A stretch of DNA of 64,000 bases from assembly GCA_964387845.1 (NCBI GenBank), contig CAYLXA010000007.1, positions 32,001 through 96,000 of the forward strand. Reading direction: 5' to 3'. The stretch comes from an uncultured bacterium (lineage in GTDB: Bacteria; Omnitrophota; Omnitrophia; Omnitrophales; Abzuiibacteriaceae). Below, in pieces: positions 1 to 64,000 of this stretch. The translations under genes were made by a program, and so were the position numbers. How positions within the stretch are numbered: the stretch's first letter is position 1; every line of letters starts with the position of its first letter. The notes under the pieces are model-generated. The model did no database searches and was not told the DNA's origin. It saw only the letters and a program-made list of their open reading frames with translations.

Positions 1-783
1 CAAAGACACGCGAATCGGGACGCGCAAAATAAACATGCTCGAAAATACAATGCGCCATTTTATGCTTTTGATTCTTGAATGGAAAATGGCTTCGTAAGCC
101 CTTCTGATCAATAAACAAAACCTCGCCCGGTTCAATTTCGCGGACGAGCTCTGCTTGAATCAAGTCAAGCGCACAAGTCTCAGATGCTACCACATACGAA
201 CCGTTTACTTTTCCCAAACAGAGCGGCCTGAATCCGTGCGGATCCCGGAACGCTACCAGCATGTCATCAAACAACATCGTGCAGGAATAAGCACCTTCGA
301 CGCGCGAAATGGCGCCCAGCACACATTCTTCTTTCGTTTGGTATTCAGGCTTCGCCATCAGGTGAATAAAAATTTCGGAATCCATCGTGCTGCCGAAAAT
401 CGCACCATACGCTTCCAGCTCATCGCGCAAAATCTGCGCGTTCACCAAATTACCGTTGTGCGCAATCGCCACTTGGCCGCGCGAAAAATCGACCATATAA
501 GGTTGCGCATTCTGAACATTATTGGAACCGGTGGTCGAATACCGCACATGGCCGATGGCGATATTGCCCGGCAATGAATTCAGGGTCGATCGGTTGAACA
601 CTTCGCCGACAAGGCCCAGGTTTTTATAGAGGTTGATTTGCTTGCCATCATGAACTGCAATGCCGGCACTTTCCTCGCCCCGGTGCTGAAGCGCAAAAAG
701 CCCCAGATAGGCCAGCTCGGATGCCTGTTCGTGACCGTAAATTCCGACTATCCCGCAATACTCCTTAACGCCCTCGTCGCCCA
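1..783 (-). CDS. purF: amidophosphoribosyltransferase, partial (N-terminal ~261 aa; runs off window start)
   Basis: Translated the reverse complement by hand: MGDEGVKEYCGIVGIYGHEQASELAYLGLFALQHRGEESAGIA... This is the class-II glutamine amidotransferase N-terminus with catalytic Cys at CGIVGI. It is not in the ORF track because it is truncated by the window edge. It is last in the pur operon order. Confidence 0.85.
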
Positions 784-3018
784 TTAGTTTTTCATTCTCC
801 TTGGAATTGCGTTTCGATAAGTCTTTTCAATTTCTTCGGATGACAATTTTAACCGCTTCCCTACAACCAGATCTTTTTTCGTCACACTGCCGATTTTTTG
901 GCACGGCACACCGGCTTTTTTGGCGGCCGCTTCGAGTTTTTTCTCATTTTTTGGGTTGAGACTCACAATGGCGCGCGTCTGTGTTTCACCGAAAAACGCG
1001 GCATCTTCACGAATTCCTTGGGCCCAATCCAAATTCGTAATTTTTGCACCGAGCGGATGATTGATTGTTCCGAGCAAACATTCGGCGATTGCAACGGCAA
1101 AACCGCCGTCAGACAAATCGTGCGCCGAGCTCAAAATTTTCTTTGCGCTTAGATCGAGCATCAGTGCGCAAAGCGCTTTCTCTTTCTCGAATGAAATCTC
1201 AGGCGGCGTTCCTTTCCGTAAACCATGAACCGTCAGCAGATATTGCGATCCGCCCAGCTCTTCTTTGGTTTCGCCCAAAAGGTAAATGCTGTCGCCGGGA
1301 TTTTGAAAGAACGACGGGATCCGGCATTCAATGTCATCCAAGAGCCCAACCATGCTCACGGTCGGCGTCGGATAAATGGCACCCTTCGGGCTTTCATTAT
1401 AGAAGCTCACATTGCCGCCCGTGACCGGCGTCTCGAGCGCGCGGCACGCGGCAGACATCCCTTCGACGGCTTTTCTGAATTGCCAGAAAATCTCGGGCTT
1501 CATCGGATTGCCAAAATTGAGGCAGTTGGAAATCGCAAGCGGCCGGGCGCCTGAACAATAAACATTACGCGCAGATTCGCATACTGCGATTTTGCCGCCT
1601 TCAAAAGGATCCAGATACACATAAAGCCCGTTGCAATCCGTCGAAACGGCAATGGCTTTGTCCGTTCCCTTCACGCGCACGAGCGCCGCATCGTGGCCCG
1701 GCAGAAAAACCGTGTTGGTCTGAACCATGTGGTCATATTGCTGGAAAATCCATTTTTTAGACGCAATCGTCGGCGAATCGAGCAATCTCAGAAGCGTTTC
1801 GTTAAAATTCTTCGGAATTTTGATTTCGCCCAGATCCAGCCGCTGGGCCTCATCTAAATATTTCGGACGCGACATTTCGCGTTGGTAAAGCGGCGCATCA
1901 TCCGTGAGAGATTTCACCGGAATTTCAGCGGCAAGTTCCCCGTTGTCATAAATTTTCATCATCGAGCCGGTCGCCACTTCGCCGATTTTCTCGGCGTGCA
2001 GGTCCCACTTCTCAAGAATATCTTGAACGACTTTTTCTTTTCCTTTTTTCGCAATCACAAGCATGCGTTCCTGGGATTCCGAAATCATAAGCTCATAAGG
2101 AACCATACCCTCTTCGCGGCGCGGCACTTTTGCAAGATCCACCGCGATACCGGCATTGCCGCGTGAAGCGGTTTCGCAAACCGAACACGTGAGCCCTGCT
2201 GCGCCCATATCCTGCATCCCTACAAGCGCGCCGGATTTAACAAGCTCGAGGCATGCTTCGAGCAAAAGTTTTTCCATAAAGGGGTCGCCCACTTGAACGG
2301 CCGGCCGGTCTTCCATCGATTCATCCGTGAGTTCACGGGATGCGAAAGATGCGCCTCCGAGCCCATCGCGGCCGGTTGCGGCTCCGACGTAAAACACAGA
2401 ATTGCCGACGCCCGAAGCGGCGCCTTTCGTCAGTGCTGATTTTTCAATCACGCCGAGACAAAAAACATTCACGAGAGGGTTGCCTTCATAGAAATCATCA
2501 AAGTAAATCTCGCCGCCCACCGTCGGAATGCCGATGCAATTTCCGTAATGTGCGACACCGGCCACAACGCCTCGCAGGAGCCGCTTGTTACGTTCTTCAT
2601 CGAGACTGCCAAAGCGAAGTGAATTCATCAGCATGATGGGATAAGCGCCCATTGTAAAAATATCTCTGATGATGCCGCCAACGCCTGTCGCGGCCCCCTG
2701 GAAGGGTTCTACGGCTGAGGGATGATTGTGGCTTTCGATTTTAAAGACAATCGCCAGGCCGTTTCCGATATCCACACAGCCCGCGTTTTCTTCGCCGGCT
2801 TTGACGAGTAAATTCTTACCTTCCGTTGGAAACAACTTCAAAACGGGACGTGAATTTTTATAGGAGCAGTGCTCGCTCCACATCGCCGAGAAAATCCCGA
2901 GTTCTGTGATGTTCGGTCGGCGGCCCAAAATGTCGCAAATACGCGCGTACTCGCCCTGCGTCAGGCCGTGCGCCTTGATCACATTCTCTGTAATTTCAGA
3001 AGCGTCGAGTACTTTCAT
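784..3018 (-). CDS. purL: phosphoribosylformylglycinamidine synthase subunit II (PurL)
   Basis: 744 aa. N-terminus GIFSAMWSEHCSYKNS and AIR-synthase-related domains. Adjacent to purQ/purS. Confidence 0.92.
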   Translation of the reverse strand: MKVLDASEITENVIKAHGLTQGEYARICDILGRRPNITELGIFSAMWSEHCSYKNSRPVLKLFPTEGKNLLVKAGEENAGCVDIGNGLAIVFKIESHNHPSAVEPFQGAATGVGGIIRDIFTMGAYPIMLMNSLRFGSLDEERNKRLLRGVVAGVAHYGNCIGIPTVGGEIYFDDFYEGNPLVNVFCLGVIEKSALTKGAASGVGNSVFYVGAATGRDGLGGASFASRELTDESMEDRPAVQVGDPFMEKLLLEACLELVKSGALVGMQDMGAAGLTCSVCETASRGNAGIAVDLAKVPRREEGMVPYELMISESQERMLVIAKKGKEKVVQDILEKWDLHAEKIGEVATGSMMKIYDNGELAAEIPVKSLTDDAPLYQREMSRPKYLDEAQRLDLGEIKIPKNFNETLLRLLDSPTIASKKWIFQQYDHMVQTNTVFLPGHDAALVRVKGTDKAIAVSTDCNGLYVYLDPFEGGKIAVCESARNVYCSGARPLAISNCLNFGNPMKPEIFWQFRKAVEGMSAACRALETPVTGGNVSFYNESPKGAIYPTPTVSMVGLLDDIECRIPSFFQNPGDSIYLLGETKEELGGSQYLLTVHGLRKGTPPEISFEKEKALCALMLDLSAKKILSSAHDLSDGGFAVAIAECLLGTINHPLGAKITNLDWAQGIREDAAFFGETQTRAIVSLNPKNEKKLEAAAKKAGVPCQKIGSVTKKDLVVGKRLKLSSEEIEKTYRNAIPRRMKN

Positions 3019-3019
3019 C

Positions 3020-3712
3020 TTAATTGAGTGAGGTTAAAAGACTTTTCCAAATTCCGTATCCGTCATGCGAACCCAAAAGATTTTCGCTTGCACGCTCCGG
3101 ATGCGGCATCATGCCCATCACATTGCCGGTTTCATTCATAATCCCGGCGATTGAATCCACCGAGCCGTTCGGATTCGATGTGTCATTCACCTGGCCGGAT
3201 TCGGACGCATAACGAAACACAATACGTCCGTTATCCTGAAGCTCTTTGAGCGTATCGGTATCGCAATAGTAATTGCCTTCGCCGTGCGCAATCGGAATAT
3301 CGAGAAGCTGACTTTTTTTGAGCTGGTTCGTGAAAATGGTTTTCGGATTTTCGGTCCGGATAAAGACATTCTTGCAAATAAATTGAAGCGAACGATTGCG
3401 GAGCATCGCGCCCGGCAGCAGGCCGGATTCCAGGAGCATTTGAAAACCGTTGCAGATTCCGATCACGCTGCGCTTTTCAGCTGCGTGCTTCTTGATAGCG
3501 GTAAAAATCGGCGAAAAGCGTGCGATGGCGCCGGTTCGCAAATAATCGCCGTAGCTGAATCCGCCGGGCAAAACGACCAAATCCAATTTGGGGAGTGCGG
3601 TTTCTTTATGCCAAACAAACCGGACTTGCGCGCCGGCAATTTCCTTTAAAGCGTAGGCACAGTCCTTGTCGCAATTGGAACCCGGAAATACGACAACCGC
3701 CGCCTTGATCAC
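3020..3712 (-). CDS. purQ: phosphoribosylformylglycinamidine synthase glutamine amidotransferase subunit (PurQ)
   Basis: 230 aa. MIKAAVVVFPGSNCD..., class I GATase with Cys (ICNGFQ) and His/Glu triad. 1-nt spacing to purL. Confidence 0.9.
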   Translation of the reverse strand: MIKAAVVVFPGSNCDKDCAYALKEIAGAQVRFVWHKETALPKLDLVVLPGGFSYGDYLRTGAIARFSPIFTAIKKHAAEKRSVIGICNGFQMLLESGLLPGAMLRNRSLQFICKNVFIRTENPKTIFTNQLKKSQLLDIPIAHGEGNYYCDTDTLKELQDNGRIVFRYASESGQVNDTSNPNGSVDSIAGIMNETGNVMGMMPHPERASENLLGSHDGYGIWKSLLTSLN

Positions 3713-4017
3713 TTTTTGGATTCTCCCACATCAAACCTGTATTGTTCAATCACGGTATTGGCCAAAAGCTCATCGCACATTTTGGCGACTTGCGCTTTCG
3801 CATCAGCAAGATCTTTGGCCTTGATTTGGACTTCAAAATATTTTCCGACCCTCACCGCGCCCACCTGCTTGAAATTGAGCGAGTGCAAGGAATGTAAAAT
3901 CACTTTTCCCTGCGGATCAAGCACGGATTTTTTCAAAGTCACATAAACTTTTGCTTCAAATGCTTTTCCGGAACTTGCTTTCACCGTTTTTTTGCTTTTC
4001 ATCGTCATAGTTGCCAT
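3709..4017 (-). CDS. purS: phosphoribosylformylglycinamidine synthase subunit PurS (true start may be a few codons downstream)
   Basis: 102 aa. Core KVYVTLKKSVLDPQGK...GKYFEVQI matches PurS. 4-nt overlap with purQ. Confidence 0.75.
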   Translation of the reverse strand: MATMTMKSKKTVKASSGKAFEAKVYVTLKKSVLDPQGKVILHSLHSLNFKQVGAVRVGKYFEVQIKAKDLADAKAQVAKMCDELLANTVIEQYRFDVGESKK

Positions 4018-4028
4018 GTTCGTCCCGA

Positions 4029-4934
4029 TTAACTCAATGACTTGCCCGTTAAACGCTTGTACACGTCGCGATACGCTTCGCTTGTCTTTTCAACGATATC
4101 ATCCGGCAATGTGGGGGCCGGCGGTTTTTGATTCCATTTAATATCGAGAAGATAATTGCGGACAATTTGCTTGTCGTAGCTTGGCTGATCGTGTCCTTCC
4201 TGATAGGTATCTTTCGGCCAAAAGCGCGAGCTGTCGGGCGTCAGGACCTCGTCGATCAAAATGAGTTTGCCGTCTAGAATTCCAAATTCGAATTTCGTAT
4301 CGGCAATCAAAATTCCTTTTGTCGCGGCAAATTCGCGCCCTTTTAAATAAATTTGAATCGACAGATCGCGTGCTTTCTCGGCAATTTCTTTTCCGACAAT
4401 ATCCACGGCGCGTTTGAAATCGATATTTTCATCATGGCCCACCGTTGCTTTCGTGGCCGGCGTGAAAATAGGCTCTTCTAACTTCGCGCATTGCTTGAGA
4501 TTTTTGGGAAGCGTGTGGCCGCAGACTTGCCCTGTCTTTTGATAATCCTTCCAGCCGGATCCGGTCACATAGCCGCGCACTACACATTCAATCGCAAGCG
4601 GCTTGGCGCGCTTAACAAGCATCGTGCGCCCCTTAAGTTCCGGGCCGTGTTTTTCAATGATCTCTTTCGGAAGTACTTCTTTGTAGCAAGGGCCCAAGTG
4701 ATTAGGTACGAGATCTTTAAAATAATCGAACCAAAAACGGGAAATTTGGTTAAGAACCTGCCCTTTAAACGGAATCGGGTTCGGGAGCACAACATCGAAC
4801 GCGCTCAAGCGATCCGTCGTAATCAATAGAAGTTGATCGTCGCCCACCGCGTAAATGTCGCGCACTTTGCCGCGCGCGACCAACGGAAGCGGAAGTTTGG
4901 TTTCTTTTACCGGAACTGATTTATCGGTCATCAT
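4029..4934 (-). CDS. purC: phosphoribosylaminoimidazole-succinocarboxamide synthase (SAICAR synthetase)
   Basis: 301 aa. RGKVRDIY motif, long-form PurC. Confidence 0.9.
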   Translation of the reverse strand: MMTDKSVPVKETKLPLPLVARGKVRDIYAVGDDQLLLITTDRLSAFDVVLPNPIPFKGQVLNQISRFWFDYFKDLVPNHLGPCYKEVLPKEIIEKHGPELKGRTMLVKRAKPLAIECVVRGYVTGSGWKDYQKTGQVCGHTLPKNLKQCAKLEEPIFTPATKATVGHDENIDFKRAVDIVGKEIAEKARDLSIQIYLKGREFAATKGILIADTKFEFGILDGKLILIDEVLTPDSSRFWPKDTYQEGHDQPSYDKQIVRNYLLDIKWNQKPPAPTLPDDIVEKTSEAYRDVYKRLTGKSLS

Positions 4935-4947
4935 GGCTTTCTCCCCT

Positions 4948-6258
4948 TTAAATGCCTACCCGTTTAAAAATATCGTTTACATGTTTGGTATGGTAATTGT
5001 AATTAAATACCGCATCAATTTCTTTGTCGTTTAAGAATTTTCGGACACGGCTGTCGCGCTTGGCAACTTCTTTCATTTGCGCGCGCTTGTTTTCCCAAAC
5101 TTCTTTGGCACAATCCTGGATAATTTTATAAGCCACTTCACGCGTCGAGCCTTTCTCGATCAGGCGAAGCAAGAGGCCTTGCGAAAACACCATGCCGCGG
5201 CTGTGCTCCAAAGTTGCGGCCATGTTCTCCGGATAAACCGCAAGCCCGTCCACCACACGAATCGCAAGATTGAGCATATAGTCCAACAGGATCGTGCTGT
5301 CAGGGAAAATCACGCGCTCGACGGATGAATGCGTAATATCCCGCTCATGCCACAATGCAATATTTTCAACTGCTGCATGCGCATTGCCGCGCAAAATCCG
5401 CGCCAAACCGGCGATCCGTTCGCACGTGATGGGATTCCGTTTGTGCGGCATTGCGGACGACCCTTTTTGCCCCTTTGCAAATGCTTCTTCAACTTCCCTA
5501 ACTTCGGTTTTCTGCAGATGCCTGACTTCCGTCGCGAGTTTCTCGAGCGATGCACCGATAATCGAAATCGTGGTCAAATATTCCGCGTGGCGGTCGCGCT
5601 GAACAACTTGTGTTGAGATGGGATCCGGTTTTAGGCCCAATGCTTTACAAACAAACACTTCCACTTTCGGCGGAACGTTGGCAAAGGTGCCCACCGCACC
5701 TGAAATTTTGCCGTACTCGACATTTTCCATCGCGCGCTCAAAACGTTCGAGATTGCGGCTGAATTCCGCATAAAAAAGCGCCATCTTGAGGCCGAAAGTA
5801 ACCGGCTCGGCATGAATTCCGTGGCTCCTGCCGACCATAACGGTGAATTTATGTTCGCGCGCCCTCTTCTTCAGTGAAACCAAAAGGCGTTTCAAATCTT
5901 CGAGTAAGATCTTGGACGCGTCTTTGATTTGAAGCGCAAGCGCTGTGTCGAGAATGTCTGATGAGGTCAATCCGAAATGAACATAGCGGCCTGCCGGGCC
6001 AACGTTTTCCGCAAGATTCGTTAGAAATGCAATGACATCATGCTGGACGACCGCTTCGATTTCGTGGATTCGTTTTACGTTGAATTTTGCACGCTTTTTA
6101 ACCTGCGGCGGAATATTTTTCGGGATATAACCGTACTTCGCCAGCGCGTCTAACGCGGCCAACTCAACTTCCAACCATTTTTGAAGCTTATTTTCCTCGC
6201 TCCAAATTTGTCCCATTGCGGGACGTGTGTAGCGCTCAATCATGTGTTTGTCTGTCAT
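4948..6258 (-). CDS. purB: adenylosuccinate lyase
   Basis: 436 aa. MIERYTRPAMGQIWSEENK..., fumarate lyase signature GSSAMPHKRNP. Confidence 0.92.
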   Translation of the reverse strand: MTDKHMIERYTRPAMGQIWSEENKLQKWLEVELAALDALAKYGYIPKNIPPQVKKRAKFNVKRIHEIEAVVQHDVIAFLTNLAENVGPAGRYVHFGLTSSDILDTALALQIKDASKILLEDLKRLLVSLKKRAREHKFTVMVGRSHGIHAEPVTFGLKMALFYAEFSRNLERFERAMENVEYGKISGAVGTFANVPPKVEVFVCKALGLKPDPISTQVVQRDRHAEYLTTISIIGASLEKLATEVRHLQKTEVREVEEAFAKGQKGSSAMPHKRNPITCERIAGLARILRGNAHAAVENIALWHERDITHSSVERVIFPDSTILLDYMLNLAIRVVDGLAVYPENMAATLEHSRGMVFSQGLLLRLIEKGSTREVAYKIIQDCAKEVWENKRAQMKEVAKRDSRVRKFLNDKEIDAVFNYNYHTKHVNDIFKRVGI

Positions 6259-6340
6259 CCTGAGGCAAAGCCGAAGGATCTAAATCTTAGATTCTTCGCT
6301 GCGCTCAGAGTGACGGTAAAAATACAATTATAAAATCAGA

Positions 6341-6907
6341 TTAATCTTTTTCAATCACTGCGCAAGCAATCCGCGCACCCGCATTTCCGACGGGATCCGT
6401 TACGTGGTCGTCCGCATTTTCATGAATAATAAATGCGGTGCCCGCTTCGCCAAATAGAGAATTGTCACCTTCGGTAAGGGTCACACCCGAAACCACGATT
6501 TCCGAATCAACGGTACCGTCCGCTTCAACCGTCAAATTTTGCATGTCGCCCGCGTGATGCCCTTCGGGATTTTCAAGGCCATGCTGCTTGCCTGCCGGAT
6601 TGAAGTGAGAACCTGCTGAAGTAAAATCCGGCCCTTCGCACTTGCCGGCTTCATGAATATGAAAGCCATGAAGCCCGGGCGGTAAATTAGAAGCTTCGAT
6701 TGAAACAATGACGCCGTCCGCATCTTCGCTCAAAAGGGCTCTGCCGATTTTTTCACCGGCAGCGTTGACAAAATCAGCATGAGCAGAAAGAGCTTTCTCC
6801 TCTTCCATTTTTAATTCGTCGGCAAATAAATTTTGTGCGGAAAATACGACAACAGAAAAGCTGAACATGAGGACTGTTAGAAATTTCACGATTTTCTCCC
6901 TTTTCAT
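6341..6907 (-). CDS. sodC: periplasmic Cu/Zn superoxide dismutase
   Basis: 188 aa with signal peptide. [21 protein letters not shown] and [12 protein letters not shown] Cu/Zn-SOD motifs. Confidence 0.85.
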
Positions 6908-6913
6908 TAAAAG

Positions 6914-6988
6914 TAGCGCTAACGAGATTTGAACTCGTGTCTTCAGAATGAGAATCTGACGTCCTAGGCCGGCCTAGACGATAGCGCC
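6914..6988 (-). tRNA. tRNA-Glu (anticodon CUC), CCA not encoded
   Basis: Cloverleaf folded by hand from the reverse complement: GGCGCUA UC GUC UAGGCCGGCCUAGGAC G UCAGA UUCUCAU UCUGA AGAC ACGAG UUCAAAU CUCGU UAGCGCU A. The 3-bp D-stem and GUCUAG...AGGAC D-arm resemble bacterial tRNA-Glu. The anticodon loop is UU-CUC-AU. Confidence 0.65.
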
Positions 6989-6999
6989 GTGCGACGCCT

Positions 7000-7030
7000 T
7001 TTATATTAAAAAACAGCTAAAAACAATCAA
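7000..7030 (-). promoter_or_regulatory. candidate sigma70-like promoter for tRNA-Glu/sodC (TTGATT - ~18 nt - TATAAA)
   Basis: On the minus strand: TTGATTgtttttagctgttttttaaTATAAAaggcgtcgcac then the tRNA 5' end. AT-rich spacer. The spacing to +1 is somewhat long. Confidence 0.25.
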
Positions 7031-7192
7031 AGAAAAAGAAAATTCCCTCTATGGTCATAACCTATTGCACTGCAATATGTTTTGGATAGAGATTTTGAGA
7101 AGTGAAACAGGCGTAATATACAAGATATAGTGGTTATCGTCAATCTAAATCGAGTTGCTTGTGGTTTTAGAAGAAAAATAAGGAGAACAAGC

Positions 7193-7429
7193 TTAGCGGA
7201 TTTTCAGGTCTTTCACATCCCTATCAATCCGGTTCAATTTATCATCCAGCCGATCCAGCCGGCGATTCAAAATTTGCAAATCCCGCTGAATTTCGTAAAG
7301 TGCGCGTTTCATATCAGATGTTTCTTGCGCAATTAAGGTTTCTTTCGAATCCGGGCCCATTTCTGCTGATACAAAATGCGGGCTCACAAAAACTGCCAGT
7401 AACACGGCTGCCAGAATTATTTTTTTCAT
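7193..7429 (-). CDS. small secreted coiled-coil protein (hypothetical)
   Basis: 78 aa. Signal peptide MKKIILAAVLLAVFVSPHFVSA followed by a charged heptad-like region. No recognisable family. Confidence 0.4.
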   Translation of the reverse strand: MKKIILAAVLLAVFVSPHFVSAEMGPDSKETLIAQETSDMKRALYEIQRDLQILNRRLDRLDDKLNRIDRDVKDLKIR

Positions 7430-7442
7430 ATCTCTTCTCCTT

Positions 7443-8329
7443 TCACGCTCTCGGATGAAACTGATGATGAACCGATTTTAACCGATCCTTCGAGACGTGT
7501 GTATAAATTTGTGTAGTAGAAATATCCGCATGGCCCAACAGCTCCTGCACAACCCGCAAATCCGCACCGCCTTCCAATAAATGTGTCGCAAAAGAATGGC
7601 GAAACGTGTGCGGCGTAATTTTCTTGGAAATACGCGCAAGCTTTGCGTATTTTTTTACAATTGCCCAAATCGCTTGCCGAGTCATCTTCGCTTTCTGGCC
7701 CTTTCCGAGAAATAACGGTTCTCCGCCGGTGGATTTTTTATCCTCCAGGACTTTGAGATAAAATTGAATGGCTTCTTTCGCTTTGCTCCCGAGCGGCACA
7801 ATGCGCTCCTTGCCGCCTTTGCCGAAACATTTCAGAAATCCGGATTCTAAATTGACATCCTGCCGCTTCAGATTTGAAAGTTCGGAAACGCGCACACCCG
7901 AACTGTACAAAAACTCCAAAATCGCTTGGTCGCGCTTGCCTTCCTCCGTCCGGAGATTGGGTGCCTTTAAAATCGAATCCACTTCTTTTTGCGTAAGATA
8001 AGTCGGAAGCCGCTTCCAAAGACGCGGAAGCGTCAAAACATCCGTCACATCGGTTTTGATTCGTTTCTCGCGAGCTAAAAACCGGTGCAGCACTTTGATA
8101 GAAACTAAAAAACGCGCAATCGAAGATGCCTGGATTCCGGCGCCTTTCTCAGAAAATAAAAATTTGGTGATATGGTCGCGCGTGACTTGATTAAAATTGG
8201 AGATTTTTTGCTTCTTGAGAAACGCGGCGTACTTTTTGAGGTCGCGCGAATACGCGAGAATGCTATTTTCCGCGAGGCCGCGCTCTACGGAAAGATACTC
8301 TACGAATAACTGGATTTCGTCTTCGAGCA

Positions 8330-8330
<1 letters not shown>
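7443..8330 (-). CDS. tyrosine site-specific recombinase, XerC/XerD family
   Basis: 295 aa. N-terminal SAM-like domain (LAENSILAYSRDL). C-terminal catalytic HTFRHSFATHLLEGGADLRVVQELLGHADISTTQIYTHV with the R-H-R-Y residues. Confidence 0.85.
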
Positions 8331-10345
<2,015 letters not shown>

Positions 10346-10403
10346 TTATCTTATCGCTTCAGAAGCAAATAAACAACCGGGACTTCGAAGTGTGCGGAAG
10401 GCG

Positions 10404-11777
10404 TCAGTCGAATTTGTTAATGCCGATCGTGCGGTGAAAGAGAGAGCCGAGGTAGGAGTTACCATTTAGATTCATATCCGTGACAACCACTTGATTGATG
10501 CGGCGCTTTTCGTCTTTGATCGGGTCGGAGCCAATGCGCTCGGCCCAAGTAGAATGGATGATGTAAATTTGCCCGTTTTCCTCGCCCAAGTAGAGCATCA
10601 TGTGTTTCGGCATCTTAAAAAGTGTGATGGCCGGCACGGCACGCTCGCGGACTCTTGCGGCCTTAACTTCCAGTTTTTCGAAGGGTTCAAAATGGCCTAG
10701 CTGCGTTCCAACTCGTACCTGCTGATGGGAGTCTCTCGGAAGCGCCATACCCATACTGCGAAATACGTCAAACGTAAATCCTGAACAGTCGCGCCCGTTG
10801 TACTGCCCGCCCCATCCGTAACGCTCGCCCAACAACTTAAATGCTTGATTGAGAATGTTGCGCTGGGTAAACGGCGGAAAACCAACGCTCACATCGGCGC
10901 CACGTTTTACATAGTGCTTTTTGAGCAATACTTTGCCGCCTTCTCCGCGGTAAGGCATCCAGATAACAAAAGCAGTGTCGGTTCTACTAATTAAAGGGAG
11001 TATAGTGCCCATTGTAACTTTCTGGGCGCGTGATTGAAACTCCGGATCGTTGTAAATCCAAATGCTTTCACCGGTCACGGAAAGAAACGATTTGGATTTC
11101 ACTTTCTCCCGCAATGCTTCGCGGCTTTCAAAAAGCGCAATATTTTTGGACTCGACCCAGCCGCGCACATAATCGGTTTGCATGTAATACCATTTACCGT
11201 CCGAAGTCGTATGCAGAATCGCAACCGGTGTCCAGAGCTTGATCAAAGTAAATTGCAGCATGTCAAACTCCACATCACCCTTCTCTTCCAGCATCTTCAC
11301 CATCGTCGGAAGCGCCCGGACTGACGTTGCCCGTGTGGCAACACCCCATTTCAAACTGATTTTATCCGGCACTTGGTCAAATTGAATGTTCGGCTTTATG
11401 TTTTCATCAAAGTAACTTTTCTTAATGTATTTGTCATCAACACCAAAAAGTTTCCGGTTGGAAACCGTTTCATATTCCGTCTCTAATAGCTTCCGGATTT
11501 GCGAACCGCGCGGCGCTGTCCATTTGAGCGTATCAACCTGATCCGGAATCATCAACCGGATTTCATCGTTAAATTTTTCAAGCTGCTCGGGTGTTTTGAG
11601 AACTTTGTCAGGGTTCGGCAACTTCCGGATCCAATAATCGGCCGACTGCATAGCGGGCGTAGCACTGGTTAAAAGCATCGGCCCTTTCGGAAGCGGCGGC
11701 AGGGTTTCGTCCTGGGCAAACGCAACTGAGGCGGCTAGTAAAATAAAGATGGGGCTCAATAAGAATTTATTTTTCAT
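10404..11777 (-). CDS. secreted NlpC/P60 (C40) family peptidoglycan hydrolase with SH3-like domain
   Basis: 457 aa. Signal peptide. C-terminal NGRDCSGFTFDVF...H...H catalytic Cys/His arrangement typical of NlpC/P60. Confidence 0.6.
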   Translation of the reverse strand: MKNKFLLSPIFILLAASVAFAQDETLPPLPKGPMLLTSATPAMQSADYWIRKLPNPDKVLKTPEQLEKFNDEIRLMIPDQVDTLKWTAPRGSQIRKLLETEYETVSNRKLFGVDDKYIKKSYFDENIKPNIQFDQVPDKISLKWGVATRATSVRALPTMVKMLEEKGDVEFDMLQFTLIKLWTPVAILHTTSDGKWYYMQTDYVRGWVESKNIALFESREALREKVKSKSFLSVTGESIWIYNDPEFQSRAQKVTMGTILPLISRTDTAFVIWMPYRGEGGKVLLKKHYVKRGADVSVGFPPFTQRNILNQAFKLLGERYGWGGQYNGRDCSGFTFDVFRSMGMALPRDSHQQVRVGTQLGHFEPFEKLEVKAARVRERAVPAITLFKMPKHMMLYLGEENGQIYIIHSTWAERIGSDPIKDEKRRINQVVVTDMNLNGNSYLGSLFHRTIGINKFD

Positions 11778-11833
11778 GATGTCAAAAGCGTCCCTTATAT
11801 GTCGGCCAAACTGCGGGTTTGCTTAACAAAATC

Positions 11834-12343
11834 TCATGCTTTTCCGAGCTTGATGAGCTGTTTCGGCGTCATGAGCCATTCCAGCGCTGCGCAGCTGTCA
11901 TCCATCAGCATTTCAGTATGCAATTTGGCGAGACTCCCCTTTTTGAATTCAACCGAAACAAACTCTTTGCCGGATATCAGCTTTGCAGTCAAGCGGCTCA
12001 TGAACGGCTCGTGGCCGACCAGCAAAATATCTTCCAAATCGGAATGATAATTTTCAAGTTCGCGGATCAATTTGCTTGGTTCGGCCTCCACTTTTAAAAA
12101 ATTGGAAAGCTGAAGCTTCTTTTTGAGATTCAAAATGTCGGCCACGATTTCGGCTGTCTCGCGGGCGCGGACGTACGGGCTTGATAAAATGAGGTCGAAG
12201 GATAATTTGAGCGCTTTCATGCCTTTGGCGGCTTTCTTCATATCCTGAACGCCATCCTCCGTCAAAGGCCTTTCATCATCGCTGGCGTAGCGGTGGAGGT
12301 TTTTATCTTCCGCTTTTCCGTGCCTCAATAAGTAGAGATTCAT
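11834..12343 (-). CDS. histidine phosphatase family protein (SixA-like phosphohistidine phosphatase)
   Basis: The start is probably MNLYLLRHGKAED (RHG catalytic motif). Also SSPYVRARETAEI...LVGHEP. The track ORF 11834..12382 adds a 13-aa upstream extension. Confidence 0.6.
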   Translation of the reverse strand: MNLYLLRHGKAEDKNLHRYASDDERPLTEDGVQDMKKAAKGMKALKLSFDLILSSPYVRARETAEIVADILNLKKKLQLSNFLKVEAEPSKLIRELENYHSDLEDILLVGHEPFMSRLTAKLISGKEFVSVEFKKGSLAKLHTEMLMDDSCAALEWLMTPKQLIKLGKA

Positions 12344-12375
12344 GATAAACTGCATTATACAAAAAGAGGGCCGGA

Positions 12376-13008
12376 ATGACAAAGCGAGACTTTCGCGAAA
12401 TTGAATTCAAGTGGTCTGTAAAATCTGCAAAAGAATTTGCTATTTTCCTTCATCATGCCAAAAAAATGGGTATCCGAATCGGTCCTGCGAAAAAAATTTC
12501 GATCGTGGATACGTATTTGGATACCCGAAACGGAATGTTTGCAAAATCCGGCATCAAAACCAGAATCCGGCGCGCCAATCAAAAATGGGAGCTGACGCAA
12601 AAGCGTATGAGCAAGCTCCGAAGAGGCCTGGCGAGACGTCAGGAAAAAACAATACGTTTGCCAAATTTTGATTCGGTGATTCAAACCATTCAATATGCTT
12701 CCAAAGAATTCCTTCAGGAATTTTTATGCGGAAAGCATGCCTGCGTGCTTTTCACAATCCGCAATCAACGGATTGCGAGAAAGTTGAAAATAACCCGAAA
12801 GACATCGGCCGAACTCTGCTTTGATCAAACCGTGATAAAACGCGGAAAAAAATCCGTTGTTTTGAAAGAAATCGAACTCGAATTTTTAAAAGGAAGGTTT
12901 TCGGAATTTAAGAAATTTATTTCGGCAATCACCCACTCATCAAGCCTCAAGCCCGCCAAAATTTCCAAAGTTGCGACTGCGCTCAAAACTTTCGGGCTTA
13001 AAACATAA
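12376..13008 (+). CDS. CYTH domain protein (triphosphate tunnel metalloenzyme-like)
   Basis: 210 aa. N-terminal REIEFKW resembles the CYTH EIE[RK]KF signature. SD-like AGAGGG upstream. Divergent from the SixA-like gene. Confidence 0.5.
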   Translation: MTKRDFREIEFKWSVKSAKEFAIFLHHAKKMGIRIGPAKKISIVDTYLDTRNGMFAKSGIKTRIRRANQKWELTQKRMSKLRRGLARRQEKTIRLPNFDSVIQTIQYASKEFLQEFLCGKHACVLFTIRNQRIARKLKITRKTSAELCFDQTVIKRGKKSVVLKEIELEFLKGRFSEFKKFISAITHSSSLKPAKISKVATALKTFGLKT

Positions 13009-13010
13009 CC

Positions 13011-13706
13011 TTACTGCGGCGGAGGAGTCTCGGAAGGTTTTTCGGACTCTTCTTCAGATGAGGGCGCGGATATTTTTGGATCGAATTTTTCCCGTGGTTT
13101 TGCAAACTCTTTCTCAATAATCGCTTTATCGCCAAACCTCATCATGCCCGCCACCAGAGGCCCCGGAAAAGATTGTTTTAACTTATTGCAGGTTTTTGCA
13201 ATGAAATTATAATTTCTCACTTTCGCTTCCAATCTCTCTTCGCACGAATCCAAAGTCGTCCTTGCTACAATGTATTCATGTTTTCTCATTAAATAAGGAT
13301 ATTTGTCGGTGGCCTTTACAAGACGTGTAATAACATTGCCAAATTCAGCCTGGGCAGTTTGAAATTTACCTGTCTTGCCCGGATTAATGTAAAGTTCAGC
13401 CGAAGCTTGAAGCTGCTCAACCTGTAAAGCGATTCGATTGGCTTGAACCATCAAACCCTGATCTTCCTTCTCTTTTTCGTGAGATCCGAAAAGCGAAAAG
13501 ATGGTCGCAATAATTCCCAGGCGCTCCCTGCAGGAAGTGCACAATTCCCTCCAGCCGGTAGTCGCACGGGCATCAGCACTCACCATTTTTGCAAGCACAA
13601 TACAGAATAAAATCGCAAAAATGATATTGGCGCCAACGACCAGGACCAAAAACCCTATGAGCAACTGAATGCCCATTTCGCCTATTGAGCCGGACATTTT
13701 CAGCAT
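13011..13706 (-). CDS. LemA family membrane protein
   Basis: 231 aa. N-terminal TM helix. VRNYNFIAKTCNKLKQSFPGPLVAGMMRFGDK matches the LemA conserved YN...FP...A..FG block. Pro/Glu/Ser-rich C-terminal tail. Confidence 0.6.
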   Translation of the reverse strand: MLKMSGSIGEMGIQLLIGFLVLVVGANIIFAILFCIVLAKMVSADARATTGWRELCTSCRERLGIIATIFSLFGSHEKEKEDQGLMVQANRIALQVEQLQASAELYINPGKTGKFQTAQAEFGNVITRLVKATDKYPYLMRKHEYIVARTTLDSCEERLEAKVRNYNFIAKTCNKLKQSFPGPLVAGMMRFGDKAIIEKEFAKPREKFDPKISAPSSEEESEKPSETPPPQ

Positions 13707-13795
13707 TTTTTAGCGACCTTGGTTGATTGAAATAAGGTGTTCTACAGATAAAGCTTGGTATGGTAATTACGTCGGCTGGATGGATTTCTTGACTT

Positions 13796-13984
13796 TTAAT
13801 CCTGCCGGTCAACTGAAAATGCGACCAGCTCTTCATCTTCAAATTGCGCGGAGATTTGGATGGGCTGGCAGCAAACCGTGCAATCCTGAACAAAAGATTG
13901 CTTCCCGCCGCCTGTTATATCCAAAATAACGCTGTTTAATTGACCGCAGTAAGGGCACTCAAACTCGCAATCCTGCTCAATCAT
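13796..13984 (-). CDS. CPXCG-motif cysteine-rich small protein (zinc ribbon)
   Basis: 62 aa. CPYCG ... CTVCC, two Cys pairs. 9 nt downstream of ppk on the same strand. Confidence 0.5.
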   Translation of the reverse strand: MIEQDCEFECPYCGQLNSVILDITGGGKQSFVQDCTVCCQPIQISAQFEDEELVAFSVDRQD

Positions 13985-13993
13985 AGCCGGAGT

Positions 13994-16078
13994 TTACTTG
14001 GGCTTTTGAGGCTTTAATTCGCGTGGCGGAGCTTGCAAGGAAGCTTCCTCGCGGTCAAGGATGCGTTTGCACAAAAATTCCTGGGCGCGGAATTTTTTTC
14101 TTGAATCCGTTTCGACTTTCTGATAATTCCCGTCCGGCAAAAGCTTCCAAGATTTCACGTTGTCCTTAAAATAAATATCCAAAAGCTGAGTTAGTTCTTT
14201 TTTAATTTCCTTGCTTTCGATCGGAAACATGATTTCGACCCGGCGGTCCAGGTTGCGCGGCATCCAATCGGCGCTCGCCAAATAAACCTCATCCTCGCCG
14301 CCATTCTGAAAGTAGAAAATTCTCGCATGCTCGAGAAACATATCTACCAAACTAGTAACTTCAATGTTGTCGCTCAATCCCTGAACGCCCGGTTTTAAGC
14401 AGCAAATGCCGCGCACATTCAACTTGATTTTAACGCCGGCTTTAGACGCGCGGTACAAAGCTTCGATCACTATCGGATCCACAAGCGAGTTCATTTTGGC
14501 CATAATCAGGCCCGGTTTTTCGGTGCTTGAGCGCATGGATTCACGCGTAATCAGCCGGAGAAGTTTGCGCTTGAGCGTAAACGGCGCGACATCGATTTTG
14601 TTCCAACTGGCCGGCTCCGAAAATCCCGTGATCATATTGAAAAACGCAGACAAGTCACCTGCGATACCCTCGTCACATGTAAAGAGACCGACGTCGGAAT
14701 AAAGCCGTGCGGTTTTCTCATTGTAATTACCGGTTGATAAATGCGCGTAGCGCTTAATTCCTTCCGGCTCACGCCTGATGACAAGACATGCTTTGGCGTG
14801 CGTCTTGAGGCCGCGAACACCGTACAACACGTTGGCGCCTGCGATTTCAAGGCGTTTTGCCCATTCAATATTCCTCTCTTCATCAAAGCGGGCTTTGAGC
14901 TCAACGAGTGCTGTCACCTGCTTGCCGTTTTCCGCTGCGCGCTCCAGCGCACGCATGACGGCCGAATCTTTACCTGCTCGATAAAGTGTTTGCTTAATCG
15001 CAAGCACATCCGGATCGGCAGAAGCCGCATTGATAAATTGCAGAAACGCATCAAAAGATTCATAAGGATGCTGAACACAAACATCCTTTTGTTTGATCAA
15101 TTCCCAGATATCGTCGACGTTCGCAAATTCAACTGATGCGCGAGGCCCCCATTCCGGCTGTTTAAACTCATCAAATCCGGGCCGAAAAGCAATTTGTGAA
15201 ATGGTTTTCAAATCAAACCAGCTTTCGACCGGGCAAATCACCTCATCCGAAAATTCAAGCCGGGTCTTCAAAAATTGCGTGAGTACGGCCGAAGCCGCAA
15301 GCTCGGCGCGGACAATATCGCCGTGACGGCGCGCCCGCAATGCCTCACTCATCACCTGCGCAAAGTCATCATCTCTGTCTTCGTCAATATTAAATTCAGC
15401 GCCGCGCGTCAGACGCATCAAACCCTGATCGATGATTTCGTAGCCGGTAAAAAGTTCGCTCGCAAAAAGCGAAACCACATCTTCCAGCAATACAAATGAG
15501 AACCCCGCGCTCTGCGGTAGCGAAATCATGCGCGGAAGATTGCGCGGAATTTCAATGGCGGCAAACTCTTGCTTAACAGCTCCCGGTTTTAAGAGTGAAA
15601 CCACCATATAAAGCGCCAGATTTCCAAGCGTCGGTGTTCTTTCATTTTCGGAAATAGCGATCGGCGTCAGAACCGGAAACAATTCCTTCTCGAAAAAGTG
15701 GCGGATGTAACTTAGTTGAAACTCATTCAGTGCCTGCTTTTTAATGCGGGAAATCCCTGCTTTTTCAAGTTCCGGGATCAATGTCTTAAGAAAATAATCG
15801 TTCTGAACCTGAATCAGCTGATGCGCTTTAGCGCGAACCTGGCGGGCTTCTTCAGACCCGCTTTTGAGGCCCGCAACCCGTACCATGAAAAATTCGTCGA
15901 AATTTGAACTCACAATTCCGATAAATTTTAACCGCTCCAAAAGCGGATTGGCGGCGTCCATTGCTTCCGCTAAAACCCGTTCATTAAACTGAAGCCACGA
16001 AATTTCGCGGTTAAGCAGGCGATCCTGAATATCTTTGTTGATTTCTGAAGTCGGCATCTTGATAATCTCAAATTTCAA
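13994..16078 (-). CDS. ppk: polyphosphate kinase 1
   Basis: 694 aa. NRELSWLQFNERVL-type N-terminus and two PLD-like HKD regions (HAKACLV, HSKLAL-like). Confidence 0.92.
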   Translation of the reverse strand: MKFEIIKMPTSEINKDIQDRLLNREISWLQFNERVLAEAMDAANPLLERLKFIGIVSSNFDEFFMVRVAGLKSGSEEARQVRAKAHQLIQVQNDYFLKTLIPELEKAGISRIKKQALNEFQLSYIRHFFEKELFPVLTPIAISENERTPTLGNLALYMVVSLLKPGAVKQEFAAIEIPRNLPRMISLPQSAGFSFVLLEDVVSLFASELFTGYEIIDQGLMRLTRGAEFNIDEDRDDDFAQVMSEALRARRHGDIVRAELAASAVLTQFLKTRLEFSDEVICPVESWFDLKTISQIAFRPGFDEFKQPEWGPRASVEFANVDDIWELIKQKDVCVQHPYESFDAFLQFINAASADPDVLAIKQTLYRAGKDSAVMRALERAAENGKQVTALVELKARFDEERNIEWAKRLEIAGANVLYGVRGLKTHAKACLVIRREPEGIKRYAHLSTGNYNEKTARLYSDVGLFTCDEGIAGDLSAFFNMITGFSEPASWNKIDVAPFTLKRKLLRLITRESMRSSTEKPGLIMAKMNSLVDPIVIEALYRASKAGVKIKLNVRGICCLKPGVQGLSDNIEVTSLVDMFLEHARIFYFQNGGEDEVYLASADWMPRNLDRRVEIMFPIESKEIKKELTQLLDIYFKDNVKSWKLLPDGNYQKVETDSRKKFRAQEFLCKRILDREEASLQAPPRELKPQKPK

Positions 16079-16135
16079 AATTCAAATATCAAAATCAGAC
16101 TTTTTAAATTTTGATATTTGAAATTTGAATTTTAT
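16071..16135. repeat. AT-rich palindromic element, copy A (arms AAATTTCAAAATTCAAATATCAAAAT / ATTTTGATATTTGAAATTTGAATTTT)
   Basis: Near-perfect ~26-bp inverted repeat with an 11-nt loop. It exactly fills the ppx-stop to ppk-start spacer. Same core as the copies at 22717 and 27205. Confidence 0.7.
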
Positions 16136-17694
16136 GTTTTTGGCGGTTGACCTTGTTTCAATAAAATCGGCCGGCCGAAAATGTCGGAAAACATGCTGCC
16201 TTTTTTGGATAATCCGTCACGCTCGAGCGTCACATCGCCGATTTCTTCAGGAACCCATAAAACAAACGAATCTTTCTTGGACTCAAGTTCAAACGTACGG
16301 ATTTTTTGCTGATGACTCCGGTCTAATGAATCGGCCACCCGTAAAATAGCCGCAAGTTTTGAAACGGTGGCCCGGTCTTGCTTGGTCAGTGACATGTAGG
16401 CCACATGATCCGGCTGAGGAGACGCGCGGCGGTGATAACGCACAATATTTGAGACAAGATCTTTATCGCTTTTTCGAAGCCCGAAAATTTCGGCGGCATC
16501 GACTAAGTAACTGGAATGTTTATGGTGGCTTGTGGCCGCAATAAACATGCCGATATCGTGCAAAATAGCGGAGACCTCAAGTATCAGCCGGTCACGCGTT
16601 CCGAGCCCGTGCTCCTCTTTCAGCAAATCAAATAATTTAACCGACAAACTGGCGACATGCAGCGAATGGGATTCGTCATATTGATATTTTTTTGCCAAAT
16701 GCTTTGCCGAGTTAATGACCTGCTTTGACAAATCAGTTCTTTTATAGCCCGAAAGCAACTGGGAAAGTTCGATCAAAAGGCCGTCCCGGATACTGACCGC
16801 AGGCACCACAATCTTCTCCGCTTTCGTTTCATTCGCAAAATTAGCATAAATCAAGAGAGACGGATAAAGCGTTTCTGCTTCTACATAAGGAATGCCGTAT
16901 TTATCCACAATTTCTTCGGGGGTTAATTTTGAAAGGCTTGTTACAAATTTCTGGAAATCCTTGTTATCAATAATTGAAAAATCTTCCGCAGGTTTTTCAA
17001 TCAGCTGTTTGGCGGCAAAACGAATGTCGCCGCCTAAAGCAATAAACGTATCAATTTCACCCAGATTATATTCACGGCCCGCATAAACCGCGATTCCGTG
17101 AATGCTGCGCTTTAAAACGCGCTGCATCACTTCCGGTTCGGTCTTGCCTGCAATCGCCTGCTCGGGAAGCCGCACGGACCCGATCGAAAGCATCCGGGTC
17201 AATTCGACAACGCCTTTATTTAAAATAATCATTTCCGTACTTCCGGATCCTACTTCAATCACCAGACAATTCTTTTTACCAAAATCAAATTTATCCTGGA
17301 AGACACGCTCAATCGCAATCAGCACAAGCCGGTTTTCCTCCGCGCCTTCCACGACTTCCACATCAATTCCGGTTTGGACAAACACGCGGTCGACGAAATT
17401 ATCGCGGTTAGAAGCTTCTCGGACAGCGCTCGTCGCAATGGCATGAATATTTTTAATGTTGTAGCCGTCAATAACGGTCTTAAAATTCTTGAGAATTTCG
17501 ATACCGTCACGCATCACGCTGTTGCTGATTCTTCCGGAGGTAAACACATCTTTGCCGAAGGCGACGGGTTTTTGAAGATTCTCAAGATAATGAATTTCAG
17601 ACTTTCCTCCCACTTCGGCAACCGCCATGCGGATTCCGCTCGTTCCGATATCAATCACCGCAACCGGTTGTTTGACCGCTGTCTCCGCAGACAT
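16132..17694 (-). CDS. ppx: Ppx/GppA family exopolyphosphatase / guanosine pentaphosphate phosphohydrolase with C-terminal HD domain
   Basis: The start is probably MSAETAVKQPVAVIDIGTSGIRM (ASKHA fold N-terminus). The HD motif ILHDIG is present. The track ORF extends 41 aa further upstream into the ROK gene. The corrected start overlaps the ROK stop by 4 nt. Confidence 0.85.
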   Translation of the reverse strand: MSAETAVKQPVAVIDIGTSGIRMAVAEVGGKSEIHYLENLQKPVAFGKDVFTSGRISNSVMRDGIEILKNFKTVIDGYNIKNIHAIATSAVREASNRDNFVDRVFVQTGIDVEVVEGAEENRLVLIAIERVFQDKFDFGKKNCLVIEVGSGSTEMIILNKGVVELTRMLSIGSVRLPEQAIAGKTEPEVMQRVLKRSIHGIAVYAGREYNLGEIDTFIALGGDIRFAAKQLIEKPAEDFSIIDNKDFQKFVTSLSKLTPEEIVDKYGIPYVEAETLYPSLLIYANFANETKAEKIVVPAVSIRDGLLIELSQLLSGYKRTDLSKQVINSAKHLAKKYQYDESHSLHVASLSVKLFDLLKEEHGLGTRDRLILEVSAILHDIGMFIAATSHHKHSSYLVDAAEIFGLRKSDKDLVSNIVRYHRRASPQPDHVAYMSLTKQDRATVSKLAAILRVADSLDRSHQQKIRTFELESKKDSFVLWVPEEIGDVTLERDGLSKKGSMFSDIFGRPILLKQGQPPKT

Positions 17695-17695
17695 T

Positions 17696-18703
17696 TTAAT
17701 CCCTCTTCTTTTCCTGGTAGTGATCCCACGCCAGTTTGGCAGCGCCCAAAATAATCGCGTCATCTTTGAGCTGTGCCGGCACAACCGCAACGTATTTGGC
17801 GATCGACTGCATGGCATGCTGCCGCATTGATTCGCGCGCTTCGTTCACTACAATACGTGACATCGCTTCTACCAACCCTCCGCCCAAGACAATCATCTCG
17901 GGATTGAGGATATTGACCACATTCGCCATCGCAATACCGAGGATGCGCGACTTTCGGATCATCAGGTCTTTGATTTTTTGATCCCCGGCATCAATCGCAC
18001 GTTTCAATGCGCCGCTTTTAATGTCTTTGATGTCCGTCCCGGACATTTTGTATAGTTTCGGAGCCTGTTGCTTCGCTGCCAAGAGCGCTGCTTCTGAAGC
18101 AATCGCCAAGCGGCCCGCCAATGCCTCCAGACAACCGCGCTTGCCGCATCCGCACATCGGGCCCAGTGGATCCACCAAAATATGCCCGATTTCGCCTGCA
18201 GCGCCAGTAAATCCGCGATACAACGCGCCATTTAATATGAGAGCGCCGCCGATGCCGGTTCCCGGAAAAATACCGACCACATGCTTATGGCCTTTGGCGG
18301 CGCCGAAAACAAGTTCTCCATAGAGGCCTGCATTGACGTCATTTTCGAGGACAACCGGTACTTTAAAGATTTTGGATATTTTTTTTGCAAGCGGATATTG
18401 CTTCAGAAAACGAACATTTGGCGATTCAATCACAACACCGCGATCATCAATAATGCCCGGGCAGCCGATGCCGATGGCTTTCAGATTCTTAAGATCGACG
18501 TCCGATTCATCGGTAACTTGATAAATACTTTCTGCGATATCATCAATAAAATTTTTCCCGCCTTTAGACACTTCGGTTTTCATTTTTGTGGAAGCCAAAA
18601 CGCGGAAATGATCATTCATTAAAGCGGTCAGCATCTTGGTGCCGCCCAAATCAATGCCGACAATATATTTTTTCTTTTTCTTATTTTTTTTCTTTTTTGC
18701 CAT
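17696..18703 (-). CDS. ROK family sugar kinase (glucokinase-like) with poly-lysine N-terminus
   Basis: 335 aa. MAKKKKNKKKKKYIVGIDLGGTKM. Zinc motif CGCGKRGCLE typical of ROK kinases. Confidence 0.8.
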   Translation of the reverse strand: MAKKKKNKKKKKYIVGIDLGGTKMLTALMNDHFRVLASTKMKTEVSKGGKNFIDDIAESIYQVTDESDVDLKNLKAIGIGCPGIIDDRGVVIESPNVRFLKQYPLAKKISKIFKVPVVLENDVNAGLYGELVFGAAKGHKHVVGIFPGTGIGGALILNGALYRGFTGAAGEIGHILVDPLGPMCGCGKRGCLEALAGRLAIASEAALLAAKQQAPKLYKMSGTDIKDIKSGALKRAIDAGDQKIKDLMIRKSRILGIAMANVVNILNPEMIVLGGGLVEAMSRIVVNEARESMRQHAMQSIAKYVAVVPAQLKDDAIILGAAKLAWDHYQEKKRD

Positions 18704-18705
18704 CG

Positions 18706-19650
18706 CTAATTCCTTGACACTGCAAGCTCGGGAAAGTTAAGTTTTTGCCAGCCGGTCCCCTGATGACCAAAGCTGAAAAGCTCCGGGTGAAAAATCTCTG
18801 CCAAAATTTCAAATGATTCCAAAAGCCTCGGGCCGGGCCGGTTAAAATATTGATTACCGTCCGCCAAAAACACCTTTCTTTCGCGCACCGCTTTTAACTG
18901 GTTCCAACCGGGCTGCGCAAAAAGCGGTTCTAATTCGGTTTTGGTCCGGGCCATATCAAATCCGCACGGCACAATCATGATCACATCCGGATCTGCTTCT
19001 TTTAACTTTTCCCACTCAAGCCAGGGAGAATGTTTTCCGGCTTCGCCAAATAAATTATCAGCACCGGCTGCTTCCACGAGTTCCGGAACCCAATTACCGG
19101 ACGTCATTAAAGGATCGATCCATTCCAAAAGCACGGTACGCGGACGGTTATTTGCTTGGTGCGCTTTTTTGGCAATGGCTGCCATTTGATTTTCCATATC
19201 CCGGACAAGTTTTTCGCCATTTTGTTTCACACCAAGCTCGCCGGCAATTTTCAAAATATCCGAGAAAACATCTGAAAGTGAATTGGGTTTGAACGAAATG
19301 ATTCTTGCCTTAGATCCCATCATTTCACAAACTGCTTGTTCTACATCCTTCAAACTTACCGCACAAACCTCGCACTGATCCTGAGTCAGGATAAAATCGG
19401 GCGCCAGAGATTTAAGTTTTGCAGAATCGATCTCATAGATAGAGATCGCATTGTGCGCGAGCGATTTGACCGCCCGGTCGATCTCGGAGCTTTTGGCATA
19501 AATATCAATCTTGGGCTTGCTGAGCTGCGGAAGTTCTTTAACGGATCCGGGGAAATCACACTCATGCGAGCGGCCGATTAATTGATCTCGGAGCCCAAGT
19601 GCGCAAATAATTTCTGTTGCGCTCGACAGCAGAGATACAATTTTCGGCAT
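18706..19650 (-). CDS. periplasmic-binding-protein type (class III, BtuF/FhuD-like) protein lacking a signal peptide
   Basis: 314 aa. It starts directly with the first beta-strand motif KIVSLLSSATEIICALG. No hydrophobic leader. Confidence 0.6.
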   Translation of the reverse strand: MPKIVSLLSSATEIICALGLRDQLIGRSHECDFPGSVKELPQLSKPKIDIYAKSSEIDRAVKSLAHNAISIYEIDSAKLKSLAPDFILTQDQCEVCAVSLKDVEQAVCEMMGSKARIISFKPNSLSDVFSDILKIAGELGVKQNGEKLVRDMENQMAAIAKKAHQANNRPRTVLLEWIDPLMTSGNWVPELVEAAGADNLFGEAGKHSPWLEWEKLKEADPDVIMIVPCGFDMARTKTELEPLFAQPGWNQLKAVRERKVFLADGNQYFNRPGPRLLESFEILAEIFHPELFSFGHQGTGWQKLNFPELAVSRN

Positions 19651-19679
19651 AAAACACCTTCTGTCGCATTGAACACCCT

Positions 19680-20210
19680 TTAATTGATCGCGACAATGCG
19701 AGAATCGCGCAACGCAGGATTGATACGCTCAAACGACCAACTCAACCCAAAAAGAACAACGGTAAACAGCATATCGCCGGCTAAAGTATTTCTGAAAAAC
19801 GGGAGCGCCATGGCGAAACATTCCACAAGCCCAGCCATAGTCTTAGGATACAACGTGTCAATGAGCCATACGCCGAAATTAGTAATCATAAAAAACATGA
19901 CGGAACTTGCAAGCGCCGCAATCAAAATATTGCCGGCGCTTTTCTTTTGCCGAAGCCAAAACCCGATGCCAATCACCAAAGCCAGGCAGCCATAAGTCGC
20001 GATTACTTGACTATGAAAACCAATTACCAGATCGCTTAACAAGAGCGCGCCGAAAGTGACCAGAAAAGCAGCACGTTTATCGGAAAACTGTGCACCGCCA
20101 AAAAGCGCCATCGCCACAACGGGCGTTAAGTTCGGTGGATGAGGAATCAGCCGTGAAGCAGCTGCGGATAAGGTTAACGCAAGCAGCATCCAAAATCTGG
20201 GTTTTAACAT
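19680..20210 (-). CDS. small integral membrane protein (ECF S-component-like / putative substrate-capture protein)
   Basis: 176 aa, ~5-6 predicted TM helices (MLLALTLSAA..., LVIGFHSQV..., FFMITNFGVWLI...). Confidence 0.4.
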   Translation of the reverse strand: MLKPRFWMLLALTLSAAASRLIPHPPNLTPVVAMALFGGAQFSDKRAAFLVTFGALLLSDLVIGFHSQVIATYGCLALVIGIGFWLRQKKSAGNILIAALASSVMFFMITNFGVWLIDTLYPKTMAGLVECFAMALPFFRNTLAGDMLFTVVLFGLSWSFERINPALRDSRIVAIN

Positions 20211-20293
20211 TCAGTGTCTCCTTTTCGTCAATGACGAGTTATACAATAAACTTAATTATCGTTCTGATATGTAAAATCTTGGTAAGAAAAAAC

Positions 20294-22069
20294 TTAACCA
20301 AAACGCTTTTGCGTTGAGGTAAGTTCGTCGCGAATTTTTTTCGGTAAACGGCTGCCAATCCTATCAAAATGTTCGAGCTGGCTCTTAAGCTCTTCGGCCC
20401 ATTCTGCTTTATCGACCTTGAGAAGCGCTTCCATCGTTTCCTTAGAAAGATTCAAGCCTTCCAAATTAAGCGCGTCCGGAGTCGGCACATTTCCGATCGG
20501 CGTTTCCACTGCCTTTCCTTTTCCTTGGCAACGCTCTAAAATCCAGTTAATGACGCGCAAGTTTTCGCCGAATCCCGGCCACATAAATTTGCCATTTTGA
20601 TCAACCCGGAACCAGTTTACGTGGAAAATTTTGGGCGCATTCTTGATTTTCTTGCCCATATTGACCCAATGCTGAATGTAATCTCCAACGTGATAACCCA
20701 TAAATGGAAGCATTGCCATCGGATCACGGCGGACAACACCGACTGCCGATGTTGCAGCAGCAGTTGTTTCAGAGGCCATGGTGGCACCGATGTAAGTTCC
20801 GTGATTCCAGTTTTTGGATTCATATACAAGCGGCGCTACTTTCGCGCGGCGGCCGCCGAAAATAATCGCGCTCAGAGGAACGCCCTTCGGATTTTGCCAC
20901 TCGGGCGAAATGCACGGACATTGCGCGGCAGGCGCTGCAAAACGGCTGTTCGGATGCGCAGCTTTGTCTTTTGAAGCCGGCGTCCAGTGCTCGCCTTTCC
21001 AATTAATACCTTCTGCGGGAGCGGGCTCGTCGCTTCCTTCCCACCAAAGTGTTTTATCTTTTTTCACAAGCACGTTGGTGTAAACCGTGTTTTTCTGAAT
21101 GGTCGCAAGCGCGTTCGGATTGGATTTGGAATTGGTTCCCGGCACAACACCAAAAAATCCGGCTTCCGGATTAATCGCCCAGAGGCGTCCGTCTTCGCCG
21201 ATGCTGAGCCATGCGATATCGTCACCGACCGTCCAAACTTTGTAGCCTTGTTTACGCAACGCTTCAGGCGCGATCATCATCGCGAGGTTTGTCTTGCCGC
21301 ATTGACTTGGGAAAGCCGCCGCGATGTAATGAATTTCACCTTTTGGATTTTGAATGCCGGTAATCAGCATATGTTCCGCCATCCAACCCTGGGTTTTACC
21401 CAAATAGCTGCCAATCCTGAGTGCCAAACACTTTTTGCCGAGAAGCGCGTTTCCGCCGTATGCGGAACCGACGGACCAAATCGTGTTGTCTTCCGGAAAA
21501 TGCGCAATGAAGCGGCGATTGATGTTGAGGTCAGCCTTACTGTGCAAACAGCGCGTAAATTCCGGAGAATTGCCGAGATGTTTCCAAGCGGCCTCGCCCA
21601 TACGGGTCATGATGCCCATACTGAGCGTGACATACAAACTATCAGTTAATTGAATGCCGACTTTACTGAATTTGGAACCGGCAGGACCCATAATGAAAGG
21701 CACTACGTACATCGTACGGCCCTTCATGGAACCTTTGAAAATACCGGATAATTTTTCGTAAGCTTCTTTGGGTGCCATCCAATTATTCGTCGGGCCTGCG
21801 TCTTCTTTATTTTGTGTACAGATGAAAGTGAGATGTTCGGTGCGGGCAACATCATTGACGTCGGAGCGATGATGATAGCAACCGGGGAGTTTTTTCTGAT
21901 CCAGCTCTTCTAATTCACCTGTTTTGAGGCATTGGCCAATCAGTTCCTTTTTTTCCTGTTCGGAACCATCGCAAAAGTGAATATGATCCGGTTGACAGAG
22001 CTTAGTCATCTCGTCAATCCATTGAAGCGCCGCTTTATTAGAGGTAAGGGTCGTTTCCAGTGTCATCAT
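20294..22069 (-). CDS. pckG: phosphoenolpyruvate carboxykinase (GTP)
   Basis: 591 aa. Kinase-1a and GTP-PEPCK signature regions (AAFPSQCGKTNLAMM, FGGRR). Confidence 0.92.
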   Translation of the reverse strand: MMTLETTLTSNKAALQWIDEMTKLCQPDHIHFCDGSEQEKKELIGQCLKTGELEELDQKKLPGCYHHRSDVNDVARTEHLTFICTQNKEDAGPTNNWMAPKEAYEKLSGIFKGSMKGRTMYVVPFIMGPAGSKFSKVGIQLTDSLYVTLSMGIMTRMGEAAWKHLGNSPEFTRCLHSKADLNINRRFIAHFPEDNTIWSVGSAYGGNALLGKKCLALRIGSYLGKTQGWMAEHMLITGIQNPKGEIHYIAAAFPSQCGKTNLAMMIAPEALRKQGYKVWTVGDDIAWLSIGEDGRLWAINPEAGFFGVVPGTNSKSNPNALATIQKNTVYTNVLVKKDKTLWWEGSDEPAPAEGINWKGEHWTPASKDKAAHPNSRFAAPAAQCPCISPEWQNPKGVPLSAIIFGGRRAKVAPLVYESKNWNHGTYIGATMASETTAAATSAVGVVRRDPMAMLPFMGYHVGDYIQHWVNMGKKIKNAPKIFHVNWFRVDQNGKFMWPGFGENLRVINWILERCQGKGKAVETPIGNVPTPDALNLEGLNLSKETMEALLKVDKAEWAEELKSQLEHFDRIGSRLPKKIRDELTSTQKRFG

Positions 22070-22167
22070 GGCTATTCTTAAAAATCAGATAATATAGATT
22101 ACTTTTTTCGTCAACTTGCAGGCTTTTAGTCTATAAAACTGCGTGAATTTTGTCAAACTGAGAATGG

Positions 22168-22716
22168 CTATCGCCACTTAATGGAGCAACCCATGGAGGG
22201 GACTTGATTTGCAGGAATTGGCTTACCATCAACGAGGCAGTCTATGGCCTCTTTCAACTCCTGTTTCTTCACCTTGGATTCTTCTTTCCAATTGTCATCC
22301 AAGCGGCCGTGATAGACGAGTTCGTGATTAACGTCAAACAGATAAAGGTCGGGGGTGCACTGTGCCTGGAATTTCTTGGCAATTCCCTGCGTTTCATCAA
22401 CCAAATACGGAAATTGCAAATCCCATGCCTCGATATTGTCCCTCATTTTCTCAGGCGCATCTTCCGGATAACCCGGATGAATATTGGGATTAATCGCAAC
22501 CGTGTTCACATCCATTTCTTTGGCGTATTTCGCAAGCTTGATCAAGCGCGGCCAGATTGCCTGTGCGTAAGGACAATGGTTGCACGTAAAAACCACAAGC
22601 AACCCTTTCCTGCCCATGAGCTGCCGGCCCGAAAAATGTTCACCGTATGGATCCGGCAGGTCAAATGCCGGCATTTTGTTTCCGAGCGGAAGTTTTAAAG
22701 ATTCGACGAGTGCCAT
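22168..22716 (-). CDS. thioredoxin-fold redoxin (AhpC/TSA-like thiol-disulfide oxidoreductase)
   Basis: 182 aa. VVFTCNHCPYAQ CxxC-type motif in a thioredoxin-like context. Confidence 0.6.
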   Translation of the reverse strand: MALVESLKLPLGNKMPAFDLPDPYGEHFSGRQLMGRKGLLVVFTCNHCPYAQAIWPRLIKLAKYAKEMDVNTVAINPNIHPGYPEDAPEKMRDNIEAWDLQFPYLVDETQGIAKKFQAQCTPDLYLFDVNHELVYHGRLDDNWKEESKVKKQELKEAIDCLVDGKPIPANQVPSMGCSIKWR

Positions 22717-22790
22717 AATTTTAATATCAAAATCTAAATTTCAAATATCAAAACATCTTTTGAATTTTGATATTTGATATTTGAATTTAT
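22717..22790. repeat. AT-rich palindromic element, copy B (ATATCAAAATCTAAATTTCAAATATCAAAA ... TTTTGATATTTGATATTTGAATTT)
   Basis: Inverted repeat filling the spacer between the TPR-protein stop and the redoxin start. Shares the core AAATTTCAAATATCAAAA with copies A and C. Confidence 0.7.
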
Positions 22791-22798
22791 GTTGCTGG

Positions 22799-24679
22799 TT
22801 ATTGAGGTTTGTCGGTGAAACTTTCTTTCAAGTTATTATAAATTTGCCTGGCTTTTTGATTGTTCGGATCCAAGCTCATCACAGTTTCGAGCGATTTTCT
22901 GGCATCCACATAAAGCCCCTGCGCCAAATATGCGACCGCTAAATTTAAATGTGCTTCCGGGTCATTCCAGTTTTGATTAAGTGCAAACTGAAGCTCCATC
23001 TGAGCCGCATCAAAACGCCGGGCCCGATTATAAAGCATTCCCAGATTCTTGTGAAGCTGCGCTTCCTGCTTAGGCGTCTTTGCGTACTGTAATCCTTCAC
23101 GAAATACGCCGTCCGCCATCGGATACCTTTCCAACTGCGTTAAGCAAACACCGAGAATTCCGTAAATGTCCGGATCATCTTTCTTGCTCCTCAATAGACC
23201 GGCATACTCTTGAGCGCATTGCTCCCAAAGTCCCAATTGATAATAAGATTCGCCGAGCCGCTTGTGGCATTCAATGGTCGGATTGATCTTGCAGGCATTT
23301 TCAAATCCGTCAATCGCGTCTTTTTGCCGCCCGGTTTTTAAATAAAGATTTCCAAGCCGTATGAAAATTTCTGACGGCTGATCAGCATTCATTTCATTGA
23401 TCTCGCCGCGTACGGTTTGACTGGGAGCTGCTTGAAGCGCAAGCGATAGAAAATCGTAGGCTTTCTGATAATTGCCGAGATGAAAGTAAGACCATCCTAA
23501 ATTGCTTAATACTTTCGGATTCCTGTTTTGGATGCGCAGAGCTTCCGTCAATAATTTTGCGGCTTCGTCGTATTTTGCGCGCCTCATCTGAACAGCCGCC
23601 ATATTGATTTTCGCATCGTAATTTTTCGGATCCAAGACAAGCGCACGATTCCATGCGTAAAATGCCGGTTCATAATTTTCCTTGTTAAAATGAGAGATGC
23701 CAAGCCAGTTTAAGGCGTCGGCTTTCATCGGATTTTGGCTGGCGACGGTAAAAAGATCCACGGCGGTACCGAGCTCCTGAATAGCTTCCTCATATTTGCC
23801 CAATTTTGCATATAAAATTCCCAAATCAAGCCGCGCTTGGGGATTTTGAGGATTTAATTTAATCGCCGCCTGCCAGGCCTTGACGGCTTCGTCGGTTTTG
23901 CCGAGTTTGATTTCGAAAACACCAAGCCAATAATAAAAATCGAACGATTGTTCGGTTTGGACTAACTTTTTATAAGCCGACAGCAACTGCCCTGCATATC
24001 CTTGTTCGATAAATTCCGTTCCCTTTTTAAAATCAACTTCCCGGACAAGCCGTATAATTTCGCGGTTCACCGGGTCAAACGCCGTCGGCGTCTGCCGATC
24101 CGCGACAGGATACATCATCGAGCGAGAATCTTTGGTGTGGATGGCACCGAAAAGATGGCCGAGTTCGTGCGCGAGCACAGTTTCCTCCTGGACTTTAAGC
24201 AAAGGCTGCGCCGGATAGCGCATGATGAGGTAGCCGGAAAAGGGCCTCGCGCGCCCAATCACATCGAGGTCGCGAAGGCTCGTTAAATTCTGATAGGACC
24301 GGAGCCGCGTGAGGCCGATGACAATATCAACCTGCGCTTTCTCAAGCGGAAAGCTATTTCTCAAATCTTCGATCAAGTAGCCGGAATCATCGATGTCGCC
24401 TCCGAGCTTCCATTCCCAAACCACCACCGGCACAAAGCGAATTTGAAATTCACGTTCAAAAATTTGGGATGCATAGGCAAGCCGCTCTTTGAATTTTTCT
24501 TTCCAGGCAGTATCCGCGCGGATATCCTGTGTTGCGGCAATGCCGACTCTGAGCTCACGCAAAGTATCCGCATTCGCCGGATAACTCGCTAATAAAATCA
24601 AAAAGAGAAAAGACGGGAAAAATTTTCTAAGAAATGAGACGTGGTTTTGGGTTTGAGGGATAATTGGACATTCCGGCAT
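22799..24679 (-). CDS. secreted metzincin-type zinc metalloprotease domain fused to a long TPR repeat array
   Basis: 626 aa. Signal peptide. AHELGHLFGAIH fits HExxHxxGxxH, with a downstream SRSMMYP Met-turn. At least 10 TPR-like repeats follow. Confidence 0.65.
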   Translation of the reverse strand: MPECPIIPQTQNHVSFLRKFFPSFLFLILLASYPANADTLRELRVGIAATQDIRADTAWKEKFKERLAYASQIFEREFQIRFVPVVVWEWKLGGDIDDSGYLIEDLRNSFPLEKAQVDIVIGLTRLRSYQNLTSLRDLDVIGRARPFSGYLIMRYPAQPLLKVQEETVLAHELGHLFGAIHTKDSRSMMYPVADRQTPTAFDPVNREIIRLVREVDFKKGTEFIEQGYAGQLLSAYKKLVQTEQSFDFYYWLGVFEIKLGKTDEAVKAWQAAIKLNPQNPQARLDLGILYAKLGKYEEAIQELGTAVDLFTVASQNPMKADALNWLGISHFNKENYEPAFYAWNRALVLDPKNYDAKINMAAVQMRRAKYDEAAKLLTEALRIQNRNPKVLSNLGWSYFHLGNYQKAYDFLSLALQAAPSQTVRGEINEMNADQPSEIFIRLGNLYLKTGRQKDAIDGFENACKINPTIECHKRLGESYYQLGLWEQCAQEYAGLLRSKKDDPDIYGILGVCLTQLERYPMADGVFREGLQYAKTPKQEAQLHKNLGMLYNRARRFDAAQMELQFALNQNWNDPEAHLNLAVAYLAQGLYVDARKSLETVMSLDPNNQKARQIYNNLKESFTDKPQ

Positions 24680-26562
24680 TAGCTTGACTTGATGATTCCG
24701 TCTTCCAGCCAGCTGTAGTGGCCATCCAACACATTCATCGCGACTTTGTAGCCCATTTTATCGTCACTTTTAATCAAACCGTGGAACTGACGCTTGATGC
24801 GGCGTTCGGCTTCCCGTGAGAGCATGTTCGCCAGGTCGAGCGGGCTGCGGTCTGTCGGGTTTTTGGCGTAAAGCGCCGCCGCACGTGAGCAGCTGGTTGC
24901 AATTCCAAAGAGATCGCAGCCGATGTTGACAATCCGGAATAAAATCCGCTGTTTTTTCTCGAGTCCCGCTTGATGCTTGACCATCACATGAAAAAGCGAG
25001 CGGGCCAGTTTTCGTGAAGTCCGGTCAACAAAATCAAAATGTTTCCTGAGTTCGCCGGGCACAGGCCCCTTCAGTGACGCACGCTTCCAAAAAAACCACA
25101 GCTGCGGATACCAAACTACGTAAAAAAGTCCGGCTTTAATCGTAATCAGAATTTTATCTTTCAAACTGGTCTTTGGGTTCATGAGCGGCAGGATAAATTT
25201 TAAATGCTGGTCCATCGCTTCGCGCGCGATAAAAAGGCGCATGATTTCGCTTGTGCCTTCAATAATCAAATTAATGCGCACATCGCGCATCGCACGTTCG
25301 ACGGGAATTCCGGCTTCACCGCGTTTGCGGAGCGACTCGGCCGTTTCGTAGCCGCGGCCGCCGCGGATTTGGACCGTATCATCCACCACCCGCCAGCCAC
25401 CTTCCGTACAGAACAGTTTCGCCATCGCCGCTTCCAGCCGGATGTCGCTCTTTTTCTGATCCGCCATGTGCGAACTGAGCAGCATCACACTTTCAATCGC
25501 AAACGTGGTGGCCGCCATGGACGCCAATTTATAAGCAATGGCGTCGTGCTTTCCGATGACAGATCCCCACTGCTCGCGCTCATTGGCCCAATGCCGCGAA
25601 ACGTTCAAACACCATTTCGAAACACCGCTCATGGCAGCCGGTAAAGTCAGGCGGCCGGTATTAAGCGTCATCAAAGCAAGCTTTAATCCTTGCCCAATCC
25701 CCCACAAAATATTTTCCTTCGGGACTTTAACATTATTGAATCTCAACAAGCCGTTTTGAATCCCGTGAAGGCCCATGAAACTGCACCGGTGGATCACTTC
25801 AAAGCCAGGCATACTGGTTTCAACGATAAATGCAGTTATCTTCTTCTTTTCTTTTCCGTTAACCATCACCGGCGTCTGCGCCATCACAATCAAAATATCG
25901 GCTGCCGTGCCGTTCGTGCACCAAAGTTTTTCGCCGTTCAGCACATAATATTCACCGCCTTCAACAGGCGTCGCGGTTGTTTTCATTTTGGCCGGATCAG
26001 ATCCGACATCGGGTTCCGTGAGTGCAAACGCAGAAACAGCGCCCTGGGCAAATCGCGGTAAATATTTTTTCTTCTGCTCTTCCGTTCCGAATAGCATGAG
26101 CGGCTGCGGAACGCCGATTGATTGATGAGCGGAAAGCCACACGGTCGTGGATCCGCAATAACTGGAGATGAGCTGCATTGCGCGGTTGTAATTGAGCTGT
26201 GAAAGCCCGAGGCCGCCGTATTCCTTTGGAACTTTCATCGCAAAACAGCCCAACTTGGCAAGGCCTTCCAAAACTTTCTTCGGAATTTCGCCGGTTTTAT
26301 CGACGGCGTCAGGATCTAAATTTTCACGCAGGAATACTTCAAGCTCTTGGCAAAACCGGTCGCCTACTTTGCGGTCTTCCGGGCTTTGCTCGGGAAACGG
26401 GAAAATCATGTCCCAACAGCATTTGCCCGCAAAAAGCTGCGCCAGGAAACTGGGCTGTTTCCACTCTTTTTCGCGGGATTCTTCCGCAACTTCAAGCGCC
26501 TGTTTCTTGCTTTCGTCGATCCCTTTAACATATTCCATGTTGGTTCCCCGGAATTGATGCAA
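24679..26562 (-). CDS. acyl-CoA dehydrogenase family protein (long form)
   Basis: 627 aa. ACAD N-terminal, middle and C-terminal domains (ITAFIVE..., IGQGLKLAL, ...TVQIRGGRGY). The start may instead be the internal MEYVKG at 26538. Confidence 0.8.
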   Translation of the reverse strand: MHQFRGTNMEYVKGIDESKKQALEVAEESREKEWKQPSFLAQLFAGKCCWDMIFPFPEQSPEDRKVGDRFCQELEVFLRENLDPDAVDKTGEIPKKVLEGLAKLGCFAMKVPKEYGGLGLSQLNYNRAMQLISSYCGSTTVWLSAHQSIGVPQPLMLFGTEEQKKKYLPRFAQGAVSAFALTEPDVGSDPAKMKTTATPVEGGEYYVLNGEKLWCTNGTAADILIVMAQTPVMVNGKEKKKITAFIVETSMPGFEVIHRCSFMGLHGIQNGLLRFNNVKVPKENILWGIGQGLKLALMTLNTGRLTLPAAMSGVSKWCLNVSRHWANEREQWGSVIGKHDAIAYKLASMAATTFAIESVMLLSSHMADQKKSDIRLEAAMAKLFCTEGGWRVVDDTVQIRGGRGYETAESLRKRGEAGIPVERAMRDVRINLIIEGTSEIMRLFIAREAMDQHLKFILPLMNPKTSLKDKILITIKAGLFYVVWYPQLWFFWKRASLKGPVPGELRKHFDFVDRTSRKLARSLFHVMVKHQAGLEKKQRILFRIVNIGCDLFGIATSCSRAAALYAKNPTDRSPLDLANMLSREAERRIKRQFHGLIKSDDKMGYKVAMNVLDGHYSWLEDGIIKSS

Positions 26563-26641
26563 AAGTTAGATTTAACGAGCCATTAAAAGTCTAGATGATA
26601 TATCGACAGAATGGAAGAGTTGAGTGAGCTATTTTTAGGGG

Positions 26642-27148
26642 TCAAAACGGCGATGCGGCGACCAGGGCCGCCTGAATATAAACCAGCTGAATCCACACCG
26701 GAACCGCGCTTGGATCCGATACGCTCCGCTCGCCAGTGACTTTGGTCACGCCGATGGCAATCCAGACAAAACCCGTTAAACGCTTAAAGAAATTTTGAAA
26801 AACCGGTTCCGCGACTGCATCATTCGGAATTTGGAGCAATACCCCAACCAGCACAAGCCCGAGCCAAACCGCGCCGCTCGGCCATCTGGAAAGTTTGCGG
26901 ATATTGACGAAAAAAGCCTGGGCAGCGCAAATCATAAGGACGATACCCATCGCCAAAAAAGAAACGTGGCCGCGCCTTAAAAATGGTTCCAGACAAAACA
27001 AGCCGAATAAAAATGCAAACAAAGGCCATAAGAAAAGGGATTTCGGAATCAAAGAAGACGATTTTGCTTCAAGCAATGCAAAAGTAGCCATCGCGATGAG
27101 AAGCCCTGCCGCAACCCAGTGACTGATGATCGGAATATAGGGATTCAT
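26642..27148 (-). CDS. integral membrane protein (hypothetical)
   Basis: 168 aa, 4-5 predicted TM helices. No recognisable family. Confidence 0.4.
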   Translation of the reverse strand: MNPYIPIISHWVAAGLLIAMATFALLEAKSSSLIPKSLFLWPLFAFLFGLFCLEPFLRRGHVSFLAMGIVLMICAAQAFFVNIRKLSRWPSGAVWLGLVLVGVLLQIPNDAVAEPVFQNFFKRLTGFVWIAIGVTKVTGERSVSDPSAVPVWIQLVYIQAALVAASPF

Positions 27149-27204
27149 TCTGGTTTAAATGACGGCTCAAATTTGGCGATTCTTTAACTCAATAGAGTAT
27201 AATA

Positions 27205-27335
27205 AAACCCAATTTCAAATATCAAAATCTAAAACAAATTCTAAATTTAAATGTTTCAATAGCCGTTTTGAAATTCAATATTTAGTAATTTGAAATTGTT
27301 TGGATATTTGAAATTTGACATTTGAATTTAAATAT
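27205..27335. repeat. AT-rich palindromic element, copy C (extended; AATTTCAAATATCAAAATCTAAAAC ... GGATATTTGAAATTTGACATTTGAATTT)
   Basis: Lies in the divergent spacer between the membrane protein and the Rieske gene. Same core as copies A and B, with additional internal TTTGAAATT repeats. Confidence 0.65.
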
Positions 27336-27346
27336 GAGGAGGACTC

Positions 27347-27652
27347 ATGGGAAATTTCACAAAAGCAGCATCGGCAAAAGATATTCAAGACGGTGCTGGA
27401 GTCGCTGTAGAAGTCGGCGGAAAATCAATTGCTGTTTTTAATTGCGGCGGACAATTCTACGCCATCGATAATACTTGCAAACATCGCGGCGGCCCGCTTG
27501 GGGAAGGCAGTTTGGACGGCAATGTGGTCACCTGCCCCTGGCACGGCTGGCAATTTGATATTACAAACGGAAATTGTGTCACCAACCCTGCCGGTAAAGT
27601 GGAGTCTTATCCTGTCAAAGTCGAAGGCAGCGATATTTTAGTTGAGATTTAG
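27347..27652 (+). CDS. Rieske [2Fe-2S] domain protein (NirD-like small ferredoxin)
   Basis: 101 aa. CKHRGGPL ... CPWHGWQF Rieske Cys/His boxes. GGAGG Shine-Dalgarno 7 nt upstream. Confidence 0.8.
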   Translation: MGNFTKAASAKDIQDGAGVAVEVGGKSIAVFNCGGQFYAIDNTCKHRGGPLGEGSLDGNVVTCPWHGWQFDITNGNCVTNPAGKVESYPVKVEGSDILVEI

Positions 27653-27664
27653 AAAAAACTTGTT

Positions 27665-28210
27665 TTATTGAACTGTCTGCTCCGTAAACGCGAGCATGCG
27701 GTCGGCCTTCTCGATCTCGCGGCGGCACTCTTCAATTTCTTCCTGGGCTTTTAGCGATTGGCGTGCGAACTTCCGGTGTTCCTCAAGCGCCTCCGCTTCA
27801 ACCGCGCGCGCCGCTCTCAATTTTTCGTGGAGATCTAAAATAATATCAGCATCACGCTCATTACTGCGTTCCATGCGGCTCTGCTCGATAAAAAGCTGCC
27901 AGGCTTCCTGCTTGCGCTGTTCGTAAACTATTCTTGAATCCTCAACCCGGCTGCTTAATTTCTTGATTTTGGCATTTAATGTTTCTATTTTATTTTCACA
28001 AAAACGCTTCATCTGTTTTGCCGACAAAATTCCCGGGCCGGATTCTATTTTGCTGCCTTTCTGATCTTTCTTGAAAATGCTTTTAATTCGATGCGCAATC
28101 GACTCCTGCTTCTCGCCTGCATTCGCCGCAAAAATAATTTGCCGGCCGGGTAAACATAGTAAAACAAAAAGAAGAATTCGAATGAAGAGCTGCGCCAACC
28201 GAAGAGACAT
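27665..28210 (-). CDS. secreted coiled-coil protein (hypothetical)
   Basis: 181 aa. Signal peptide. Charged Glu/Arg/Lys-rich heptads. Confidence 0.35.
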   Translation of the reverse strand: MSLRLAQLFIRILLFVLLCLPGRQIIFAANAGEKQESIAHRIKSIFKKDQKGSKIESGPGILSAKQMKRFCENKIETLNAKIKKLSSRVEDSRIVYEQRKQEAWQLFIEQSRMERSNERDADIILDLHEKLRAARAVEAEALEEHRKFARQSLKAQEEIEECRREIEKADRMLAFTEQTVQ

Positions 28211-28212
28211 GA

Positions 28213-28617
28213 TTACAAGCTTTCCGAAAGTTTAATGATTTCGCCGCGAACCTGATCATTCATGGGCATCACAGACAATCTGGACATGCGGACAAGCTCC
28301 CAATTTTTCATCTTAGAATTTTGCTTGATTGCCTGCAATGAAACCGGCTGCTTCAACATTTTGTTAACCGCAATATCAATAACGGCTAGCTTGGTGTTTT
28401 TCTGATCCGGATAAGAATCGCTCACGGCTTTTGCGATTCCGACAATCGATTTTTCATCGCCGGAGTGATAGATAAAAATTTCATCTCCCTTTTGGATGGA
28501 GCGTAAATGCTTCAAGGCGAGATTATTTGCAACACCGTCCCAGGTCGTTTGCCGGTCTTTCACAAGATCCTGCCAGGAATAAGTCTCGGGATCCGATTTA
28601 AAAAGCCAGCTGCTCAT
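28213..28617 (-). CDS. EVE (PUA-like) domain protein
   Basis: The start is probably MSSWLFKSDPETYSW, giving a 4-nt overlap with the upstream lipoprotein gene. The track ORF has a 25-aa basic extension. EVE-like core WLFKSDP...IFIYHSG...GIAKAV. Confidence 0.6.
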   Translation of the reverse strand: MSSWLFKSDPETYSWQDLVKDRQTTWDGVANNLALKHLRSIQKGDEIFIYHSGDEKSIVGIAKAVSDSYPDQKNTKLAVIDIAVNKMLKQPVSLQAIKQNSKMKNWELVRMSRLSVMPMNDQVRGEIIKLSESL

Positions 28618-29066
28618 GGCTTTTCTTTTTGTGCCGCCTTTGGAGTGATGCGCGGAAGGATTTCGGTAGGTTCGGCGACCGCTTCTTCCCATTTCAAAAG
28701 CCGGTCGCCTTTAAAATAAAGGCGGTAAGTTTCCTTGCCCGTATCGCTCGGCGGAAAGAAAAACGCAGCACCCAAACTTCCGATGATTCCGACTGTCCGG
28801 TCAAGCGACTTTAGAAAGCGGTCATATTGGCCTTTGTATGGAAAAAGGCGGTAATCCCAAACTTCCGTGATTTTCGAATTCGGGTCTTCTGATTCGTAAT
28901 AAAGTTCGTAGGATTTACCCAGAGCCTTTAACACATCTTGCTTGGTAGAATCTTCCGGGAGGCTGTCGATTTTCCGGCTTGTTGAAACACAGCCTGCTAA
29001 AACCGAAACGCACAACACAAAACTCAAGATTCGAAATGTTGGATGCATGAGTTGCATGATAATCAA
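28614..29066 (-). CDS. lipoprotein (hypothetical)
   Basis: 150 aa. Lipobox LAGC after a hydrophobic leader. Confidence 0.45.
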   Translation of the reverse strand: MIIMQLMHPTFRILSFVLCVSVLAGCVSTSRKIDSLPEDSTKQDVLKALGKSYELYYESEDPNSKITEVWDYRLFPYKGQYDRFLKSLDRTVGIIGSLGAAFFFPPSDTGKETYRLYFKGDRLLKWEEAVAEPTEILPRITPKAAQKEKP

Positions 29067-29092
29067 TCCCAGCTTGAATGTCCAGAATCAGC

Positions 29093-30412
29093 TTACAGCA
29101 AAGTTCCGCGCAAAAGAAGTGCCGCAACGCTAAAGTAAATAACAATGCCGAAAACGTCTACCAGCGTCGCCACAAACGGCGCGGATGCGCTTGCGGGATC
29201 AAAATTGAGCCGTCTTAATATAAAAGGAAGCATGGAACCGACGACGGTTCCCCACATTACAACACCGATCAGGCTGATTGAAACGACAGATGCGATCAAA
29301 AGGTATTGCTCACCATAGACATGAAAAATCGCTTCCCAGGCAACGATTCTGATGAATCCAATCACCGCTAAAAGAGCACCGAGGCCGAGGCCCATGCCGA
29401 ATTCACGGTAAATAATGCGCCACCAATCTTTCAAATGAACTTCGCCGAGCGCCATCGCGCGGATGATCAAAGTTGTGGCCTGTGAGCCTGAATTTCCACC
29501 GCTTGAAATAATGAGCGGAACAAACAGCATTAAAATCACAGCTTTCGCAATCTCCGCTTCATAATGCGCCATGACACTCGCCGTCAACATTTCGCCCACA
29601 AATAAAATCGCAAGCCAAACCGAACGTTTTTTGAGCATCGTAAAGAAATTGATTTGCAGGTACGGCTTTTGCAGCGCTTCCATACCGCCCAACTTTTGGA
29701 TATCTTCGGTGGCTTCGGTCTGAACGGCATGCAGCACGTCATCGGCGGTGATAATGCCTTTGATCCTGCTCTCTTTATCCACCACCGGCAGTGCCAGAAA
29801 TTTATATTGCGCAAAAAGGCGGCCCACATGTTCCCGGTCTTCTTCTTCCGAAACAGTCACCATGTCTGCCTTCATGATCTCGGAAACCTTTTTGTCATGA
29901 GGTGCCCGGAAAAGATCATGAAAAGAGATAACGCCCAAAAGATGCTGTGCATCGTCACACACAAAAACGTAATAAATACCTTCCGGGCGTTCCTGGGCTT
30001 GCAGTCTGAGATAACGGATCGCTTCATCGACTGTGACTTCCGGCCGGATGCGGGCAAACCGGGGGTTCATGAGGCCGCCCGCAACATCGTGTTTATAGGA
30101 AAGTAAGGCTTTCACTTCCGTTTGCGTCCGTTCGTCTAAAAGCTCGAGCAGCATCATGTTCATCGGCTCGGGCGCTTCTTGAATCAGGTCCGCGGCATCA
30201 TCCGGTGGCAGAAGACGCATCCAAAGCCTTCGTTCACCTTCTTTTAAATCCATGATAATAGCCATTCGAGCTCGGACTGAAAGTGTGAGGAAAAATTCTT
30301 GCGCTGATTCACGATCTAGCATACAGAATGCTTCTGTGCGTTCGTCACGCGAAAGCACATCCCACATTTGCCGGATTTCTTCAAGTGTCAGCAGATCTTC
30401 AGCAGTCGCCAT
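29093..30412 (-). CDS. mgtE: magnesium transporter MgtE
   Basis: 439 aa. MgtE_N, tandem CBS and C-terminal 5-TM MgtE domain (GNSGSQ motif). Confidence 0.88.
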   Translation of the reverse strand: MATAEDLLTLEEIRQMWDVLSRDERTEAFCMLDRESAQEFFLTLSVRARMAIIMDLKEGERRLWMRLLPPDDAADLIQEAPEPMNMMLLELLDERTQTEVKALLSYKHDVAGGLMNPRFARIRPEVTVDEAIRYLRLQAQERPEGIYYVFVCDDAQHLLGVISFHDLFRAPHDKKVSEIMKADMVTVSEEEDREHVGRLFAQYKFLALPVVDKESRIKGIITADDVLHAVQTEATEDIQKLGGMEALQKPYLQINFFTMLKKRSVWLAILFVGEMLTASVMAHYEAEIAKAVILMLFVPLIISSGGNSGSQATTLIIRAMALGEVHLKDWWRIIYREFGMGLGLGALLAVIGFIRIVAWEAIFHVYGEQYLLIASVVSISLIGVVMWGTVVGSMLPFILRRLNFDPASASAPFVATLVDVFGIVIYFSVAALLLRGTLL

Positions 30413-30467
30413 TAATATTCCAATCCTTCTAATTTGCCGTAAATTCTACGGTAGATCGGTATCTTCA

Positions 30468-31568
30468 TCAACGGATTTTCACAACCGCTTGTCCAAGTGC
30501 CGGATTTTCAATTAAGTTCTCGTAATGAAAAAAAGCACAGCCGCGGCCGCCTGCGGCGTGGCACAATTCCGTCTGCCTGGCAAAATCTTGCGGAACATTC
30601 AGAAGTTCATAAGCACCGATTCCGATATTAACCTTCCTGAAATCTGTAACGCGCAAGCGCGCATCCTCGATTTGCTTGCGGAACGCCTCCGGCTCGCGCT
30701 TGTAACTCATGATCGTCACAAAATCAATGAGCCCGCTTTCAATCCAATGCGGCCAATCCTGGAAAGCTTCATGATACGCGCGAATATAAGACATGCAACC
30801 TGTTGTGGATACTTGAATGCCCGGACGGATGGAGCGGGCTTTTTGAATTAATTCCGTAAGCAATTCCGTTACTTGTGTGCGCTTCCAGTTTTGCCAAGTC
30901 TCGCTTTTCTCCTCAATCACTTGAATGCCCGTTGCCTTCTTGAACCGTTCAACATTAACTTTTGTAAATCCATAATGCGGATTTTGATCCGGATAGCGGA
31001 TGTAATCAAATTGAATTCCGTCTAAAGCCGGATAAGTTTGAACTATCTCACCCACGATTTTCACAAGCTCTTCCCTGACTCTAGGATCGCCGGGTTCTAG
31101 AAAATATTGGTTATCGATTTTGTAATCTTGAATGGTTCTTTTGTCCTGAAGATTTTTTGTCAAGACGTCGGGGCCGTATTTCTGAAGAAGCGGCGCATTT
31201 TCATTAGCACTCAGGCTGAGCAGATTCAGCCAAGCATGGACTTCGATTCCTTTTTGATGCGCTTTTTGAATCAAAAGCCGGAACGGATCTTCGCCGACAT
31301 TTTTGAAGGCTTGATGATAGAGAGCGGAATCTGCCGCTTCGAACGGAAAATAGGATTTACCCGCACGGTAGATCTGGACAAAGAGAGTTTTGATTTGTTT
31401 TTGCTCGGCAAATTCAACCAATTCGGTGATTTCCCGGGCATCGGAAAGCGGAAAAGGATCTTGGATCATGGATATAAATAAGCTGCGCTCAACTGATAAT
31501 TCTGATTTTACGTCAGTGGGAAATATAGAGAGCAAGCATACCAGAATCAGCAATATCCCTTTTTTCAT
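30468..31568 (-). CDS. glycoside hydrolase-like family 10 (GHL10/DUF187) lipoprotein
   Basis: 366 aa. Signal peptide. GIEVHAWLNL and DGIQFDYIRYP blocks typical of GHL10 TIM-barrel proteins. Confidence 0.6.
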   Translation of the reverse strand: MKKGILLILVCLLSIFPTDVKSELSVERSLFISMIQDPFPLSDAREITELVEFAEQKQIKTLFVQIYRAGKSYFPFEAADSALYHQAFKNVGEDPFRLLIQKAHQKGIEVHAWLNLLSLSANENAPLLQKYGPDVLTKNLQDKRTIQDYKIDNQYFLEPGDPRVREELVKIVGEIVQTYPALDGIQFDYIRYPDQNPHYGFTKVNVERFKKATGIQVIEEKSETWQNWKRTQVTELLTELIQKARSIRPGIQVSTTGCMSYIRAYHEAFQDWPHWIESGLIDFVTIMSYKREPEAFRKQIEDARLRVTDFRKVNIGIGAYELLNVPQDFARQTELCHAAGGRGCAFFHYENLIENPALGQAVVKIR

Positions 31569-31578
31569 AGTAATCTAA

Positions 31579-32157
31579 TTATCGGATGGATTTTACGTCT
31601 CTGTAACGGAAGCAATCCGTTAAATGGTCGTTCACCATTCCCGCCGCTTGCATGTAAGCGTAGCAAATGGTAGAGCCCACGAAGGTAAAGCCGCGCTTTT
31701 TGAGGTCAATGCTCATCGCGTCGGATTCTTTGGTTTTGGCAGGAACTTGCTTGAAGGATTTCCAGCGGTTTTGCAGTGTTTTGTAATTCGTAAAGCGCCA
31801 GATATATTTATCAAAAGAACCGAATTCTTTTTGGACTTCTAGAAATGCTTTGGCATTTTTAACAGAGCCCCAGATTTTCAGCCGGTTGCGGATGATTCCT
31901 TCGTTTTTCATCAAAGCTTGAAGCTTTTGATTCTTAAATTTCGCAATGGCTTGAGGATTGAAATTGCTAAACGCTTTCCTGAAATTCTCGCGCTTGTGCA
32001 AAATCGTCCGCCACGAGAGCCCCGCCTGAAACGCATCCAAAATCAGAAATTCAAAGTGTTTTCGGTCATCATGCACCTGGTTTCCCCACTCTTGGTCGTG
32101 ATAGTCGATCATTAATTGATCATCTGACGGCCACGGACAACGTTGGACTGTGTTCAT
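31579..32157 (-). CDS. tag: DNA-3-methyladenine glycosylase I
   Basis: 192 aa. CPWPSDDQLMIDYHDQEWG...FEFLILDAFQAGLSW Tag signature including the zinc-binding Cys/His. Confidence 0.88.
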   Translation of the reverse strand: MNTVQRCPWPSDDQLMIDYHDQEWGNQVHDDRKHFEFLILDAFQAGLSWRTILHKRENFRKAFSNFNPQAIAKFKNQKLQALMKNEGIIRNRLKIWGSVKNAKAFLEVQKEFGSFDKYIWRFTNYKTLQNRWKSFKQVPAKTKESDAMSIDLKKRGFTFVGSTICYAYMQAAGMVNDHLTDCFRYRDVKSIR

Positions 32158-32159
32158 TA

Positions 32160-33815
32160 TTATTTTCCTAAAATTTTCCGGCTTTTCTCAATCGCATCTT
32201 CAATTGTATCAAAGAAATTTTCCGAGCCAATCAAATTATAAAGTTCGCTGGCTTTCAAAGCCTCAAGTGGCTGCTTTTGAATGCCGGCGATCATCAAATG
32301 AATATGGCTTGCGTGCGACTTTCTGACAAATTCTTTAAGAGCACGGACACCGGTAGAATCCATGACAGGCACATGGCGGAGTCTCAGGATTCTAACTTTC
32401 GGCGGCTTGGAAACCACGCGCGCCGCTTCTTCAAATTCATGCGCCACCCCAAAAAAGAATGGCCCGTTAATTTCATAAACATCCACATCTTTCGGCACTT
32501 TGACGTGGTCGATATCGCTAGCATCATCTTCCGGAATTTCTTCATCTTCATCCACCAGGCGGATTTTCGTCACTTTGCTCATCCGGTGCATAAATAAAAA
32601 TAGGGACAAAATCATGCCGACTTCAATCGCGACGGTGAGATCAAATATCACCGTGATCAAGAAGGTAATAACAAGCACGGCAGCACTGCCGCGGAGACCC
32701 TTGAGGTCCGCGCGAAAAGAGCGCCACTCGCTCATATTATAAGCCACTACCGTCAGGATCCCGGCCAAACATGCCAGCGGGATCAATTTTGCCCATTGGC
32801 CAAAGAAAAGCACGATCGCCAAAAGCGTAACGGCATGCACAATGCCGGCAACCGGCGTTCTTCCCCCATTCTTGATGTTGGTTACAGTACGTGCAATTGC
32901 GCCTGTGGCCGGAATGCCGCCAAAAAGCGCGGAACCCAAATTGGCAGTTCCCTGCGCGATTAACTCCATATTGGAACGATGCTTTCCGCCGATCATGCCG
33001 TCTGAAACCACCGCCGAAAGAAGCGATTCGATAGCACCCAAAAGTGCAATGGTAATCGCGGGCTGAATTAAGGCCTGGATATTTGCAAAATGAAATTCGG
33101 GAAAAGACGGCGCAGGAAGCGAGCGCGGCAGATTGCCAAATTTGCTGCCGATGGTTTCCACCGGCCAATGAAAATACTGAACGGCCAAAACCGACAAAAT
33201 CAGCGCGATGACCGAACCTGGTACTTTGCGTGAAATTCTAGGCCAAACCGCAATTAATAAAACGGTTCCAAGTGCGATTGCGAAGGCGTAAGGATTGAAA
33301 GTGTGCAGATTTTCAAAAATGACTTTCCATTTATCCAGAAAATCCGCCGGGACTTTGTCGATTGAAAGCCCGAGAAAATCTTTCACCTCGGATGAGAAAA
33401 TCACCACCGCGATTCCGCTCGTAAAACCTACAATGACAGGATGCGGGATTAGCTTGATGGCATTGCCAAGTTTCGCGATGCCCATTGCGATCAATAAAAT
33501 CCCGGCCAAAAATGTTGCAATAATAAGCCCGTCAATCCCGTGCTGCTCGACAATGCCGTAAACAATCACGACAAAGGCACCCGTCGGCCCGCCGATTTGC
33601 ACGCGGCTGCCGCCCAATGCGGAAATAATGAATCCTGCCACCACTGCGGTAACAATGCCCTTCTCCGGCGAAACACCGGACGCAATGGCAAACGCAATCG
33701 CAAGCGGCAGCGCCACAATGCCCACAATGACGCCGGCCATCAGATCTTGGCCGAATTGTCTGTGCGAATAATCTTTTAACGTTGTAAAGAGTTTTGGGTA
33801 TAGCATTAAAATCAC
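32160..33815 (-). CDS. SulP family anion (sulfate) permease with C-terminal STAS domain
   Basis: 551 aa. SulP TM core plus STAS domain. Confidence 0.88.
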   Translation of the reverse strand: MILMLYPKLFTTLKDYSHRQFGQDLMAGVIVGIVALPLAIAFAIASGVSPEKGIVTAVVAGFIISALGGSRVQIGGPTGAFVVIVYGIVEQHGIDGLIIATFLAGILLIAMGIAKLGNAIKLIPHPVIVGFTSGIAVVIFSSEVKDFLGLSIDKVPADFLDKWKVIFENLHTFNPYAFAIALGTVLLIAVWPRISRKVPGSVIALILSVLAVQYFHWPVETIGSKFGNLPRSLPAPSFPEFHFANIQALIQPAITIALLGAIESLLSAVVSDGMIGGKHRSNMELIAQGTANLGSALFGGIPATGAIARTVTNIKNGGRTPVAGIVHAVTLLAIVLFFGQWAKLIPLACLAGILTVVAYNMSEWRSFRADLKGLRGSAAVLVITFLITVIFDLTVAIEVGMILSLFLFMHRMSKVTKIRLVDEDEEIPEDDASDIDHVKVPKDVDVYEINGPFFFGVAHEFEEAARVVSKPPKVRILRLRHVPVMDSTGVRALKEFVRKSHASHIHLMIAGIQKQPLEALKASELYNLIGSENFFDTIEDAIEKSRKILGK

Positions 33816-33965
33816 TACCGATAGGGTTAGTCAGAAATTGGCAAACGCCGCTTTATTAGACCATTCGGTAGGGTGAAATGCAATAGCGGAGAATGGAGAT
33901 TTGATTCAGCGCGGCACTGTCAGTAACGCCTCTGGATTATGTAATGTTTTTGTCTGCCGATTTTT

Positions 33966-34631
33966 TCATTTGAATCTTGCCTGCTTGATCCGGTCCAAAC
34001 TTTCGTTTTTGTGCATGCGCTCATCCAGGCCGATATTCCGGAACAAATCGGCCAGCGAATTAAAAGAGCCGTAATCGTTTCGAAAATTGCTTTCAAACGG
34101 CTCTGTTTCAAATTGAGGACTTTGCTTCACAAATTCCATATATTCATGCTCGGCGTGGTCTTCAAAATCCGCGTTGAGCAAATAACTCCAATCTGGCTTT
34201 ATCACATACAAAAGCCAGCTCACATGGTAATACAAAAATGCCACAAATTGCGGAAGGATCCGGTAGAGAAAAAAGTTTTCCTGGATTGCTTTTTTCTGTG
34301 TGAGCTCCTCTAAAATCAAAAGGTGCCATTGTTCGTTGTCTTGCTGCGCGCGCGATTCGCGCACAAATTCAAATATTCGCCGCGCGAAATGAGGTTCAGC
34401 GTAAGTGTGCGTCATCGCAATGTAGGCCACATGCTCCCACGATTGATACGGCACGCGTGCAATGACTTCGAGCACTTTGAATTTCGAGAAGGTCCTCGAC
34501 TTGCCGTAGACAAGATCCATAAAGGCAAACAGCGCTTTTCCGAACAAGCCATAGCGGCGCCTCGGAGAATTCAGGGTCTTTTGCTGTTCGGTTTTGAGGT
34601 CTGTGGAATTGACCGCGGATTTCATAGCCAT
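33966..34631 (-). CDS. alternative oxidase / PTOX family di-iron carboxylate protein
   Basis: 221 aa. LEVIARVPY, NEQWHLLILEE (ExxH), EDHAEHEY (ExxH) and DERMH blocks are collinear with AOX/PTOX iron-binding helices. Confidence 0.55.
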   Translation of the reverse strand: MAMKSAVNSTDLKTEQQKTLNSPRRRYGLFGKALFAFMDLVYGKSRTFSKFKVLEVIARVPYQSWEHVAYIAMTHTYAEPHFARRIFEFVRESRAQQDNEQWHLLILEELTQKKAIQENFFLYRILPQFVAFLYYHVSWLLYVIKPDWSYLLNADFEDHAEHEYMEFVKQSPQFETEPFESNFRNDYGSFNSLADLFRNIGLDERMHKNESLDRIKQARFK

Positions 34632-34652
34632 TATTTTACGCTTAATGATTGA

Positions 34653-37022
34653 TTATTTCTCAGGGATTATTGAAACATTGTCATACGCCGTATTGGCACG
34701 ATAACTCTTAAAACCAACACGCCCTGATTGAAATGTGTCATCCTTGACTTTAATTTTATGCCTATCGTTGAGGTAAACCTGAATTTTTCTTTCGTTGACC
34801 GCCACTCTCAATTGATACTTCCTTCCGATTTCAATCAAATTTTCACGTTCCGCCAAATCGACCACTACCCCTTGATGTTTCTTTTGCAATCGAATTTTAT
34901 TCTTAGAAGCATCCAAAAGGACTGCATAATAATTATCCGGATCTTGATATCGGAAAAGCAGGCCCGCAACATTGCTTCCAACCATAGCTTCATTGCCCAG
35001 CTGCACATCAGCTTGAAAAACGTAATTATCCCAATCTTGACGCTCCGACAACGCAATCGCATCCAAGAAATCAATATTCTTAGCCTTGTAATTAATTTTA
35101 AATTGCCTTTCCACCGGCAAGCCAAAACTATACAAGTTTGCATGATGGGCAGAATCGGCAGATCCTTGCCAATATGCGTTTCTTAAATCCCAATGATACG
35201 AATCTTTTCTGACGGCATGCACTTCCATCCGATCCTGATAAATTTCGACGTAATGGTATTCTCCCATATTATTAAAACCAGTCGTATGAACATAGTAAAT
35301 GCTATCCAGCTTGCTTAAACCGCTGATATGAGAATGCCCCGCAAATTCCGCGACAACACGCCTGCTAGCCTCCAAAATATCTTTAACATCGTTCGAATTC
35401 CCGCCTCCCCACCAATAACCATAAGCGTCCCCATCATCACGGACAGCAGCATGCCCGTAATGACAAAACAAAAACGCTTTCTTGGTTGGATGCGCTGCTA
35501 ATTCATTTTTTAACCATACTAAATAATTTGAAAAGTCGGAACCGTTTTGCTTTCCCTTAAACATAGTAGCACCGTCTTCGGCAAGAAATAAAAAATCGCC
35601 GAACGTCCAACTATAGGAAAGCTTGTTAGGGCCAAATACTTCTGACCAAAAATGGCCCCTCGGGAATCCCAGCCGAAGATCTTCTCCCCAATCGTGATTG
35701 CCTAAAACCGGATAATAAGGAACCGAGAGTTGATCCAAAACATTCTTGACGGATTCTAATTCCGACAAAGTACCGTTGTCCGTCAAATCACCGGTAATTA
35801 CCACAAAACTTGGCAGCGGAAAATCCCGGCTTTGATTAATATCAGCAACAAAACTCTGAAGATCCTTCAAACTATTGTTATCAGTATCACGAATATGGGT
35901 ATCTGATATCACCGCGAATGAAAAAAGAGGTTTTCCCCGAACTTCGATAGGGATAACCGACCGGTGACTTTCTTCATCCAGCACAACCGTATAAGTTCCC
36001 GCTTCGTTCGCATTCATAGAAAAAGCATCCGGAAATAAAAGTTTACAATCTGATGATAACGAACAATCTGTCAAAGAAATCGGCCCATGCACTTTACCCG
36101 AAGGACTAATTGCAGACACTTGGGCTTCGCTTAAATTTGCCGTCGATGAAAAATGAAGTGTCGAATGTCCGCCGACATACAAATGCGACGGCCTTGCTTT
36201 GATTGTTGTGATTGAAAGTACGGTAACTTCATCAAACACAGAAACCCCGCCCTGAGAACCAATCCCTATCGAGCCGCTTGGGTAAGATTGATCATAAACA
36301 CGTATATCAGGATCTTGATCTTCGGGCTTGTCGAACCACACTTTAATTTCAGGGCCCACCGCTGAAATCGCGACGGTCGACAATTTGCCGTGTTCCGGTT
36401 TTGGAACTGAAATACTCGCAAGTCTCCGGTCGAATAAACCATTGGTTCGCGCATATAAATCAAGCGCTCCATCATTGCTCAGCACTAAAGCGTAAGAGTT
36501 GTCATTTTTTTTGCCGGTCATCGTTAAACGAAAATAAACAATGGAAGAATTGAATGGATTTTGGTCAATTTTGCTTCCTAATTTTACGCGGATTAGATAA
36601 TCAGATTGGCTAAACTTGCCTTTTTTGTCGGGAAGCATTAAAGCAAGATTGTGTTTTTTATCATCAAAAAAACATTGTCCGTCTTTCAGATTGAAAGCAC
36701 CGCGTTTCTTGGTCCATTGTTTTTTCGTATTCTTCGGATTGCTGAAATCATCATGGAATAATTTTTGTTCATTTTCATTTTGAACATCCCCATGCCCGGC
36801 CCGTATTCCAAAGCTTTCTCCAACTTCCCGTTGCTGATACTGCCCATTAACCGCTACCCAAGCTCCGGAAACAGGGCTCCATGCGGTTGAATGGTTGGAA
36901 AAATCATCTGAAAATGTTGCATTGACATTCGCAGTTTGTAAACAAAAAATACTTATTAACGCCAGTATCGTACGCACATTGCGCTCCGCCAAACTTTTAA
37001 TTTTTTGTTTTACTTTCTTCAT
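34653..37022 (-). CDS. secreted DUF1080(jelly-roll) - metallophosphoesterase - DUF1080 protein, paralog A
   Basis: 789 aa. Signal peptide. Calcineurin-like motifs VISDTHIRD, VVITGDLTD, GNHDW, GHSH. N- and C-terminal DUF1080/LamG-like domains (NYYAVLLD, GRVGFKSYRANTAYDNVSI). Confidence 0.7.
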   Translation of the reverse strand: MKKVKQKIKSLAERNVRTILALISIFCLQTANVNATFSDDFSNHSTAWSPVSGAWVAVNGQYQQREVGESFGIRAGHGDVQNENEQKLFHDDFSNPKNTKKQWTKKRGAFNLKDGQCFFDDKKHNLALMLPDKKGKFSQSDYLIRVKLGSKIDQNPFNSSIVYFRLTMTGKKNDNSYALVLSNDGALDLYARTNGLFDRRLASISVPKPEHGKLSTVAISAVGPEIKVWFDKPEDQDPDIRVYDQSYPSGSIGIGSQGGVSVFDEVTVLSITTIKARPSHLYVGGHSTLHFSSTANLSEAQVSAISPSGKVHGPISLTDCSLSSDCKLLFPDAFSMNANEAGTYTVVLDEESHRSVIPIEVRGKPLFSFAVISDTHIRDTDNNSLKDLQSFVADINQSRDFPLPSFVVITGDLTDNGTLSELESVKNVLDQLSVPYYPVLGNHDWGEDLRLGFPRGHFWSEVFGPNKLSYSWTFGDFLFLAEDGATMFKGKQNGSDFSNYLVWLKNELAAHPTKKAFLFCHYGHAAVRDDGDAYGYWWGGGNSNDVKDILEASRRVVAEFAGHSHISGLSKLDSIYYVHTTGFNNMGEYHYVEIYQDRMEVHAVRKDSYHWDLRNAYWQGSADSAHHANLYSFGLPVERQFKINYKAKNIDFLDAIALSERQDWDNYVFQADVQLGNEAMVGSNVAGLLFRYQDPDNYYAVLLDASKNKIRLQKKHQGVVVDLAERENLIEIGRKYQLRVAVNERKIQVYLNDRHKIKVKDDTFQSGRVGFKSYRANTAYDNVSIIPEK

Positions 37023-37076
37023 AAATTTGTTGAGTGCCAGACGAAATTGCTTTGAAGTATCAAATAGAAGAATCTA

Positions 37077-37185
37077 AAAACTAGAGAATGGCTCTCTGCA
37101 CAGCCAATCGCTACTCCTGGTCAAAATCAAAAGGCGCCACTGTTCGTTTTCCTGCTGCGCGCGCGATATGGCCGCCACCTTTTAA
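37077..37185 (-). pseudogene. remnant of an AOX/PTOX-family gene between the two phosphoesterase paralogs
   Basis: 45 nt (37130..37174) match 34319..34363 with 4 mismatches, counted by eye. Translates to SRAQQENEQWRLLIL versus SRAQQDNEQWHLLIL in the intact gene. In-frame stops lie on both sides. Confidence 0.45.
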
Positions 37186-37191
37186 CAGCGC

Positions 37192-39567
37192 TCACTTTTT
37201 AACTACTACATTGTCATAAAAGGTATGCGCCCGATAACTTTTAAATCCAATTTTTCCTGACGAAAAAGCTGAGTCGGTAGCTTTAATTTTTAATACATCA
37301 TTGAGATAAACCTGGATTTCATTTCCTTTTGTCACAATCCGCAATTGATAAACCTTATCCTGCTGAACCAATGTTCGTTCACTGCCTAAATCAGCCACTA
37401 CCCCCTTTTGCTTCTTCTGCAGCTTAATTTCACGCCTTGATTTGTCTAATAAAACCGCATAATAATTGTTGGGGTCGTGATAATGAAAAACAAGTCCTGC
37501 CACATTATCCCCGACCAACAACTCCTTGCCCAACTTAATATCAGCTTGAAACATATAATCACGCCAATTGCTATTTCTGGACACCGAAATCGCATCCAGA
37601 AAATCGATGGTTTTTGCGCCGTAATCAATCTTAAATTGTCTTTCAATCGGCAAGCCAAAGCTGTAAAGTTTGGTATTGTGGGTAGAGTCTGCGGATCCTT
37701 GCCAATATGCTTCTGCTAAATCCCAGCGATATGAGCTTTTCTGCACTGCATGCACTTCCATATGATTTTTGTAAATTTCAACATAGCGATATTCTCCCAT
37801 ATTATTAAAACCGGTTGTATGAACATAATAAATATTATCTGATTTTTTTAAGCCGCTGACATGAGAATGCCCTGCAAATTCAGCCACAACACGCCCGCTG
37901 GCCTCCAGAATATCCTTAACATCGTTCGAATTCCCGCCGCCCCACCAATAACTAAAAGCGTCTCCATCGTCCCTGATCCTGGTATGTCCATAATGACAAA
38001 ATAAAATAACCCGTTTGTTCTTATTTGATGCCAACTGATGCCGCAGCCATTTTGTATAATTTAAAAAATCAGGATCATTCTTTTTACTACCATACGTTAC
38101 ACTTGAATCTTCAGTCAAAAAAAGAAAATCTCCATAACTCCAACCATAGAAACGTTTATCCGCACCAAAAACATCTGACCAGTGTTTGCCTTTTGGTGTT
38201 TTTCTTCGAAGGTCTTCGACCCAATCATGGTTTCCAAGAATGGGATAATACGGAATTAAAAGCTGATCAAAAGCATCTTTAACAATTCGCATTTCATCCG
38301 TCGTTCCACTATCAGTCAAATCTCCTGTAATTACGACAAAAGCTGGAAGCGGGAAATGCCGGCTCTTATTTGTATCGGAAACAAAATCGCGGAGGTCCTG
38401 CAGGTCTTGATCGTGATGATCACGGTAATGAGTATCGCTGAGTACCATAAAAGAAAACAAAGGCTTTTCCCTGACTTCAAGCAATAAAATGGTAGAATTT
38501 TGTCTGTCATTGACCGTGACCTTATAAGTTCCTAGTTCATTCAGATTCATGGAAAACGCATCCGGAAACGTTGCAGAACAACTTGATTGCCCCAAGCAGT
38601 CAGATGGATAAATCGGACCATAGATTTTCCCGGAAGGACTAACGATGGAAACCTGGATAGATTCAAAATCCAGGCTTGAGCTAAAACGAAGAGTTGTTTT
38701 ACCGTCTTGATAGAAATGCGGCGGCCATGCTTCAGCTTTCAATACCGGCAGGACTTCGATGTCATCAAATTCAAACATGCCCCCATAAGCTCCTAAACCG
38801 ATTGTGCCGGATGGAAACGAGCGATCATGCACAATTATATCCGGAATTTGATCTTCGGTTTTATCAAGCCAAATTTTAATTTCAGACCCGACAACCAAAG
38901 CAATAACATTATAAGCCTCTTTGTTCTCGGGAATGGCAACGCTAGCCAGCCGGTCACCAAATTTTCCATCAATTTTTTTATATAAATCAAGAATTCCTCT
39001 TCTCCGGAAAAGCAGAGCATAGGAATTGTCATCTTCCTTATTCGCCATCGTAAGCCGGAAATAAAGAATGGCGGCCCCAAAATCACCAGGGGCTTTCTTG
39101 CACGCAATGCTAGCTTGAATTCGATAGTCAGACCACTGCATAAATTTTTTGTCAGAAGGAATGCTTAAGGCAATGTCGGAACCTTTCGTTATATACCGAT
39201 CATTTTCAATGATAAAAACTCCCCGTTTATTAGCCCACAATTGATTGCTAGTAGTATTACTATTAAAATTATCAAAAAATAATGTTTGCGAATCTTTTGG
39301 TTCAAATCCTGCGCTTGGATTATCCGGGACTATTTCATAACTGTCGCCCACGGTTCTCTGCTGATATTCTCCATTGATCTGGACCCAGGCGCCGGACACA
39401 GCCTGCCAATGAGCAGGATTTACGGCTGAGAAATCGTCTGAAAAGACAACTGATGTTTGTTCAATATTTTGAGAGCAACCGGCCGCTAGAGCAAGAATAA
39501 TCCATACGGCTTGGGTTAATAAATGGTGGGTCACTTTTCCAGAAATTCCCTGAGAGAGTAATTTCAT
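37192..39567 (-). CDS. DUF1080 - metallophosphoesterase - DUF1080 lipoprotein, paralog B
   Basis: 791 aa. Lipobox LAAGC. Same motif set as paralog A (VLSDTHYRD, GNHDW, GHSH). Roughly 50% aa identity to paralog A along the whole length. Confidence 0.7.
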   Translation of the reverse strand: MKLLSQGISGKVTHHLLTQAVWIILALAAGCSQNIEQTSVVFSDDFSAVNPAHWQAVSGAWVQINGEYQQRTVGDSYEIVPDNPSAGFEPKDSQTLFFDNFNSNTTSNQLWANKRGVFIIENDRYITKGSDIALSIPSDKKFMQWSDYRIQASIACKKAPGDFGAAILYFRLTMANKEDDNSYALLFRRRGILDLYKKIDGKFGDRLASVAIPENKEAYNVIALVVGSEIKIWLDKTEDQIPDIIVHDRSFPSGTIGLGAYGGMFEFDDIEVLPVLKAEAWPPHFYQDGKTTLRFSSSLDFESIQVSIVSPSGKIYGPIYPSDCLGQSSCSATFPDAFSMNLNELGTYKVTVNDRQNSTILLLEVREKPLFSFMVLSDTHYRDHHDQDLQDLRDFVSDTNKSRHFPLPAFVVITGDLTDSGTTDEMRIVKDAFDQLLIPYYPILGNHDWVEDLRRKTPKGKHWSDVFGADKRFYGWSYGDFLFLTEDSSVTYGSKKNDPDFLNYTKWLRHQLASNKNKRVILFCHYGHTRIRDDGDAFSYWWGGGNSNDVKDILEASGRVVAEFAGHSHVSGLKKSDNIYYVHTTGFNNMGEYRYVEIYKNHMEVHAVQKSSYRWDLAEAYWQGSADSTHNTKLYSFGLPIERQFKIDYGAKTIDFLDAISVSRNSNWRDYMFQADIKLGKELLVGDNVAGLVFHYHDPNNYYAVLLDKSRREIKLQKKQKGVVADLGSERTLVQQDKVYQLRIVTKGNEIQVYLNDVLKIKATDSAFSSGKIGFKSYRAHTFYDNVVVKK

Positions 39568-39736
39568 TGCAATCGCCTACCGCACTGTGCCATCGAAAAT
39601 GGTCGGAGCGAGAGGGGTCATGCGGTACGAGGCATTCCTTGTGCCGCGACAGCACGCACTCACGCATCGGCGTGAGTGTCACGTTCTCGCCCACGATTTC
39701 GGTAGCTCCACGTCGCAGCTTCGCTGCTCCTGGAGC

Positions 39737-39790
39737 GATACTCGCCTATCATTGCTATTCACCTAGAACTATCTACTGTAGGCGAGTATC
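39737..39790. repeat. 12-bp-stem hairpin (GATACTCGCCTA / TAGGCGAGTATC, 30-nt loop) abutting the tRNA-Pro 3' end
   Basis: Perfect inverted repeat read directly. The right arm overlaps the tRNA discriminator base. Confidence 0.6.
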
Positions 39791-39862
39791 GGGGCGAGAG
39801 GAGTTGAACCTCCGACCTCACGGTCCCGAACCGTGCGCTCTACCAAGCTAAGCTACGCCCCG
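39789..39862 (-). tRNA. tRNA-Pro (anticodon CGG), CCA not encoded
   Basis: Hand fold: CGGGGCG UA GCUU AGCUUGGUA GAGC G CACGG UUCGGGA CCGUG AGGUC GGAGG UUCAACU CCUCU CGCCCCG A. 7-bp GC-rich acceptor stem. Anticodon loop UU-CGG-GA. Confidence 0.75.
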
Positions 39863-39914
39863 ATGTTTGCCTACTTTAGAACTTCCCAGATGTTTATTCA
39901 TTAAAGGCAAACAT
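39863..39914. repeat. 10-bp-stem hairpin (ATGTTTGCCT / AGGCAAACAT, 32-nt loop) abutting the tRNA-Pro 5' end
   Basis: Perfect inverted repeat immediately upstream of the tRNA 5' end on the transcript strand. Confidence 0.55.
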
Positions 39915-39915
39915 C

Positions 39916-39945
39916 GCCCTGATGCGGCTTGTGCTGAATCAGGGC
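39916..39945 (-). terminator. possible terminator-like hairpin downstream of the gshA-like gene (GCCCTGAT-N14-ATCAGGGC)
   Basis: 8-bp GC-containing stem ~60 nt after the gshA stop. Followed by GAUGUUUG rather than a clean U-tract. Confidence 0.25.
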
Positions 39946-40007
39946 TTCGCCAATTCGAATAAGTCCAGATATGGTCTAAAAAGAAGATTGATAATATACC
40001 AAGGAGG

Positions 40008-41375
40008 TTAGATTTTCAAATACTGAATCAACGCCTTTCGGCTCTTGCCGAACGAACCCTTCCAAAGCGAAACCAATTGATCCGCTTGGGTTTTCCCGGT
40101 TTTTAGAACTTCATGCTTCAAAGGCTCCAGGAAAATCCGCTCATCCTGCTCCGCCGCGTTGAAAGACGGATGCTTCTCGAGGCCTTTTTCGCTTAACTTC
40201 ACAAGCTGCTTGGCAATATCCAAAATGGGTTTGCCTTTTACTTTTGCCTTCAGGCCTTGAGTTTCGACATCTTGATGAAGTTTGAGGAAATCTTTCTCGG
40301 TCCACTTTTTGATTAATGCGCAGGCTTCAAGCCGCGCTTCATCGTCATACAAAATTCCCTTCCAGAACGCCGCAACCGCCGGAATCATATGCGAACGCTG
40401 GCCGTCAGCGCCGCGGATTTCCAAATACTGCTTGAAACGCGCTTCCGGAAATACGGTGCTTAAATGAAGCGCGAAATCTTCCTCGGTGGCATGTTCGCCG
40501 CGAAAACCTTTTTCGATGAATTTCCGGAATGTTAAATTCGGAATATTAATCCATTTCCCTTTTCGAACAATGAACATCATCGGAAGGTCTAATAAATAAT
40601 TTAAATATGCATCGAATGAAGCTTGCGGGCACAGAAGCTTTTCCAAGAGGCCGGAGCGCTGGGGATCCGTGTAACGCCAAATATGGAGCCGTTCGGTCGC
40701 AAATCCGCTCGGGCGGCCCTTCGAGAATGAGGAATTGGCAAACATTGCCGATACGATGGACGCGAGGCGCATCGCGATGCACATTTTTTCAAACGCGTCA
40801 TGTTCGCTCGAATAATCAAACGAGACTTGATTGGAAGCCGTCCGCTTCATCATGTCGTGCGCCAGGCGGCCGCGCTTTCCCAAATATTTTGACATAATGC
40901 CGTAACGAAACTTCGGGACCCACTCGATTTTTGCAGTCTGGCTAAAAGGCTGGATTCCGTAAGCCAAAAATTCAATGTGGCCGATAAACTGCGCGACGGT
41001 TTTTAATTGAAAGAAAAAATCATCCAGTTGGGCGCGGATTTGATGAACGCTTTTAACGGGCTCAGCGCTCAGTTCGATTTGACCTCCGGGTTCCAATGCA
41101 ACAAAATTAGAACCCTTCTTCAAACCGATCGTATGATCATTTTCGATGATTTTTTCGTAGCCGAATTCATACGCCAGTTCATTCAATACTGCTTCAATAC
41201 CCCGCATTCCCGAATATGGGAGCGCTTCACCGGTTTTATCGTCAACGGCCAACAGTTCGCACTCAACGCCCACCAGCCGCTCGGAAGTCGGCTTGGCAAA
41301 ACGGTGAAAATATTGCTGTAAAACATTAACTGATTTAAGGCGCTTTTGATGGTCTGACTGAAGAAATGTGCTCAT
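40008..41375 (-). CDS. glutamate--cysteine ligase, GCS2 (plant/alpha-proteobacterial) type
   Basis: 455 aa. N-terminal VGVECELLAVD block and overall collinearity with GCS2-family gamma-glutamylcysteine synthetases. Divergent partner gshB. Confidence 0.7.
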   Translation of the reverse strand: MSTFLQSDHQKRLKSVNVLQQYFHRFAKPTSERLVGVECELLAVDDKTGEALPYSGMRGIEAVLNELAYEFGYEKIIENDHTIGLKKGSNFVALEPGGQIELSAEPVKSVHQIRAQLDDFFFQLKTVAQFIGHIEFLAYGIQPFSQTAKIEWVPKFRYGIMSKYLGKRGRLAHDMMKRTASNQVSFDYSSEHDAFEKMCIAMRLASIVSAMFANSSFSKGRPSGFATERLHIWRYTDPQRSGLLEKLLCPQASFDAYLNYLLDLPMMFIVRKGKWINIPNLTFRKFIEKGFRGEHATEEDFALHLSTVFPEARFKQYLEIRGADGQRSHMIPAVAAFWKGILYDDEARLEACALIKKWTEKDFLKLHQDVETQGLKAKVKGKPILDIAKQLVKLSEKGLEKHPSFNAAEQDERIFLEPLKHEVLKTGKTQADQLVSLWKGSFGKSRKALIQYLKI

Positions 41376-41420
41376 AGATTTGCTTGTCTGTTCCCTTAAT
41401 CTCCGCTAAGATTTTACACT

Positions 41421-42380
41421 ATGAAACACTCGAACCGGAAAAATATTTTGTTCGTGATGGACCCGCCGGAGAAAATCCTGCTTGAATTTGACACCTCTCT
41501 GGCCATCATGATGGAAGCGATGGGCCGCAGCCACCGGGTTTTTTACACGGAACCGCATGAATTATCACTGGCCAATGGTGCATTGAACGGAATGGCGCGT
41601 GAGGTCGAGTCTGCCGGCCGAGAATCGGGATTTCGATTTAAGGCAGCACGCCTTTCTTCAATCAGTGAATTTGATGCGGTTTTGATACGCAAAGACCCGC
41701 CCGTTGATATTCACTATTTCAATATGCTTTACTTGCTGGATTATGCCGTGAAAAAAACTTTGGTCATTAATTCCCCTTCCGGCATCCGCCAAGCCAATGA
41801 AAAACTTTTTCCGTTTTACTTCAAAGATTTGATGCCGCCTTCCGTCGCCACATCACAAGAATCTGAGATTCTAAAATTTCAGGAGCACGTCAATTCCGAT
41901 GTCATTTTAAAACCGCTCAACCGAAAAGGCGGTGAAGGAATTTTGCTTTTAAAAAAATCGGCTTCGGCAAAATCAAAATCTGAAAAGATCAAGAAAGTCA
42001 CACGCGGCGGTTTGGAAACCATTTTGGCCCAGAAATTTATCAAAGCAGGAATCACGGAAGGCGACCGGCGGATTTTATTGTGGGACGGTGAAATCCTGGG
42101 CGCTTTCGGCCGTGTGCCGAAATTCGGCGAATATCGCTCCAATCTGTCGCTTGGCGGATCGATGAAGAAAATCGAAGCAACCAAGCAAGAACAAAGAATG
42201 GTTCAGAAATTGAGACCGACTTTAAAAAAGCTGGGCCTTATTTTTGTCGGAATCGATATGATTGACGGCTGGATGACCGAAATCAATGTCACAAGTCCTG
42301 CCGGCATTACGGAAATTGACGAACTTTATAATGCACATGTTGAATCCCGCGTTTTAGATTCGTTGGAAAAATGGATGTAG
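41421..42380 (+). CDS. gshB: glutathione synthetase (prokaryotic ATP-grasp type)
   Basis: 319 aa. N-terminal GSH-synthase domain (ILFVMDP...) and ATP-grasp C-terminal half (VILKPLNRKGGEGILLL). Confidence 0.85.
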   Translation: MKHSNRKNILFVMDPPEKILLEFDTSLAIMMEAMGRSHRVFYTEPHELSLANGALNGMAREVESAGRESGFRFKAARLSSISEFDAVLIRKDPPVDIHYFNMLYLLDYAVKKTLVINSPSGIRQANEKLFPFYFKDLMPPSVATSQESEILKFQEHVNSDVILKPLNRKGGEGILLLKKSASAKSKSEKIKKVTRGGLETILAQKFIKAGITEGDRRILLWDGEILGAFGRVPKFGEYRSNLSLGGSMKKIEATKQEQRMVQKLRPTLKKLGLIFVGIDMIDGWMTEINVTSPAGITEIDELYNAHVESRVLDSLEKWM

Positions 42381-42397
42381 CCGCAATAAGCCGGAAT

Positions 42398-44215
42398 TTA
42401 TCTGGCGGCAGTAACGGGAATGGAAGGATTTGCGGGCGAACTAACAACTTTCTTTGCGGCGGTTTCTTTTTGCTGGTTAATTTTGTCCGTCTTTAATTTA
42501 CTCTCCGGCTCTTCATTCGGAAAATAACCCAAGTAACGCAAGCTGTCTTCAATCACCTCCTGAAAAACCGGTGCAGCCACGACACCGCCGTAATAAGCGC
42601 CGCGCGGCTCATCAATCACAACGAGCATCGCCAACATGGGGTTATCGGCCGGTGCATAGCCCACGAATGAGCCCACATGCTTAGAATGTGAGTAAGTGCC
42701 ATTCTCCAGTTTTTGTGATGTGCCGGTTTTCCCCGCAACTTTAATTCCTTTGATGGCGGCAGCTTTTCCGGTTCCGCCCTCACCCACTACGAGTTGAAGC
42801 ATTTCATTAATCACTTCTGCTGTTTCCGGCTCCACCACCATTTGCCGGACCATCGGCTCCGTTTGTTTTAAAACAACACCTTCGTTATCTTTAATTTCAC
42901 GAATCATAAACGGCCGCACAAGCCGGCCGCCGTTTGCGATCACAGAAACCGCGTTCAACATCTGCATACCGGTCGCCGCAACTTCTTGGCCGTACGGAAC
43001 CGATGTAATAGAAATCTTGGACCATTTATTCAAAGGATGCACAATGCCGTTTACTTCGCCGGGCAAATCAATACCGGTTTGCTGTCCAAAGCCGAACTTA
43101 CGGATATATTCATAAAGTCCTTTTTCACCAAGCCGCATCGCGATTTTGACCGTACCGATGTTGCTTGATTTTTGCATGACTTGGGGAAATGTGAGCATGC
43201 CGTAAGGATGGACGTCGTGGATCACGCGGGATCTTGTGATTTGCCAAGTCCCTTTTTCGCAGTTAAATTGATCCGCAATCGACACTTTTCCGGCATCAAA
43301 CGCCGCAGCGGCTGTCACAATTTTAAAAACAGAGCCGGGTTCATAAATATCCGTGATTGCGCGATTACGCCGCTCAGCCGGGTCGCCCGCGCTGATGCTT
43401 TCGTTTGGATTAAACGTGGGCCGGTTCGCCATGGCCAAAATTTCACCCGTATTCGGATTCATCACAACCGCTGAAGCGCCCTTGGCTTTCCATTTTTTGA
43501 AAGCTTCATCGAGGCTTCGCTCTGTCAGATATTGGATATATTGATCGATCGTGAGCGTGATGTTGGCTCCGTCCACCGGCGGCACCAACTTTTCTTCAAA
43601 CGCGACGACTTCGCGGCCCAACGCATCCCGCTTCGTGAACCGGTAACCGGTCCGGCCCTTCAGAAATTTATCGTGGATCATTTCGATGCCTTCAATGCCC
43701 TGATTGTCGATATCACAGAATCCGATGATGTTGGCAAACAACTCGCCGTTCGGATAAAGCCGTTTATTCTCATAAACAATCCCGAGCTTCTGGCTCTTCA
43801 TATCGCGGATGGCGTCGGCTTCTTTTTGGCTTGCGTGGCGCTTGAGCCACACAAACGCTTTGTCGCGTTCGATCCGTGACATGATAAACGCCTTGTCCTT
43901 GTCCAGGATTTTTGAGAGTGTGCGCGCCATTTCTTCTTTGTCGCGAATTATACGCGGCACCGCGTAAATCGAAGGAACTTTGATGTTCATCGCCAGCTCT
44001 TTCATGTTCCGGTCGAGGATCCGGCCGCGGTTTTGTTTGATTTCAACCACGAGGCTGTGCTGGCGGTCAACAAGCTGAAGGAGGGCGTCGCGTTCAATAA
44101 AGCTGAGGCGGATAAGCTGGCCCGTAATGAGCAGGAAAATGGCGATGACGCCTATGTGGATAACCCAAAACCTTCTTTCAGAAATTCGGGCTAGCATATG
44201 GGATGCCGGTGTCAA
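42398..44215 (-). CDS. ftsI: penicillin-binding protein (peptidoglycan D,D-transpeptidase, FtsI-like)
   Basis: 605 aa. N-terminal TM, PBP dimerisation domain, transpeptidase motifs SxxK (SVFK), SxN (SSN), KTG(T) (KTGTS). Directly follows ftsL-rsmH-mraZ. Confidence 0.88.
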   Translation of the reverse strand: MTPASHMLARISERRFWVIHIGVIAIFLLITGQLIRLSFIERDALLQLVDRQHSLVVEIKQNRGRILDRNMKELAMNIKVPSIYAVPRIIRDKEEMARTLSKILDKDKAFIMSRIERDKAFVWLKRHASQKEADAIRDMKSQKLGIVYENKRLYPNGELFANIIGFCDIDNQGIEGIEMIHDKFLKGRTGYRFTKRDALGREVVAFEEKLVPPVDGANITLTIDQYIQYLTERSLDEAFKKWKAKGASAVVMNPNTGEILAMANRPTFNPNESISAGDPAERRNRAITDIYEPGSVFKIVTAAAAFDAGKVSIADQFNCEKGTWQITRSRVIHDVHPYGMLTFPQVMQKSSNIGTVKIAMRLGEKGLYEYIRKFGFGQQTGIDLPGEVNGIVHPLNKWSKISITSVPYGQEVAATGMQMLNAVSVIANGGRLVRPFMIREIKDNEGVVLKQTEPMVRQMVVEPETAEVINEMLQLVVGEGGTGKAAAIKGIKVAGKTGTSQKLENGTYSHSKHVGSFVGYAPADNPMLAMLVVIDEPRGAYYGGVVAAPVFQEVIEDSLRYLGYFPNEEPESKLKTDKINQQKETAAKKVVSSPANPSIPVTAAR

Positions 44216-44218
44216 TCG

Positions 44219-44602
44219 CTAACGCGACATTTTGGCCTGGGCTTCTTTAATAAACCCAACCACCGACGTAAGGCTCTTTTTCAGGAGCGGTGAATATTCC
44301 GAGTTCGGAACGGGCTCTTCCATGATTCTGGAAGAAGGCACCGGCACCCGGATGGTTTTTACTTTTTCCGGAGCCACCAGGCCGACGTCTTTTTCGCGGC
44401 GCTTTTTGTCTAAGTAATTGAGTGATTTTAAATGGGAAACTTCAAACTTGAGTTCGCGGTATTGGTCGGAAAGTTTCGAAAGTTTTTTTTCCTTTTCCGC
44501 GATGCTGTAGGAAACACGGAACACTTCCGTCTGAAGATGCACATAGCACAGCATCACAAACGTAACCGAAATAATGAGTGAAATCATGTTTTTGAATAAC
44601 AT
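44219..44602 (-). CDS. ftsL: cell division protein FtsL
   Basis: 127 aa. Single TM (LIISVTFVMLCYV) followed by coiled coil. Sits between rsmH and ftsI. Confidence 0.55.
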   Translation of the reverse strand: MLFKNMISLIISVTFVMLCYVHLQTEVFRVSYSIAEKEKKLSKLSDQYRELKFEVSHLKSLNYLDKKRREKDVGLVAPEKVKTIRVPVPSSRIMEEPVPNSEYSPLLKKSLTSVVGFIKEAQAKMSR

Positions 44603-45532
44603 TTAATTTTCCGTCTTCCTTTTTTCCGCAATTCTTAATTTTGCACTGCGTGCACGGTCGTTGGCTTCGATTTCTTGCTCGCCCGGCACGATCGGTTTTT
44701 TGTTAATCAAGAGCAAATTGCCTTTTTCTTTCTCGGCCCGGAAGAAATTCTTAACGATCCTGTCTTCGAGCGAATGAAACGTGATGACCGCAACCCGCCC
44801 GCCGGGCTTCAAAACCTTTAACGCTTGAGCGATGCCTTCTTCCAGCACTTCCAACTCCCCGTTCACCGCAATCCGGAGCGCTTGAAATACGCGCGTGGCC
44901 GGATGCAGCCTGCCGTACCTAACTTTGGCCGGAACCCGGCTTTCAATTAATTCCGCAAGCTCTCGGGTGGTCCGGATCGGTTTTGCTTGCCGCGCTTCCA
45001 CAATCCATCTTGCAATCGTGCGCGATTTTCTTTCTTCGCCGAAGTGAAAGAACAAATCTGCCAACTCTTTTTCGGATAAGCCCGCCACCAAATCTGCGGC
45101 GGTCACTCCGCCCGATTGATCCATCCGCATATCAAGCGAGCCGTCAAAACGAAAACTAAAACCGCGTTCCGGCGTATCGAATTGATAGGATGAGACGCCG
45201 ATATCTAGTAAAACGGCATCTACAGATAAAACCTTAGATTGCGCTAGGATTTCACCCAGATTTCTGAAGTTGCTTTTAGCTAAAATAAGCTGATGCGAAA
45301 ACGCTTGGAGCCGCTTGCGGCACCGGTTGATCGCTTCTTCATCTTGATCAAGGCCGATGAGAATTCCTTTTGGACCGATTTTTTTCAGAATTTCTTCCGC
45401 GTGGCCGCCGCCGCCCAGAGTGCCGTCAAGGACAACGGAACCTGCTTTTAAGCAAAGTCCTTCGAGGGTTTCTTGCAGCAAAACCGGGATATGGACGGAT
45501 GATCGGGCCGCATTAGACACGGGACGCTTCAT
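44603..45532 (-). CDS. rsmH: 16S rRNA (cytosine1402-N4)-methyltransferase
   Basis: 309 aa. HIPVLLQE, DGTLGGGGH SAM-binding motif, ITFHSLEDRIVK. Confidence 0.9.
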   Translation of the reverse strand: MKRPVSNAARSSVHIPVLLQETLEGLCLKAGSVVLDGTLGGGGHAEEILKKIGPKGILIGLDQDEEAINRCRKRLQAFSHQLILAKSNFRNLGEILAQSKVLSVDAVLLDIGVSSYQFDTPERGFSFRFDGSLDMRMDQSGGVTAADLVAGLSEKELADLFFHFGEERKSRTIARWIVEARQAKPIRTTRELAELIESRVPAKVRYGRLHPATRVFQALRIAVNGELEVLEEGIAQALKVLKPGGRVAVITFHSLEDRIVKNFFRAEKEKGNLLLINKKPIVPGEQEIEANDRARSAKLRIAEKRKTEN

Positions 45533-45555
45533 GCGCGCTGAAAGCGCCCTTGGGT

Positions 45556-45900
45556 TTAATGAGCTGATCCGAAACTCTGGATCGCTTCCGTTTTGGAGGC
45601 AAATGTAATAATGAAGCGCTCAAGGCCCAGCCGGTTAAACGTTTCCGAAATTTCAGGACGCGCAATCACGCGCAGCTCTTCGCCGCGTTTGGCGTGAATT
45701 TTCTGAAGCCGTTCGATGAGGATGCCGATCCCCGCAAAATCAAAACGTTTTGCTTTTGCGAGATCAAGAATGAAGCGCCGGTTGCGCTGATTAAGATAAC
45801 GCGAAATGCGGCTTTTCATGTTCACCATCGTCGCTGCATTCAAGTCGCCGTTGCATGTGAGAACGCTGATATTCGATTTATGATTTCCGTTTGCGCGCAT
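45556..45900 (-). CDS. STAS domain protein (anti-sigma-factor antagonist, SpoIIAA-like)
   Basis: The start is probably MRANGNHKSNISVLT, 4 nt after the mraZ stop. ISVLTCNGDLNAATMVNMKS...RFILDL...FDFAGIGIL fits the STAS/SpoIIAA fold. Confidence 0.6.
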   Translation of the reverse strand: MRANGNHKSNISVLTCNGDLNAATMVNMKSRISRYLNQRNRRFILDLAKAKRFDFAGIGILIERLQKIHAKRGEELRVIARPEISETFNRLGLERFIITFASKTEAIQSFGSAH

Positions 45901-45904
45901 GATA

Positions 45905-46384
45905 TTAATCCCCCTTTTGTTTTGGCCGTTCAATCAGTTGTTCCGCAAGTTCTTCAAATGAGTTCAGGTTGCCTTTAAAAAATTCGTCCCACTTCTCTTT
46001 CGCCCAAATTTCGATACGGTCCGAGACGCCGATGATGACGACATCCGTCTTAATGTCTCCGTATTCCTTTAAATAAACCGGAAGTAAAATTCTGCCCTGC
46101 TTGTCGCACACCACTTCCACTGCCCCTGAAAAATAAAGCCTGTTGAATTTCCTGGATTCCTGGCGTGTAAACGGGACTTCGCGGAATTTCTTTTCCTGGT
46201 TTTTCCATTCTTCTTCGGTAAACACAAACAAGCAGCGATCGAGGCCGCGCGTCACGAAAAACTTTTCGACGTAGTTCTCTTTGAAAATTTCCCGGAATTT
46301 CGCGGGAATAATCACGCGATCTTTTGCATCTAACGAATGTCTGTATTCACCGTAAAACATCCACAATCTCCCACTTTGTACCAC
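45905..46384 (-). CDS. mraZ: transcriptional regulator MraZ
   Basis: 159 aa. Two tandem MraZ repeats (RVIIPAKFRE... and RILLPVYLKE...). Confidence 0.88.
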   Translation of the reverse strand: MVQSGRLWMFYGEYRHSLDAKDRVIIPAKFREIFKENYVEKFFVTRGLDRCLFVFTEEEWKNQEKKFREVPFTRQESRKFNRLYFSGAVEVVCDKQGRILLPVYLKEYGDIKTDVVIIGVSDRIEIWAKEKWDEFFKGNLNSFEELAEQLIERPKQKGD

Positions 46385-46560
46385 TTAATAGTCAAAGTAT
46401 AAGCAGTTTTAGGAATAGCGTCAACAACAATTTTTCACTTTTTTAAGGGCTGATAACAGATAAAAATGGGTCCCGGTGGGAGGAAAATAAACACAAAAAT
46501 CCCCTGGAGAGATATGAGTCCTATTCGGAAAAACTTAGATTGAAGTGAGGAAAGAAACGC

Positions 46561-47265
46561 TTATGCTGCAGCGTAGAGAATGCGCGAACATTGTTCGCAG
46601 ATTACGACTTTATCGCGCATTTTGATTTCGTTGAGGAGTTGAGGACGTAACTGCATTTGGCATGCGGGGCAAACTTCGCCTTCGACTTTCACGAGCGCGA
46701 CGCCCTGCTTCTTGCTGACAATCTTTTCATAAAGCGACGCGATATCGGGATTCACCTGCTTCATCAATTCTTTTTTCTGTGCGCTTAATTCTTCGATTTT
46801 CTTTTTCGCGTCGTTCATTTGCGATTCGACCACCGCTTTTTTGGTCTGCACTTGCTTTTCAATTTCTTTCAGCCGTTCCTGCTCGACTTTGATCCTTTGC
46901 TGACATTCAGTCACCTGATCCATCAGCTTGATAATTTCCTCTTCGAGCATGGAGTTGTCCGCTTTGATTGCAGAAATTTCGGTTTGCAGTGAAGAATATT
47001 CTTTGTTGGTTTTGACTTGCGTCAACTGGACTTCATATTTTTGGATTGAACTTTCTTTTGTGGCCAAATCGCCTTCTTTTTGCTTCTGCTTCAGCTGCGC
47101 GTTTTTAAACTCAAGTTCAAGCGCCTTCAAATGCGCCTTCTCGGCATCCAGGCCTGCTTCCAGAACCTGGATTTGTTGCGGCGATTCAAAGAGAACGGAC
47201 CGGTGGGTATAAATCTGCAAATCAATGGCCTGAACTTGCTCAAGTGTCGGAATATCGTTAATCAT
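46561..47265 (-). CDS. COG1579-type coiled-coil protein with C-terminal C4 zinc ribbon
   Basis: 234 aa. Long coiled coil, then CPACQMQL...CEQCSRIL. Confidence 0.6.
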   Translation of the reverse strand: MINDIPTLEQVQAIDLQIYTHRSVLFESPQQIQVLEAGLDAEKAHLKALELEFKNAQLKQKQKEGDLATKESSIQKYEVQLTQVKTNKEYSSLQTEISAIKADNSMLEEEIIKLMDQVTECQQRIKVEQERLKEIEKQVQTKKAVVESQMNDAKKKIEELSAQKKELMKQVNPDIASLYEKIVSKKQGVALVKVEGEVCPACQMQLRPQLLNEIKMRDKVVICEQCSRILYAAA

Positions 47266-47377
47266 GGGTTGTATAAGACTTTTTAACTGTCAGTCTTAGC
47301 GGATAGTATAAAGGAGCGGGCAGGATAACGACAAGGAATTTTTAGACATGCGGAAAAGCGGTATTAAGAGATAGAGC

Positions 47378-47962
47378 CTAGTTTGATTCGCGCAATTTGC
47401 GCAGCTCTGCCCCGAATTGTGTGAATTCCGAGATTTCCTTGGGGCTGAGAGGGTTAATGGACGGCGCGGACCGCTCGCGATCTTGCGATCCGGACACTTC
47501 CTGGGCCGATATTGACGGATTTGAGTGTTTGTGAAAGTCCCGCACCAAAATAATATCCCGGTCGGCACTTCTCGAAATTGAAACATGATAAAGCTTGCAA
47601 TCGAGCTTTAAGAAGCCGAGTTTGGAAGTAAAAGATTCATGAAACTGGGCACCAAATAAATGAACGCCGATTTCTGAATGTCCTCCGTTGTGGCCGTTGC
47701 CGGATTTCGAAGCTCCGAGCCCGGAAAGGGTTTGCAAAAGATCGAGAATAAAATTTTGGTCAATCATTTGATGACTTAGCGCAAAGACTGACTGTGCCTT
47801 GCCGCAAGTATGGAGCTGGGCTGCGATATTCTGAGCCGGGAACGGAAGGTATGCAATAAACCGGCTCTCGGGAAGAACGAATTGAACAAGCTGACTTAGA
47901 ATGCCGTGCGCTTGAGATTCGCTCTCGGAGCGCGGCTGCCAATGCGTGTTGATTGGATTCAT
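47378..47962 (-). CDS. hypothetical protein (partner 2 of the ParA-CBM48 locus)
   Basis: 194 aa. No recognisable family. Start overlaps the upstream gene's stop by 4 nt (translational coupling). Confidence 0.35.
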   Translation of the reverse strand: MNPINTHWQPRSESESQAHGILSQLVQFVLPESRFIAYLPFPAQNIAAQLHTCGKAQSVFALSHQMIDQNFILDLLQTLSGLGASKSGNGHNGGHSEIGVHLFGAQFHESFTSKLGFLKLDCKLYHVSISRSADRDIILVRDFHKHSNPSISAQEVSGSQDRERSAPSINPLSPKEISEFTQFGAELRKLRESN

Positions 47963-48780
47963 AGCGAATGATGCAGTGAGTCTTGGCGCAACATTCGCGC
48001 CAATATCTTTTTCGACGGCTCCCAGAGTGACACGGTTTCCGGCCCGCCCAGAAAAAGATCCTCGTTAATACGGAGGTCGCTTCCCTCCATCCAGCCCATG
48101 AAACTAATTTCATGCGACATAAATTTGGAAGCGATCCGCGTGAATTTTTCGTATACCAGTTCAGAAATTTTTTCCGATGCCTTGCCGTCAACCAAAAGCA
48201 GAAAATGAAGCGACGGATTCCACTCCAGGCAAGCGCGAAAACTTTGATAGGCCGATACGAGACTGTCGGCTGAATCGGTTTTCACATGCAAAATGACATA
48301 ATCCAAAATTTGAAGCAAATTTTTCTCATATTCGAACATGGAGATAGGATCTATAAAAATTCCCATACTGCCTAAACGTTCGGTGTTTTGTCCCGCCTCG
48401 TGCCGATCAACCGGCTGAAGATGCAGTGCTTCCTGAATCTGAGCATCCGATAGAAACGCCTGCCGCACATTTGGGTGCTGAATACGCGTAATCGATGGCG
48501 AATATTGACCGATGGTCGCTAAATAGAGATCGCCAAATAATTGCCGAAACTTGGTCACAAATAAATGATGCGATAAAAGCTCTTCTTGGGATCCAAATGG
48601 CAGGATGCTCATACATCGAACCATATTTTCACCAGCTGCTCGCGGTGTCAGCAGTGCAGACGAGATCATGGCCGGAATATGCTGCGCAGGCGCGTGCGCA
48701 GAAGCTTCATGAGCCGAAAAAAGAGCCGGCGAAACGTCGTTGAGGCCTCTTTTTAACCTTTTTTCATCTGACATAAACAA
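47959..48780 (-). CDS. hypothetical protein (partner 1 of the ParA-CBM48 locus), possibly a degenerate P-loop-less MinD/FlhG-like fold
   Basis: 273 aa. The C-terminal half (VILHVKTDSADSLVSAYQSFRACLEWNPSLHFLLLVDGKASEK...ISFMGWM) loosely resembles MinD/FlhG switch regions, but there is no Walker A. Confidence 0.4.
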   Translation of the reverse strand: MFMSDEKRLKRGLNDVSPALFSAHEASAHAPAQHIPAMISSALLTPRAAGENMVRCMSILPFGSQEELLSHHLFVTKFRQLFGDLYLATIGQYSPSITRIQHPNVRQAFLSDAQIQEALHLQPVDRHEAGQNTERLGSMGIFIDPISMFEYEKNLLQILDYVILHVKTDSADSLVSAYQSFRACLEWNPSLHFLLLVDGKASEKISELVYEKFTRIASKFMSHEISFMGWMEGSDLRINEDLFLGGPETVSLWEPSKKILARMLRQDSLHHSL

Positions 48781-48801
48781 TCAGCTCCTGTTACTTAAGA
48801 T

Positions 48802-50046
48802 TTATAAAACACGGAGGACAGAATTTACGCCGCCGTAACGATTTTCTTCAAGCTCAGAATGAGTGGGATCCGTCTTCCATTCCCCGTCCACCAAAAATTT
48901 ATACCGGTAGGTGCCGGACGGCATCGAAATCACTTTCTGCCATGAATCCGGCATTCCTTCCGCCTTTGCCATGGCCTCGGGAACCCAGTGATTAAAATCG
49001 CCGGCAATTAATACTTCGCGCGCTTCTTTACTTTCATAGGAAAATAAAATACCGCCCAAAACGGGGCAAGGCGAGCCGGCATTTTGCGTTAATGTTTCAG
49101 TCTCGGATGCCTGTGTTTGCAACGCGGCCTGGCCTTCCGGAGCGCTCGATTCCCCTGCAGCCGGCTCAAGAACAGGCTCCGGCTCAGCCTTCGATAACTC
49201 TGAAAATGTTTCCCGAACCGCTTCGCCGTTGGCAGGTGCGCCCGGCTTTTCTCCGTTCACTTCCTCCGGCGCAATGGCAATGCGGATTCCGCGCTCAATG
49301 ACTTCAATCGCCAAATTCATATAATCCTGAAAACCGGTTGCTTTGCGGTCATAATCCACGATACTTTTTCCGGCAGCAGCCGCTTCTCTGAGCTTAATAT
49401 TTTCGCGGATATGATTCGTGAAGGTTTTTTCCTTGAAATGATGTTTCACCTCACCGAGAACTTCCTGAGCCAGCTTGATTCTCGATTCATAGCGTGTCAC
49501 CAGTGCATGAACTTCGACACTTTTTCCCGTAATTTGGCGGAGTGATTCAATCGTTTCGAATATCTTTGCCAGGCCATGCAATGAAAAAAATGAAGGTTCG
49601 ATCGGAATAATGACTTCGCCGGATGCGCGGAGGGCATTAAAAGTTAAAATGCCCAAATTCGGCGGGCAATCGATAATGACAAACTCGTAATTGGAAGTAA
49701 TCTGATTGAGTTGATTGAGCAGCTTATTTTCTCTGCCCGGCACACCGGCCAGCTCCTGCTCGATAACGCTCAAAACCACATGGGAAGGAACTAGATGAAG
49801 GAAAGTGCTCACGTTTACCAGCGCTTCGGAAATACCGGACGCTTGGTCGGATGATTTCAACAAATCATACGCCGTTCTGCTCAAGGATTCGGCCTTCACG
49901 CCAAGCCCGCAGGTAGCATGGCCTTGCGGATCCAAATCGATCAGCAGAACGCGCTTCTGTACAAATGCCAATGCAGCCGCCAAATTAATCGCGGTGGTGG
50001 TCTTACCGCAGCCACCCTTCTGATTGGCGATGGCGATTACTCTCAT
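48802..50046 (-). CDS. ParA/Soj-type P-loop ATPase fused to a C-terminal AMPK-beta/CBM48-like glycogen-binding domain
   Basis: 414 aa. Deviant Walker A IANQKGGCGKTTTAINLA and a ParA core of ~260 aa. A Pro/Glu/Ala-rich linker follows. Then GGILFSYESKEAREVLIAGDFNHWVP...SGTYRYKFLVDGEWKTDPTHSELEENRYGGVNSVL matches the AMPK1_CBM consensus. Confidence 0.8.
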   Translation of the reverse strand: MRVIAIANQKGGCGKTTTAINLAAALAFVQKRVLLIDLDPQGHATCGLGVKAESLSRTAYDLLKSSDQASGISEALVNVSTFLHLVPSHVVLSVIEQELAGVPGRENKLLNQLNQITSNYEFVIIDCPPNLGILTFNALRASGEVIIPIEPSFFSLHGLAKIFETIESLRQITGKSVEVHALVTRYESRIKLAQEVLGEVKHHFKEKTFTNHIRENIKLREAAAAGKSIVDYDRKATGFQDYMNLAIEVIERGIRIAIAPEEVNGEKPGAPANGEAVRETFSELSKAEPEPVLEPAAGESSAPEGQAALQTQASETETLTQNAGSPCPVLGGILFSYESKEAREVLIAGDFNHWVPEAMAKAEGMPDSWQKVISMPSGTYRYKFLVDGEWKTDPTHSELEENRYGGVNSVLRVL

Positions 50047-50171
50047 TCCAGCAACTCCCCAAAATAGATTTGATATGAATCTTATAATGATTCCAAAAGG
50101 AGCTCTTTGCTAAGATGAGACTGCACTTAATTATCGGTGAATCAGATGGGAAACTTTAAGGAGGAAAACAG

Positions 50172-51125
50172 CTAAAAACGGATGAGATTATCAATACTGA
50201 CAACACCAATCACTTCAAACTCCGAGTTAGTCACGGCCGCATAGGAGCTGTGTTTAGACTGGAGGAGCAGGATGGTTTTCTCGACTGACTGGTCTTCGGG
50301 AATAAAAAGAGGCGGCCTGAGGTAATTCTTAAGGCCTTCCTCCCCGTTTTCTTCAAACAGAACATCGAACACATGAATGATTCCGACCACGATCGCCGGA
50401 ATTTCTTCATACACCAACACCACTTGTTTCTTAGAGTTTCGCGCCAGCTCTTTAACATCTTTGACTTTTTTGATCAATTCCAAAGTCGGAAATTCCCGAA
50501 GCGGCGTCATCACTTCACCGACACTGACGTTATCCAGGCTCAAAATCGTGTGTACGAGCCGTTTTTCATATTCTTTTAGAACACCTTTTTGCGCACTCTC
50601 TTCAACGACATAGCGAAATTCGTCTTTGGTTACCAGCGGATTGCGCTTCACTTTAGAAAAAGTCATTAAATTCAAGACATCCATCAGCCATAAAATTGAG
50701 AATGAGAGCGGCGCAAGAACACCTTCAAGCCAGCGCAACACAAATGCAAAGCGGTAAATATAAATGTCCGCTTTAATCCGGCACAGATCCTTCGGAATAA
50801 TTTCACAAAAAATAATAAGCAATGGCGCCAGAATCAGCGTGATCACCAGCTCCGAACGGATATTGAAATGATAACTCAACAAATACGTCAAGATCGAGGT
50901 AATGGCAACATTCGTCAAATTATTGCCGATGAGGACGGTTGCCAAAAGCCGCTTCGGATCTTTCCGGTAGCGGTGAATAATTTTTGCCGCCGGATCGCCT
51001 GAATCGATCCGGTGCCGGAGTTTTAATTTGTTGCACGACAGAAAAGCCATTTCCGAACCGCTAAAAAAAGCGGACAAGATGAATAGAATCAAGAACAGGA
51101 TTAGAATGCTAACGGCTGTGATCAT
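50172..51125 (-). CDS. CNNM/DUF21 transmembrane domain protein with CBS pair (HlyC/CorC family, short form)
   Basis: 317 aa. DUF21 N-terminus (FFSGSEMAFLS) and CBS pair. Lacks a clear CorC_HlyC C-terminal domain. Confidence 0.75.
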   Translation of the reverse strand: MITAVSILILFLILFILSAFFSGSEMAFLSCNKLKLRHRIDSGDPAAKIIHRYRKDPKRLLATVLIGNNLTNVAITSILTYLLSYHFNIRSELVITLILAPLLIIFCEIIPKDLCRIKADIYIYRFAFVLRWLEGVLAPLSFSILWLMDVLNLMTFSKVKRNPLVTKDEFRYVVEESAQKGVLKEYEKRLVHTILSLDNVSVGEVMTPLREFPTLELIKKVKDVKELARNSKKQVVLVYEEIPAIVVGIIHVFDVLFEENGEEGLKNYLRPPLFIPEDQSVEKTILLLQSKHSSYAAVTNSEFEVIGVVSIDNLIRF

Positions 51126-52360
51126 CAGTTTTTCTTTCGAATCAGGACGCGTAAAATCCGCTGTTTTGTCACTTCTGTGATTTGAAATTCAAAACCTTCG
51201 AATGTAAACGATTCATGAGTTCTCGGAATCCGGCCGAGCCGTTCAAGAACCCAGCCGCCCAGCGTTTCGGAAACCTCCGATTTCAGGTGCAAACCAAGTT
51301 TTTCATTGAGATCGTGCAGGCTGACAAGCGCCTGAACCAAATGACCGCTCTCCAGTTTTTTAACAGAAGGCTCGGTTTTTGCGTATTCATCATAAAATTC
51401 GCCGAAAATTTCTTCCAAGATGTCCTCAACCGTGACAAGCCCCGCCGTTCCGCCATATTCATCCACGCAAATCGCAAATTCCTTCTTTGTGGAGCGAAAC
51501 TCTTCCAGCGCTTCATCGATCAGTTTTGTTTCCGGAATAAAAACAGGCTGCTGAATAAGCTCGCGGAGCCGGCCTGTGGTATCCAGCATGAATTCCTGAA
51601 CAGCAATGACACCGGTCACATGATCTAAATTACCTTCATAAACCGGAATATAGGTGTGGTGATACTTTTTGATTAACTCGACCAACGCCTCCCGGCCGTC
51701 TTCGATATTGAATGCAACCAAATCGGGCCTTGGGACCATGATTTGTTTAACGTGACGCTTTCCCAAATCAATCAAATGACGGATCATTTTTTCTTCCTCT
51801 CTCCGCAGAGCCCCTTCTTCCTCGCTGATTCTGACGAGTGCTTTTAGTTCATCTTCCGAAATTAAATCCGTTTGAGTTTTGTCCTTAATTAGAAAAGAAA
51901 GCACATAATTAGAAATCGTTCGAAAAACAATACGGAGCGGCAAAAATATTCTTGCGATAATATCCAGAGGGATAGCGCAAACCAGCGAAAACAACATGTC
52001 ATGCCGCGCTGCAAATACTTTCGGAATAATTTCGCCGAATATAATCAAGGTCAGTGAAAATAGAGCGATCGTCATGCCGACACCCTCTTCTCCAAATTGC
52101 GAAATCGCCAAAAGGGTTACAACTGATGCGGCGGCAACATTGACCAAATTGTTGCTGATTAAAATCGTAATCAACGTCCGGCGCGGTTCAGAAAGCAGCC
52201 TCTCGACCACTTTCCCGACTTTGGGATGCTGCTGCACGAGCCTGCGCCGCTCGATTTGACTGAGTGAAAAAAGTGCGGTTTCGGCACTTGAGAAAAATGC
52301 GGAAAGTAGGAATAGCGCTATGAGAATTGCGGAATGAGAAATAAGATCCAGGAAAGCCAT
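51125..52360 (-). CDS. CNNM/DUF21 - CBS - CorC_HlyC family protein (hemolysin-family / putative Mg/Co efflux)
   Basis: 411 aa. FFSSAETALFSL, CBS pair, C-terminal transporter-associated domain. Confidence 0.8.
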   Translation of the reverse strand: MAFLDLISHSAILIALFLLSAFFSSAETALFSLSQIERRRLVQQHPKVGKVVERLLSEPRRTLITILISNNLVNVAAASVVTLLAISQFGEEGVGMTIALFSLTLIIFGEIIPKVFAARHDMLFSLVCAIPLDIIARIFLPLRIVFRTISNYVLSFLIKDKTQTDLISEDELKALVRISEEEGALRREEEKMIRHLIDLGKRHVKQIMVPRPDLVAFNIEDGREALVELIKKYHHTYIPVYEGNLDHVTGVIAVQEFMLDTTGRLRELIQQPVFIPETKLIDEALEEFRSTKKEFAICVDEYGGTAGLVTVEDILEEIFGEFYDEYAKTEPSVKKLESGHLVQALVSLHDLNEKLGLHLKSEVSETLGGWVLERLGRIPRTHESFTFEGFEFQITEVTKQRILRVLIRKKN

Positions 52361-52929
52361 TATCGGTACAATCGGCGGCGCTCGATGATTTCAAGCGCGG
52401 GTTTTGGAATCAATGATTGAACAGGTTTGTTTTGCTTTATCATCTCGCGGATCCGGGTAGATGAAATATCAAGCGGTTGAAAATCCAAGAACTTAACTTC
52501 GGGCGGCAAGTTCATTTTTTCATAGCCCGGCCTTTTCGCGACCACAAAAGTGCATAATGAAAAAATAGTCTGTATTTCTTTCCATTGATCCAAACTTTTT
52601 CCCCAGTCGCCGCCCGTGATAAAGAAAAGCTCGTGCGGTTCGGGGTGAATCCTGCGCAATTCGCGAATCGTATCCACAGTATAGGAAACACCTTCCCGCT
52701 TGATCTCAATGTCGCTTACATCATACCCTAAATTCCGGACAGCGGCTTGGGTCATTTCCAAGCGTGCCGGCGCAGGCGTAATTTGGTTGGCTTTTAAACC
52801 GAGTGGCGGAATAAACGCGGGAACGAAAATGATTTTTTCAAGTTTTAATTGCGAGCGTGCAGCGCCCGCAAGAGCCAGATGGCCGCTGTGGATCGGATCG
52901 AATGTTCCGCCGAGAATGCCGATGCGCAT
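52360..52929 (-). CDS. nadD: nicotinate-nucleotide adenylyltransferase
   Basis: The start is probably MRIGILGGTFDPIHSGH (the (H/T)xGH motif). The track ORF adds 13 aa that would overlap proA. Confidence 0.85.
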   Translation of the reverse strand: MRIGILGGTFDPIHSGHLALAGAARSQLKLEKIIFVPAFIPPLGLKANQITPAPARLEMTQAAVRNLGYDVSDIEIKREGVSYTVDTIRELRRIHPEPHELFFITGGDWGKSLDQWKEIQTIFSLCTFVVAKRPGYEKMNLPPEVKFLDFQPLDISSTRIREMIKQNKPVQSLIPKPALEIIERRRLYR

Positions 52930-52936
52930 GAAAAAT

Positions 52937-54196
52937 TTATTTTCGTATTTGGCCGTTTCCTTGGACAATATATTTGTAAGACGTTAAACCTTCAAGGCCC
53001 ATAGGCCCGCGTGCGTGAATTTTTTCTGTTGAGATGCCGATTTCGGCGCCGAACCCGAATTCGTTTCCGTCTGAGAACCGCGTAGACGCATTCACCATCA
53101 CGGATGACGAATCCACAAGCGACACAAACTCACGCGCTGCTTTCTTATCTTTGGTGATAATCGCATCCGTGTGCGCAGAACCATATTGTTGAATATGCCG
53201 AATGGCTTCGCCCGTGTTTTTCACAACCCGAATCGCAAGAATCTTATCCAAATATTCCGCATACCAATCGGATTCAACCGCCCTTTTGGCATCCGGAACC
53301 AGCCGGCGCACGGCTTGATCGCCCCGGATTTCACAGCCCGCTTTACGGAGCATTGCGGCATAGGATGGTAAAAACTTTTTCGCGACTGCCTGGTGAACCA
53401 AAAGCGTCTCCATCGCATTACAGACGCCTGTCCGCTGTAATTTGGCATTGAATGCAATCGTCAGTGCTTTCTTCAAGTCGGCGGCTTTGTCCACATACAC
53501 ATGACAAACGCCTTTATCGTGCTTTACGACCGGAATTCTCGATTTAGACGCTACGCGCTTGATGAGCGACTCGCCGCCGCGCGGAATGACCAAATTGATA
53601 GACGTATTCAATTTTAAAAGAATATCGATGGCTTTCCGGTCCACAGTTTGTACAAACACGACACAATCCTGTGAAAGCCCGGCACGTTTAAGGGCGGCTT
53701 GATAAATCCGTACGATGGCTTGATTCGAATGAAACGCTTCCCGGCCTCCGCGCAAGATGACGGCATTGTTGCTTTTCAGGCAAAGTGACGCACATTCGGA
53801 TGTGACGTTGGGCCGTGATTCATAAATAATCAGAATAACGCCAAGCGGAACGCTGACTTTTGAGATCCGGAGCCCGTTCGGGCGCGACCAGCTTGAAAGC
53901 GTGCGGTTAATTGGATCCGGAAGTTTTGCAACTTCGCTAACGGCATCGGCCATTTTAAAAATCCGGCCGCGATTGAGCATGAGCCGGTCGATCATGGCAC
54001 CCGAAAGCTGATTGGCGCGTGCAAAGGCAAGGTCTTTTTGATTGGCGGCCTGGATTTGCTTCCAATTTTTCTTGAGCTGCTTGGCAATACCAATTAAAAC
54101 CCGGTTTTTAGTCTTTGTGTCTACCGTCGCCAAACTTTGGGAAGCATGTTTTGCTTTTTCAGCCAGCTGCTTCATTTGTGATTCTAATGTTTTCAT
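52937..54196 (-). CDS. proA: gamma-glutamyl phosphate reductase
   Basis: 419 aa. Aldehyde-dehydrogenase fold with catalytic Cys (GVCNAMETLLVH). Confidence 0.9.
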   Translation of the reverse strand: MKTLESQMKQLAEKAKHASQSLATVDTKTKNRVLIGIAKQLKKNWKQIQAANQKDLAFARANQLSGAMIDRLMLNRGRIFKMADAVSEVAKLPDPINRTLSSWSRPNGLRISKVSVPLGVILIIYESRPNVTSECASLCLKSNNAVILRGGREAFHSNQAIVRIYQAALKRAGLSQDCVVFVQTVDRKAIDILLKLNTSINLVIPRGGESLIKRVASKSRIPVVKHDKGVCHVYVDKAADLKKALTIAFNAKLQRTGVCNAMETLLVHQAVAKKFLPSYAAMLRKAGCEIRGDQAVRRLVPDAKRAVESDWYAEYLDKILAIRVVKNTGEAIRHIQQYGSAHTDAIITKDKKAAREFVSLVDSSSVMVNASTRFSDGNEFGFGAEIGISTEKIHARGPMGLEGLTSYKYIVQGNGQIRK

Positions 54197-54203
54197 AAAA
54201 AAA

Positions 54204-55325
54204 TCAGGTAATGACTAAATTATCGCGGTGGATGACTTCATCCGCGTGTTTATAACCTAAAATTGAAACAATCTCGGTTGTTTTTTTTCCGGCAATTTTC
54301 TTCAATTCTTCACTCGAATAATTCACAATGCCCCGCGCAAAAACCTTGCCGTCTCCTGACGAAACTTTGACCGAATCACCGGCTTTGAAATGGCCTGTTA
54401 CTTCACGGATGCCGCTTGCGAGCAGGCTTTTGCCGCCGTCTTTCAGAGCCGTATGAGCACCGGAATCAACCGAGAGATTTCCGTGCGCTTCCGTCAAATT
54501 GGTAACCCAATTTTTTTTGAAACCTTTCTTAGTGCCGGATGCCAGAAACAAAGTGCCGATCTCTTCTCCGTTCGTTAATTGCTCGATCGATCCTTTCACT
54601 TTGCCGTTCAAAACAGCGACTGCTATACCGTTTTTCATCGCTCGTTTTGCGACTTCCAATTTAGATTCCATGCCGCCGCGTGTGATGATTTTTTTCTCGT
54701 GCGAAAATACGTGCTGAAATAAAACATCCACCGCATCGGCCGTCAGGACTTCCGAAATAATTTTTTTACGGTCGCCGTCCATGTACAATCCGTCGACATC
54801 CGTCAGCAAGACCAGCATGTCGGCTTCGATTAATTCGGCTACGGAAACTGAAAGCGCGTCATTATCGCCAAACCGGATTTCTTCAGTGCTGACCGTATCG
54901 TTCTCGTTGACAACCGGAATCACGCCAAGGCGCAGCAGCGATTCAAATGTGTTCTTCATATTAAAGCAGCGTACGCGGTCCTGGAATCCATCACGCGTAA
55001 CCAGCACCTGCGCGGCATGATGGCCGAAAGAAGAAAACAATTCCTCGTAGCGCTTCATCAATTTGCCTTGGCCGGTTGCGGCATAGGCCTGAAGGAGCGG
55101 CAGCTCTTTTGGTTTGCGCTTCATTCTAAGAACGCTCATTCCGCAGCCGATGGCGCCGGAACTGACAATCACCAGTTCGTATCCTAATTTCACCAAACCC
55201 CTTAATTGATCCACGATCGCATCGAGCGGCGCAAGCGTGAAATTACCGTCGGAATCGGTCAAAACACTCGTTCCGATCTTGATTACAATCCGTTTTACTT
55301 TATCAAAATTAAAATCTTTCCGCAT
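54204..55325 (-). CDS. proB: glutamate 5-kinase with C-terminal PUA domain
   Basis: 373 aa. Amino-acid kinase fold (VIKIGTSVLT...VVSSGAIG) plus PUA. Confidence 0.9.
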   Translation of the reverse strand: MRKDFNFDKVKRIVIKIGTSVLTDSDGNFTLAPLDAIVDQLRGLVKLGYELVIVSSGAIGCGMSVLRMKRKPKELPLLQAYAATGQGKLMKRYEELFSSFGHHAAQVLVTRDGFQDRVRCFNMKNTFESLLRLGVIPVVNENDTVSTEEIRFGDNDALSVSVAELIEADMLVLLTDVDGLYMDGDRKKIISEVLTADAVDVLFQHVFSHEKKIITRGGMESKLEVAKRAMKNGIAVAVLNGKVKGSIEQLTNGEEIGTLFLASGTKKGFKKNWVTNLTEAHGNLSVDSGAHTALKDGGKSLLASGIREVTGHFKAGDSVKVSSGDGKVFARGIVNYSSEELKKIAGKKTTEIVSILGYKHADEVIHRDNLVIT

Positions 55326-55328
55326 ATT

Positions 55329-56297
55329 TTAGGATTTCTGGCTTTCTAATATTTGAACTGCTTTCTTCATAAGCTTCCCGACGCCATCACCCGTTCGGGC
55401 CGAAATTTCAAACACAGGATCTTTTAATTTTATTTTTTTCTTCAAAAGTTTCTTGGCATCCGGCAAATCGCATTTATTGATAACAACCAGCCTCGAAATT
55501 TTTAAGAACTGGTGGTCAAATTGTTCGATTTGCTTGAGCAAAATATCATAACCTGCTTTAATGCCGTCCGCAAAAGAATTTGCGGGATCGATGATCAGAA
55601 AAATCAGTTTGGCACGCTTCAAATGCTTCAAAAATACGGTTCCAAGGCCGCGGCCGTCGGAGGAGCGGCCGTAAAGAGCCGGCAGCTCACAAATCCTCAG
55701 GCTTGCGGAGCCGTCATGATAAGTGCCGAGAAGCGGCGTGTTGGTCGCAAACGGATATTCGGTCGGCTCGATATGAGCGCCTGTCAAACGCCTGAGGAGC
55801 TCCGTTTTGCCGCTGTTCGGAAGCCCGATAAGAAAAATATCGGCAATAATTGAAAATGACAAAGTCAGTTCCAGCCGAACGCCATCTTCGGCTTGGGTCG
55901 ACGGGCGCCTGGCATGATTACCGTAACCACCGCGGCCGCCTCTTGCGACAATCACTTCATCGCCGCTTTCCACCAGATCCCGCAGCAAGAGATTATGATG
56001 CTGATCGTATACCGTGGTCCCGCAAGGAACATGAATTACGTAAGGCTTGGCGTTCTTCCCATAGCGGTTGTTTCCGGATCCCGCGCCGCCTGATTCCGCC
56101 TCAAAAATCCGCTTGGCCTTCAGCGACACAAGACTGCGCGTTTCCGAATCGGCGCGCAAAATCACATCACCGCCCCGGCCGCCGTCACCGCCGTCGGGGA
56201 CAAACTTTCGGTCCGTACGGCCCTGGTAACTTTCGCAGCCCCGGCCGCCGCGCCCCGATTGAACGGTAATACTGATTTCATCTAAAAAATGTTTCAT
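55329..56297 (-). CDS. obg: GTPase Obg
   Basis: The start is probably MKHFLDE. Gly-rich Obg fold (GGRGGRG, GGDGGRGGDV) and G-domain (GLPNSGKT, NKCD). Directly downstream of rpmA. Confidence 0.9.
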   Translation of the reverse strand: MKHFLDEISITVQSGRGGRGCESYQGRTDRKFVPDGGDGGRGGDVILRADSETRSLVSLKAKRIFEAESGGAGSGNNRYGKNAKPYVIHVPCGTTVYDQHHNLLLRDLVESGDEVIVARGGRGGYGNHARRPSTQAEDGVRLELTLSFSIIADIFLIGLPNSGKTELLRRLTGAHIEPTEYPFATNTPLLGTYHDGSASLRICELPALYGRSSDGRGLGTVFLKHLKRAKLIFLIIDPANSFADGIKAGYDILLKQIEQFDHQFLKISRLVVINKCDLPDAKKLLKKKIKLKDPVFEISARTGDGVGKLMKKAVQILESQKS

Positions 56298-56371
56298 GGC
56301 TCTAAAAAGAAAAAAGCTAAGCAAGATTCTAAATTCACGATTCCTGCTTAGCTTTTACGTTAATTGAAAAC

Positions 56372-56614
56372 TTAATTGGGAATGACGTCAACCAGCCGGT
56401 TTTCTCTGAAATGTACCACGCCGCTACGCATCGCGAAAAGAGAATCGTCTTTCGCACGTTTCACAAAGCGCCCCGGGCGAAACCGTGTTCCGCGCTGACG
56501 GATAATAATGCCGCCCTCACGAACCAGCTGCCCGCCGTACACTTTCACGCCCAGAAACTGCGGACATGAGTCGCGGCCGTTTGTACTACTTCCCTGACTT
56601 TTTGTATGTGCCAT
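56372..56614 (-). CDS. rpmA: 50S ribosomal protein L27
   Basis: It starts at MAHTKSQGSSTNGRDS... The track ORF has a spurious 47-aa upstream extension. Confidence 0.85.
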   Translation of the reverse strand: MAHTKSQGSSTNGRDSCPQFLGVKVYGGQLVREGGIIIRQRGTRFRPGRFVKRAKDDSLFAMRSGVVHFRENRLVDVIPN

Positions 56615-56619
56615 ATCGT

Positions 56620-56940
56620 TTAACCTTGAATTGCCTTCACTTGAAGCCGTGTCAATGTCTGCCGATGACCCTTTTTGCGGCGCGAATTTTTCCGGCGGCG
56701 ATACTTGAAACTGATCACTTTCGGCTGGCGCTCTTCTGCTTCCAAAACCTGACAAAGCACCTTGGCGCCGTTCACATAAGGCGTCCCGAAACTAGCCTTG
56801 TCACTCGATTTGATCATCAAAACATGATCCAGCGACACTTCACCGTCTTTAATCGCTTGCGGTTTTTCGACCAGGATAACGTCATCCTGCTTCACCAAAT
56901 ATTGTTTATTGCCTGTTTCGACCACTGCAAAGGTTGACAT
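56620..56940 (-). CDS. rplU: 50S ribosomal protein L21
   Basis: 106 aa. MSTFAVVETGNKQYLVKQDDVI... is the classic L21 start. Confidence 0.88.
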   Translation of the reverse strand: MSTFAVVETGNKQYLVKQDDVILVEKPQAIKDGEVSLDHVLMIKSSDKASFGTPYVNGAKVLCQVLEAEERQPKVISFKYRRRKNSRRKKGHRQTLTRLQVKAIQG

Positions 56941-57057
56941 CTGAATCCCCTGAACTTTCGTAAGTGATTTATATACAATAGGTTACGTATAGACGCAACC
57001 CGATATTTCAAAAGCGAACCCAAATTGTATTCGAGAAGCTCTCATCTGTCAACTGAT

Positions 57058-57870
57058 TTAATTCTTTAACTTCAGATGGGACATGACGGGAAACTCACGG
57101 CGGAGGCGCTGGACGCGGGCCGTATCAATTTCGGCAACTACAACCTCGGGCTTCCCCTCAGACCCCTCAGCCAATACCTTTCCCCAGGGATCAACCACGA
57201 GGCTATGGCCGTAACTTTTAACACGCGTGGAAGGATTTCTGCCGACTTGGGCGGGAGCCACGATAAACATTTGATTTTCAATCGCTCGCGAGCGCAGCAG
57301 CACATGCCAATGCACCCTGCCGGTTTCGTGGACAAAATTGGCCGGCACAAAAACAACCTCAGCGCCTCCCAACGCAAGCTTCCTGAAAAGTTCGGGAAAC
57401 CGGAGATCATAACAGATCGAAAAACCAAACCGGATACCGAACAACGACGCGGATTCTACGGAAGAACCGGAATCAATTTTCTCAGATTCCCGGAAGTTCA
57501 AACGGCCGGGCGTTTTCACATCAAACAAGTGAATCTTCCGGTATTTGGCAATGATGTGGCCCTTATCCGAAATCAAAAGTGAGGCGGAAAAATAACGGCC
57601 CGGCTTTTTTGACTTCTCCAGAATGCTGCCCAATAAAATCGGAACGCGGCTCATGCAGGCCATGTGCTGGAATTTATGGATAACATGTTCGGTTTTTTCA
57701 GCGATGTCCCGGTAGCTCGAGGATTTTCCGCGGTGGAGAAACGTTTCCGGATACGCAATCATTTGCGCGCCTTTGTGAACGGCCAAGTGCGCCATTTTGA
57801 ATGACTGCTTTAAATTTTGATTGAAATCACTGCCCGCCCCTATTTGGATGCAGGCGATTTTAATTTTCAT
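57058..57870 (-). CDS. carbon-nitrogen hydrolase family protein (nitrilase/amidase-like)
   Basis: 270 aa. Glu (YPETF), Lys and Cys (ICYD) catalytic triad positions. Confidence 0.75.
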   Translation of the reverse strand: MKIKIACIQIGAGSDFNQNLKQSFKMAHLAVHKGAQMIAYPETFLHRGKSSSYRDIAEKTEHVIHKFQHMACMSRVPILLGSILEKSKKPGRYFSASLLISDKGHIIAKYRKIHLFDVKTPGRLNFRESEKIDSGSSVESASLFGIRFGFSICYDLRFPELFRKLALGGAEVVFVPANFVHETGRVHWHVLLRSRAIENQMFIVAPAQVGRNPSTRVKSYGHSLVVDPWGKVLAEGSEGKPEVVVAEIDTARVQRLRREFPVMSHLKLKN

Positions 57871-58699
57871 TTTCTTTTTTCTCTAGAAATTGGGTGTCAT
57901 TAAGGCGCTCGTCCTTCTTTAGATACGACACTTTGTATTTAGACTGAACTATCCAATCCTGGATTTTCGGGTCTTTGAGATGAATTTTGACAAAATTAAG
58001 GACCGCAAATTCTTCCGCAGAAAACTTGCCCACACCTTCTGAACGCCCATACCCCAAGAGAAAATCACCCGCAAATTCCTTCAAAAGCGGCGAAAGACGA
58101 AGCTTCTTTTTTCCTTCGACCAGCTTGTTATAACGCACATGCGTCAGGAAAAAATTCATCTGATCCGAAAACTGCTCGGCAAGGCGGCTGCCTTCATATG
58201 CTTCGCTCCGAAGCGGCGGAGAACTCATCTCGCCGGCTGACAAAGCCAGGAGCGCGCGCTCGTCCCGGAAAGTGTTACGCAAAATTTCATCCCGGATTTC
58301 CTTGAAGTTATAAACCAGACCCGAAACAACAGGTCTCTTCTCTTCCCAGAAATTTTCAATTTGGCTGACGGAATCAACCGGATAATGACGCAGGACTTCT
58401 TGAATCACCAGCGCATTGAACGCATTCACCCAAAGCGCGATCCTGCCTTCCCGTGTTTCTTCGGCAAGCATGGCAAGCGGATATTCCGACAAACTTTTCA
58501 GATACTGATCGAGCTTGTCCGAATCATTCTGGAATGAAGCGTAGTCAACCAGGCCGTCTTCTGTGTGGGTTTTTAATAATTCATCCCAGACTTGATGATC
58601 AAATGCGCGGCCAGATGCTGGAAGTAGGATAAAAACGGTGAGAAAAATGAGAGAAATTCGGAGAAAAAAACAGCCGTGAAAATTAAAACGACATGCCAT
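57860..58699 (-). CDS. DUF547 domain protein, secreted
   Basis: 279 aa. Signal peptide. IALWVNAFNALVI and DERALLALSAGEMSSPPL blocks are typical of DUF547. Confidence 0.55.
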   Translation of the reverse strand: MACRFNFHGCFFLRISLIFLTVFILLPASGRAFDHQVWDELLKTHTEDGLVDYASFQNDSDKLDQYLKSLSEYPLAMLAEETREGRIALWVNAFNALVIQEVLRHYPVDSVSQIENFWEEKRPVVSGLVYNFKEIRDEILRNTFRDERALLALSAGEMSSPPLRSEAYEGSRLAEQFSDQMNFFLTHVRYNKLVEGKKKLRLSPLLKEFAGDFLLGYGRSEGVGKFSAEEFAVLNFVKIHLKDPKIQDWIVQSKYKVSYLKKDERLNDTQFLEKKENEN

Positions 58700-59015
58700 G
58701 ACGTTTCAGGAATTCAACGTCACTTTTGGTCCACTTGAAATCCGAAAAGAAATCGCCCTCTTCTCCGTTTGTTTCGTGAGAATCGGCGATATCTCCGTAC
58801 AAATCTTCAAACTCTTCCATCTCTTCGGGCGTTACGGGTATAAAATTGAAGAAGCAAAAATTGACGGTCATTTTGTCACCCGGCTTGCCTTCGAACAAAT
58901 TCATGAATTGAGACTCTGCATTCGGCGAATGTTTCATGATGCTCTTGAGAAGTTCAAGCAGTTGGGTCATTTTCTTTTCAAATTCATCACGCTGTAAAAA
59001 ATCATCGTATCTCAT
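58683..59015 (-). CDS. small acidic hypothetical protein
   Basis: 110 aa, Glu/Asp/Phe-rich. No family recognised. 17-nt overlap with the DUF547 gene. Confidence 0.3.
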   Translation of the reverse strand: MRYDDFLQRDEFEKKMTQLLELLKSIMKHSPNAESQFMNLFEGKPGDKMTVNFCFFNFIPVTPEEMEEFEDLYGDIADSHETNGEEGDFFSDFKWTKSDVEFLKRHGMSF

Positions 59016-59018
59016 GAA

Positions 59019-59942
59019 TTATTTGGCCTCCACATAGGCCTGCGCGGCCAATGCTGCTTCACAACCCTCGCCGCATGCCGAAACGAGCTGCTTAACGGCG
59101 CCCGCGCGCACCTCCCCGCAGGCAAAAACACCGGGAACCGATGTTTCCAGGCCGTTCTTTGTCACCACATAACCAAGCTTATCGAGCTCTACAAACCCTT
59201 GTAAAAATTTAGTCGCGGGATCCTGGCCGATAAAAACAAACAAGCCGTCGGTTTTAAAATCCTGAGCCTGATTGGTTTTTAAATTCTTGATTTGGACACC
59301 GTCGACTTTGCCGGAGCCGTTCACTTTTTCAACCACGCTGTCCCAAATAAATTTAATTTTCGGATTTTGTTTCGCGCGGTCCTGCAGGATGGCGCTTGCA
59401 CGCAAACTATCGCGCCGATGAACAACGGTTAACTTGTTGACAAAACGTGTGAGGAACAAACCTTCCTGCATCGCCGAATCGCCGCCGCCAACCACCACGA
59501 TTTCTTTATTTTTGAAAAATGCGCCGTCACAGACCGCACAATAGGAAACGCCTTTGCCGATCAATTCTTTTTCGCCCGGCACGCCGATTTGGCGGTAAAA
59601 AGCACCCGTCGCAATAATGATGGCTCCGGCTTCAATGGTTGCCTTAGATGTTTGAACTTTAAATCCGCTGCCGTTCTTTGAAATGGATTTGGCTTCGTCA
59701 TACTGGACCACGGCACCGTAACGCTTGGCCTGCTCTTCCATCTTCATGGAAATCTCGCCGCCCGTGACACCTTCCGGAAAACCCGGATAATTTTCAACGA
59801 TATCGGTGAGCGCGATTTGACCGCCCGGCGTGAGTTTTTCAAGAACGATGGTGGAAAGATTGGCGCGCGAGGCATAAAGCGCAGCCGTGAGGCCTGCTCC
59901 GCCGGCACCAATGATGAGGATATCGCAACGGTTGTTGGACAT
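59019..59942 (-). CDS. trxB: thioredoxin-disulfide reductase
   Basis: 307 aa. FAD motif ILIIGAGGAG and redox CAVCDG. Confidence 0.88.
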   Translation of the reverse strand: MSNNRCDILIIGAGGAGLTAALYASRANLSTIVLEKLTPGGQIALTDIVENYPGFPEGVTGGEISMKMEEQAKRYGAVVQYDEAKSISKNGSGFKVQTSKATIEAGAIIIATGAFYRQIGVPGEKELIGKGVSYCAVCDGAFFKNKEIVVVGGGDSAMQEGLFLTRFVNKLTVVHRRDSLRASAILQDRAKQNPKIKFIWDSVVEKVNGSGKVDGVQIKNLKTNQAQDFKTDGLFVFIGQDPATKFLQGFVELDKLGYVVTKNGLETSVPGVFACGEVRAGAVKQLVSACGEGCEAALAAQAYVEAK

Positions 59943-60002
59943 GGAGTAATCTGCGTCAGTTACAAAACGTGGATATGCTGATTTTCTAAAAAACGCTAAG
60001 TC

Positions 60003-60860
60003 TTATTCAAACTCAGCAACGAGCTCACGCTGTTCTTCCGGTTTCAAACCAAGCTTATGTTTGTAAACAGGAATTTCGAGCGTTTCTCTTTCGGATTCTT
60101 CATACTGCGGCCGTACTTCTTTATAGAAAATACCGGTCGCGATATACTCGGTTTCCTGAGCTTCACGAAAAGCCGCCACCAAATCACTGGTGTTATGGCC
60201 TTTTTCGTTGATGTCTTTGCATCTTTCTTTGTAGAACTGAGCCGTGTTGATTTCGTTAAATGTCACGCATGGGCTAAACGTATCAACCAATGCAAAACCG
60301 GGATGATCGATTGCAGCCTTAATGATATCGGAAAGCTGCTTTTGATTTCCGGTAAAGGCGCGCGCCACAAAGCCACAGCCCGAAGCAAGCGCCAAAGCGA
60401 TTGGATTAATCGGAAGCTCCGCGTTTCCGAATGGCGTTGACTTGGTTTTCATACTGATGCCGCTCGTGGGAGATGTCTGCCCCGTGGTTAAACCATAAAT
60501 CGAATTGTTCATGACGATATAAGTCATGTCAACGTTGCGGCGCATCGCGTGGATCAAGTGGCCGACGCCAATACCATAACCATCGCCGTCACCACCCACC
60601 GCCACCACTTTCATTTCGTGATTGCAAAGCTTAAAGCCCTGCGCAATCGGAAGCGAGCGGCCGTGCAAAGTGTGCATGCCGTAAGTATTGATAAAGCCGG
60701 GCAAATTGGAAGAACAGCCGATGCCGGAGACCGTCATCATATGATGCGGCTCAATTCCCATGCCGACATAGGTTTTCTTCATCGCTGCCAACAAGCCGAA
60801 ATCGCCGCAGCCTGGGCACCAATCTGGATGTACGCTGTCAAAATCTTTCATCGTTGCCAT
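60003..60860 (-). CDS. 2-oxoacid:ferredoxin oxidoreductase beta subunit (TPP-binding, KorB/OorB-like)
   Basis: 285 aa. WCPGCGDFG and TPP-binding GDG...N motif. Confidence 0.85.
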   Translation of the reverse strand: MATMKDFDSVHPDWCPGCGDFGLLAAMKKTYVGMGIEPHHMMTVSGIGCSSNLPGFINTYGMHTLHGRSLPIAQGFKLCNHEMKVVAVGGDGDGYGIGVGHLIHAMRRNVDMTYIVMNNSIYGLTTGQTSPTSGISMKTKSTPFGNAELPINPIALALASGCGFVARAFTGNQKQLSDIIKAAIDHPGFALVDTFSPCVTFNEINTAQFYKERCKDINEKGHNTSDLVAAFREAQETEYIATGIFYKEVRPQYEESERETLEIPVYKHKLGLKPEEQRELVAEFE

Positions 60861-60893
60861 TGGTTTGTTCCTCTCTTGAAGTCAAAAATTAAA

Positions 60894-62657
60894 TTATGCG
60901 AGAATCAATTCGTTTTTTTTTAATCTTTCGACAATGTCTTCGCCCGTAAACGGTTCACCGTCGTAGCGCGTGACTTGCCGCTTAATCTGGAATCCGGTTT
61001 CTGCCAAAATCAAACGCGACATTTGGCAGGAATAATTATTTTCAACGGCAATGACTTCATTGCAGCCGTTTAAAATATCCAATGTAGCCTGCACCGGCAG
61101 CGGATAAAGATCGGTAAAATGTAAATGATTGACTGACAACCCATCTTTATTGAGAAGCTTGACGGCTTCTTCAATAGCATCATAGGTGGAACCCCAGCCC
61201 ATCAAAGTCAATTTCGCATCTTTGGGGCCTGTCAAAACCGGCGGTTTCATATCATGCTCGCGCATGCCATCGAGCTTGCGCATCCGCTTTTCGTGCATTT
61301 TGTTGCGGATATCCAGCGATGACGGAAGCCCAGCCAAAACGTCGCTGATCACTTCACCGCGCTCATCGTGCTCGTCGCTGGCGGACACATACATACCCTT
61401 TTCCACACCCGGAAGTAGTCGGGGCGAAATGCCGTCATCGGTAATTAAGAAGCGCTTGTAAACATCGCCGCTAAATTTGTCGACGAGTTTGCCGCGTTCA
61501 ATTGCCATGTTGAATTTAAATTCGGTAACGGTCTGGAAATGTTCTGAGAGATATAAATCAGAGAGGATTAAAACCGGCGTCTGATATTTCTCCGCCAAGT
61601 TAAGCGCGCGGCCCGCGGTGTAAAACGCATCCTCCGTATCTTTCGGTGCGAGAATGATTTTCGGCGCATCGCCTTGCGCAGCTCCGAGCAGCAAATTCAA
61701 ATCGGCCTGCTCTTGCTTCGTCGGAATACCGGTCGAAGGACTGCCGCGCTGCACATTAATCACCACAATCGGCTCTTCCAGCATCGTGGCCAAACCGACG
61801 CCTTCTACCATTAATGAAAAACCGCCTCCCGAAGTTGCGGTTGCCGTACGCACGCCTGCATGCGCAGCACCGATAATAAAATTCACGGCTGCGATTTCGT
61901 CTTCGGTTTGCTTAACGACAATTTTATATTTTTTTGCTTTTTTGGCGAGGTAGTGAAGAATTCCGGTGGAAGGCGACATCGGGTAAGCCGCGTAGAATTT
62001 GCAGCCATGCGCCAAAAGGCCAAGCCCGAACGCTTCGTTTCCGGTCATGAACATGCGGCGCTTGCCGTCGCCTTTTAATTTCAAATTAAGCGGCTTGGCG
62101 TTTTTCTTCGTCCAATCAGCACCGATTTGGAAAATCTTTTTGTTGATATCAATGACTTCCTTGCTCTTTTTCTTGAATCGGTCCGCAATAAAATCGATGC
62201 CGACGCTGGTTTCAAGGCCCAACAGTTGAATCGTGGCGCCCATCAACATCACGTTCGCCATAACAGCTTTAATATTGGGGTCGTTGGCAAGTTCTCTGAA
62301 ATTGAGGCCATAATAATGAATGTCGTCGCGTTCTTTGGTGAGGTCTTGCGTAATTTGGGAGGAATTATAAATCACTGCACCGCCTGGTTTCACTTGCGGT
62401 ACATGGAGCCCGATGCTCGAAGGATTGAGCAATACCAATACGTCCGGTGCTTCGCCATGCGAAAGGGTTTTTTCCGAACCTACGTTCAGCTGCAGCCATA
62501 CGAAACCGCCGCGAATAGCGGATTGATAAGCATTGTAAGCCATGACATGCAACCCCAAGCGGGAGCACGTTTTACCAAAAATTTCTCCGGTCGACGCAAT
62601 ACCATCACCGGCCGCTCCGGCAATTCTAACAATCACACTATTCTTAGTTTCTGACAT
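60894..62657 (-). CDS. 2-oxoacid:ferredoxin oxidoreductase alpha subunit (fused gamma-alpha, KorA-like)
   Basis: The start is probably MSETKNSVIVRIAGAAGDGI. The track ORF adds 36 aa. Pyruvate/2-oxoglutarate:ferredoxin oxidoreductase domains I/II/III. Confidence 0.85.
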   Translation of the reverse strand: MSETKNSVIVRIAGAAGDGIASTGEIFGKTCSRLGLHVMAYNAYQSAIRGGFVWLQLNVGSEKTLSHGEAPDVLVLLNPSSIGLHVPQVKPGGAVIYNSSQITQDLTKERDDIHYYGLNFRELANDPNIKAVMANVMLMGATIQLLGLETSVGIDFIADRFKKKSKEVIDINKKIFQIGADWTKKNAKPLNLKLKGDGKRRMFMTGNEAFGLGLLAHGCKFYAAYPMSPSTGILHYLAKKAKKYKIVVKQTEDEIAAVNFIIGAAHAGVRTATATSGGGFSLMVEGVGLATMLEEPIVVINVQRGSPSTGIPTKQEQADLNLLLGAAQGDAPKIILAPKDTEDAFYTAGRALNLAEKYQTPVLILSDLYLSEHFQTVTEFKFNMAIERGKLVDKFSGDVYKRFLITDDGISPRLLPGVEKGMYVSASDEHDERGEVISDVLAGLPSSLDIRNKMHEKRMRKLDGMREHDMKPPVLTGPKDAKLTLMGWGSTYDAIEEAVKLLNKDGLSVNHLHFTDLYPLPVQATLDILNGCNEVIAVENNYSCQMSRLILAETGFQIKRQVTRYDGEPFTGEDIVERLKKNELILA

Positions 62658-62786
62658 CTGAATGTTCCCTTTCGTTAGCCCGATTTTAAGTGACAAGAAA
62701 TGATAATAATGACTGATTGCACAACGGAGCGAGATATTACCATAAAGCCGTTTAAATAACAACAAAAGTATTTATCTGTAATTTAC

Positions 62787-63212
62787 CTATATCTCGCTAA
62801 CACCAGCTTCATTTATCACATCTTCGTTCGCATATATCGGAATACCGGCCCGGAGCGCCACAGCGATACTATCGGAAGGCCGCGCATCAATTTCGACTTC
62901 TTCGTTTCCGCCTCCGGAACGCGCAATGATTAACTTCGCGTAAAACGTATTGTTCTCGAGTCTATCGATCAAAATGTTTTTGAGCTGCGCGCCCAGGCCT
63001 TCCACGATTTTACACAAAAGGTCATGCGTCAGCGGCCTTGGCGGCTCGACCCCGCTTAATTTCAATTTAATGGAATTAACCTCGGCGATACCGATAACAA
63101 CGGGAAGGAATCTGGAGCCTTCTTTTTCTTTCAGGATGATGATCTGTTCGCTTCGATTTTCATCAACCTTGATTTTACTTAAAACAAGCTCGATCGGCTT
63201 TCCATCGGTCAT
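62787..63212 (-). CDS. bifunctional nuclease family protein (DUF151/BFN domain)
   Basis: 141 aa. RFLPVVIGIAE...THDLL...AKLII collinear with the BFN domain. Confidence 0.6.
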   Translation of the reverse strand: MTDGKPIELVLSKIKVDENRSEQIIILKEKEGSRFLPVVIGIAEVNSIKLKLSGVEPPRPLTHDLLCKIVEGLGAQLKNILIDRLENNTFYAKLIIARSGGGNEEVEIDARPSDSIAVALRAGIPIYANEDVINEAGVSEI

Positions 63213-63994
63213 GGATGCTTCAAGCCGTTTTCACCGGGCTTCGAAATCTCAACGCCGCTGCGGCGGCTTGAAAAACGTTCCTGCGATTTTATTTTTTCTT
63301 TTTCCCTGAGCTTGAGCTGCTCCAGCAAATATTTATCGGCCTGACGGTCTTTCTGGATTTCTTTCTCGACTTGTTCGCGTTTGTTTAAAATTTCCCGGAC
63401 TTCGCCTTCTCGGTCTTTTAACTCACTGTTCAAAATTTCATGACGAACGCCAAGCTCCCTCAAGAGCGACTCTTTCTCAAGCAGCTGCGCAGCAAGCCGG
63501 TTCCGTTTTTCGATTAACTCTTGCTGTTCGGCGATGGCGGCATAATCGCGCAGCTGTTTTTGGGCAGCTTCATTTTGGGTTTGCAATTCCTGATTACGGG
63601 CCGTGAGAGTCTCAATGTCGGATGCGTGTTTGCGGCGGAGCTCTTCGAACTCACGCATCAATGCAGTATGAGAAACGGACCAATCTTCCGATTTCTGGCG
63701 CAAACCAGCGATTTCCTTGTCTTTGGCTTGAATCTTTTCGTCGTATGCTTTTTTGGCTGCTTCAAGCACCTGCTCCAATCCCGACACTTTTGACTTCAAA
63801 CTCTCAAGCGCTTGCTCGGTTTGGACTTTTTGATTCTGGATCGCGATAATTTCCGCTTCATGCGCCTTAGTATCCGTTGCCTTTTCAAGCGCCTGCTTGG
63901 TTTCTCGTAATTCGGCCAGTTGCTTTTCAACGGTTGATTTTAAATTCGAAAGCTGCTCTTCATATTCAAAGCGCTTTTCTTCGGATTTCTGCAA
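63209..63994 (-). CDS. long coiled-coil protein (hypothetical; N-terminus may extend beyond the listed start)
   Basis: More than 261 aa of Glu/Lys/Gln-rich heptads. 4-nt overlap with the BFN gene. Confidence 0.4.
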   Translation of the reverse strand: MQKSEEKRFEYEEQLSNLKSTVEKQLAELRETKQALEKATDTKAHEAEIIAIQNQKVQTEQALESLKSKVSGLEQVLEAAKKAYDEKIQAKDKEIAGLRQKSEDWSVSHTALMREFEELRRKHASDIETLTARNQELQTQNEAAQKQLRDYAAIAEQQELIEKRNRLAAQLLEKESLLRELGVRHEILNSELKDREGEVREILNKREQVEKEIQKDRQADKYLLEQLKLREKEKIKSQERFSSRRSGVEISKPGENGLKHP

Positions 63995-64000
63995 ATCAGC

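Follow-up and report, generated by a model that had tools for sequence, protein, structure and literature searches.

A conserved ROK kinase-ppx-ppk1 unit beside a putative vitamin B12-type uptake pair in an Omnitrophota genome: probably two modules in one gene run

Gene content and layout of the locus

The window (the whole 64-kb stretch of DNA analysed) belongs to a compact, strand-biased Omnitrophota genome. It contains a run of six open reading frames, each with a domain match: DUF6580, a signal-less protein with a binding-protein fold (PBP), a ROK-family sugar kinase (ROK), a Ppx/GppA-family phosphatase, Ppk1 and a cysteine-rich CPXCG protein (Table 1). All six are on the minus strand, in agreement with the earlier note on this DNA. 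The start/stop overlaps that were read there for ROK/ppx (4 nt), PBP/ROK (3 nt) and ppk/CPXCG (9 nt) are in fact gaps, as are the other junctions: 29 nt for DUF6580/PBP, 2 nt for PBP/ROK (TAG cg ATG), 1 nt for ROK/ppx (TAA a ATG), 74 nt between ppx and the ATG of ppk (53 nt up to an upstream TTG) and 9 nt for ppk/CPXCG. A spacing of 0–30 nt, as had been claimed, thus holds for every junction except ppx/ppk (53–74 nt). It should be noted that 53 of the 56 genes of the window are on the minus strand and that 24 of its 49 same-strand junctions are ≤30 nt, so that neither tight spacing nor shared direction alone exceeds chance. Promoter-like and terminator-like signals were sought on the minus strand in the intergenic gaps of the run and none was found there; their counts showed no excess over shuffled sequence. 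Judging by the spacing, the whole run could plausibly be co-transcribed.

Table 1. Features of the locus, by position in the window
Feature	Position	Strand	Remarks
SixA-type phosphohistidine phosphatase	11834..12355	-	start uncertain, 12343 to 12382
CYTH (triphosphate tunnel) protein	12376..13008	+	PF01928
LemA-family membrane protein	13011..13706	-	PF04011; lineage-specific
CPXCG cysteine-rich small protein, 62 aa	13796..13984	-	PF14255, 61 bits, E 8e-17
Ppk1, 687 aa from ATG (694 aa from TTG at 16078)	13994..16057	-	four PPK1 Pfam domains
AT-rich palindromic repeat in ppx-ppk1 spacer	16070..16133	.	inverted repeat
Ppx/GppA-family phosphatase with HD-type domain III, 520 aa	16132..17694	-	PF02541, PF21447, PF01966
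ROK-family sugar kinase, 335 aa	17696..18703	-	Pfam ROK, 231 bits; starts MAKKKKNKKKKKY; first gene of the triad
ROK polybasic N-terminal tail (MAKKKKNKKKKKY)	18665..18703	-	A-rich tract
Signal-less class III binding-protein-fold protein (PBP), 314 aa	18706..19650	-	Pfam PF01497 (Peripla_BP_2), 85 bits
DUF6580 membrane protein, 176 aa	19680..20210	-	PF20221, E 4e-55; first gene of the DUF6580-PBP pair

Ppk1 has all of its family's Pfam domains and scores 797 bits with TIGR03705 (cut-off 466). For ppx, a longer ORF from 17817 was considered and rejected, being supported neither by homologues nor by the L001 gene call. The palindrome in the ppx-ppk1 spacer has 26-nt arms that are 92% complementary and a predicted RNA fold of −22.4 kcal/mol (z −4.9), and two further copies occur in the window (at 22733–22785 and 27207–27319; chance expectation 0.01 matches). 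In the relative L088 the ppx/ppk junction measures only ~10 nt and the palindrome is missing; by this comparison the repeat is a local insertion.

The same relative, the one close relative covering the position, has no CPXCG gene at that site, its ppk-LemA gap of ~130 nt leaving no room for one, and CPXCG was found at none of the other ppk loci searched. L088 does have LemA, as a 56% identical copy. Judged by their distribution, CPXCG and LemA are further local insertions or passengers. The next two genes have a wider distribution. In relatives, ppk1 is followed by a CYTH-CHAD gene. The window CYTH protein, itself without CHAD, is its orthologue: it is 44% identical to the L006 gene, which has the same position and orientation, and its L170 orthologue comprises CYTH plus CHAD. 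The SixA-type protein reaches 100 bits with TIGR00249 (cut-off 74.5), and a His_Phos_1 gene lies beside the triad of ROK, ppx and ppk1 in L006, L007, L009, L011, L018, L168, L170 and on the P0219 contig.

The ROK-ppx-ppk1 triad in other organisms

The earlier note tied a sugar kinase to polyphosphate (polyP) synthesis and degradation and proposed comparative genomics as a check. The link stands, since the triad recurs, conserved and tightly packed, in several phyla. All 14 Omnitrophota-type GTDB loci with sufficient flanking sequence contain ROK-ppx-ppk1, as do 23 of 50 more distant ones, from Spirochaetota, Lentisphaerae (L027) and Fibrobacteres (L081); a further 22 of these 50 have ppx-ppk without ROK. 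It also surrounds all four ROK homologues sampled, which were chosen solely for the length of their contigs, one of them from Elusimicrobia, with junctions that overlap or are shorter than 15 nt. Among 64 related loci with sufficient flanking sequence, 59 have ppx directly upstream of ppk1. In the nearest outside relatives porin-pstSCAB-phoU precedes the triad, and it lies directly upstream in L006, L011, L170 and the P0219 contig; downstream, CYTH-CHAD and SixA follow in relatives. On this synteny ROK-ppx-ppk1 is probably an old, operon-like unit of phosphate/polyP metabolism, to which CYTH and SixA, immediately downstream, also belong.

The E. coli-type ppk-ppx operon likewise has PPK1 and a Ppx/GppA-family phosphatase encoded side by side, co-directionally and linked to Pho/Pst. 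The triad differs from it in its order (ppx, then ppk), in its fixed first gene, a ROK sugar kinase, and in its recurrent followers CYTH(-CHAD) and SixA. In addition, the window Ppx, with its HD-type domain III, scores below the NCBIfam exopolyphosphatase equivalog cut-offs.

The ROK kinase and its polybasic tail

Because the motifs DxGxTK, ND and ExGH as well as E193 are invariant across the clade, ROK is most likely a catalytically intact hexose kinase, with glucose as the most likely substrate. Its best solved relatives are the ATP glucokinases 2qm1 (164 bits) and 3vgk. Indeed, its best sequence matches are the Group B ROK ATP-glucokinases (B. subtilis GlcK type; E. faecalis 2QM1; S. griseus GlkA 3VGK), with which it has in common the catalytic Asp, ExGH, the zinc motif and the nucleotide-binding glycine motifs. 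It differs from them in its polybasic N-terminal tail and its obligate ppx-ppk1 context, in missing the TIGR00744 cut-off (201 versus 260), and in that many of its orthologues (12 of 14 of Omnitrophota type) have lost the CxCGxxGC zinc motif.

The kinase had been described as K-rich, and this agrees with the polybasic run at its N terminus, the sole such run among the 55 window ORFs scanned for N-terminal K/R. In 102 of the 120 closest ROK homologues (52–66% identity) the residues before GIDLGGT include at least three K/R and almost no D/E, which argues that the tail is under selection. It has grown to 9–10 lysines in the window lineage (10 K in close relatives), is short (3–5 K/R) in most homologues and is mostly absent from spirochaete triads, so the synteny does not depend on it. 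AlgP (PMC9239181) provides an earlier example of a lysine-rich, low-complexity tail on polyP granules.

Does this mean that ROK uses polyP? The polyP glucokinases (PPGKs) of actinobacteria, cyanobacteria and methanotrophs (e.g., Arthrobacter 1WOQ, Methylomonas polyP-Glk) also belong to the ROK superfamily and are sugar kinases whose function is linked to polyP, as the setting of the window ROK would suggest for this protein. It is possible, if doubtful, that ROK represents a new lineage of true polyP-dependent (or polyP/ATP bifunctional) glucokinases, with polyP as direct donor and the lysine tail as its binding site. Consistent with this, the ROK gene is joined to the ppx-ppk1 unit across about five phyla, the tail is clade-wide, and the zinc-motif loss in Omnitrophota-type orthologues parallels the characterised polyP glucokinases, which are without CXCGXXGCXE (PMC6406325). 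However, the window protein retains this motif (CGCGKRGCLE), is ~70 residues longer than PPGKs and only weakly similar to them: the polyP/ATP glucomannokinase 1woq ranks 33rd at 35 bits, and the NCBIfam polyphosphate-glucose phosphotransferase model gives 49.8 bits (cut-off 250). The spirochaete triads, mostly tail-less, also speak against it. By sequence, the earlier suggestion of a polyP-dependent glucokinase does not hold for the known PPGK family, and an actinobacterial-type enzyme was rejected. Since the nearest relatives are ATP-dependent and the PPGK model is missed, direct use of polyP by ROK, here putative, would be new.

At the other extreme, ROK might be an ordinary housekeeping glucokinase that hitch-hikes beside ppx-ppk1, its tail a functionless by-product of slippage in an A-rich tract. 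The likeness to ATP glucokinases, the runs of A that encode the tail, the lysine count differing among close relatives and the distant ppx-ppk loci without ROK all fit. This reading is nevertheless unlikely: order and overlapping junctions are kept in Omnitrophota, Elusimicrobia, Spirochaetota, Lentisphaerae and Fibrobacteres, far more than neutral adjacency would preserve, and a basic, nearly acid-free tail is too widespread among the homologues.

DUF6580 and the signal-less binding protein

The fold of DUF6580 matches BtuM and ECF S-components. BtuM from Thiobacillus denitrificans is a solitary S-component transporter of vitamin B12 that functions without an ECF module (PMC6072759). PBP had been called signal-less, and rightly so: its start at 19650 is the first start codon past an in-frame stop, and residues 4–17 are already taken up by the first strand and first helix of the predicted fold (AF2 pLDDT 91), which leaves no space for a signal peptide. 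Its top Foldseek matches are the heme-binding RhuT/PhuT/ShuT/BhuT and BtuF. With the class III periplasmic proteins BtuF, HmuT and ShuT, which serve type II ABC importers, it has the fold and the Pfam family in common, and the nearest solved structures bind heme or B12. It differs from these proteins in that its whole family is without signal peptide, in the lack of a cognate permease or ATPase, and in an unusually high conservation, five cysteines and three histidines being invariant. Over 8000 homologues of 304–314 aa are 55–60% identical across phyla, some of them named "cobalamin-binding protein"; the invariant residues include C16, H29-E30-C31-D32, C93xxC96, H207, C229 and the motif DGNQxFNRPGPR. 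The five cysteines could indicate that the family has a role in metal or redox chemistry and does not simply bind a ligand.

In other organisms (L172, L173–176) the DUF6580-PBP pair adjoins a TonB-dependent receptor and a PP-loop ATPase, with cobalamin riboswitches nearby (141 and 128 bits); the PBPs of these loci are only 37–38% identical to that of the window. Each partner also occurs alone: 79 of the closest PBP homologues have no DUF6580 beside them and stand singly among neighbours that vary, and the DUF6580 locus L171 has no PBP. In the window no cobalamin riboswitch (RF00174), BtuB or B12-dependent gene was seen. By fold and context the pair is a separate, independently recurring one, probably of vitamin-B12-type uptake. 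This would also explain why there is no ABC ATPase or permease at the locus, as had been observed before (a PstB query turned up no related ATPase anywhere in the window): the pair is separate and has the fold of BtuM and ECF S-components, and since a solitary S-component works alone, neither would be needed.

One system or two?

The pair stands beside polyP genes in only one genus-level lineage (window/L001, L086, L087, L088). It is absent from the 37 other ROK-ppx-ppk loci of the GTDB scan and from three further ROK-homologue loci (L168–L170), and the 79 other PBP loci are all without ROK, ppx and ppk. As the triad is conserved in several phyla and the pair has been inserted beside it in one lineage, the six-gene run is probably two unrelated modules side by side, a sugar-kinase/polyP unit and an S-component/binding-protein pair. 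This does not mean that they are transcribed separately: with a PBP/ROK gap of only 2 nt, both may be on one transcript here.

The earlier note had read all six genes as one operon and suggested, as a possibility, a polyP-dependent glucokinase module with PBP as cytoplasmic ligand sensor or chaperone; in the full form of this model the six genes would work as one unit and the substrate would come from the membrane protein. The very tight gaps from DUF6580 to ppx, the order PEPCK-DUF6580-PBP-ROK-ppx kept in three close relatives and the want of a convincing internal promoter or terminator agree with this. However, tight gaps and common direction are the norm in the window, the association is confined to a shallow lineage (PBP 78–86% identical) and missing from 40 other triad loci, and elsewhere the pair has a conserved context of its own, which makes a single operon of this kind quite improbable. 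Least probable is that DUF6580 and PBP form a phosphate-related uptake device substituting for pstSCAB-phoU: the pair, between PEPCK and ROK, fills the exact slot of porin-pstSCAB-phoU in the relatives, and the 64-kb window yielded no pst genes, but these could be elsewhere in the genome, the PBP fold is class III (heme, B12, siderophore) and not of the PstS type, and the pair's associations elsewhere are not with Pho genes.

Proposed mechanism and implications

If the two-module reading is correct, DUF6580-PBP would have been inserted between PEPCK and ROK in the window lineage, and the solitary, BtuM-like S-component may pass a corrinoid or similar tetrapyrrole to the cytoplasmic BtuF/heme-type PBP. 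For the triad, we infer that the polybasic tail would dock the kinase on the polyP polyanion and that stored polyP would then pay for sugar phosphorylation. The likelier route is that the reverse PPK1 reaction would regenerate ATP locally from ADP for ROK; less likely, ROK would take polyP directly as donor. If this is true, sugar-fermenting anaerobes could restart glycolysis from a polyP reserve.

Gene order and spacing

The gene list of the earlier note and the generally tight spacing that it described both hold (see table). As read from the sequence, 29 nt separate the DUF6580 gene from that of the Peripla_BP_2 protein (PBP), 2 nt the PBP gene from ROK, 1 nt ROK from ppx, and 9 nt ppk from the CPXCG gene. 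The ppx/ppk spacer is longer than had been stated: it measures 74 nt, which shrinks to 53 nt with a TTG as the ppk start. The overlapping start and stop codons reported before are found at none of the junctions, every one of which was read. A longer Ppx reading frame from 17817, which would overlap ROK, was rejected: the homologues and an independent gene call begin at MSAETAV.

Genes of the polyphosphate locus and copies of an intergenic palindrome (window positions)
Feature	Position	Strand	Basis or remark
DUF6580 membrane protein	19680-20210	minus	domain match
Peripla_BP_2 protein (PBP)	18706-19650	minus	domain match
ROK kinase	17696-18703	minus	domain match
Ppx/GppA phosphatase with HD-type domain	16132-17694	minus	domain match
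Ppk1	13994-16057	minus	domain match
CPXCG protein	13796-13984	minus	real Pfam family member
AT-rich palindromic repeat	16070-16133, 22733-22785, 27207-27319		three intergenic window sites; arm TTCAAATTTCAAATATCAAAAT

The strand bias of the window is extreme, 53 of its 56 genes lying on the minus strand, and the packing is compact: 24 of 49 same-strand junctions are at 30 nt or less, and the same-strand gaps have a median of 33 nt. Calling operons by spacing alone is therefore unreliable here, and spacing and direction by themselves are no proof of a functional unit at this locus. Functional linkage and simple packing can be separated only by comparison with other genomes. Promoter- and terminator-like matches showed no excess over shuffled sequence and none fell within the relevant gaps, so that the scan is uninformative; an Rfam scan of the window returned two tRNAs only and no riboswitch near the locus.

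Conservation of the ROK-ppx-ppk1 triad

The contig stems from a metagenome assembly (Logan SRR15237813; present in NCBI as well). Ppk1 scores 797 bits with the PPK1 model TIGR03705 (cut-off 466) and has the complete domain set (PP_kinase_N, middle, C1, C2); its closest sequences among GTDB genomes, with identities of up to 62%, are from Candidatus Omnitrophota. The Ppx/GppA protein reaches only the level of the Pfam Ppx-GppA family (118 versus 27 bits), its scores staying below the cut-offs of the equivalog models for Ppx (TIGR03706 and NF008108, 166 versus 307 and 128 versus 864) and for GppA (103 versus 624).

When 80 ppk1 neighbourhoods from GTDB genomes were searched with the window proteins, ROK-ppx-ppk was found in the same order and on the same strand in every one of the 14 Omnitrophota-type loci that extend far enough upstream. 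Of 64 more distant ppk1 loci, 50 had enough flank, and among these the triad was present in 23, ppx-ppk only in 22 and ppk alone in 5, the 23 triads belonging to Spirochaetota, one Lentisphaerae and one Fibrobacteres. Sampling from the side of the kinase gave the same picture: four ROK homologues (52–65% identity), chosen solely for sitting on long contigs, all lie within ROK-ppx-ppk. One of the four is on an Elusimicrobia contig, in whose triad successive genes overlap by 14 and 4 nt. The coupling of a kinase to polyphosphate (polyP) genes that the earlier note had proposed is thus borne out as synteny conserved in several phyla. No paper describing such synteny was found in the literature, and the ROK-ppx-ppk1 operon with its polybasic-tailed kinase is, as far as could be found, conserved and undescribed.

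Directly upstream of the triad, porin-pstSCAB-phoU is found in three compared loci (L006, L011 and L170) and on the P0219 contig. Downstream, several loci have a CYTH-CHAD gene on the opposite strand, together with a gene for a histidine phosphatase of SixA type. No PstB-like ABC ATPase was found in the window. The window retains the downstream part, with CYTH at 12376-13008 (plus) and SixA at 11834-12355 (100.4 bits with TIGR00249, cut-off 74.5); the polyP locus therefore reaches past the six genes and is part of a phosphate/polyP supercluster. The best sigma-70-like match in the region (12354-12382, minus; TTGTCA, 17-nt spacer, TATAAT, 11 of 12 positions) lies in the head-to-head spacer of CYTH and SixA, where it either overlaps the SixA start or sits shortly before it, which suggests that SixA may have its own promoter.

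The ancestral order in the group would have been pst-phoU, ROK-ppx-ppk1, reverse-strand CYTH-CHAD and SixA, and in the window lineage the upstream slot is now taken by PEPCK-DUF6580-PBP. Across the four members of this lineage the PBP-ROK gap measures about 25, 22, 10 and 2 nt, and the promoter-bearing spacer upstream of the ROK gene in L170 has no counterpart. Because of this short gap and the missing spacer, the triad is here probably read through from upstream; co-transcription with the upstream genes is likely, and shared function is not implied by it.

On the downstream side, the window CYTH protein (210 aa) consists of CYTH only; its orthologues at the corresponding position in L006 and L170 also have the polyP-binding CHAD domain, and the LemA and CPXCG genes occupy the place of the CHAD-coding part. 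LemA is common to the window and its close relative L088 only, and there is no place for CPXCG in L088, where the gap between ppk and LemA is about 130 nt. Within the ppx/ppk spacer of the window lies one of three copies of an AT-rich palindrome. Its arms measure 26 nt, the RNA fold is at −22.4 kcal/mol (z −4.9), and the arm has six matches where 0.01 would be expected by chance; in the third copy the centre is longer, at about 70 nt. Since the palindrome is missing at the same junction in L088 (gap about 10 nt), it has the look of a small inserted element, mobile or REP-like.

Identity of the ROK kinase

The kinase belongs to the ROK family (PF00480, 231 bits, cut-off 22.9). Within its clade G16, D18, G20, T22, K23, N121-D122, E171, G173-H174 and E193 are invariant, residues that cover the glycine motifs for nucleotide binding, the catalytic Asn-Asp pair, ExGH and one more Glu that binds sugar; judged from them, the window ROK is predicted to be an intact sugar kinase. 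The best-scoring NCBIfam model is TIGR00744 (ROK_glcA_fam), yet with 201.5 versus 260.35 bits the score is below threshold, and sugar specificity can for this reason be inferred and not assigned.

The earlier idea of a polyP-dependent glucokinase raises the question whether the protein is a member of the known polyphosphate glucokinase (PPGK) family. Among solved structures the best matches are ROK glucokinases that depend on ATP (2qm1 with 164 bits, 3vgk with 155 bits); the polyP/ATP glucomannokinase from Arthrobacter (1woq) follows with 35 bits as rank 33 among the PDB relatives, and the PPGK model NF045942 (polyphosphate--glucose phosphotransferase) gives 49.8 bits versus 250, over the N-terminal half only. 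In addition, the window ROK retains CGCGKRGCLE (residues 184-193), a CXCGXXGCXE motif, whereas the characterised polyP glucokinases are without this cysteine motif (PMC6406325). On these grounds the window ROK is, by its sequence, outside the known PPGK family.

The motif does not decide between ATP and polyP as donor, since ROK orthologues that share one operon context differ in it: the CxCGxxGC zinc motif has been lost in 12 of 14 Omnitrophota-type ROK orthologues and can therefore be used neither for nor against polyP use within this clade. The triad kinases without it are those of L007, L009, L010, L012, L013 and L015-L021, of which L013 and L021 have also lost the His of ExGH; it is kept in the window lineage, in L006, L011 and L168-L170, and in most spirochaete ROK copies.

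The lysine-rich tail and a proposed coupling to polyphosphate

The lysine richness of the kinase, already pointed out before, proved to be a feature of the clade rather than an oddity of a single gene. Among the 120 closest ROK homologues 102 carry at least three K/R ahead of the GIDLGGT strand, in a stretch nearly devoid of acidic residues; the tail has 9–12 K/R in several homologues and 9–10 in the window lineage. Of the 55 window ORFs scanned for N-terminal K/R, ROK alone has such a run. Lysine-rich low-complexity tails associate with polyP granules, as for example in AlgP (PMC9239181). The tract encoding the tail (18665-18703, minus) is A-rich, being composed almost wholly of AAA and AAG codons and including a run of 8 A, and the number of lysines differs among close relatives (9–10); such a tract might favour slippage or the sliding of ribosomes.

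It is the lysine tail, together with the loss of the zinc motif in orthologues, that keeps a polyP link of the kinase alive beyond synteny. In the model that we prefer, the ROK protein would be a hexokinase docked on polyP and fed from the polyP pool. The phosphoryl group would more probably come from ATP formed by the reverse reaction of PPK1; direct use of polyP would be the less likely route.

The DUF6580 and PBP proteins

Apart from the window, with its duplicate L001, only the three close relatives L086, L087 and L088 have DUF6580 and PBP next to polyP genes, with PBP identities of 78–86%; both are missing from all other triad loci compared as DNA. This confinement to one lineage speaks against the six genes being one functional unit and for DUF6580 and PBP as a separate module. 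Nor is there support for the proposed role of PBP as a cytoplasmic sensor, as ROK, ppx and ppk are found in none of 79 other metagenome PBP loci, where a sensitive HMM search did not find DUF6580 either. Across 82 PBP loci there is no dominant shared neighbour (SDR 11, MIP 6, arsenate-reductase-like 4), and PBP is mostly solitary. The observation of the locus is thus confirmed in part, and its interpretation supported in part.

PBP has the Peripla_BP_2 fold (PF01497, 85 bits). Its predicted structure (pLDDT 91) resembles heme- and B12-binding class III proteins, the Foldseek matches being RhuT, PhuT, ShuT and BtuF (E 1e-13 to 6e-19). The BtuF equivalog model gives only 30.7 versus a cut-off of 234. 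The protein is predicted not to be exported: the first start codon that follows a stop opens the ORF, which leads straight into strand 1 of the fold. The locus contains no cognate permease or ATPase. The family is very large (more than 8000 clusters) and, for binding proteins, unusually conserved (55–60% identity across phyla), some members being named 'cobalamin-binding protein' by NCBI, and since all members measure 304–314 aa it is as a whole without signal peptide. Five cysteines, three histidines and a DGNQxFNRPGPR motif are invariant, the window protein and the homologues P0001-P0120 sharing C16, HECD (29-32), CxxC (93-96), H207, C229 and H288. Such a pattern would suit an enzyme or a carrier of metallocofactors better than it would a simple solute receptor, and the cysteines might have a metal or redox role.

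The DUF6580 protein has the fold of an ECF S-component; its search against PDB chain sequences gave no match at E up to 10, and a tblastn search against plasmids none either. In the S-component BtuM a cysteine, Cys80, is invariant and ligates cobalt (PMC6072759). In DUF6580 C131 is nearly invariant and H24 invariant, which are candidate counterparts only of BtuM Cys80 and His28. BtuM functions without an ECF module (PMC6072759), and a protein of this type would explain why neither an ABC ATPase nor a permease is found beside import-type proteins.

Of three contexts of DUF6580 homologues, two that are independent of each other (L172 and L173-176) have DUF6580 between a preceding PP-loop ATPase (Diphthami_syn_2) and a PBP that lacks a signal peptide, beside a TonB-dependent receptor. 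Both have a cobalamin riboswitch (RF00174, gathering score 31.5) adjoining the receptor gene, in L172 at 1962-2163 (plus, 141 bits), upstream of the co-directional run receptor-ATPase-DUF6580-PBP, and in L173 at 9115-9314 (minus, 128 bits). Diphthami_syn_2 also neighbours PBP in L002-4 and L104. These contexts suggest a B12-linked role for DUF6580 and possibly also for bacterial Diphthami_syn_2 proteins. It should be kept in mind that the window PBP shares only 37–38% identity with those that accompany DUF6580 elsewhere, that the window has neither a cobalamin riboswitch nor a TonB receptor, and that no B12-dependent enzymes and no ECF or ABC components were seen among 20 other large ORFs in it. 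The literature yielded nothing specific on DUF6580 or on signal-less BtuF-like proteins; the pair of a B12-type S-component and a cytoplasmic binding protein beside the triad is uncharacterised. Most likely the two proteins take up a corrinoid or a similar tetrapyrrole independently of ABC transporters and pass it on within the cytoplasm.

Other genes of the window

The ParA/MinD-type ATPase encoded at 48802-50046 (minus; AAA_31, CbiA) has a glycogen-binding AMPK1_CBM domain at its C-terminus, and its role might be to position glycogen granules. The genes at 34653-37022 and 37192-39567 (minus) are tandem paralogues encoding proteins of about 790 aa, each with a calcineurin-like phosphoesterase domain and a 3-keto-disaccharide hydrolase-like domain.

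Implications

Our proposal, tentative and to be taken as possible rather than probable, is that the ROK clade of the ROK-ppx-ppk1 operon in Omnitrophota, Elusimicrobia, Spirochaetota, Lentisphaerae and Fibrobacteres may be an unrecognised class of polyP-coupled hexokinases, distinct from actinobacterial PPGK, whose tail would dock on polyP and which would prime glycolysis in anaerobes with polyP directly or via ATP regenerated by PPK1; beside it, DUF6580 and the cysteine-rich cytoplasmic PBP could form an undescribed system for ABC-independent uptake and hand-over of corrinoids.

For genome scans the locus holds a caution: in compact, strand-biased genomes tight co-directional spacing alone is no sign of a functional unit. 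The passenger pair points to a possible uptake route for B12 or another tetrapyrrole that needs no ABC transporter, and offers a first hint as to the function of DUF6580 and of the signal-less 'periplasmic' binding proteins, a family both very large and highly conserved. Accounts of polyP metabolism usually name ppk and ppx alone. If a sugar kinase is a fixed part of that unit in about five phyla, made up mostly of uncultured anaerobes, the polyP reserve would be linked directly to the step with which glycolysis begins, and the known polyP-linked kinases would extend past the actinobacterial PPGK family, with the lysine tail as an easily testable docking mechanism.

Follow-up and report, generated by a model that had tools for sequence, protein, structure and literature searches.

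REP and REPIN sequences, the repetitive extragenic palindromes, are mobilised by RAYT transposases. They are short, species-specific and extragenic, consist of two inverted copies flanking a spacer of lower conservation, are predicted to form hairpins in single-stranded DNA or mRNA, and occur within operons at sites that differ between close relatives (PMC3116915), and in all of these respects they resemble the elements that we describe here. MITEs of the Correia/CREE (Neisseria), ERIC and RUP kind resemble them in size (about 65-130 bp), in being non-coding, in having inverted ends and in folding into a long hairpin, and bacterial MITEs also share presence or absence at orthologous sites, a frequent position 5' of genes and the possibility of outward promoters (PMC3184786). 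SPRITE is a further dispersed repeat with a similar, terminator-like fold, in which an A-rich tract, a hairpin and a U-rich tract follow one another (PMC3184786). The cyanobacterial STRR and the TAACTGA repeats of Beggiatoaceae, cyanobacteria and Bacteroidetes have in common with our elements a 7-nt unit, an intergenic location, ends that often lie a few bases from a start codon, and a scattered phylogeny (PMC4679880).

The DNA analysed here, which we call the window, is a 64-kb stretch from the MAG of an uncultured bacterium of the Omnitrophota. The Omnitrophota are uncultured, and to our knowledge their repeats, promoters and mRNA processing are undescribed; our literature search found no description of the present sequences or of heptamer hairpins in Omnitrophota. 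Three hairpin elements, copies A, B and C, sit within 11 kb of the window, and on balance we assign all three to a single small dispersed repeat, palindromic, non-coding and REP/MITE-like in kind, that spread recently in this Omnitrophota lineage. The elements and their surroundings are as follows.

13994..16057, minus strand: ppk, polyphosphate kinase 1 (687 aa), downstream of copy A, with its ATG at 16057
16070..16133, no strand: copy A, arms 16070-16095 and 16108-16133 with a 12-nt loop
16132..17694, minus strand: ppx, Ppx/GppA phosphatase, called as 520 aa, upstream of copy A
22168..22716, minus strand: AhpC/TSA-redoxin gene, downstream of copy B
22717..22788, no strand: copy B, a hairpin repeat of 72 nt that abuts the redoxin ATG on its upstream side
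22799..24679, minus strand: TPR-repeat metalloprotease gene, upstream of copy B
26642..27148, minus strand: gene of a 168-aa protein without a Pfam match, divergent from copy C
27196..27203, no strand: two-way -10 box retained beside copy C; TATAAT on the plus strand (27198-27203) faces the Rieske gene
27201-27196, minus strand: reverse reading of the same box, TATACT, serving the 168-aa gene
27207..27337, no strand: copy C, a longer and more degenerate hairpin repeat with 7-9 heptads per arm
27347..27652, plus strand: Rieske [2Fe-2S] protein gene, with copy C in its putative 5' UTR

Copy A fills the ppx-ppk spacer, as an initial annotation had it, and overlaps the ppx stop codon (16132-16134) by 2 nt; database protein P0001 is 100% identical to the ppk product and starts at the same ATG. 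Copy B reaches from 10 nt past the TPR-metalloprotease stop codon up to the redoxin ATG, and copy C lies between the -10 box used in both directions and the Shine-Dalgarno sequence of the Rieske gene. All three spacers are transcribed, two as intercistronic DNA (stop to start) and one as a 5' UTR. The gene contexts named initially were convergent, tandem and divergent; copies A and B indeed separate same-strand genes and copy C separates divergent starts, but none of the three is convergent.

Heptamer arrays and hairpins of the three copies

The similarity among the three spacers is far above chance. With at most one mismatch, TTCAAATATCAAAA has 7 matches in the window against 0.12 expected, all of them in these three spacers, and none of 100 shuffles reached 7; AATTTCAAATATCAAAA occurs exactly in each spacer. 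We also used a stricter null, in which the three AT-rich spacers were themselves shuffled 1000 times with their dinucleotide content preserved. The longest exact words in common are 18 nt (A-B), 18 nt (A-C) and 17 nt (B-C), and 17 nt for any pair was reached in 1 of the 1000 trials, so that the excess persists when the expectation is drawn from AT-rich DNA of exactly this kind. The earlier claim that these three spacers carry a common repeat was therefore correct, coordinates included. Its 24-mer core matches each spacer once (1, 3 and 1 mismatches, 0.00 expected), but the 24-mer is a composite.

Degenerate heptamers follow one another along each arm, CAAAWWT in the A-rich arm and the complement in the other, and on both strands the A-rich arm reads as the 5' arm. 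The commonest units are CAAATAT, which leads with 7 occurrences, CAAATTT and CAAAATT. A collinear core, (C/T)AAATTT-CAAATAT-CAAAA, is common to the copies and present in four of the six arms; the centre between the arms is short and non-conserved, and the arms are without internal palindrome. In copy A the inverted repeat has arms of 26 nt, 92% complementary and 12 nt apart, in agreement with the ~26 bp given initially. The arms of copy B (22730-22753 and 22765-22788) are 24 nt and 88% complementary, the range over our descriptions being 24-29 nt and 76-88%, and those of copy C (27211-27227 and 27299-27315) are 17 nt and 94% complementary, with further nested pairing. The predicted folds have energies of -22.4 kcal/mol (z -5.8) for copy A, -17.2 to -18.6 kcal/mol (z about -3.3) for copy B and -27.4 kcal/mol (z -3.0) for copy C. 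The three spacers have 15-25% G+C, against 30-51% in all other window spacers of at least 40 nt, and the stems contain just 2-3 G-C pairs. A fourth copy was found in the 64-kb window neither by a density scan nor by a heptad-array regular expression nor by a covariance model.

Such arrays could also have arisen in place, with no transposition at all: heptanucleotide arrays would grow by slippage in AT-rich spacers, template switching over a nascent hairpin (quasi-palindrome correction) would mirror the array into the second arm, and the words shared among copies would come from a small repertoire of preferred units. We regard this origin as possible but rather unlikely. It fits the result of TRF, which detected period 7 with 4.0-4.9 copies and 74-83% matches in four arms, both arms of copy B among them, and it fits the variation in unit order between arms and between copies, which also differ in length; in copy A the two outermost units have changed places from one arm to the other. 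Such differences resemble the dynamics of an array rather than cut-and-paste. An exact tandem, AATATCA AATATCA, is found in copy B, and Logan unitigs from the same strain end and start inside this copy, where the assembly graph branches; both count for growth in place, as does the lack of a visible target-site duplication. Heptanucleotide repeats are moreover reported, in a passage of PMC4679880 that cites Mrazek et al., to outnumber the other classes of long SSR in the majority of prokaryotic genomes. However, exact words of 17-18 nt in all three spacers, together with a three-unit core in four of six arms, would be hard to obtain independently.

Orthologous spacers in close relatives

We compared the three sites with those of relatives whose flanking proteins are 80-89% identical. 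Relative to these orthologous spacers the copies are gains of about 65-130 nt, the relatives' spacers being too diverged for insertion breakpoints at base level. Site A spans 74 nt here and 8 nt ('gcataatc') in relative L001, whose ppk is 84% identical; in relative L003 (ppk 88%) it is 57 nt and AT-rich, with a non-significant hairpin (z -1.4). Since ppx stops at the identical codon in the window, L001 and L003, we rejected the idea that the element supplies a new stop codon. Site B spans 82 nt here against 19 nt (L135), 8 nt (L153) and 5 nt (L156), and site C 198 nt against 82 nt (L156) and 86 nt (L158). At site C the -10 box and the leader are conserved, the shared box as ATTATAC / gTATAATg in L153, L156 and L158, and the expansion is confined to the segment between the Rieske Shine-Dalgarno sequence and the -10 box. 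The reverse case was also observed: L001 has, ahead of a His_Phos_1 gene, an AT hairpin of its own (AAGGTTAAAGTTCAAAGTTAAAAA...) placed after the TATAAT and before the ATG, and this site is empty in the window. About 55 kb of further DNA of the relatives contained no such hairpin.

Because the elements are absent from the same sites in close relatives, a young REP/MITE-like repeat is the most likely reading, and not a regulator site. One detail speaks for growth in place: site B of L135, otherwise empty, consists of two heptads, AAAACTT AAAACTT.

The initial annotation had offered as its other possibility that a single DNA-binding regulator, with the elements as its palindromic operators, ties the polyP, redoxin and Rieske loci together. 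A palindromic sequence does stand upstream of three start codons, and the neighbouring genes could all be stress-related. However, the elements are missing from the same spacers in relatives that have the same genes in the same order, and so are not conserved at the relatives' promoters; the distance between arms is not fixed (12 nt in A, 11-13 in B, 51-71 in C); and the arms are 26-70 nt of repeated units, not half-sites. Two copies lie in transcribed stop-to-start intercistronic space, and the sole nearby regulator candidate, a ROK-family protein, is also present where the element is absent. A common operator is therefore very improbable, and we do not retain that proposal.

Heptad hairpins in other genomes

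Among the matches listed in our searches, heptad hairpins of about 130 nt were found in four other Omnitrophota species, with a mean column identity of 81%. They occupy non-orthologous sites in housekeeping operons (between rpsD and rpoA, between an aaRS gene and rimP, and after infB). They share with the window copies the unit core, the layout with an A-rich 5' and a T-rich 3' arm, and the filling of spacers between same-strand genes from one stop codon to the next start. Compared with those hairpins, the window copies are shorter, differ in the variable bases and are without the termini (T)AATGWCAAAT...ATTTGWCATT(A) and the internal AATAAAT/ATTTATT joint. In the Omnitrophota alignment the CAAA/TTTG cores are invariant and the intervening 3 nt are variable and often unpaired. 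A covariance model (R1) built from these hairpins scored copy A at 35.7, copy B at 35.9 and copy C at 35.6 bits (reported range 33-36), with E about 1e-4 over 390 kb and no other match in the 64 kb, whereas its founding sequences score 116-130 bits. These scores are inflated by low-complexity periodicity, so they indicate the same kind of element and leave common descent unproven.

Related elements in other sequence "dialects" were seen at other sites in related and unrelated genomes of several phyla. At least 23 collinear copies of a related family are present in one Heliobacteriaceae MAG, and arm variants in that family are mirrored on both arms. This mirroring would suit an origin in place, but the 23 collinear copies, together with the hairpins of about 130 nt in Omnitrophota, show that elements of this class are copied between loci. 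The heptad-type matches listed lie in tandem (17), convergent (1) and divergent (2) contexts against a baseline of 231:54:62, a difference that is not significant and depends on crude ORF calling. An orientation control on viral contigs gave 8 A-first and 4 T-first matches, none of heptad type, and so says nothing about orientation beyond the background level. In a metagenome scan the exact copy-A palindrome matched a single, unrelated human-gut locus.

The order of A-rich tract, hairpin and U-rich tract might instead mark selected A/U-rich intrinsic terminators or attenuators that act in both directions, a reading that we consider improbable. An A-rich 5' and a U-rich 3' side on both strands is the layout of a bidirectional terminator, for which SPRITE of S. 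pneumoniae offers the precedent of a terminator-like dispersed repeat (PMC3184786). Copy A overlaps the upstream stop codon and copy B starts 10 nt past one; many non-heptad sequences that match the search pattern are conventional terminators with a GC stem and such flanks; and in the Heliobacteriaceae MAG the context is convergent for 6 of the 14 classifiable copies, against 27% of all spacers. The elements themselves, however, have neither a GC-rich stem with a U tract nor a position at the 3' end of transcription units. With 2-3 G-C pairs per stem, and with a U-rich 3' arm broken by G or A every 7 nt, none of the three is called by a terminator scan, in line with the earlier remark that they are not ordinary GC-rich terminators. 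Copies A and B would separate genes that are 5-19 nt apart in relatives and thus presumably co-transcribed. Copy C and the L001 element are each preceded by a -10 box and followed by a start codon, a position from which a terminator would shut off the gene. Other Omnitrophota copies stand between rpsD and rpoA, and the elements are not conserved at orthologous sites. From SPRITE, too, the window copies differ: they separate genes of the same strand or occupy a 5' UTR, and they contain almost no G-C pairs.

A role in RNA has about the same low probability. Here the arm with UUUG every 7 nt would array a protein with a 7-nt footprint, for example a cold-shock protein or S1, and the bound protein would open the hairpin and regulate the read-through, processing or translation of the cistron that follows. 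The copies of the window and of L001 all lie in transcribed DNA and end 0-12 nt before a start codon or Shine-Dalgarno sequence, and the CAAA/TTTG columns are invariant with 3 variable nt between them; CspB is reported to bind heptamer repeats with one protein per heptamer (PMC4679880). Against this, folding energy and G-U pairs gave no advantage to the sense strand among 26 oriented elements (10 vs 16, p = 0.56), RNAalifold found no net covariation (term +2.1), and the elements are not conserved at orthologous sites. Rfam 15 had no family overlapping the elements even at E up to 5, the window's matches at gathering score being two tRNAs.

A broader reading, which we hold to be speculative and unlikely, is that the hairpins of Omnitrophota, Patescibacteria, Acidobacteriota, Heliobacteriaceae, Bacteroidota and others form one undescribed cross-phylum class of heptad hairpins that propagates by fold-back, without classical transposition through terminal inverted repeats and target-site duplication. 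Its traits would be CAAA/TTTG every 7 nt, an A-rich arm that is always 5', unique centres and mirrored arm variants. One arm would be copied and the other regenerated by fold-back, hairpin-templated synthesis around a loop derived from the target, and the 7-nt periodicity could be maintained by a protein with a heptamer footprint. If the 7-nt pattern of CAAA/TTTG, together with the unique loops and the mirrored arm variants, holds across phyla, it would point to a shared mechanism that makes or maintains palindromes outside the REP/RAYT and MITE/transposase models.

The REP/MITE-like repeat and its possible effects

How closely does the preferred reading, a young REP/MITE-like repeat, fit the named classes? 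As in REP/REPIN sequences, an inverted pair forms a hairpin, with loops that differ and arms that share a core. A REP unit, however, is itself a GC-rich imperfect palindrome, whereas the arms here are non-palindromic CAAAWWT arrays of 15-25% G+C, and the 64-kb window showed no RAYT. As in MITEs, a small (<200-400 bp) non-coding folding element is present or absent at orthologous sites, for copies A, B and C and in the reverse case of L001. Unlike in MITEs, the inverted repeat takes up the whole element and not its ends alone, collinearity between the copies does not extend over their entire length, and by eye copies A, B and C show no target-site duplication and no sharply conserved termini, their boundaries being fuzzy. 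Sites of the IHF type were sought by eye (WATCAANNNNTTR) and rejected. The Pfam matches and gene tables of the window revealed no transposase or RAYT among its ORFs, and no IS that could supply a transposase with matching inverted repeats; its lone recombinase is a syntenic XerC/D-like gene. REP, REPIN and MITE families run to tens or hundreds of copies across a genome; here the count is three, all within 11 kb of the 64 kb covered, and the first 119 rows listed in a genome-collection scan did not include the host. The initial proposal of a genome-specific REP/MITE-like repeat accordingly holds as to likeness, given the collinear core, the hairpins, the absence at relatives' sites and the related elements elsewhere, but membership in the strict class does not follow, since the arms are neither palindromic nor GC-rich and neither a target-site duplication nor a RAYT or transposase was found in the window.

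Copies of 7 nt placed head to tail in intergenic DNA, as in STRR and TAACTGA repeats, occur in four arms. Those repeats, however, are direct repeats of one exact heptamer with no predicted fold, whereas the units in the window are degenerate (a CAAA core with 3 variable bases) and always form two inverted arrays with significant folds. We also considered attC sites of integron cassettes, in view of the variable centre and the same-strand genes, and rejected them: RYYYAAC/GTTRRRY ends are lacking and the flanking genes are syntenic housekeeping genes.

If the REP/MITE-like reading is right, the repeat would have spread by copying at the DNA level, through a transposase acting in trans or through hairpin-templated copying, and would have persisted because a hairpin of A and U only may be tolerated within mRNAs. 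Between cistrons, an A/U helix of 20 bp or more could plausibly mark a site for processing or stability, or attenuate weakly. A young repeat inside operons (ppx-ppk, and rpsD-rpoA elsewhere) and 5' UTRs would provide natural strain-typing markers as well as natural experiments on the influence of A/U hairpins on polycistronic expression, and the heptad hairpin is also a cause of assembly breaks.

The T-rich arm reads as a string of TTGATA/TTGAAA/TTGACA hexamers, so that it might offer an outward -35 box to the downstream gene. Two candidate arrangements were noted.

16064..16092, minus strand: promoter-like geometry in the T-rich arm of copy A, TTGATA-17-GAGATT, then 6 nt to the ppk ATG
22723..22751, minus strand: promoter-like geometry in the T-rich arm of copy B, TTGATA-17-GATATT, then 6 nt to the redoxin ATG

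The putative promoter of copy A is weak (8/12, below the threshold of the promoter scan) and that of copy B reaches 9/12; near copy C the scan scored TTGATA-18-TATACT at 10/12. Four of the 30 promoter-like matches in a 19-kb scan fall inside the elements, which together make up about 330 nt; three of these point toward the downstream gene (two at copy B, one at copy C), and the one at copy A runs antisense into ppx.

Heptamer hairpins in three spacers

The hairpin repeats, copies A, B and C, lie at the following positions of the window.

16070-16133: copy A, between the ppx stop codon (16132-16134) and the ppk ATG (16057), same-strand genes whose spacer is filled from stop to start
22717-22788: copy B, from 10 nt past the stop of a TPR metalloprotease gene to the ATG of an AhpC/TSA redoxin gene, also same-strand and filled from stop to start
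27207-27337: copy C, between the divergent starts of a 168-aa protein gene and a Rieske protein gene

The neighbours were named by Pfam, and the ppk start is backed by a 100% identical database protein. The initial annotation had copy A occupying the ppx-ppk spacer, as we find, and placed the elements between convergent or tandem gene ends and in a divergent region; the tandem (A, B) and divergent (C) placements hold, and none is convergent. Elsewhere the window carries ordinary chromosomal genes (pur genes, sodC, xerC/D-like, ligA, a mraZ-mraW-PBP cluster, obg, rpmA and POR) whose best named homologues are from Candidatus Omnitrophica/Omnitrophota, and no transposase was found within it. Around copy A, a polyphosphate/phosphate neighbourhood (11834-20210) holds His_Phos_1, a CYTH-domain protein (+ strand), LemA, ppk, ppx, a ROK-family protein (N-terminus Lys-rich, encoded at 18668-18698), Peripla_BP_2 and DUF6580; PEPCK comes next. 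Of the window's ~62 ORFs, 58 are encoded on the - strand, and GC skew stays negative from end to end, consistent with one replichore arm whose genes strongly favour one strand.

The arms of copy A are 26 nt long, as the initial annotation had estimated, 92% complementary and 12 nt apart; those of copy B are 24-29 nt, and copy C has nested arms over ~130 nt. Predicted fold energies are -22.4 (A), about -18 (B) and -27.4 kcal/mol (C), with z-scores of -5.8 to -3.0. Unlike arbitrary AT-rich sequence, the arms repeat a degenerate 7-nt unit in arrays: in four of them, Tandem Repeats Finder detected a period of 7 and 4.0-4.9 copies. In the C phase the unit reads CAAA(T/A)(T/A)T (CAAATAT 7 times, CAAATTT 3, CAAAATT 2 and CAAAATC 2), and the run (C/T)AAATTT-CAAATAT-CAAAA is common to four of the six arms. 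All three copies have the A-rich arm first and the T-rich arm second, an order that holds on either strand because the element is a palindrome. In copy A the outer two units are exchanged between the arms, producing its two stem mismatches. No Rfam family matched the three elements.

That the three spacers carry related sequence, as first proposed, is confirmed. The motif TTCAAATATCAAAA, allowing one mismatch, has 7 matches in the 64 kb against 0.12 expected by chance, all within these spacers; the 17-mer AATTTCAAATATCAAAA matches exactly in each, and the 24-mer of the initial annotation matches once per spacer. Because AT-rich DNA calls for a stricter null than a shuffle of the whole window, we also shuffled the three spacers themselves, keeping dinucleotide content. 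The longest words common to spacer pairs are 18, 18 and 17 nt, and a word of at least 17 nt for any pair arose in only 1 of 1000 shuffled trials. The G+C content of these spacers is 15-25%, versus 30-51% in all other window spacers of at least 40 nt, from which heptamer arrays are absent.

Comparison with related lineages

We compared contigs from four related lineages, in which gene order is the same and flanking proteins are 80-89% identical to those of the window.

Spacer lengths at the three sites in the window and in contigs of relatives (L numbers)
Site A (ppx-ppk): window 74 nt; L001 8 nt (gcataatc); L003 57 nt
Site B (protease-redoxin): window 82 nt; L135 19 nt; L153 8 nt; L156 5 nt
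Site C (Rieske/168-aa): window 198 nt; L156 82 nt; L158 86 nt

At site A the ppx stop codon position is identical in the window, L001 and L003; the L003 spacer is AT-rich and its fold is not significant (z -1.4). At site C a -10 box on the Rieske strand (gTATAATg) is kept in all four lineages, and the expansion in the window is confined to the segment between the Rieske Shine-Dalgarno and this box, which puts copy C in the inferred Rieske 5' UTR. The window, L153, L156 and L158 also share a 32-nt leader, TTAAAGAATCRCYAARTTWRAGCCGTCATTTA, before the 168-aa gene (27152-27186, - strand), the rest of the spacer being unalignable; this leader may be a cis-regulatory site serving the divergent pair.

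Copies A, B and C are present in the window and missing from the relatives, and thus were gained in the window's lineage or lost everywhere else. There is a reverse case: L001 carries an AT hairpin of its own, built from a different unit (AAGGTTA AAGTTCA AAGTTAA), at 16256-16324, between the TATAAT and ATG of its His_Phos_1 gene, and the orthologous window site (12340-12382, - strand) lacks it, the ATG following 10 nt after TATAAT. L153 has, at the spot of copy C (9845-9930), a nested palindrome that differs from it and is richer in GC, GTCATTGCGAAGC...GAAGCAATCTGCATGGATTGCTTC...GCGTCTCGCAATGAC, so that site C seems to attract hairpin inserts. A further ~55 kb from relatives contained no such hairpins. 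Elements of this kind turn over quickly. A relative also differs by a ~9-kb insertion between redoxin and PEPCK (L153 15160-20507; L001 1-3635) carrying a 2139-aa SpvB/TcdB/RHS toxin gene and small ORFs, versus a 98-nt spacer in the window (22070-22167).

The alternative first offered, an operator tying the polyphosphate, redoxin and Rieske loci together, fails, as the sites are not conserved in relatives and arm spacing is not fixed. Selected terminators would fit the layout of A-rich tract, hairpin and U-rich tract, but the elements lie within closely spaced gene pairs or between a -10 box and a start codon, and G-C pairs are nearly absent from their stems; the earlier view that they are not simply GC-rich terminators stands.

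Copies A and C recur base for base in a Logan assembly of this strain. Copy B is split: one unitig ends (L134, 13740-13779) and another starts (L152, 1-30) inside it, at window 22760-22790, with an overlap of 30 nt (k-1), implying a branch of the assembly graph at this point. This hints at other sequence with the same 30-mer, or at a length (heptad-number) variant in the population.

Heptad hairpins in other genomes

Scanning 185,579 species genomes for CAAATATCAAA-N(6-36)-TTTGATATTTG gave at least 119 loci in many phyla, part of which are ordinary GC-stem terminators with chance pattern-like flanks. Among the matches listed, CAA in flanks outside the pattern occurred 195 times in the 7-nt phase versus 9-47 times in each other phase, so most of these matches are parts of longer heptad hairpins. 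The A-rich arm came first in 57 of 57 array pairs of the fetched loci, including three not selected by the pattern, and viral contigs gave background only (8 A-first versus 4 T-first, 0 heptad-type).

Five elements of ~130 nt, belonging to four further species of Omnitrophota (L023 4234-4365; L012 2-133 and 4096-4228; L005 4921-5052; L032 847-977), align with 81% mean column identity. Their CAAA/TTTG cores are invariant columns, the three bases between vary and pair only partly, and their ends resemble (T)AATGWCAAAT...ATTTGWCATT(A). They occupy the entire stop-to-start space between same-strand genes at non-orthologous sites, including rpsD-rpoA, aaRS-rimP and just past infB. Within the window, a covariance model built from them matched A, B and C and nothing else (33-36 bits, E about 1e-4). 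It also matched the L001 hairpin (28.6 bits) and sequences in MAGs of Patescibacteria, Anaerolineae, Acidobacteriota, Bacteroidota and others; because periodic low-complexity sequence inflates such scores, we read these matches as the same kind of element, short of proof of common descent. A role as an RNA switch, such as an array bound by a cold-shock protein (one protein per heptamer is the reported binding mode; PMC4679880), is a low-probability alternative that found no support here: the alignment shows no net covariation, and the sense fold is not better than the antisense (10 versus 16 of 26, p = 0.56).

In the Heliobacteriaceae MAG CAYXVZ01, a hairpin repeat of ~100 nt, AAATCAAAAGGCAAAAGGCAAATATCAAAAGGCAAAAG-[centre]-complement, recurs collinearly in at least 23 copies (L013, L021, L024, L038, L052, L053, L055, L058, L064, L070, L072, L075, L076, L078, L084, L086, L092, L102, L110-L112, L118, L122). 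The arms are conserved and the 8-18-nt centres all differ; in several copies (e.g. L052, L070, L112, L118) a variant in one arm has its mirror image in the other. These features suggest active maintenance of the palindrome, or its formation by fold-back copying. This architecture across phyla merits a proper genome-wide study.

Origin and possible consequences

Copies A, B and C are one repeat family with hairpin potential, recently gained at three sites in transcribed spacers. They fall within the known kind of small palindromic intergenic repeats, from other members of which they differ in being built from CAAA-core heptamers and in having relatives in kind in several phyla. The REP/MITE-like repeat of the initial annotation is the best-supported reading, and we favour it by a modest degree: family, hairpins and recent gain agree with it, but by the REPIN and MITE definitions (PMC3116915, PMC3184786) not all defining features of either are present, as no target-site duplication or sharp common termini are visible at the three copies and no transposase lies nearby. 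For these reasons, and because the copies are unlike in length and unit order, local origin by heptamer slippage and hairpin-templated correction is still a live alternative. Among the long SSRs of prokaryotes, heptanucleotide repeats are reported to be the most common (PMC4679880), and in L135 the empty B site itself consists of AAAACTT AAAACTT; however, the same 17-18-mers are unlikely to have arisen three times independently, and related families were clearly copied between loci. On the repeat-family reading, the copies would have spread through copying at the DNA level, in the manner of REPINs and MITEs.

The elements are probably selfish or neutral. A/U-only hairpins are probably tolerated within mRNAs, which would explain the presence of copies in operons and leaders; between cistrons, an A/U helix of 20+ bp could plausibly act as an RNase III or stability site, or a weak attenuator. 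The T-rich arm consists of successive -35-like hexamers (TTGATA, TTGAAA, TTGACA) and might thereby supply promoter elements. By consensus match, the arm of copy B offers TTGATA-17-GATATT (9/12) 6 nt before the ATG, that of copy A TTGATA-17-GAGATT at the same distance with a weaker -10, and the left arm of copy C TTGATA-18-TATACT (10/12) for the 168-aa gene. The organism appears to use TTGACA/TATAAT promoters, for example TTGACA-17-TAGACT before PEPCK and the near-consensus TTGTCA-17-TATAAT before His_Phos_1 (12354-12382, - strand). The latter ends 10 nt before the ATG, which implies a leaderless or nearly leaderless mRNA.

Follow-up and report, generated by a model that had tools for sequence, protein, structure and literature searches.

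Most demonstrations of lysine polyphosphate modification (KPM) come from work in vitro or with over-expressed proteins, and what KPM means for bacterial physiology is still under debate. The validated bacterial KPM targets EngA and SrmB carry 9 K per 20 amino acids, and polyphosphate (polyP) is now considered to attach to lysine repeats non-covalently (PMC12077175). The N-terminal Lys-rich region of Escherichia coli YihI binds polyP (PMC12345225), and the Ppk1 protein of Caulobacter requires a basic tail of 22 amino acids for its localization to polyP granules (PMC3806658). A PASK motif is defined by at least 75% D/E/S/K in 20 residues, with at least one Lys (PMC12077175, PMC12345225). Here we analyzed a Lys-rich N-terminus on a sugar kinase encoded together with polyP enzymes in a 64 kb stretch of DNA from an uncultured bacterium of the Omnitrophota, hereafter the window. 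The features of this locus are the following.

17696..18703, (-) strand: ROK-family sugar kinase of 335 aa, recognized by Pfam ROK, with no HTH domain.
18665..18703, (-) strand: ROK start codon and 12-codon tail, M-A-KKKK-N-KKKKK-Y, read from the sequence.
18710..18715, (-) strand: Shine-Dalgarno (SD) sequence AAGGAA, 6 nt 5' of the ROK ATG and within the 3' end of the Peripla_BP_2 gene, read from the sequence.
16132..17694, (-) strand: ppx, long-form exopolyphosphatase with Ppx-GppA, domain III and HD, from profile matches.
13994..16057, (-) strand: ppk1, polyphosphate kinase 1, with the ATG at 16057 as the likely start and an in-frame TTG at 16078.
16074..16129, (-) strand: AU-rich 22-bp hairpin between ppx and ppk1, from folding against shuffled sequences.
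12376..13008, (+) strand: CYTH-domain protein adjoining the polyP cluster, from a profile match.

The N-terminus of the ROK kinase is MAKKKKNKKKKKY, and the strand IVGIDLGGT comes next. The ATG lies at 18703..18701 (-) and codons 2-13 (18700..18665) read GCA AAA AAG AAA AAA AAT AAG AAA AAG AAA AAA TAT, followed by ATT GTC GGC ATT GAT TTG GGC GGC ACC for IVGIDLGGT. The start codon, these codons and the Pfam ROK match confirm the main point of the initial annotation, a real poly-Lys N-terminal tail on a ROK sugar kinase in a polyP operon. Its count of 10 Lys in 12 residues has to be corrected, residues 3-12 comprising 9 Lys (6 AAA and 3 AAG codons) and 1 Asn, with one Lys run of 4 and one of 5; the best 20-residue window of the kinase holds 9 K. 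The upstream Peripla_BP_2 gene ends with a TAG stop at 18708..18706, 2 nt before the ROK ATG. No in-frame ATG, GTG or TTG was found between the ROK ATG and D18-x-G20-G21-T22, and since no alternative start keeps DxGGT the tail is necessarily translated if the enzyme is made.

Given a K content of 7.5% in the ORFs of the window, the probability of at least 9 K in 10 residues is approximately 7e-10, and about 1e-5 such tracts are expected over its approximately 19,000 residues. More than 3 consecutive K were found in no other gene among the approximately 58 of the window, and among 152 ORFs (window plus the related ROK>ppx>ppk1 loci described below) only ROKs carried 9-10 K/R within their 15 N-terminal residues. 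The 36 nt from 18664 are the most T-rich stretch of the window (29/36), and an Rfam scan of the whole window returned two tRNAs only, with no match at the tract. In the AlphaFold model of the kinase (overall pLDDT 95.4) residues 1-12 are coil, without secondary structure, and mean pLDDT was 62 for residues 1-10 compared to 88-99 in the other 10-residue blocks. A signal peptide reading of the basic N-region was discarded, because strand 1 of the ROK fold, with the catalytic Asp, comes directly after it. The tail is genuine and not an artefact, would be translated with the enzyme, and is conserved in kind and in charge. It is best explained as an N-terminal extension, predicted to be intrinsically disordered, on a glucokinase-like ROK sugar kinase that appears catalytically intact by its motifs.

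Pfam ROK (PF00480) matched residues 15-326 with 231.3 bits against a cutoff of 22.9. The ASKHA phosphate-1 motif DxGGT (D18/G20/G21/T22), ENDVN with the catalytic N121-D122 and GEIGH with the ExGH sugar motif (E171/G173/H174) are present, as is the zinc-binding motif H...CxCGxxGC (H174/C184/C186/C191), and the ROK motif residues were invariant or more than 90% conserved among 87 homologues. With just 14 residues before the ROK domain the protein is of the kinase type, not the repressor type, and matches to the NagC and Mlc profiles were limited to their kinase-like parts. The nearest subfamily was NCBIfam ROK_glcA_fam (TIGR00744), in which the score of 201.5 bits falls under the cutoff of 260.35, so that the sugar specificity is presumptive. 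The PPGK profile (NF045942) gave 49.8 bits against a cutoff of 250, over residues 15-178 only, which places the kinase outside that family, and no PPGK was present among the top 50 Foldseek PDB neighbours. The nearest structures were 2QM1, 3VGK and 3VOV (phmmer E 5e-47 to 5e-40; Foldseek TM 0.79-0.90).

The core of the kinase has a pI of 9.17, and the median core pI was 9.4 in kinases linked to ppx and ppk1 against 6.0 in unlinked ROKs. The basic core is nevertheless uninformative because the whole proteome of the window is basic (median pI 8.7, 41% above 9); core-domain charge does not discriminate in this background and was dropped as evidence. The tail itself has the sequence properties of lysine-repeat polyP binders (at least 3 consecutive Lys and approximately 9 Lys per 20 residues). 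Of the first 20 residues, MAKKKKNKKKKKYIVGIDLG, 9 are K and 1 is D, giving 50% D/E/S/K and falling short of the 75% of a PASK motif. On this ground, and given the non-covalent nature of lysine-repeat attachment (PMC12077175), covalent polyP-lysine modification is not applicable to this tail.

We defined the ROK>ppx>ppk1 module, or triad, as a ROK gene followed immediately on the same strand by a long-form Ppx gene and then by PPK1. In the window the ROK-ppx junction is tight, with the ppx ATG 1 nt past the ROK stop (TAA-A-ATG) and the ppx SD embedded in the last ROK codons (GAA AAG AAG AGG GAT), whereas the ppx-ppk1 spacer is 53-74 nt long, AU-rich, and forms a strong hairpin (dG -22.4 kcal/mol, z = -4.94; 0/200 shuffles folded equally well). 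The translational coupling to ppx and ppk proposed in the initial annotation is thus upheld for ROK and ppx and not for ppx and ppk1. The hairpin is lineage-specific; it is a repeated palindromic element with further copies in this genome and is absent from locus L004, where the ppx-ppk1 gap is 8 nt. The C-terminus encoded by ppk1 (...ELKPQKPK) is mildly basic and conserved in relatives, which carry a CYTH-CHAD fusion where the window has the CYTH gene.

The triad was found in the window and in 10/10 homologue contexts looked up, covering two clades and several phyla; P0002 lies on short contigs that break off early in the gene following ROK. A metagenome scan yielded five more cases with a full Ppx (L013, L014, L017, L020 and L025), and in L021 Ppx is present on a contig that ends before any ppk1 position. 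Triads were spread over Omnitrophota, Elusimicrobiota, PVC phyla and Acidobacteriota and were often flanked by pstSCAB-phoU, CYTH-CHAD or CHAD, PPK2 or His_Phos_1 genes, and in most relatives the operon begins with ROK. A literature search for papers on a cluster of ROK/glucokinase, ppx and ppk genes, or on polyP glucokinases rich in Lys, found nothing relevant.

The presence of the tail in orthologues, which the initial annotation had proposed as a check, was borne out: all 120 closest homologues, from Omnitrophota/Elusimicrobiota MAGs, have a short N-terminal extension, which is net positive in 116/120 (median 3 K/R). Tails of at least 8 K/R occur in at least 4-5 separate lineages, the nearest neighbours of which have 4-6. 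A single start with a tail before DxGGT recurs in more than 10 independent lineages, and in several lineages an in-frame stop lies 1-5 codons 5' of the ATG. These sequences are best explained by an ancestral Omnitrophota/Elusimicrobiota N-terminus that was probably short and basic, M-[AG]-K-K-K-K-[YF], and that in the lineage of the window would have expanded to 9-10 lysines as codons were gained in frame within an A-rich tract.

The tail of triad-linked ROKs had a median of 4 K/R versus 1 in 50 unlinked ROKs of the same metagenome scan (MWU p ~5e-7, phylogeny ignored); three extra unlinked controls were distant Paenibacillus and Agathobacter ROKs from a single-protein contig scan. Unlinked ROKs also commonly start with MAK, MSK or MKK. 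The sister clade, which comprises Verrucomicrobiota, Lentisphaerota, Acidobacteriota and others, had a median of 2 K/R and a net zero or negative tail in 27/115, and P0177 (MGADDRFW) and P0213 (MASDEKHW) are yet encoded in ROK>ppx>ppk1>CHAD operons. The basic tail is dispensable for triad membership. Over 10-12 loci tail K+R fell as gene GC rose (rho -0.78 to -0.83), and GC-rich lineages showed no Arg compensation (MAKDKAV, MGKDKRCV), so that a compositional or mutational component is likely. Members with weak N-tails (P0036, P0046, P0084 and P0061) more often had basic C-tails, the charges of the two tails being related by a Spearman rho of -0.28 (p = 0.0015, uncorrected); compensation between termini is only suggestive because the ppx SD in the last ROK codons itself yields K/R/E codons. 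The idea that the K-tail replaces CHAD failed, as L006 and L009 combine long tails with CYTH-CHAD, and the short-tailed L010-L012 have no CHAD gene in the vicinity.

The A-runs in the tail are 6, 8, 2, 5 and 6 nt long. The longest, A8 (T8 at 18684..18691), makes the tract unremarkable as a homopolymer because seven A/T runs of at least 8 occur in the 64 kb of the window. Lys was kept through AAA<->AAG changes among the window, P0002 and P0003, and tail Arg was encoded by CGT, CGC or CGG in 5/6 Arg-bearing lineages. AAA was not enriched in the tails (33/61 versus 173/270 in gene bodies); such an enrichment would have indicated nucleotide-level selection. The longest A run was 8 in four loci, compared to a median of 11-12 in simulations with random synonymous codons (P(run <=8) = 0.20-0.33 per locus). 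Since Lys survives AAA/AAG turnover, Arg is mostly CGN and the A-runs do not exceed 8, the codon pattern points to selection on the peptide rather than on a slippery tract. The tracts of close relatives differ only by whole-codon indels (4+5, 5+5 and 4+6 Lys), two pairs of independent assemblies had identical tracts, and five independent contigs and seven protein variants of the close lineage were all in frame, the assemblies being consensus sequences. The initiation region of the mRNA was unstructured, though not significantly (z = +1.14; 176/200 shuffles folded at least as well), and its structure therefore does not discriminate between the readings considered below.

The explanation that we tentatively prefer is that the tail may be a disordered, KPM-like polycationic tether that binds polyP. 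We infer polyP as the ligand, and localization or coupling as the role of the binding. Through non-specific electrostatic attraction the tail would most likely tie the kinase to the polyanion that its operon partners make and degrade, binding non-covalently as in lysine polyphosphate modification. The kinase would be concentrated on polyP chains or granules, beside PPK1 and Ppx, and sugar phosphorylation would thereby be coupled to the polyP pool, either directly, with polyP as donor, or via ATP regenerated by PPK1. The polyP docking tag of the initial annotation is in this respect plausible on circumstantial grounds, because of triad linkage across phyla, the conservation of charge and not of nucleotides, the published polyP binding of Lys tracts of equal density, and the basic tail that directs Caulobacter Ppk1 to granules; a required role in polyP binding is weakened by the neutral or acidic tails of sister-clade triad kinases and by the tracking of tail length with low GC. 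Ligand specificity is not inferable from sequence because a polycation binds any polyanion.

A somewhat less probable explanation, which we regard as doubtful, is that the tail arose by low-complexity expansion, is merely tolerated, and has at most a role in expression and no polyP-specific function. The ancestral M-A-K-K start would then reflect the tendency of bacterial genes in general to have A-rich, Lys codons directly after the start codon, which keep the initiation region unstructured, and replication slippage at low GC would have added Lys codons that are tolerated since the N-terminus is disordered. In agreement with this explanation are the relation of tail length to gene GC (rho about -0.8) with short, weakly charged tails in GC-rich relatives, the whole-codon indels among close relatives, the existence of acidic-tailed triad kinases, the frequent MAK/MSK/MKK starts of unlinked ROKs, the unstructured initiation region, and the first position of ROK in most operons, where efficient initiation matters. 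However, a comparable expansion occurs in no other gene of the window and 116/120 tails are net positive; with AAA not enriched over AAG and Arg encoded by CGN, charge outlasts A-richness. Iterated Lys codons moreover slow elongation instead of helping it (PMC4363877), and the interruptions that hold the A-runs to 8 or less suggest long constraint and not recent slippage. The same peptide-level conservation would serve a functional polycationic tail with another target, such as anionic phospholipids, RNA or DNA/nucleoid, or a handle for polyP-dependent degradation or regulation, for example by polyP-Lon-type proteolysis of basic proteins; membrane binding would place the kinase near sugar uptake. 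Sequence gives no ligand specificity against such targets, and the Lys-rich regions of EngA, SrmB, YihI and AlgP are nucleic-acid- or ribosome-associated too (PMC12077175, PMC12345225, PMC9239181), but the sole consistent context of the tail is polyP/phosphate metabolism (pst-phoU, ppx, ppk1, CHAD, PPK2), and the Lys run has no amphipathic or hydrophobic element beside it and the protein no DNA-binding domain, which leaves another target quite unlikely.

The A-rich tract could instead be a regulatory slippery site, either a phase-variation switch of ROK and the coupled ppx, as had been suggested in the initial annotation, or a poly(A)-track attenuator or frameshift site. A6-G-A8 fits the '11 A in 12 nt' criterion of poly(A) tracks, which lower reporter expression (PMC4552401), a T8/A8 run is present, tract length varies among relatives, and a +/-1 shift would soon run into a stop (TAA in the +1 frame) and probably to less translation of the coupled ppx. 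On the other hand, robust ribosome sliding needs approximately A11, A9 and A10 giving little (PMC4363877), whereas the longest homopolymer here is just 8, one of seven in the window, and the tract is interrupted by AAG and AAT. The runs are also shorter than expected from random codons (8 versus 11-12), the opposite of a contingency locus, and the five contigs and seven protein variants were in frame in consensus assemblies, so that the phase-variation claim is not sustained and a slippery site of any kind is very improbable. Hardly credible is a mis-called start, with translation beginning downstream and the Lys run as an untranslated leader. The general uncertainty of start prediction and the non-canonical ATT (Ile14) after the run could be put forward for it, but no ATG, GTG or TTG separates the annotated ATG from Leu19, and a start at Leu19 or Met24, of the kind that the initial annotation wanted checked, would delete the DxGGT phosphate-1 motif; a good SD lies 6 nt 5' of the ATG, and the arrangement recurs, with close upstream stops, in more than 10 lineages.

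At this locus a Lys repeat of validated density is hard-wired on a kinase that shares its operon with the enzymes that make and degrade polyP, and the natural variants, from acidic tails to 10 Lys, constitute a ready allelic series for Lys-repeat recruitment to polyP in cells. The occurrence of the triad across phyla, for which no paper was found, suggests a hitherto unstudied connection of sugar phosphorylation with polyP turnover in uncultured lineages. A broader proposal, unlikely as it stands, would be a multi-phylum polyP module that couples sugar phosphorylation to the polyP pool, with the Omnitrophota/Elusimicrobiota kinase carrying a natural polylysine 'KPM tag' that docks it to polyP chains or granules. 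If true, this would be the first case in which a Lys repeat, genetically encoded in the enzyme's own operon, recruits a metabolic enzyme to polyP, and the kinase could represent a new class of polyP-fuelled sugar kinase distinct from PPGK; if the tail is merely a compositional expansion, it would be a minor curiosity.

Among known systems, the ATP-dependent ROK glucokinases of Enterococcus faecalis (2QM1), Streptomyces griseus (3VGK) and Thermus thermophilus (3VOV) share the fold and the catalytic and zinc motifs with the window kinase, at 30-33% identity, but begin 2-5 residues before the first strand, without a Lys run; the window kinase heads a ROK>ppx>ppk1 module. PPGK (EC 2.7.1.63) is likewise a ROK-superfamily sugar kinase tied functionally to polyP and is the obvious analogue in function of a kinase from a polyP operon, but the window kinase is not a member of that family; actinobacterial PPGKs are not known to carry the Cys-rich zinc motif, which the window kinase keeps. 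With poly(A)-track attenuators the tract shares A-rich, Lys-coding sequence and the 12A-1 pattern (PMC4552401), and it differs from these and from contingency loci by an A-run of only 8, its AAG/AAT interruptions and the lack of out-of-frame alleles in consensus assemblies. CHAD and the KPAA tail of AlgP are likewise positively charged and recruit proteins to polyP granules (PMC9239181), and CHAD genes are present in many related triad loci; CHAD however folds into a helical domain and the repeat domain of AlgP is 154 aa long, whereas the window tail is a homopolymer-like tag of 10 residues. The Ppk1 tail of Caulobacter crescentus is likewise short, highly positive and terminal on an enzyme of the polyP pathway (PMC3806658), but it is C-terminal on PPK1, 22 aa long and of mixed composition, whereas the window tail is N-terminal on the kinase and nearly pure Lys. 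The KPM targets (Pseudomonas aeruginosa EngA and SrmB, and the N-terminus of E. coli YihI) have the same Lys density of 9 K per 20 aa, at least 4 consecutive Lys and disorder. They are proteins of ribosome biogenesis or RNA metabolism, their tracts are C-terminal or internal, and none of them is encoded with polyP enzymes, whereas the window tract occupies the very N-terminus of a metabolic kinase encoded in a polyP operon.

The lysine-rich N-terminus and the features around it in the window are as follows:

6914..6988, - strand: tRNA gene (Rfam match)
12376..13008, + strand: CYTH-only protein, 210 aa, pI 10.75
16074..16129, - strand: 22-bp AU-rich hairpin of the ppx-ppk1 spacer (dG -22.4 kcal/mol, z = -4.9)
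16132..17694, - strand: ppx, long-form exopolyphosphatase, followed by ppk1
17696..18703, - strand: ROK kinase, 335 aa, starting M-A-KKKK-N-KKKKK-Y and then directly IVGIDLGGT
18706..20210, - strand: Peripla_BP_2 (BtuF/TroA-like) gene ending 2 nt before the ROK ATG, N-terminus MPKIVSLLSSATEII...
39789..39862, - strand: tRNA gene (Rfam match)

The poly-lysine tail described in the initial annotation was confirmed with small corrections. Its codons (GCA AAA AAG AAA AAA AAT AAG AAA AAG AAA AAA TAT; A-runs of 6, 8, 2, 5 and 6) specify nine lysines (six AAA, three AAG) and one asparagine rather than ten lysines. The ROK ATG is preceded by a Shine-Dalgarno sequence (AAGGAA) 6 nt upstream and by the TAG stop of the preceding gene 2 nt upstream, and no further ATG, GTG or TTG occurs between it and Leu19. 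Were translation to begin at Leu19 or Met24, the invariant D18-x-G20-G21-T22 motif would be lost; since no later start is usable without losing DxGGT, the tail is made whenever the enzyme is made, and a mis-called start can be set aside almost entirely. At least nine lysines in ten residues are expected by chance at about 1e-5 per window (lysine being 7.5% of residues), none of the other ~58 window genes encodes more than three consecutive lysines, and the 36 nt of the tract are the T-richest stretch within 64 kb. The window proteome is itself unusually basic (median pI 8.7 for 59 ORFs, 41% above pI 9). Rfam matches in the window were confined to the two tRNA genes.

ROK ends and ppx begins within TAA-A-ATG, with the ppx Shine-Dalgarno sequence inside the final ROK codons. 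An alternative ppx start at ATG 17817 (ORF 16132..17817, - strand), which would add 41 codons and overlap ROK by about 120 nt, was rejected, homology and the Shine-Dalgarno sequence indicating the ATG at 17694 as the true start. The AU-rich ppx-ppk1 spacer is 53-74 nt long and contains a hairpin that none of 200 shuffles matched in folding; its arm motif TTCAAATATCAAAAT recurs at 22740..22778 and 27214..27230 (five matches versus 0.13 expected), and it resembles a repeated palindromic element of the REP type. In an 85%-identical relative (L004) the hairpin is absent and the gap is 8 nt. The translational coupling previously proposed for both ppx and ppk is thus predicted, in its strict form, at the ROK-ppx junction only.

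Genes for CYTH, LemA and CPXCG zinc-ribbon proteins adjoin ppk1. At the position equivalent to the window CYTH gene, loci L006 and L009 encode CYTH-CHAD fusions of 467-487 aa; CHAD appears to be locally missing in the window lineage, which bears the longest lysine tails. Comparison of the window with L004, L006, L009, L010 and L011 revealed a conserved PPK1 C-terminus (13994..14020), ...ELKPQKPK, with LKPQRPK and IRPQKPK in relatives, and a Ppx C-terminus (16132..16160) of ...LKQGxPPK. The Peripla_BP_2 protein has no obvious signal peptide; further upstream come genes for a DUF6580 membrane protein and for GTP-PEPCK. Within the window lineage, ROK does not lead its transcription unit; in most relatives it is preceded by phoU or by a gap of 60-270 nt.

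The order ROK>ppx>ppk1 was present in all 10 homologue contexts looked up, seven in the window clade and three in a sister clade that a search with the L017 kinase recovered and whose named members are Verrucomicrobiae, Lentisphaerae, Kiritimatiellae, Aminicenantales and Terriglobales. Five further cases with full-length Ppx downstream of ROK came from a metagenome scan. The ROK-ppx junction is tight or overlapping in most relatives, and the triad often follows pstSCAB-phoU and adjoins CHAD, CYTH-CHAD, PPK2 or a His_Phos_1 phosphatase. In a separate group from the scan, the ROK gene is directly followed by a short Ppx-GppA protein (313-330 aa) without ppk1:

L015, 4983..6941: ROK and short Ppx-GppA pair
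L018, 3607..5611: ROK and short Ppx-GppA pair
L029, L034 and L089: further such pairs

The triad (loci L004-L014, L017, L020 and L095-L097) is shared by Omnitrophota, Elusimicrobiota, Verrucomicrobiota/Lentisphaerota/Kiritimatiellia and Acidobacteriota. A literature search found no published account of a ROK/glucokinase-ppx-ppk cluster, and this multi-phylum module is the more general finding.

The kinase is predicted to be a catalytically intact ROK sugar kinase (231 bits for Pfam ROK over residues 15-326), with DxGGT, N121-D122, GEIGH and the His/Cys zinc motifs invariant or nearly so in 87 homologues. It misses the NCBIfam glucokinase-subfamily cutoff (201.5 versus 260). AlphaFold modelling from the alignment of homologues was very confident overall (pLDDT 95.4); residues 1-12 are predicted to lack secondary structure at the lowest confidence, strand 1 starting at Tyr13.

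All of the best 120 homologues (52-100% identical; the named ones belong to MAGs of Omnitrophota and Elusimicrobiota) carry a short extension, typically M-[AGS]-K-K-K-K-[YF], ahead of [IVL]G[IVF]DLGGT. This extension is net positive in 116 (median 3 K/R); orthologues thus share a short form of the tail. The nearest relatives have MAKKKKKNKKKKKH (91% identical) and MAKKKKNKKKKKKH (85%), which differ by whole codons. At least 4-5 separate lineages (P0001-3, P0005, P0019, P0023/P0054, P0037) bear tails of 8 or more basic residues, against 4-6 in their closest neighbours, so that the long poly-lysine represents an ancestral N-terminus, short and basic, that was amplified repeatedly. Homologues P0036, P0046, P0084 and P0061 have almost no N-terminal charge and strongly basic C-tails (e.g. 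...DRFTDRRRGDRRDKKKK); N- and C-tail charge are weakly and inversely correlated (rho -0.28), a result confounded by the overlap of the C-terminal codons with the purine-rich Shine-Dalgarno sequence of ppx.

The best-supported reading, held tentatively, is that a disordered polycationic tether binds polyP and places a glucokinase-like enzyme beside Ppx/PPK1. The tail would have been amplified lineage-specifically from a short basic N-terminus and would tether the ROK enzyme to polyP, and the polyP-bound kinase would sit next to Ppx/PPK1. Lysine positions are retained among the window, P0002 and P0003 despite free AAA/AAG swaps, tail arginine is CGT/CGC/CGG in 5/6 Arg-bearing lineages, and AAA is not enriched in tails over gene bodies (33/61 versus 173/270, n.s.). 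The tail seems partly tied to the polyP context: median K/R is 4 in 13 distinct triad kinases versus 1 in 50 unlinked ROK kinases of the scan (Mann-Whitney p about 5e-7, ignoring kinship, the triad kinases being related clades). Three points argue against a basic tail being required in that context. The sister-clade extension (about 8-10 residues, ending YW, median 2 K/R) is net zero or negative in 27/115; the acidic tails MGADDRFW and MASDEKHW both belong to kinases in ROK>ppx>ppk1>CHAD operons; and the ROK>short-Ppx group has acidic N-termini of the MAEASGKREYF type. It is unlikely that the tail targets other polyanions instead.

The main rival, which we consider possible though doubtful, is that an A-rich N-terminus favourable to initiation underwent a composition-driven expansion of low complexity, which is tolerated. 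Tail K+R drops as gene GC rises (rho about -0.8, 10-12 loci) and GC-rich relatives have weak tails (e.g. MAKDKAV) without arginine in place of lysine, so a compositional or mutational contribution is real. A slippery or attenuator role of the tract is improbable. In four loci A-runs reach a maximum of exactly 8, and drawing synonymous codons at random with the AAA frequency of each locus yields a median of 11-12 and a probability of 0.20-0.33 per locus for 8 or less, a pattern that fits lysine being retained while long uninterrupted A-tracts are avoided. In E. coli, about A11 is needed before ribosomes slide robustly, A9/A10 giving little sliding (PMC4363877); the less strict poly(A)-track pattern of '11 A in 12' (PMC4552401) is present in the A6-G-A8 stretch, so some translational attenuation is possible. 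Nothing supports the suggested phase-variation site, although minority alleles may exist at the level of reads: seven A/T runs of at least 8 occur in the window, this A8 among them (about 2.3 expected from base composition), the close lineage is entirely in frame (5 contigs from 4 samples, 7 protein variants; consensus assemblies), the tract is identical within each of two pairs of independent assemblies, and the codon pattern counters long homopolymers.

Among solved structures the kinase is closest to the ATP-dependent ROK glucokinases 2QM1, 3VGK and 3VOV, and the polyP-glucokinase model matches it poorly (49.8 versus 250, in the N-terminal half only). Lysine-rich tracts bind polyP non-covalently (lysine polyphosphate modification, KPM); in EngA and SrmB, the validated targets of Pseudomonas aeruginosa, a stretch of 20 residues holds 9 K, 4 of them consecutive, and proteins with 5-7 K were negative (PMC12077175). 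The window tail, with 9 K in 20 and 5 consecutive, equals that density, and most orthologues (3-5 K) fall below it; at 50% D/E/S/K it lies outside the PASK (polyacidic serine/lysine-rich) definition. The lysine-rich N-terminus of E. coli YihI binds polyP (PMC12345225), and Caulobacter Ppk1 needs a 22-residue basic C-terminal tail for polyP-granule association (PMC3806658), by analogy with which the short basic/proline ends of PPK1 and Ppx may also be relevant.
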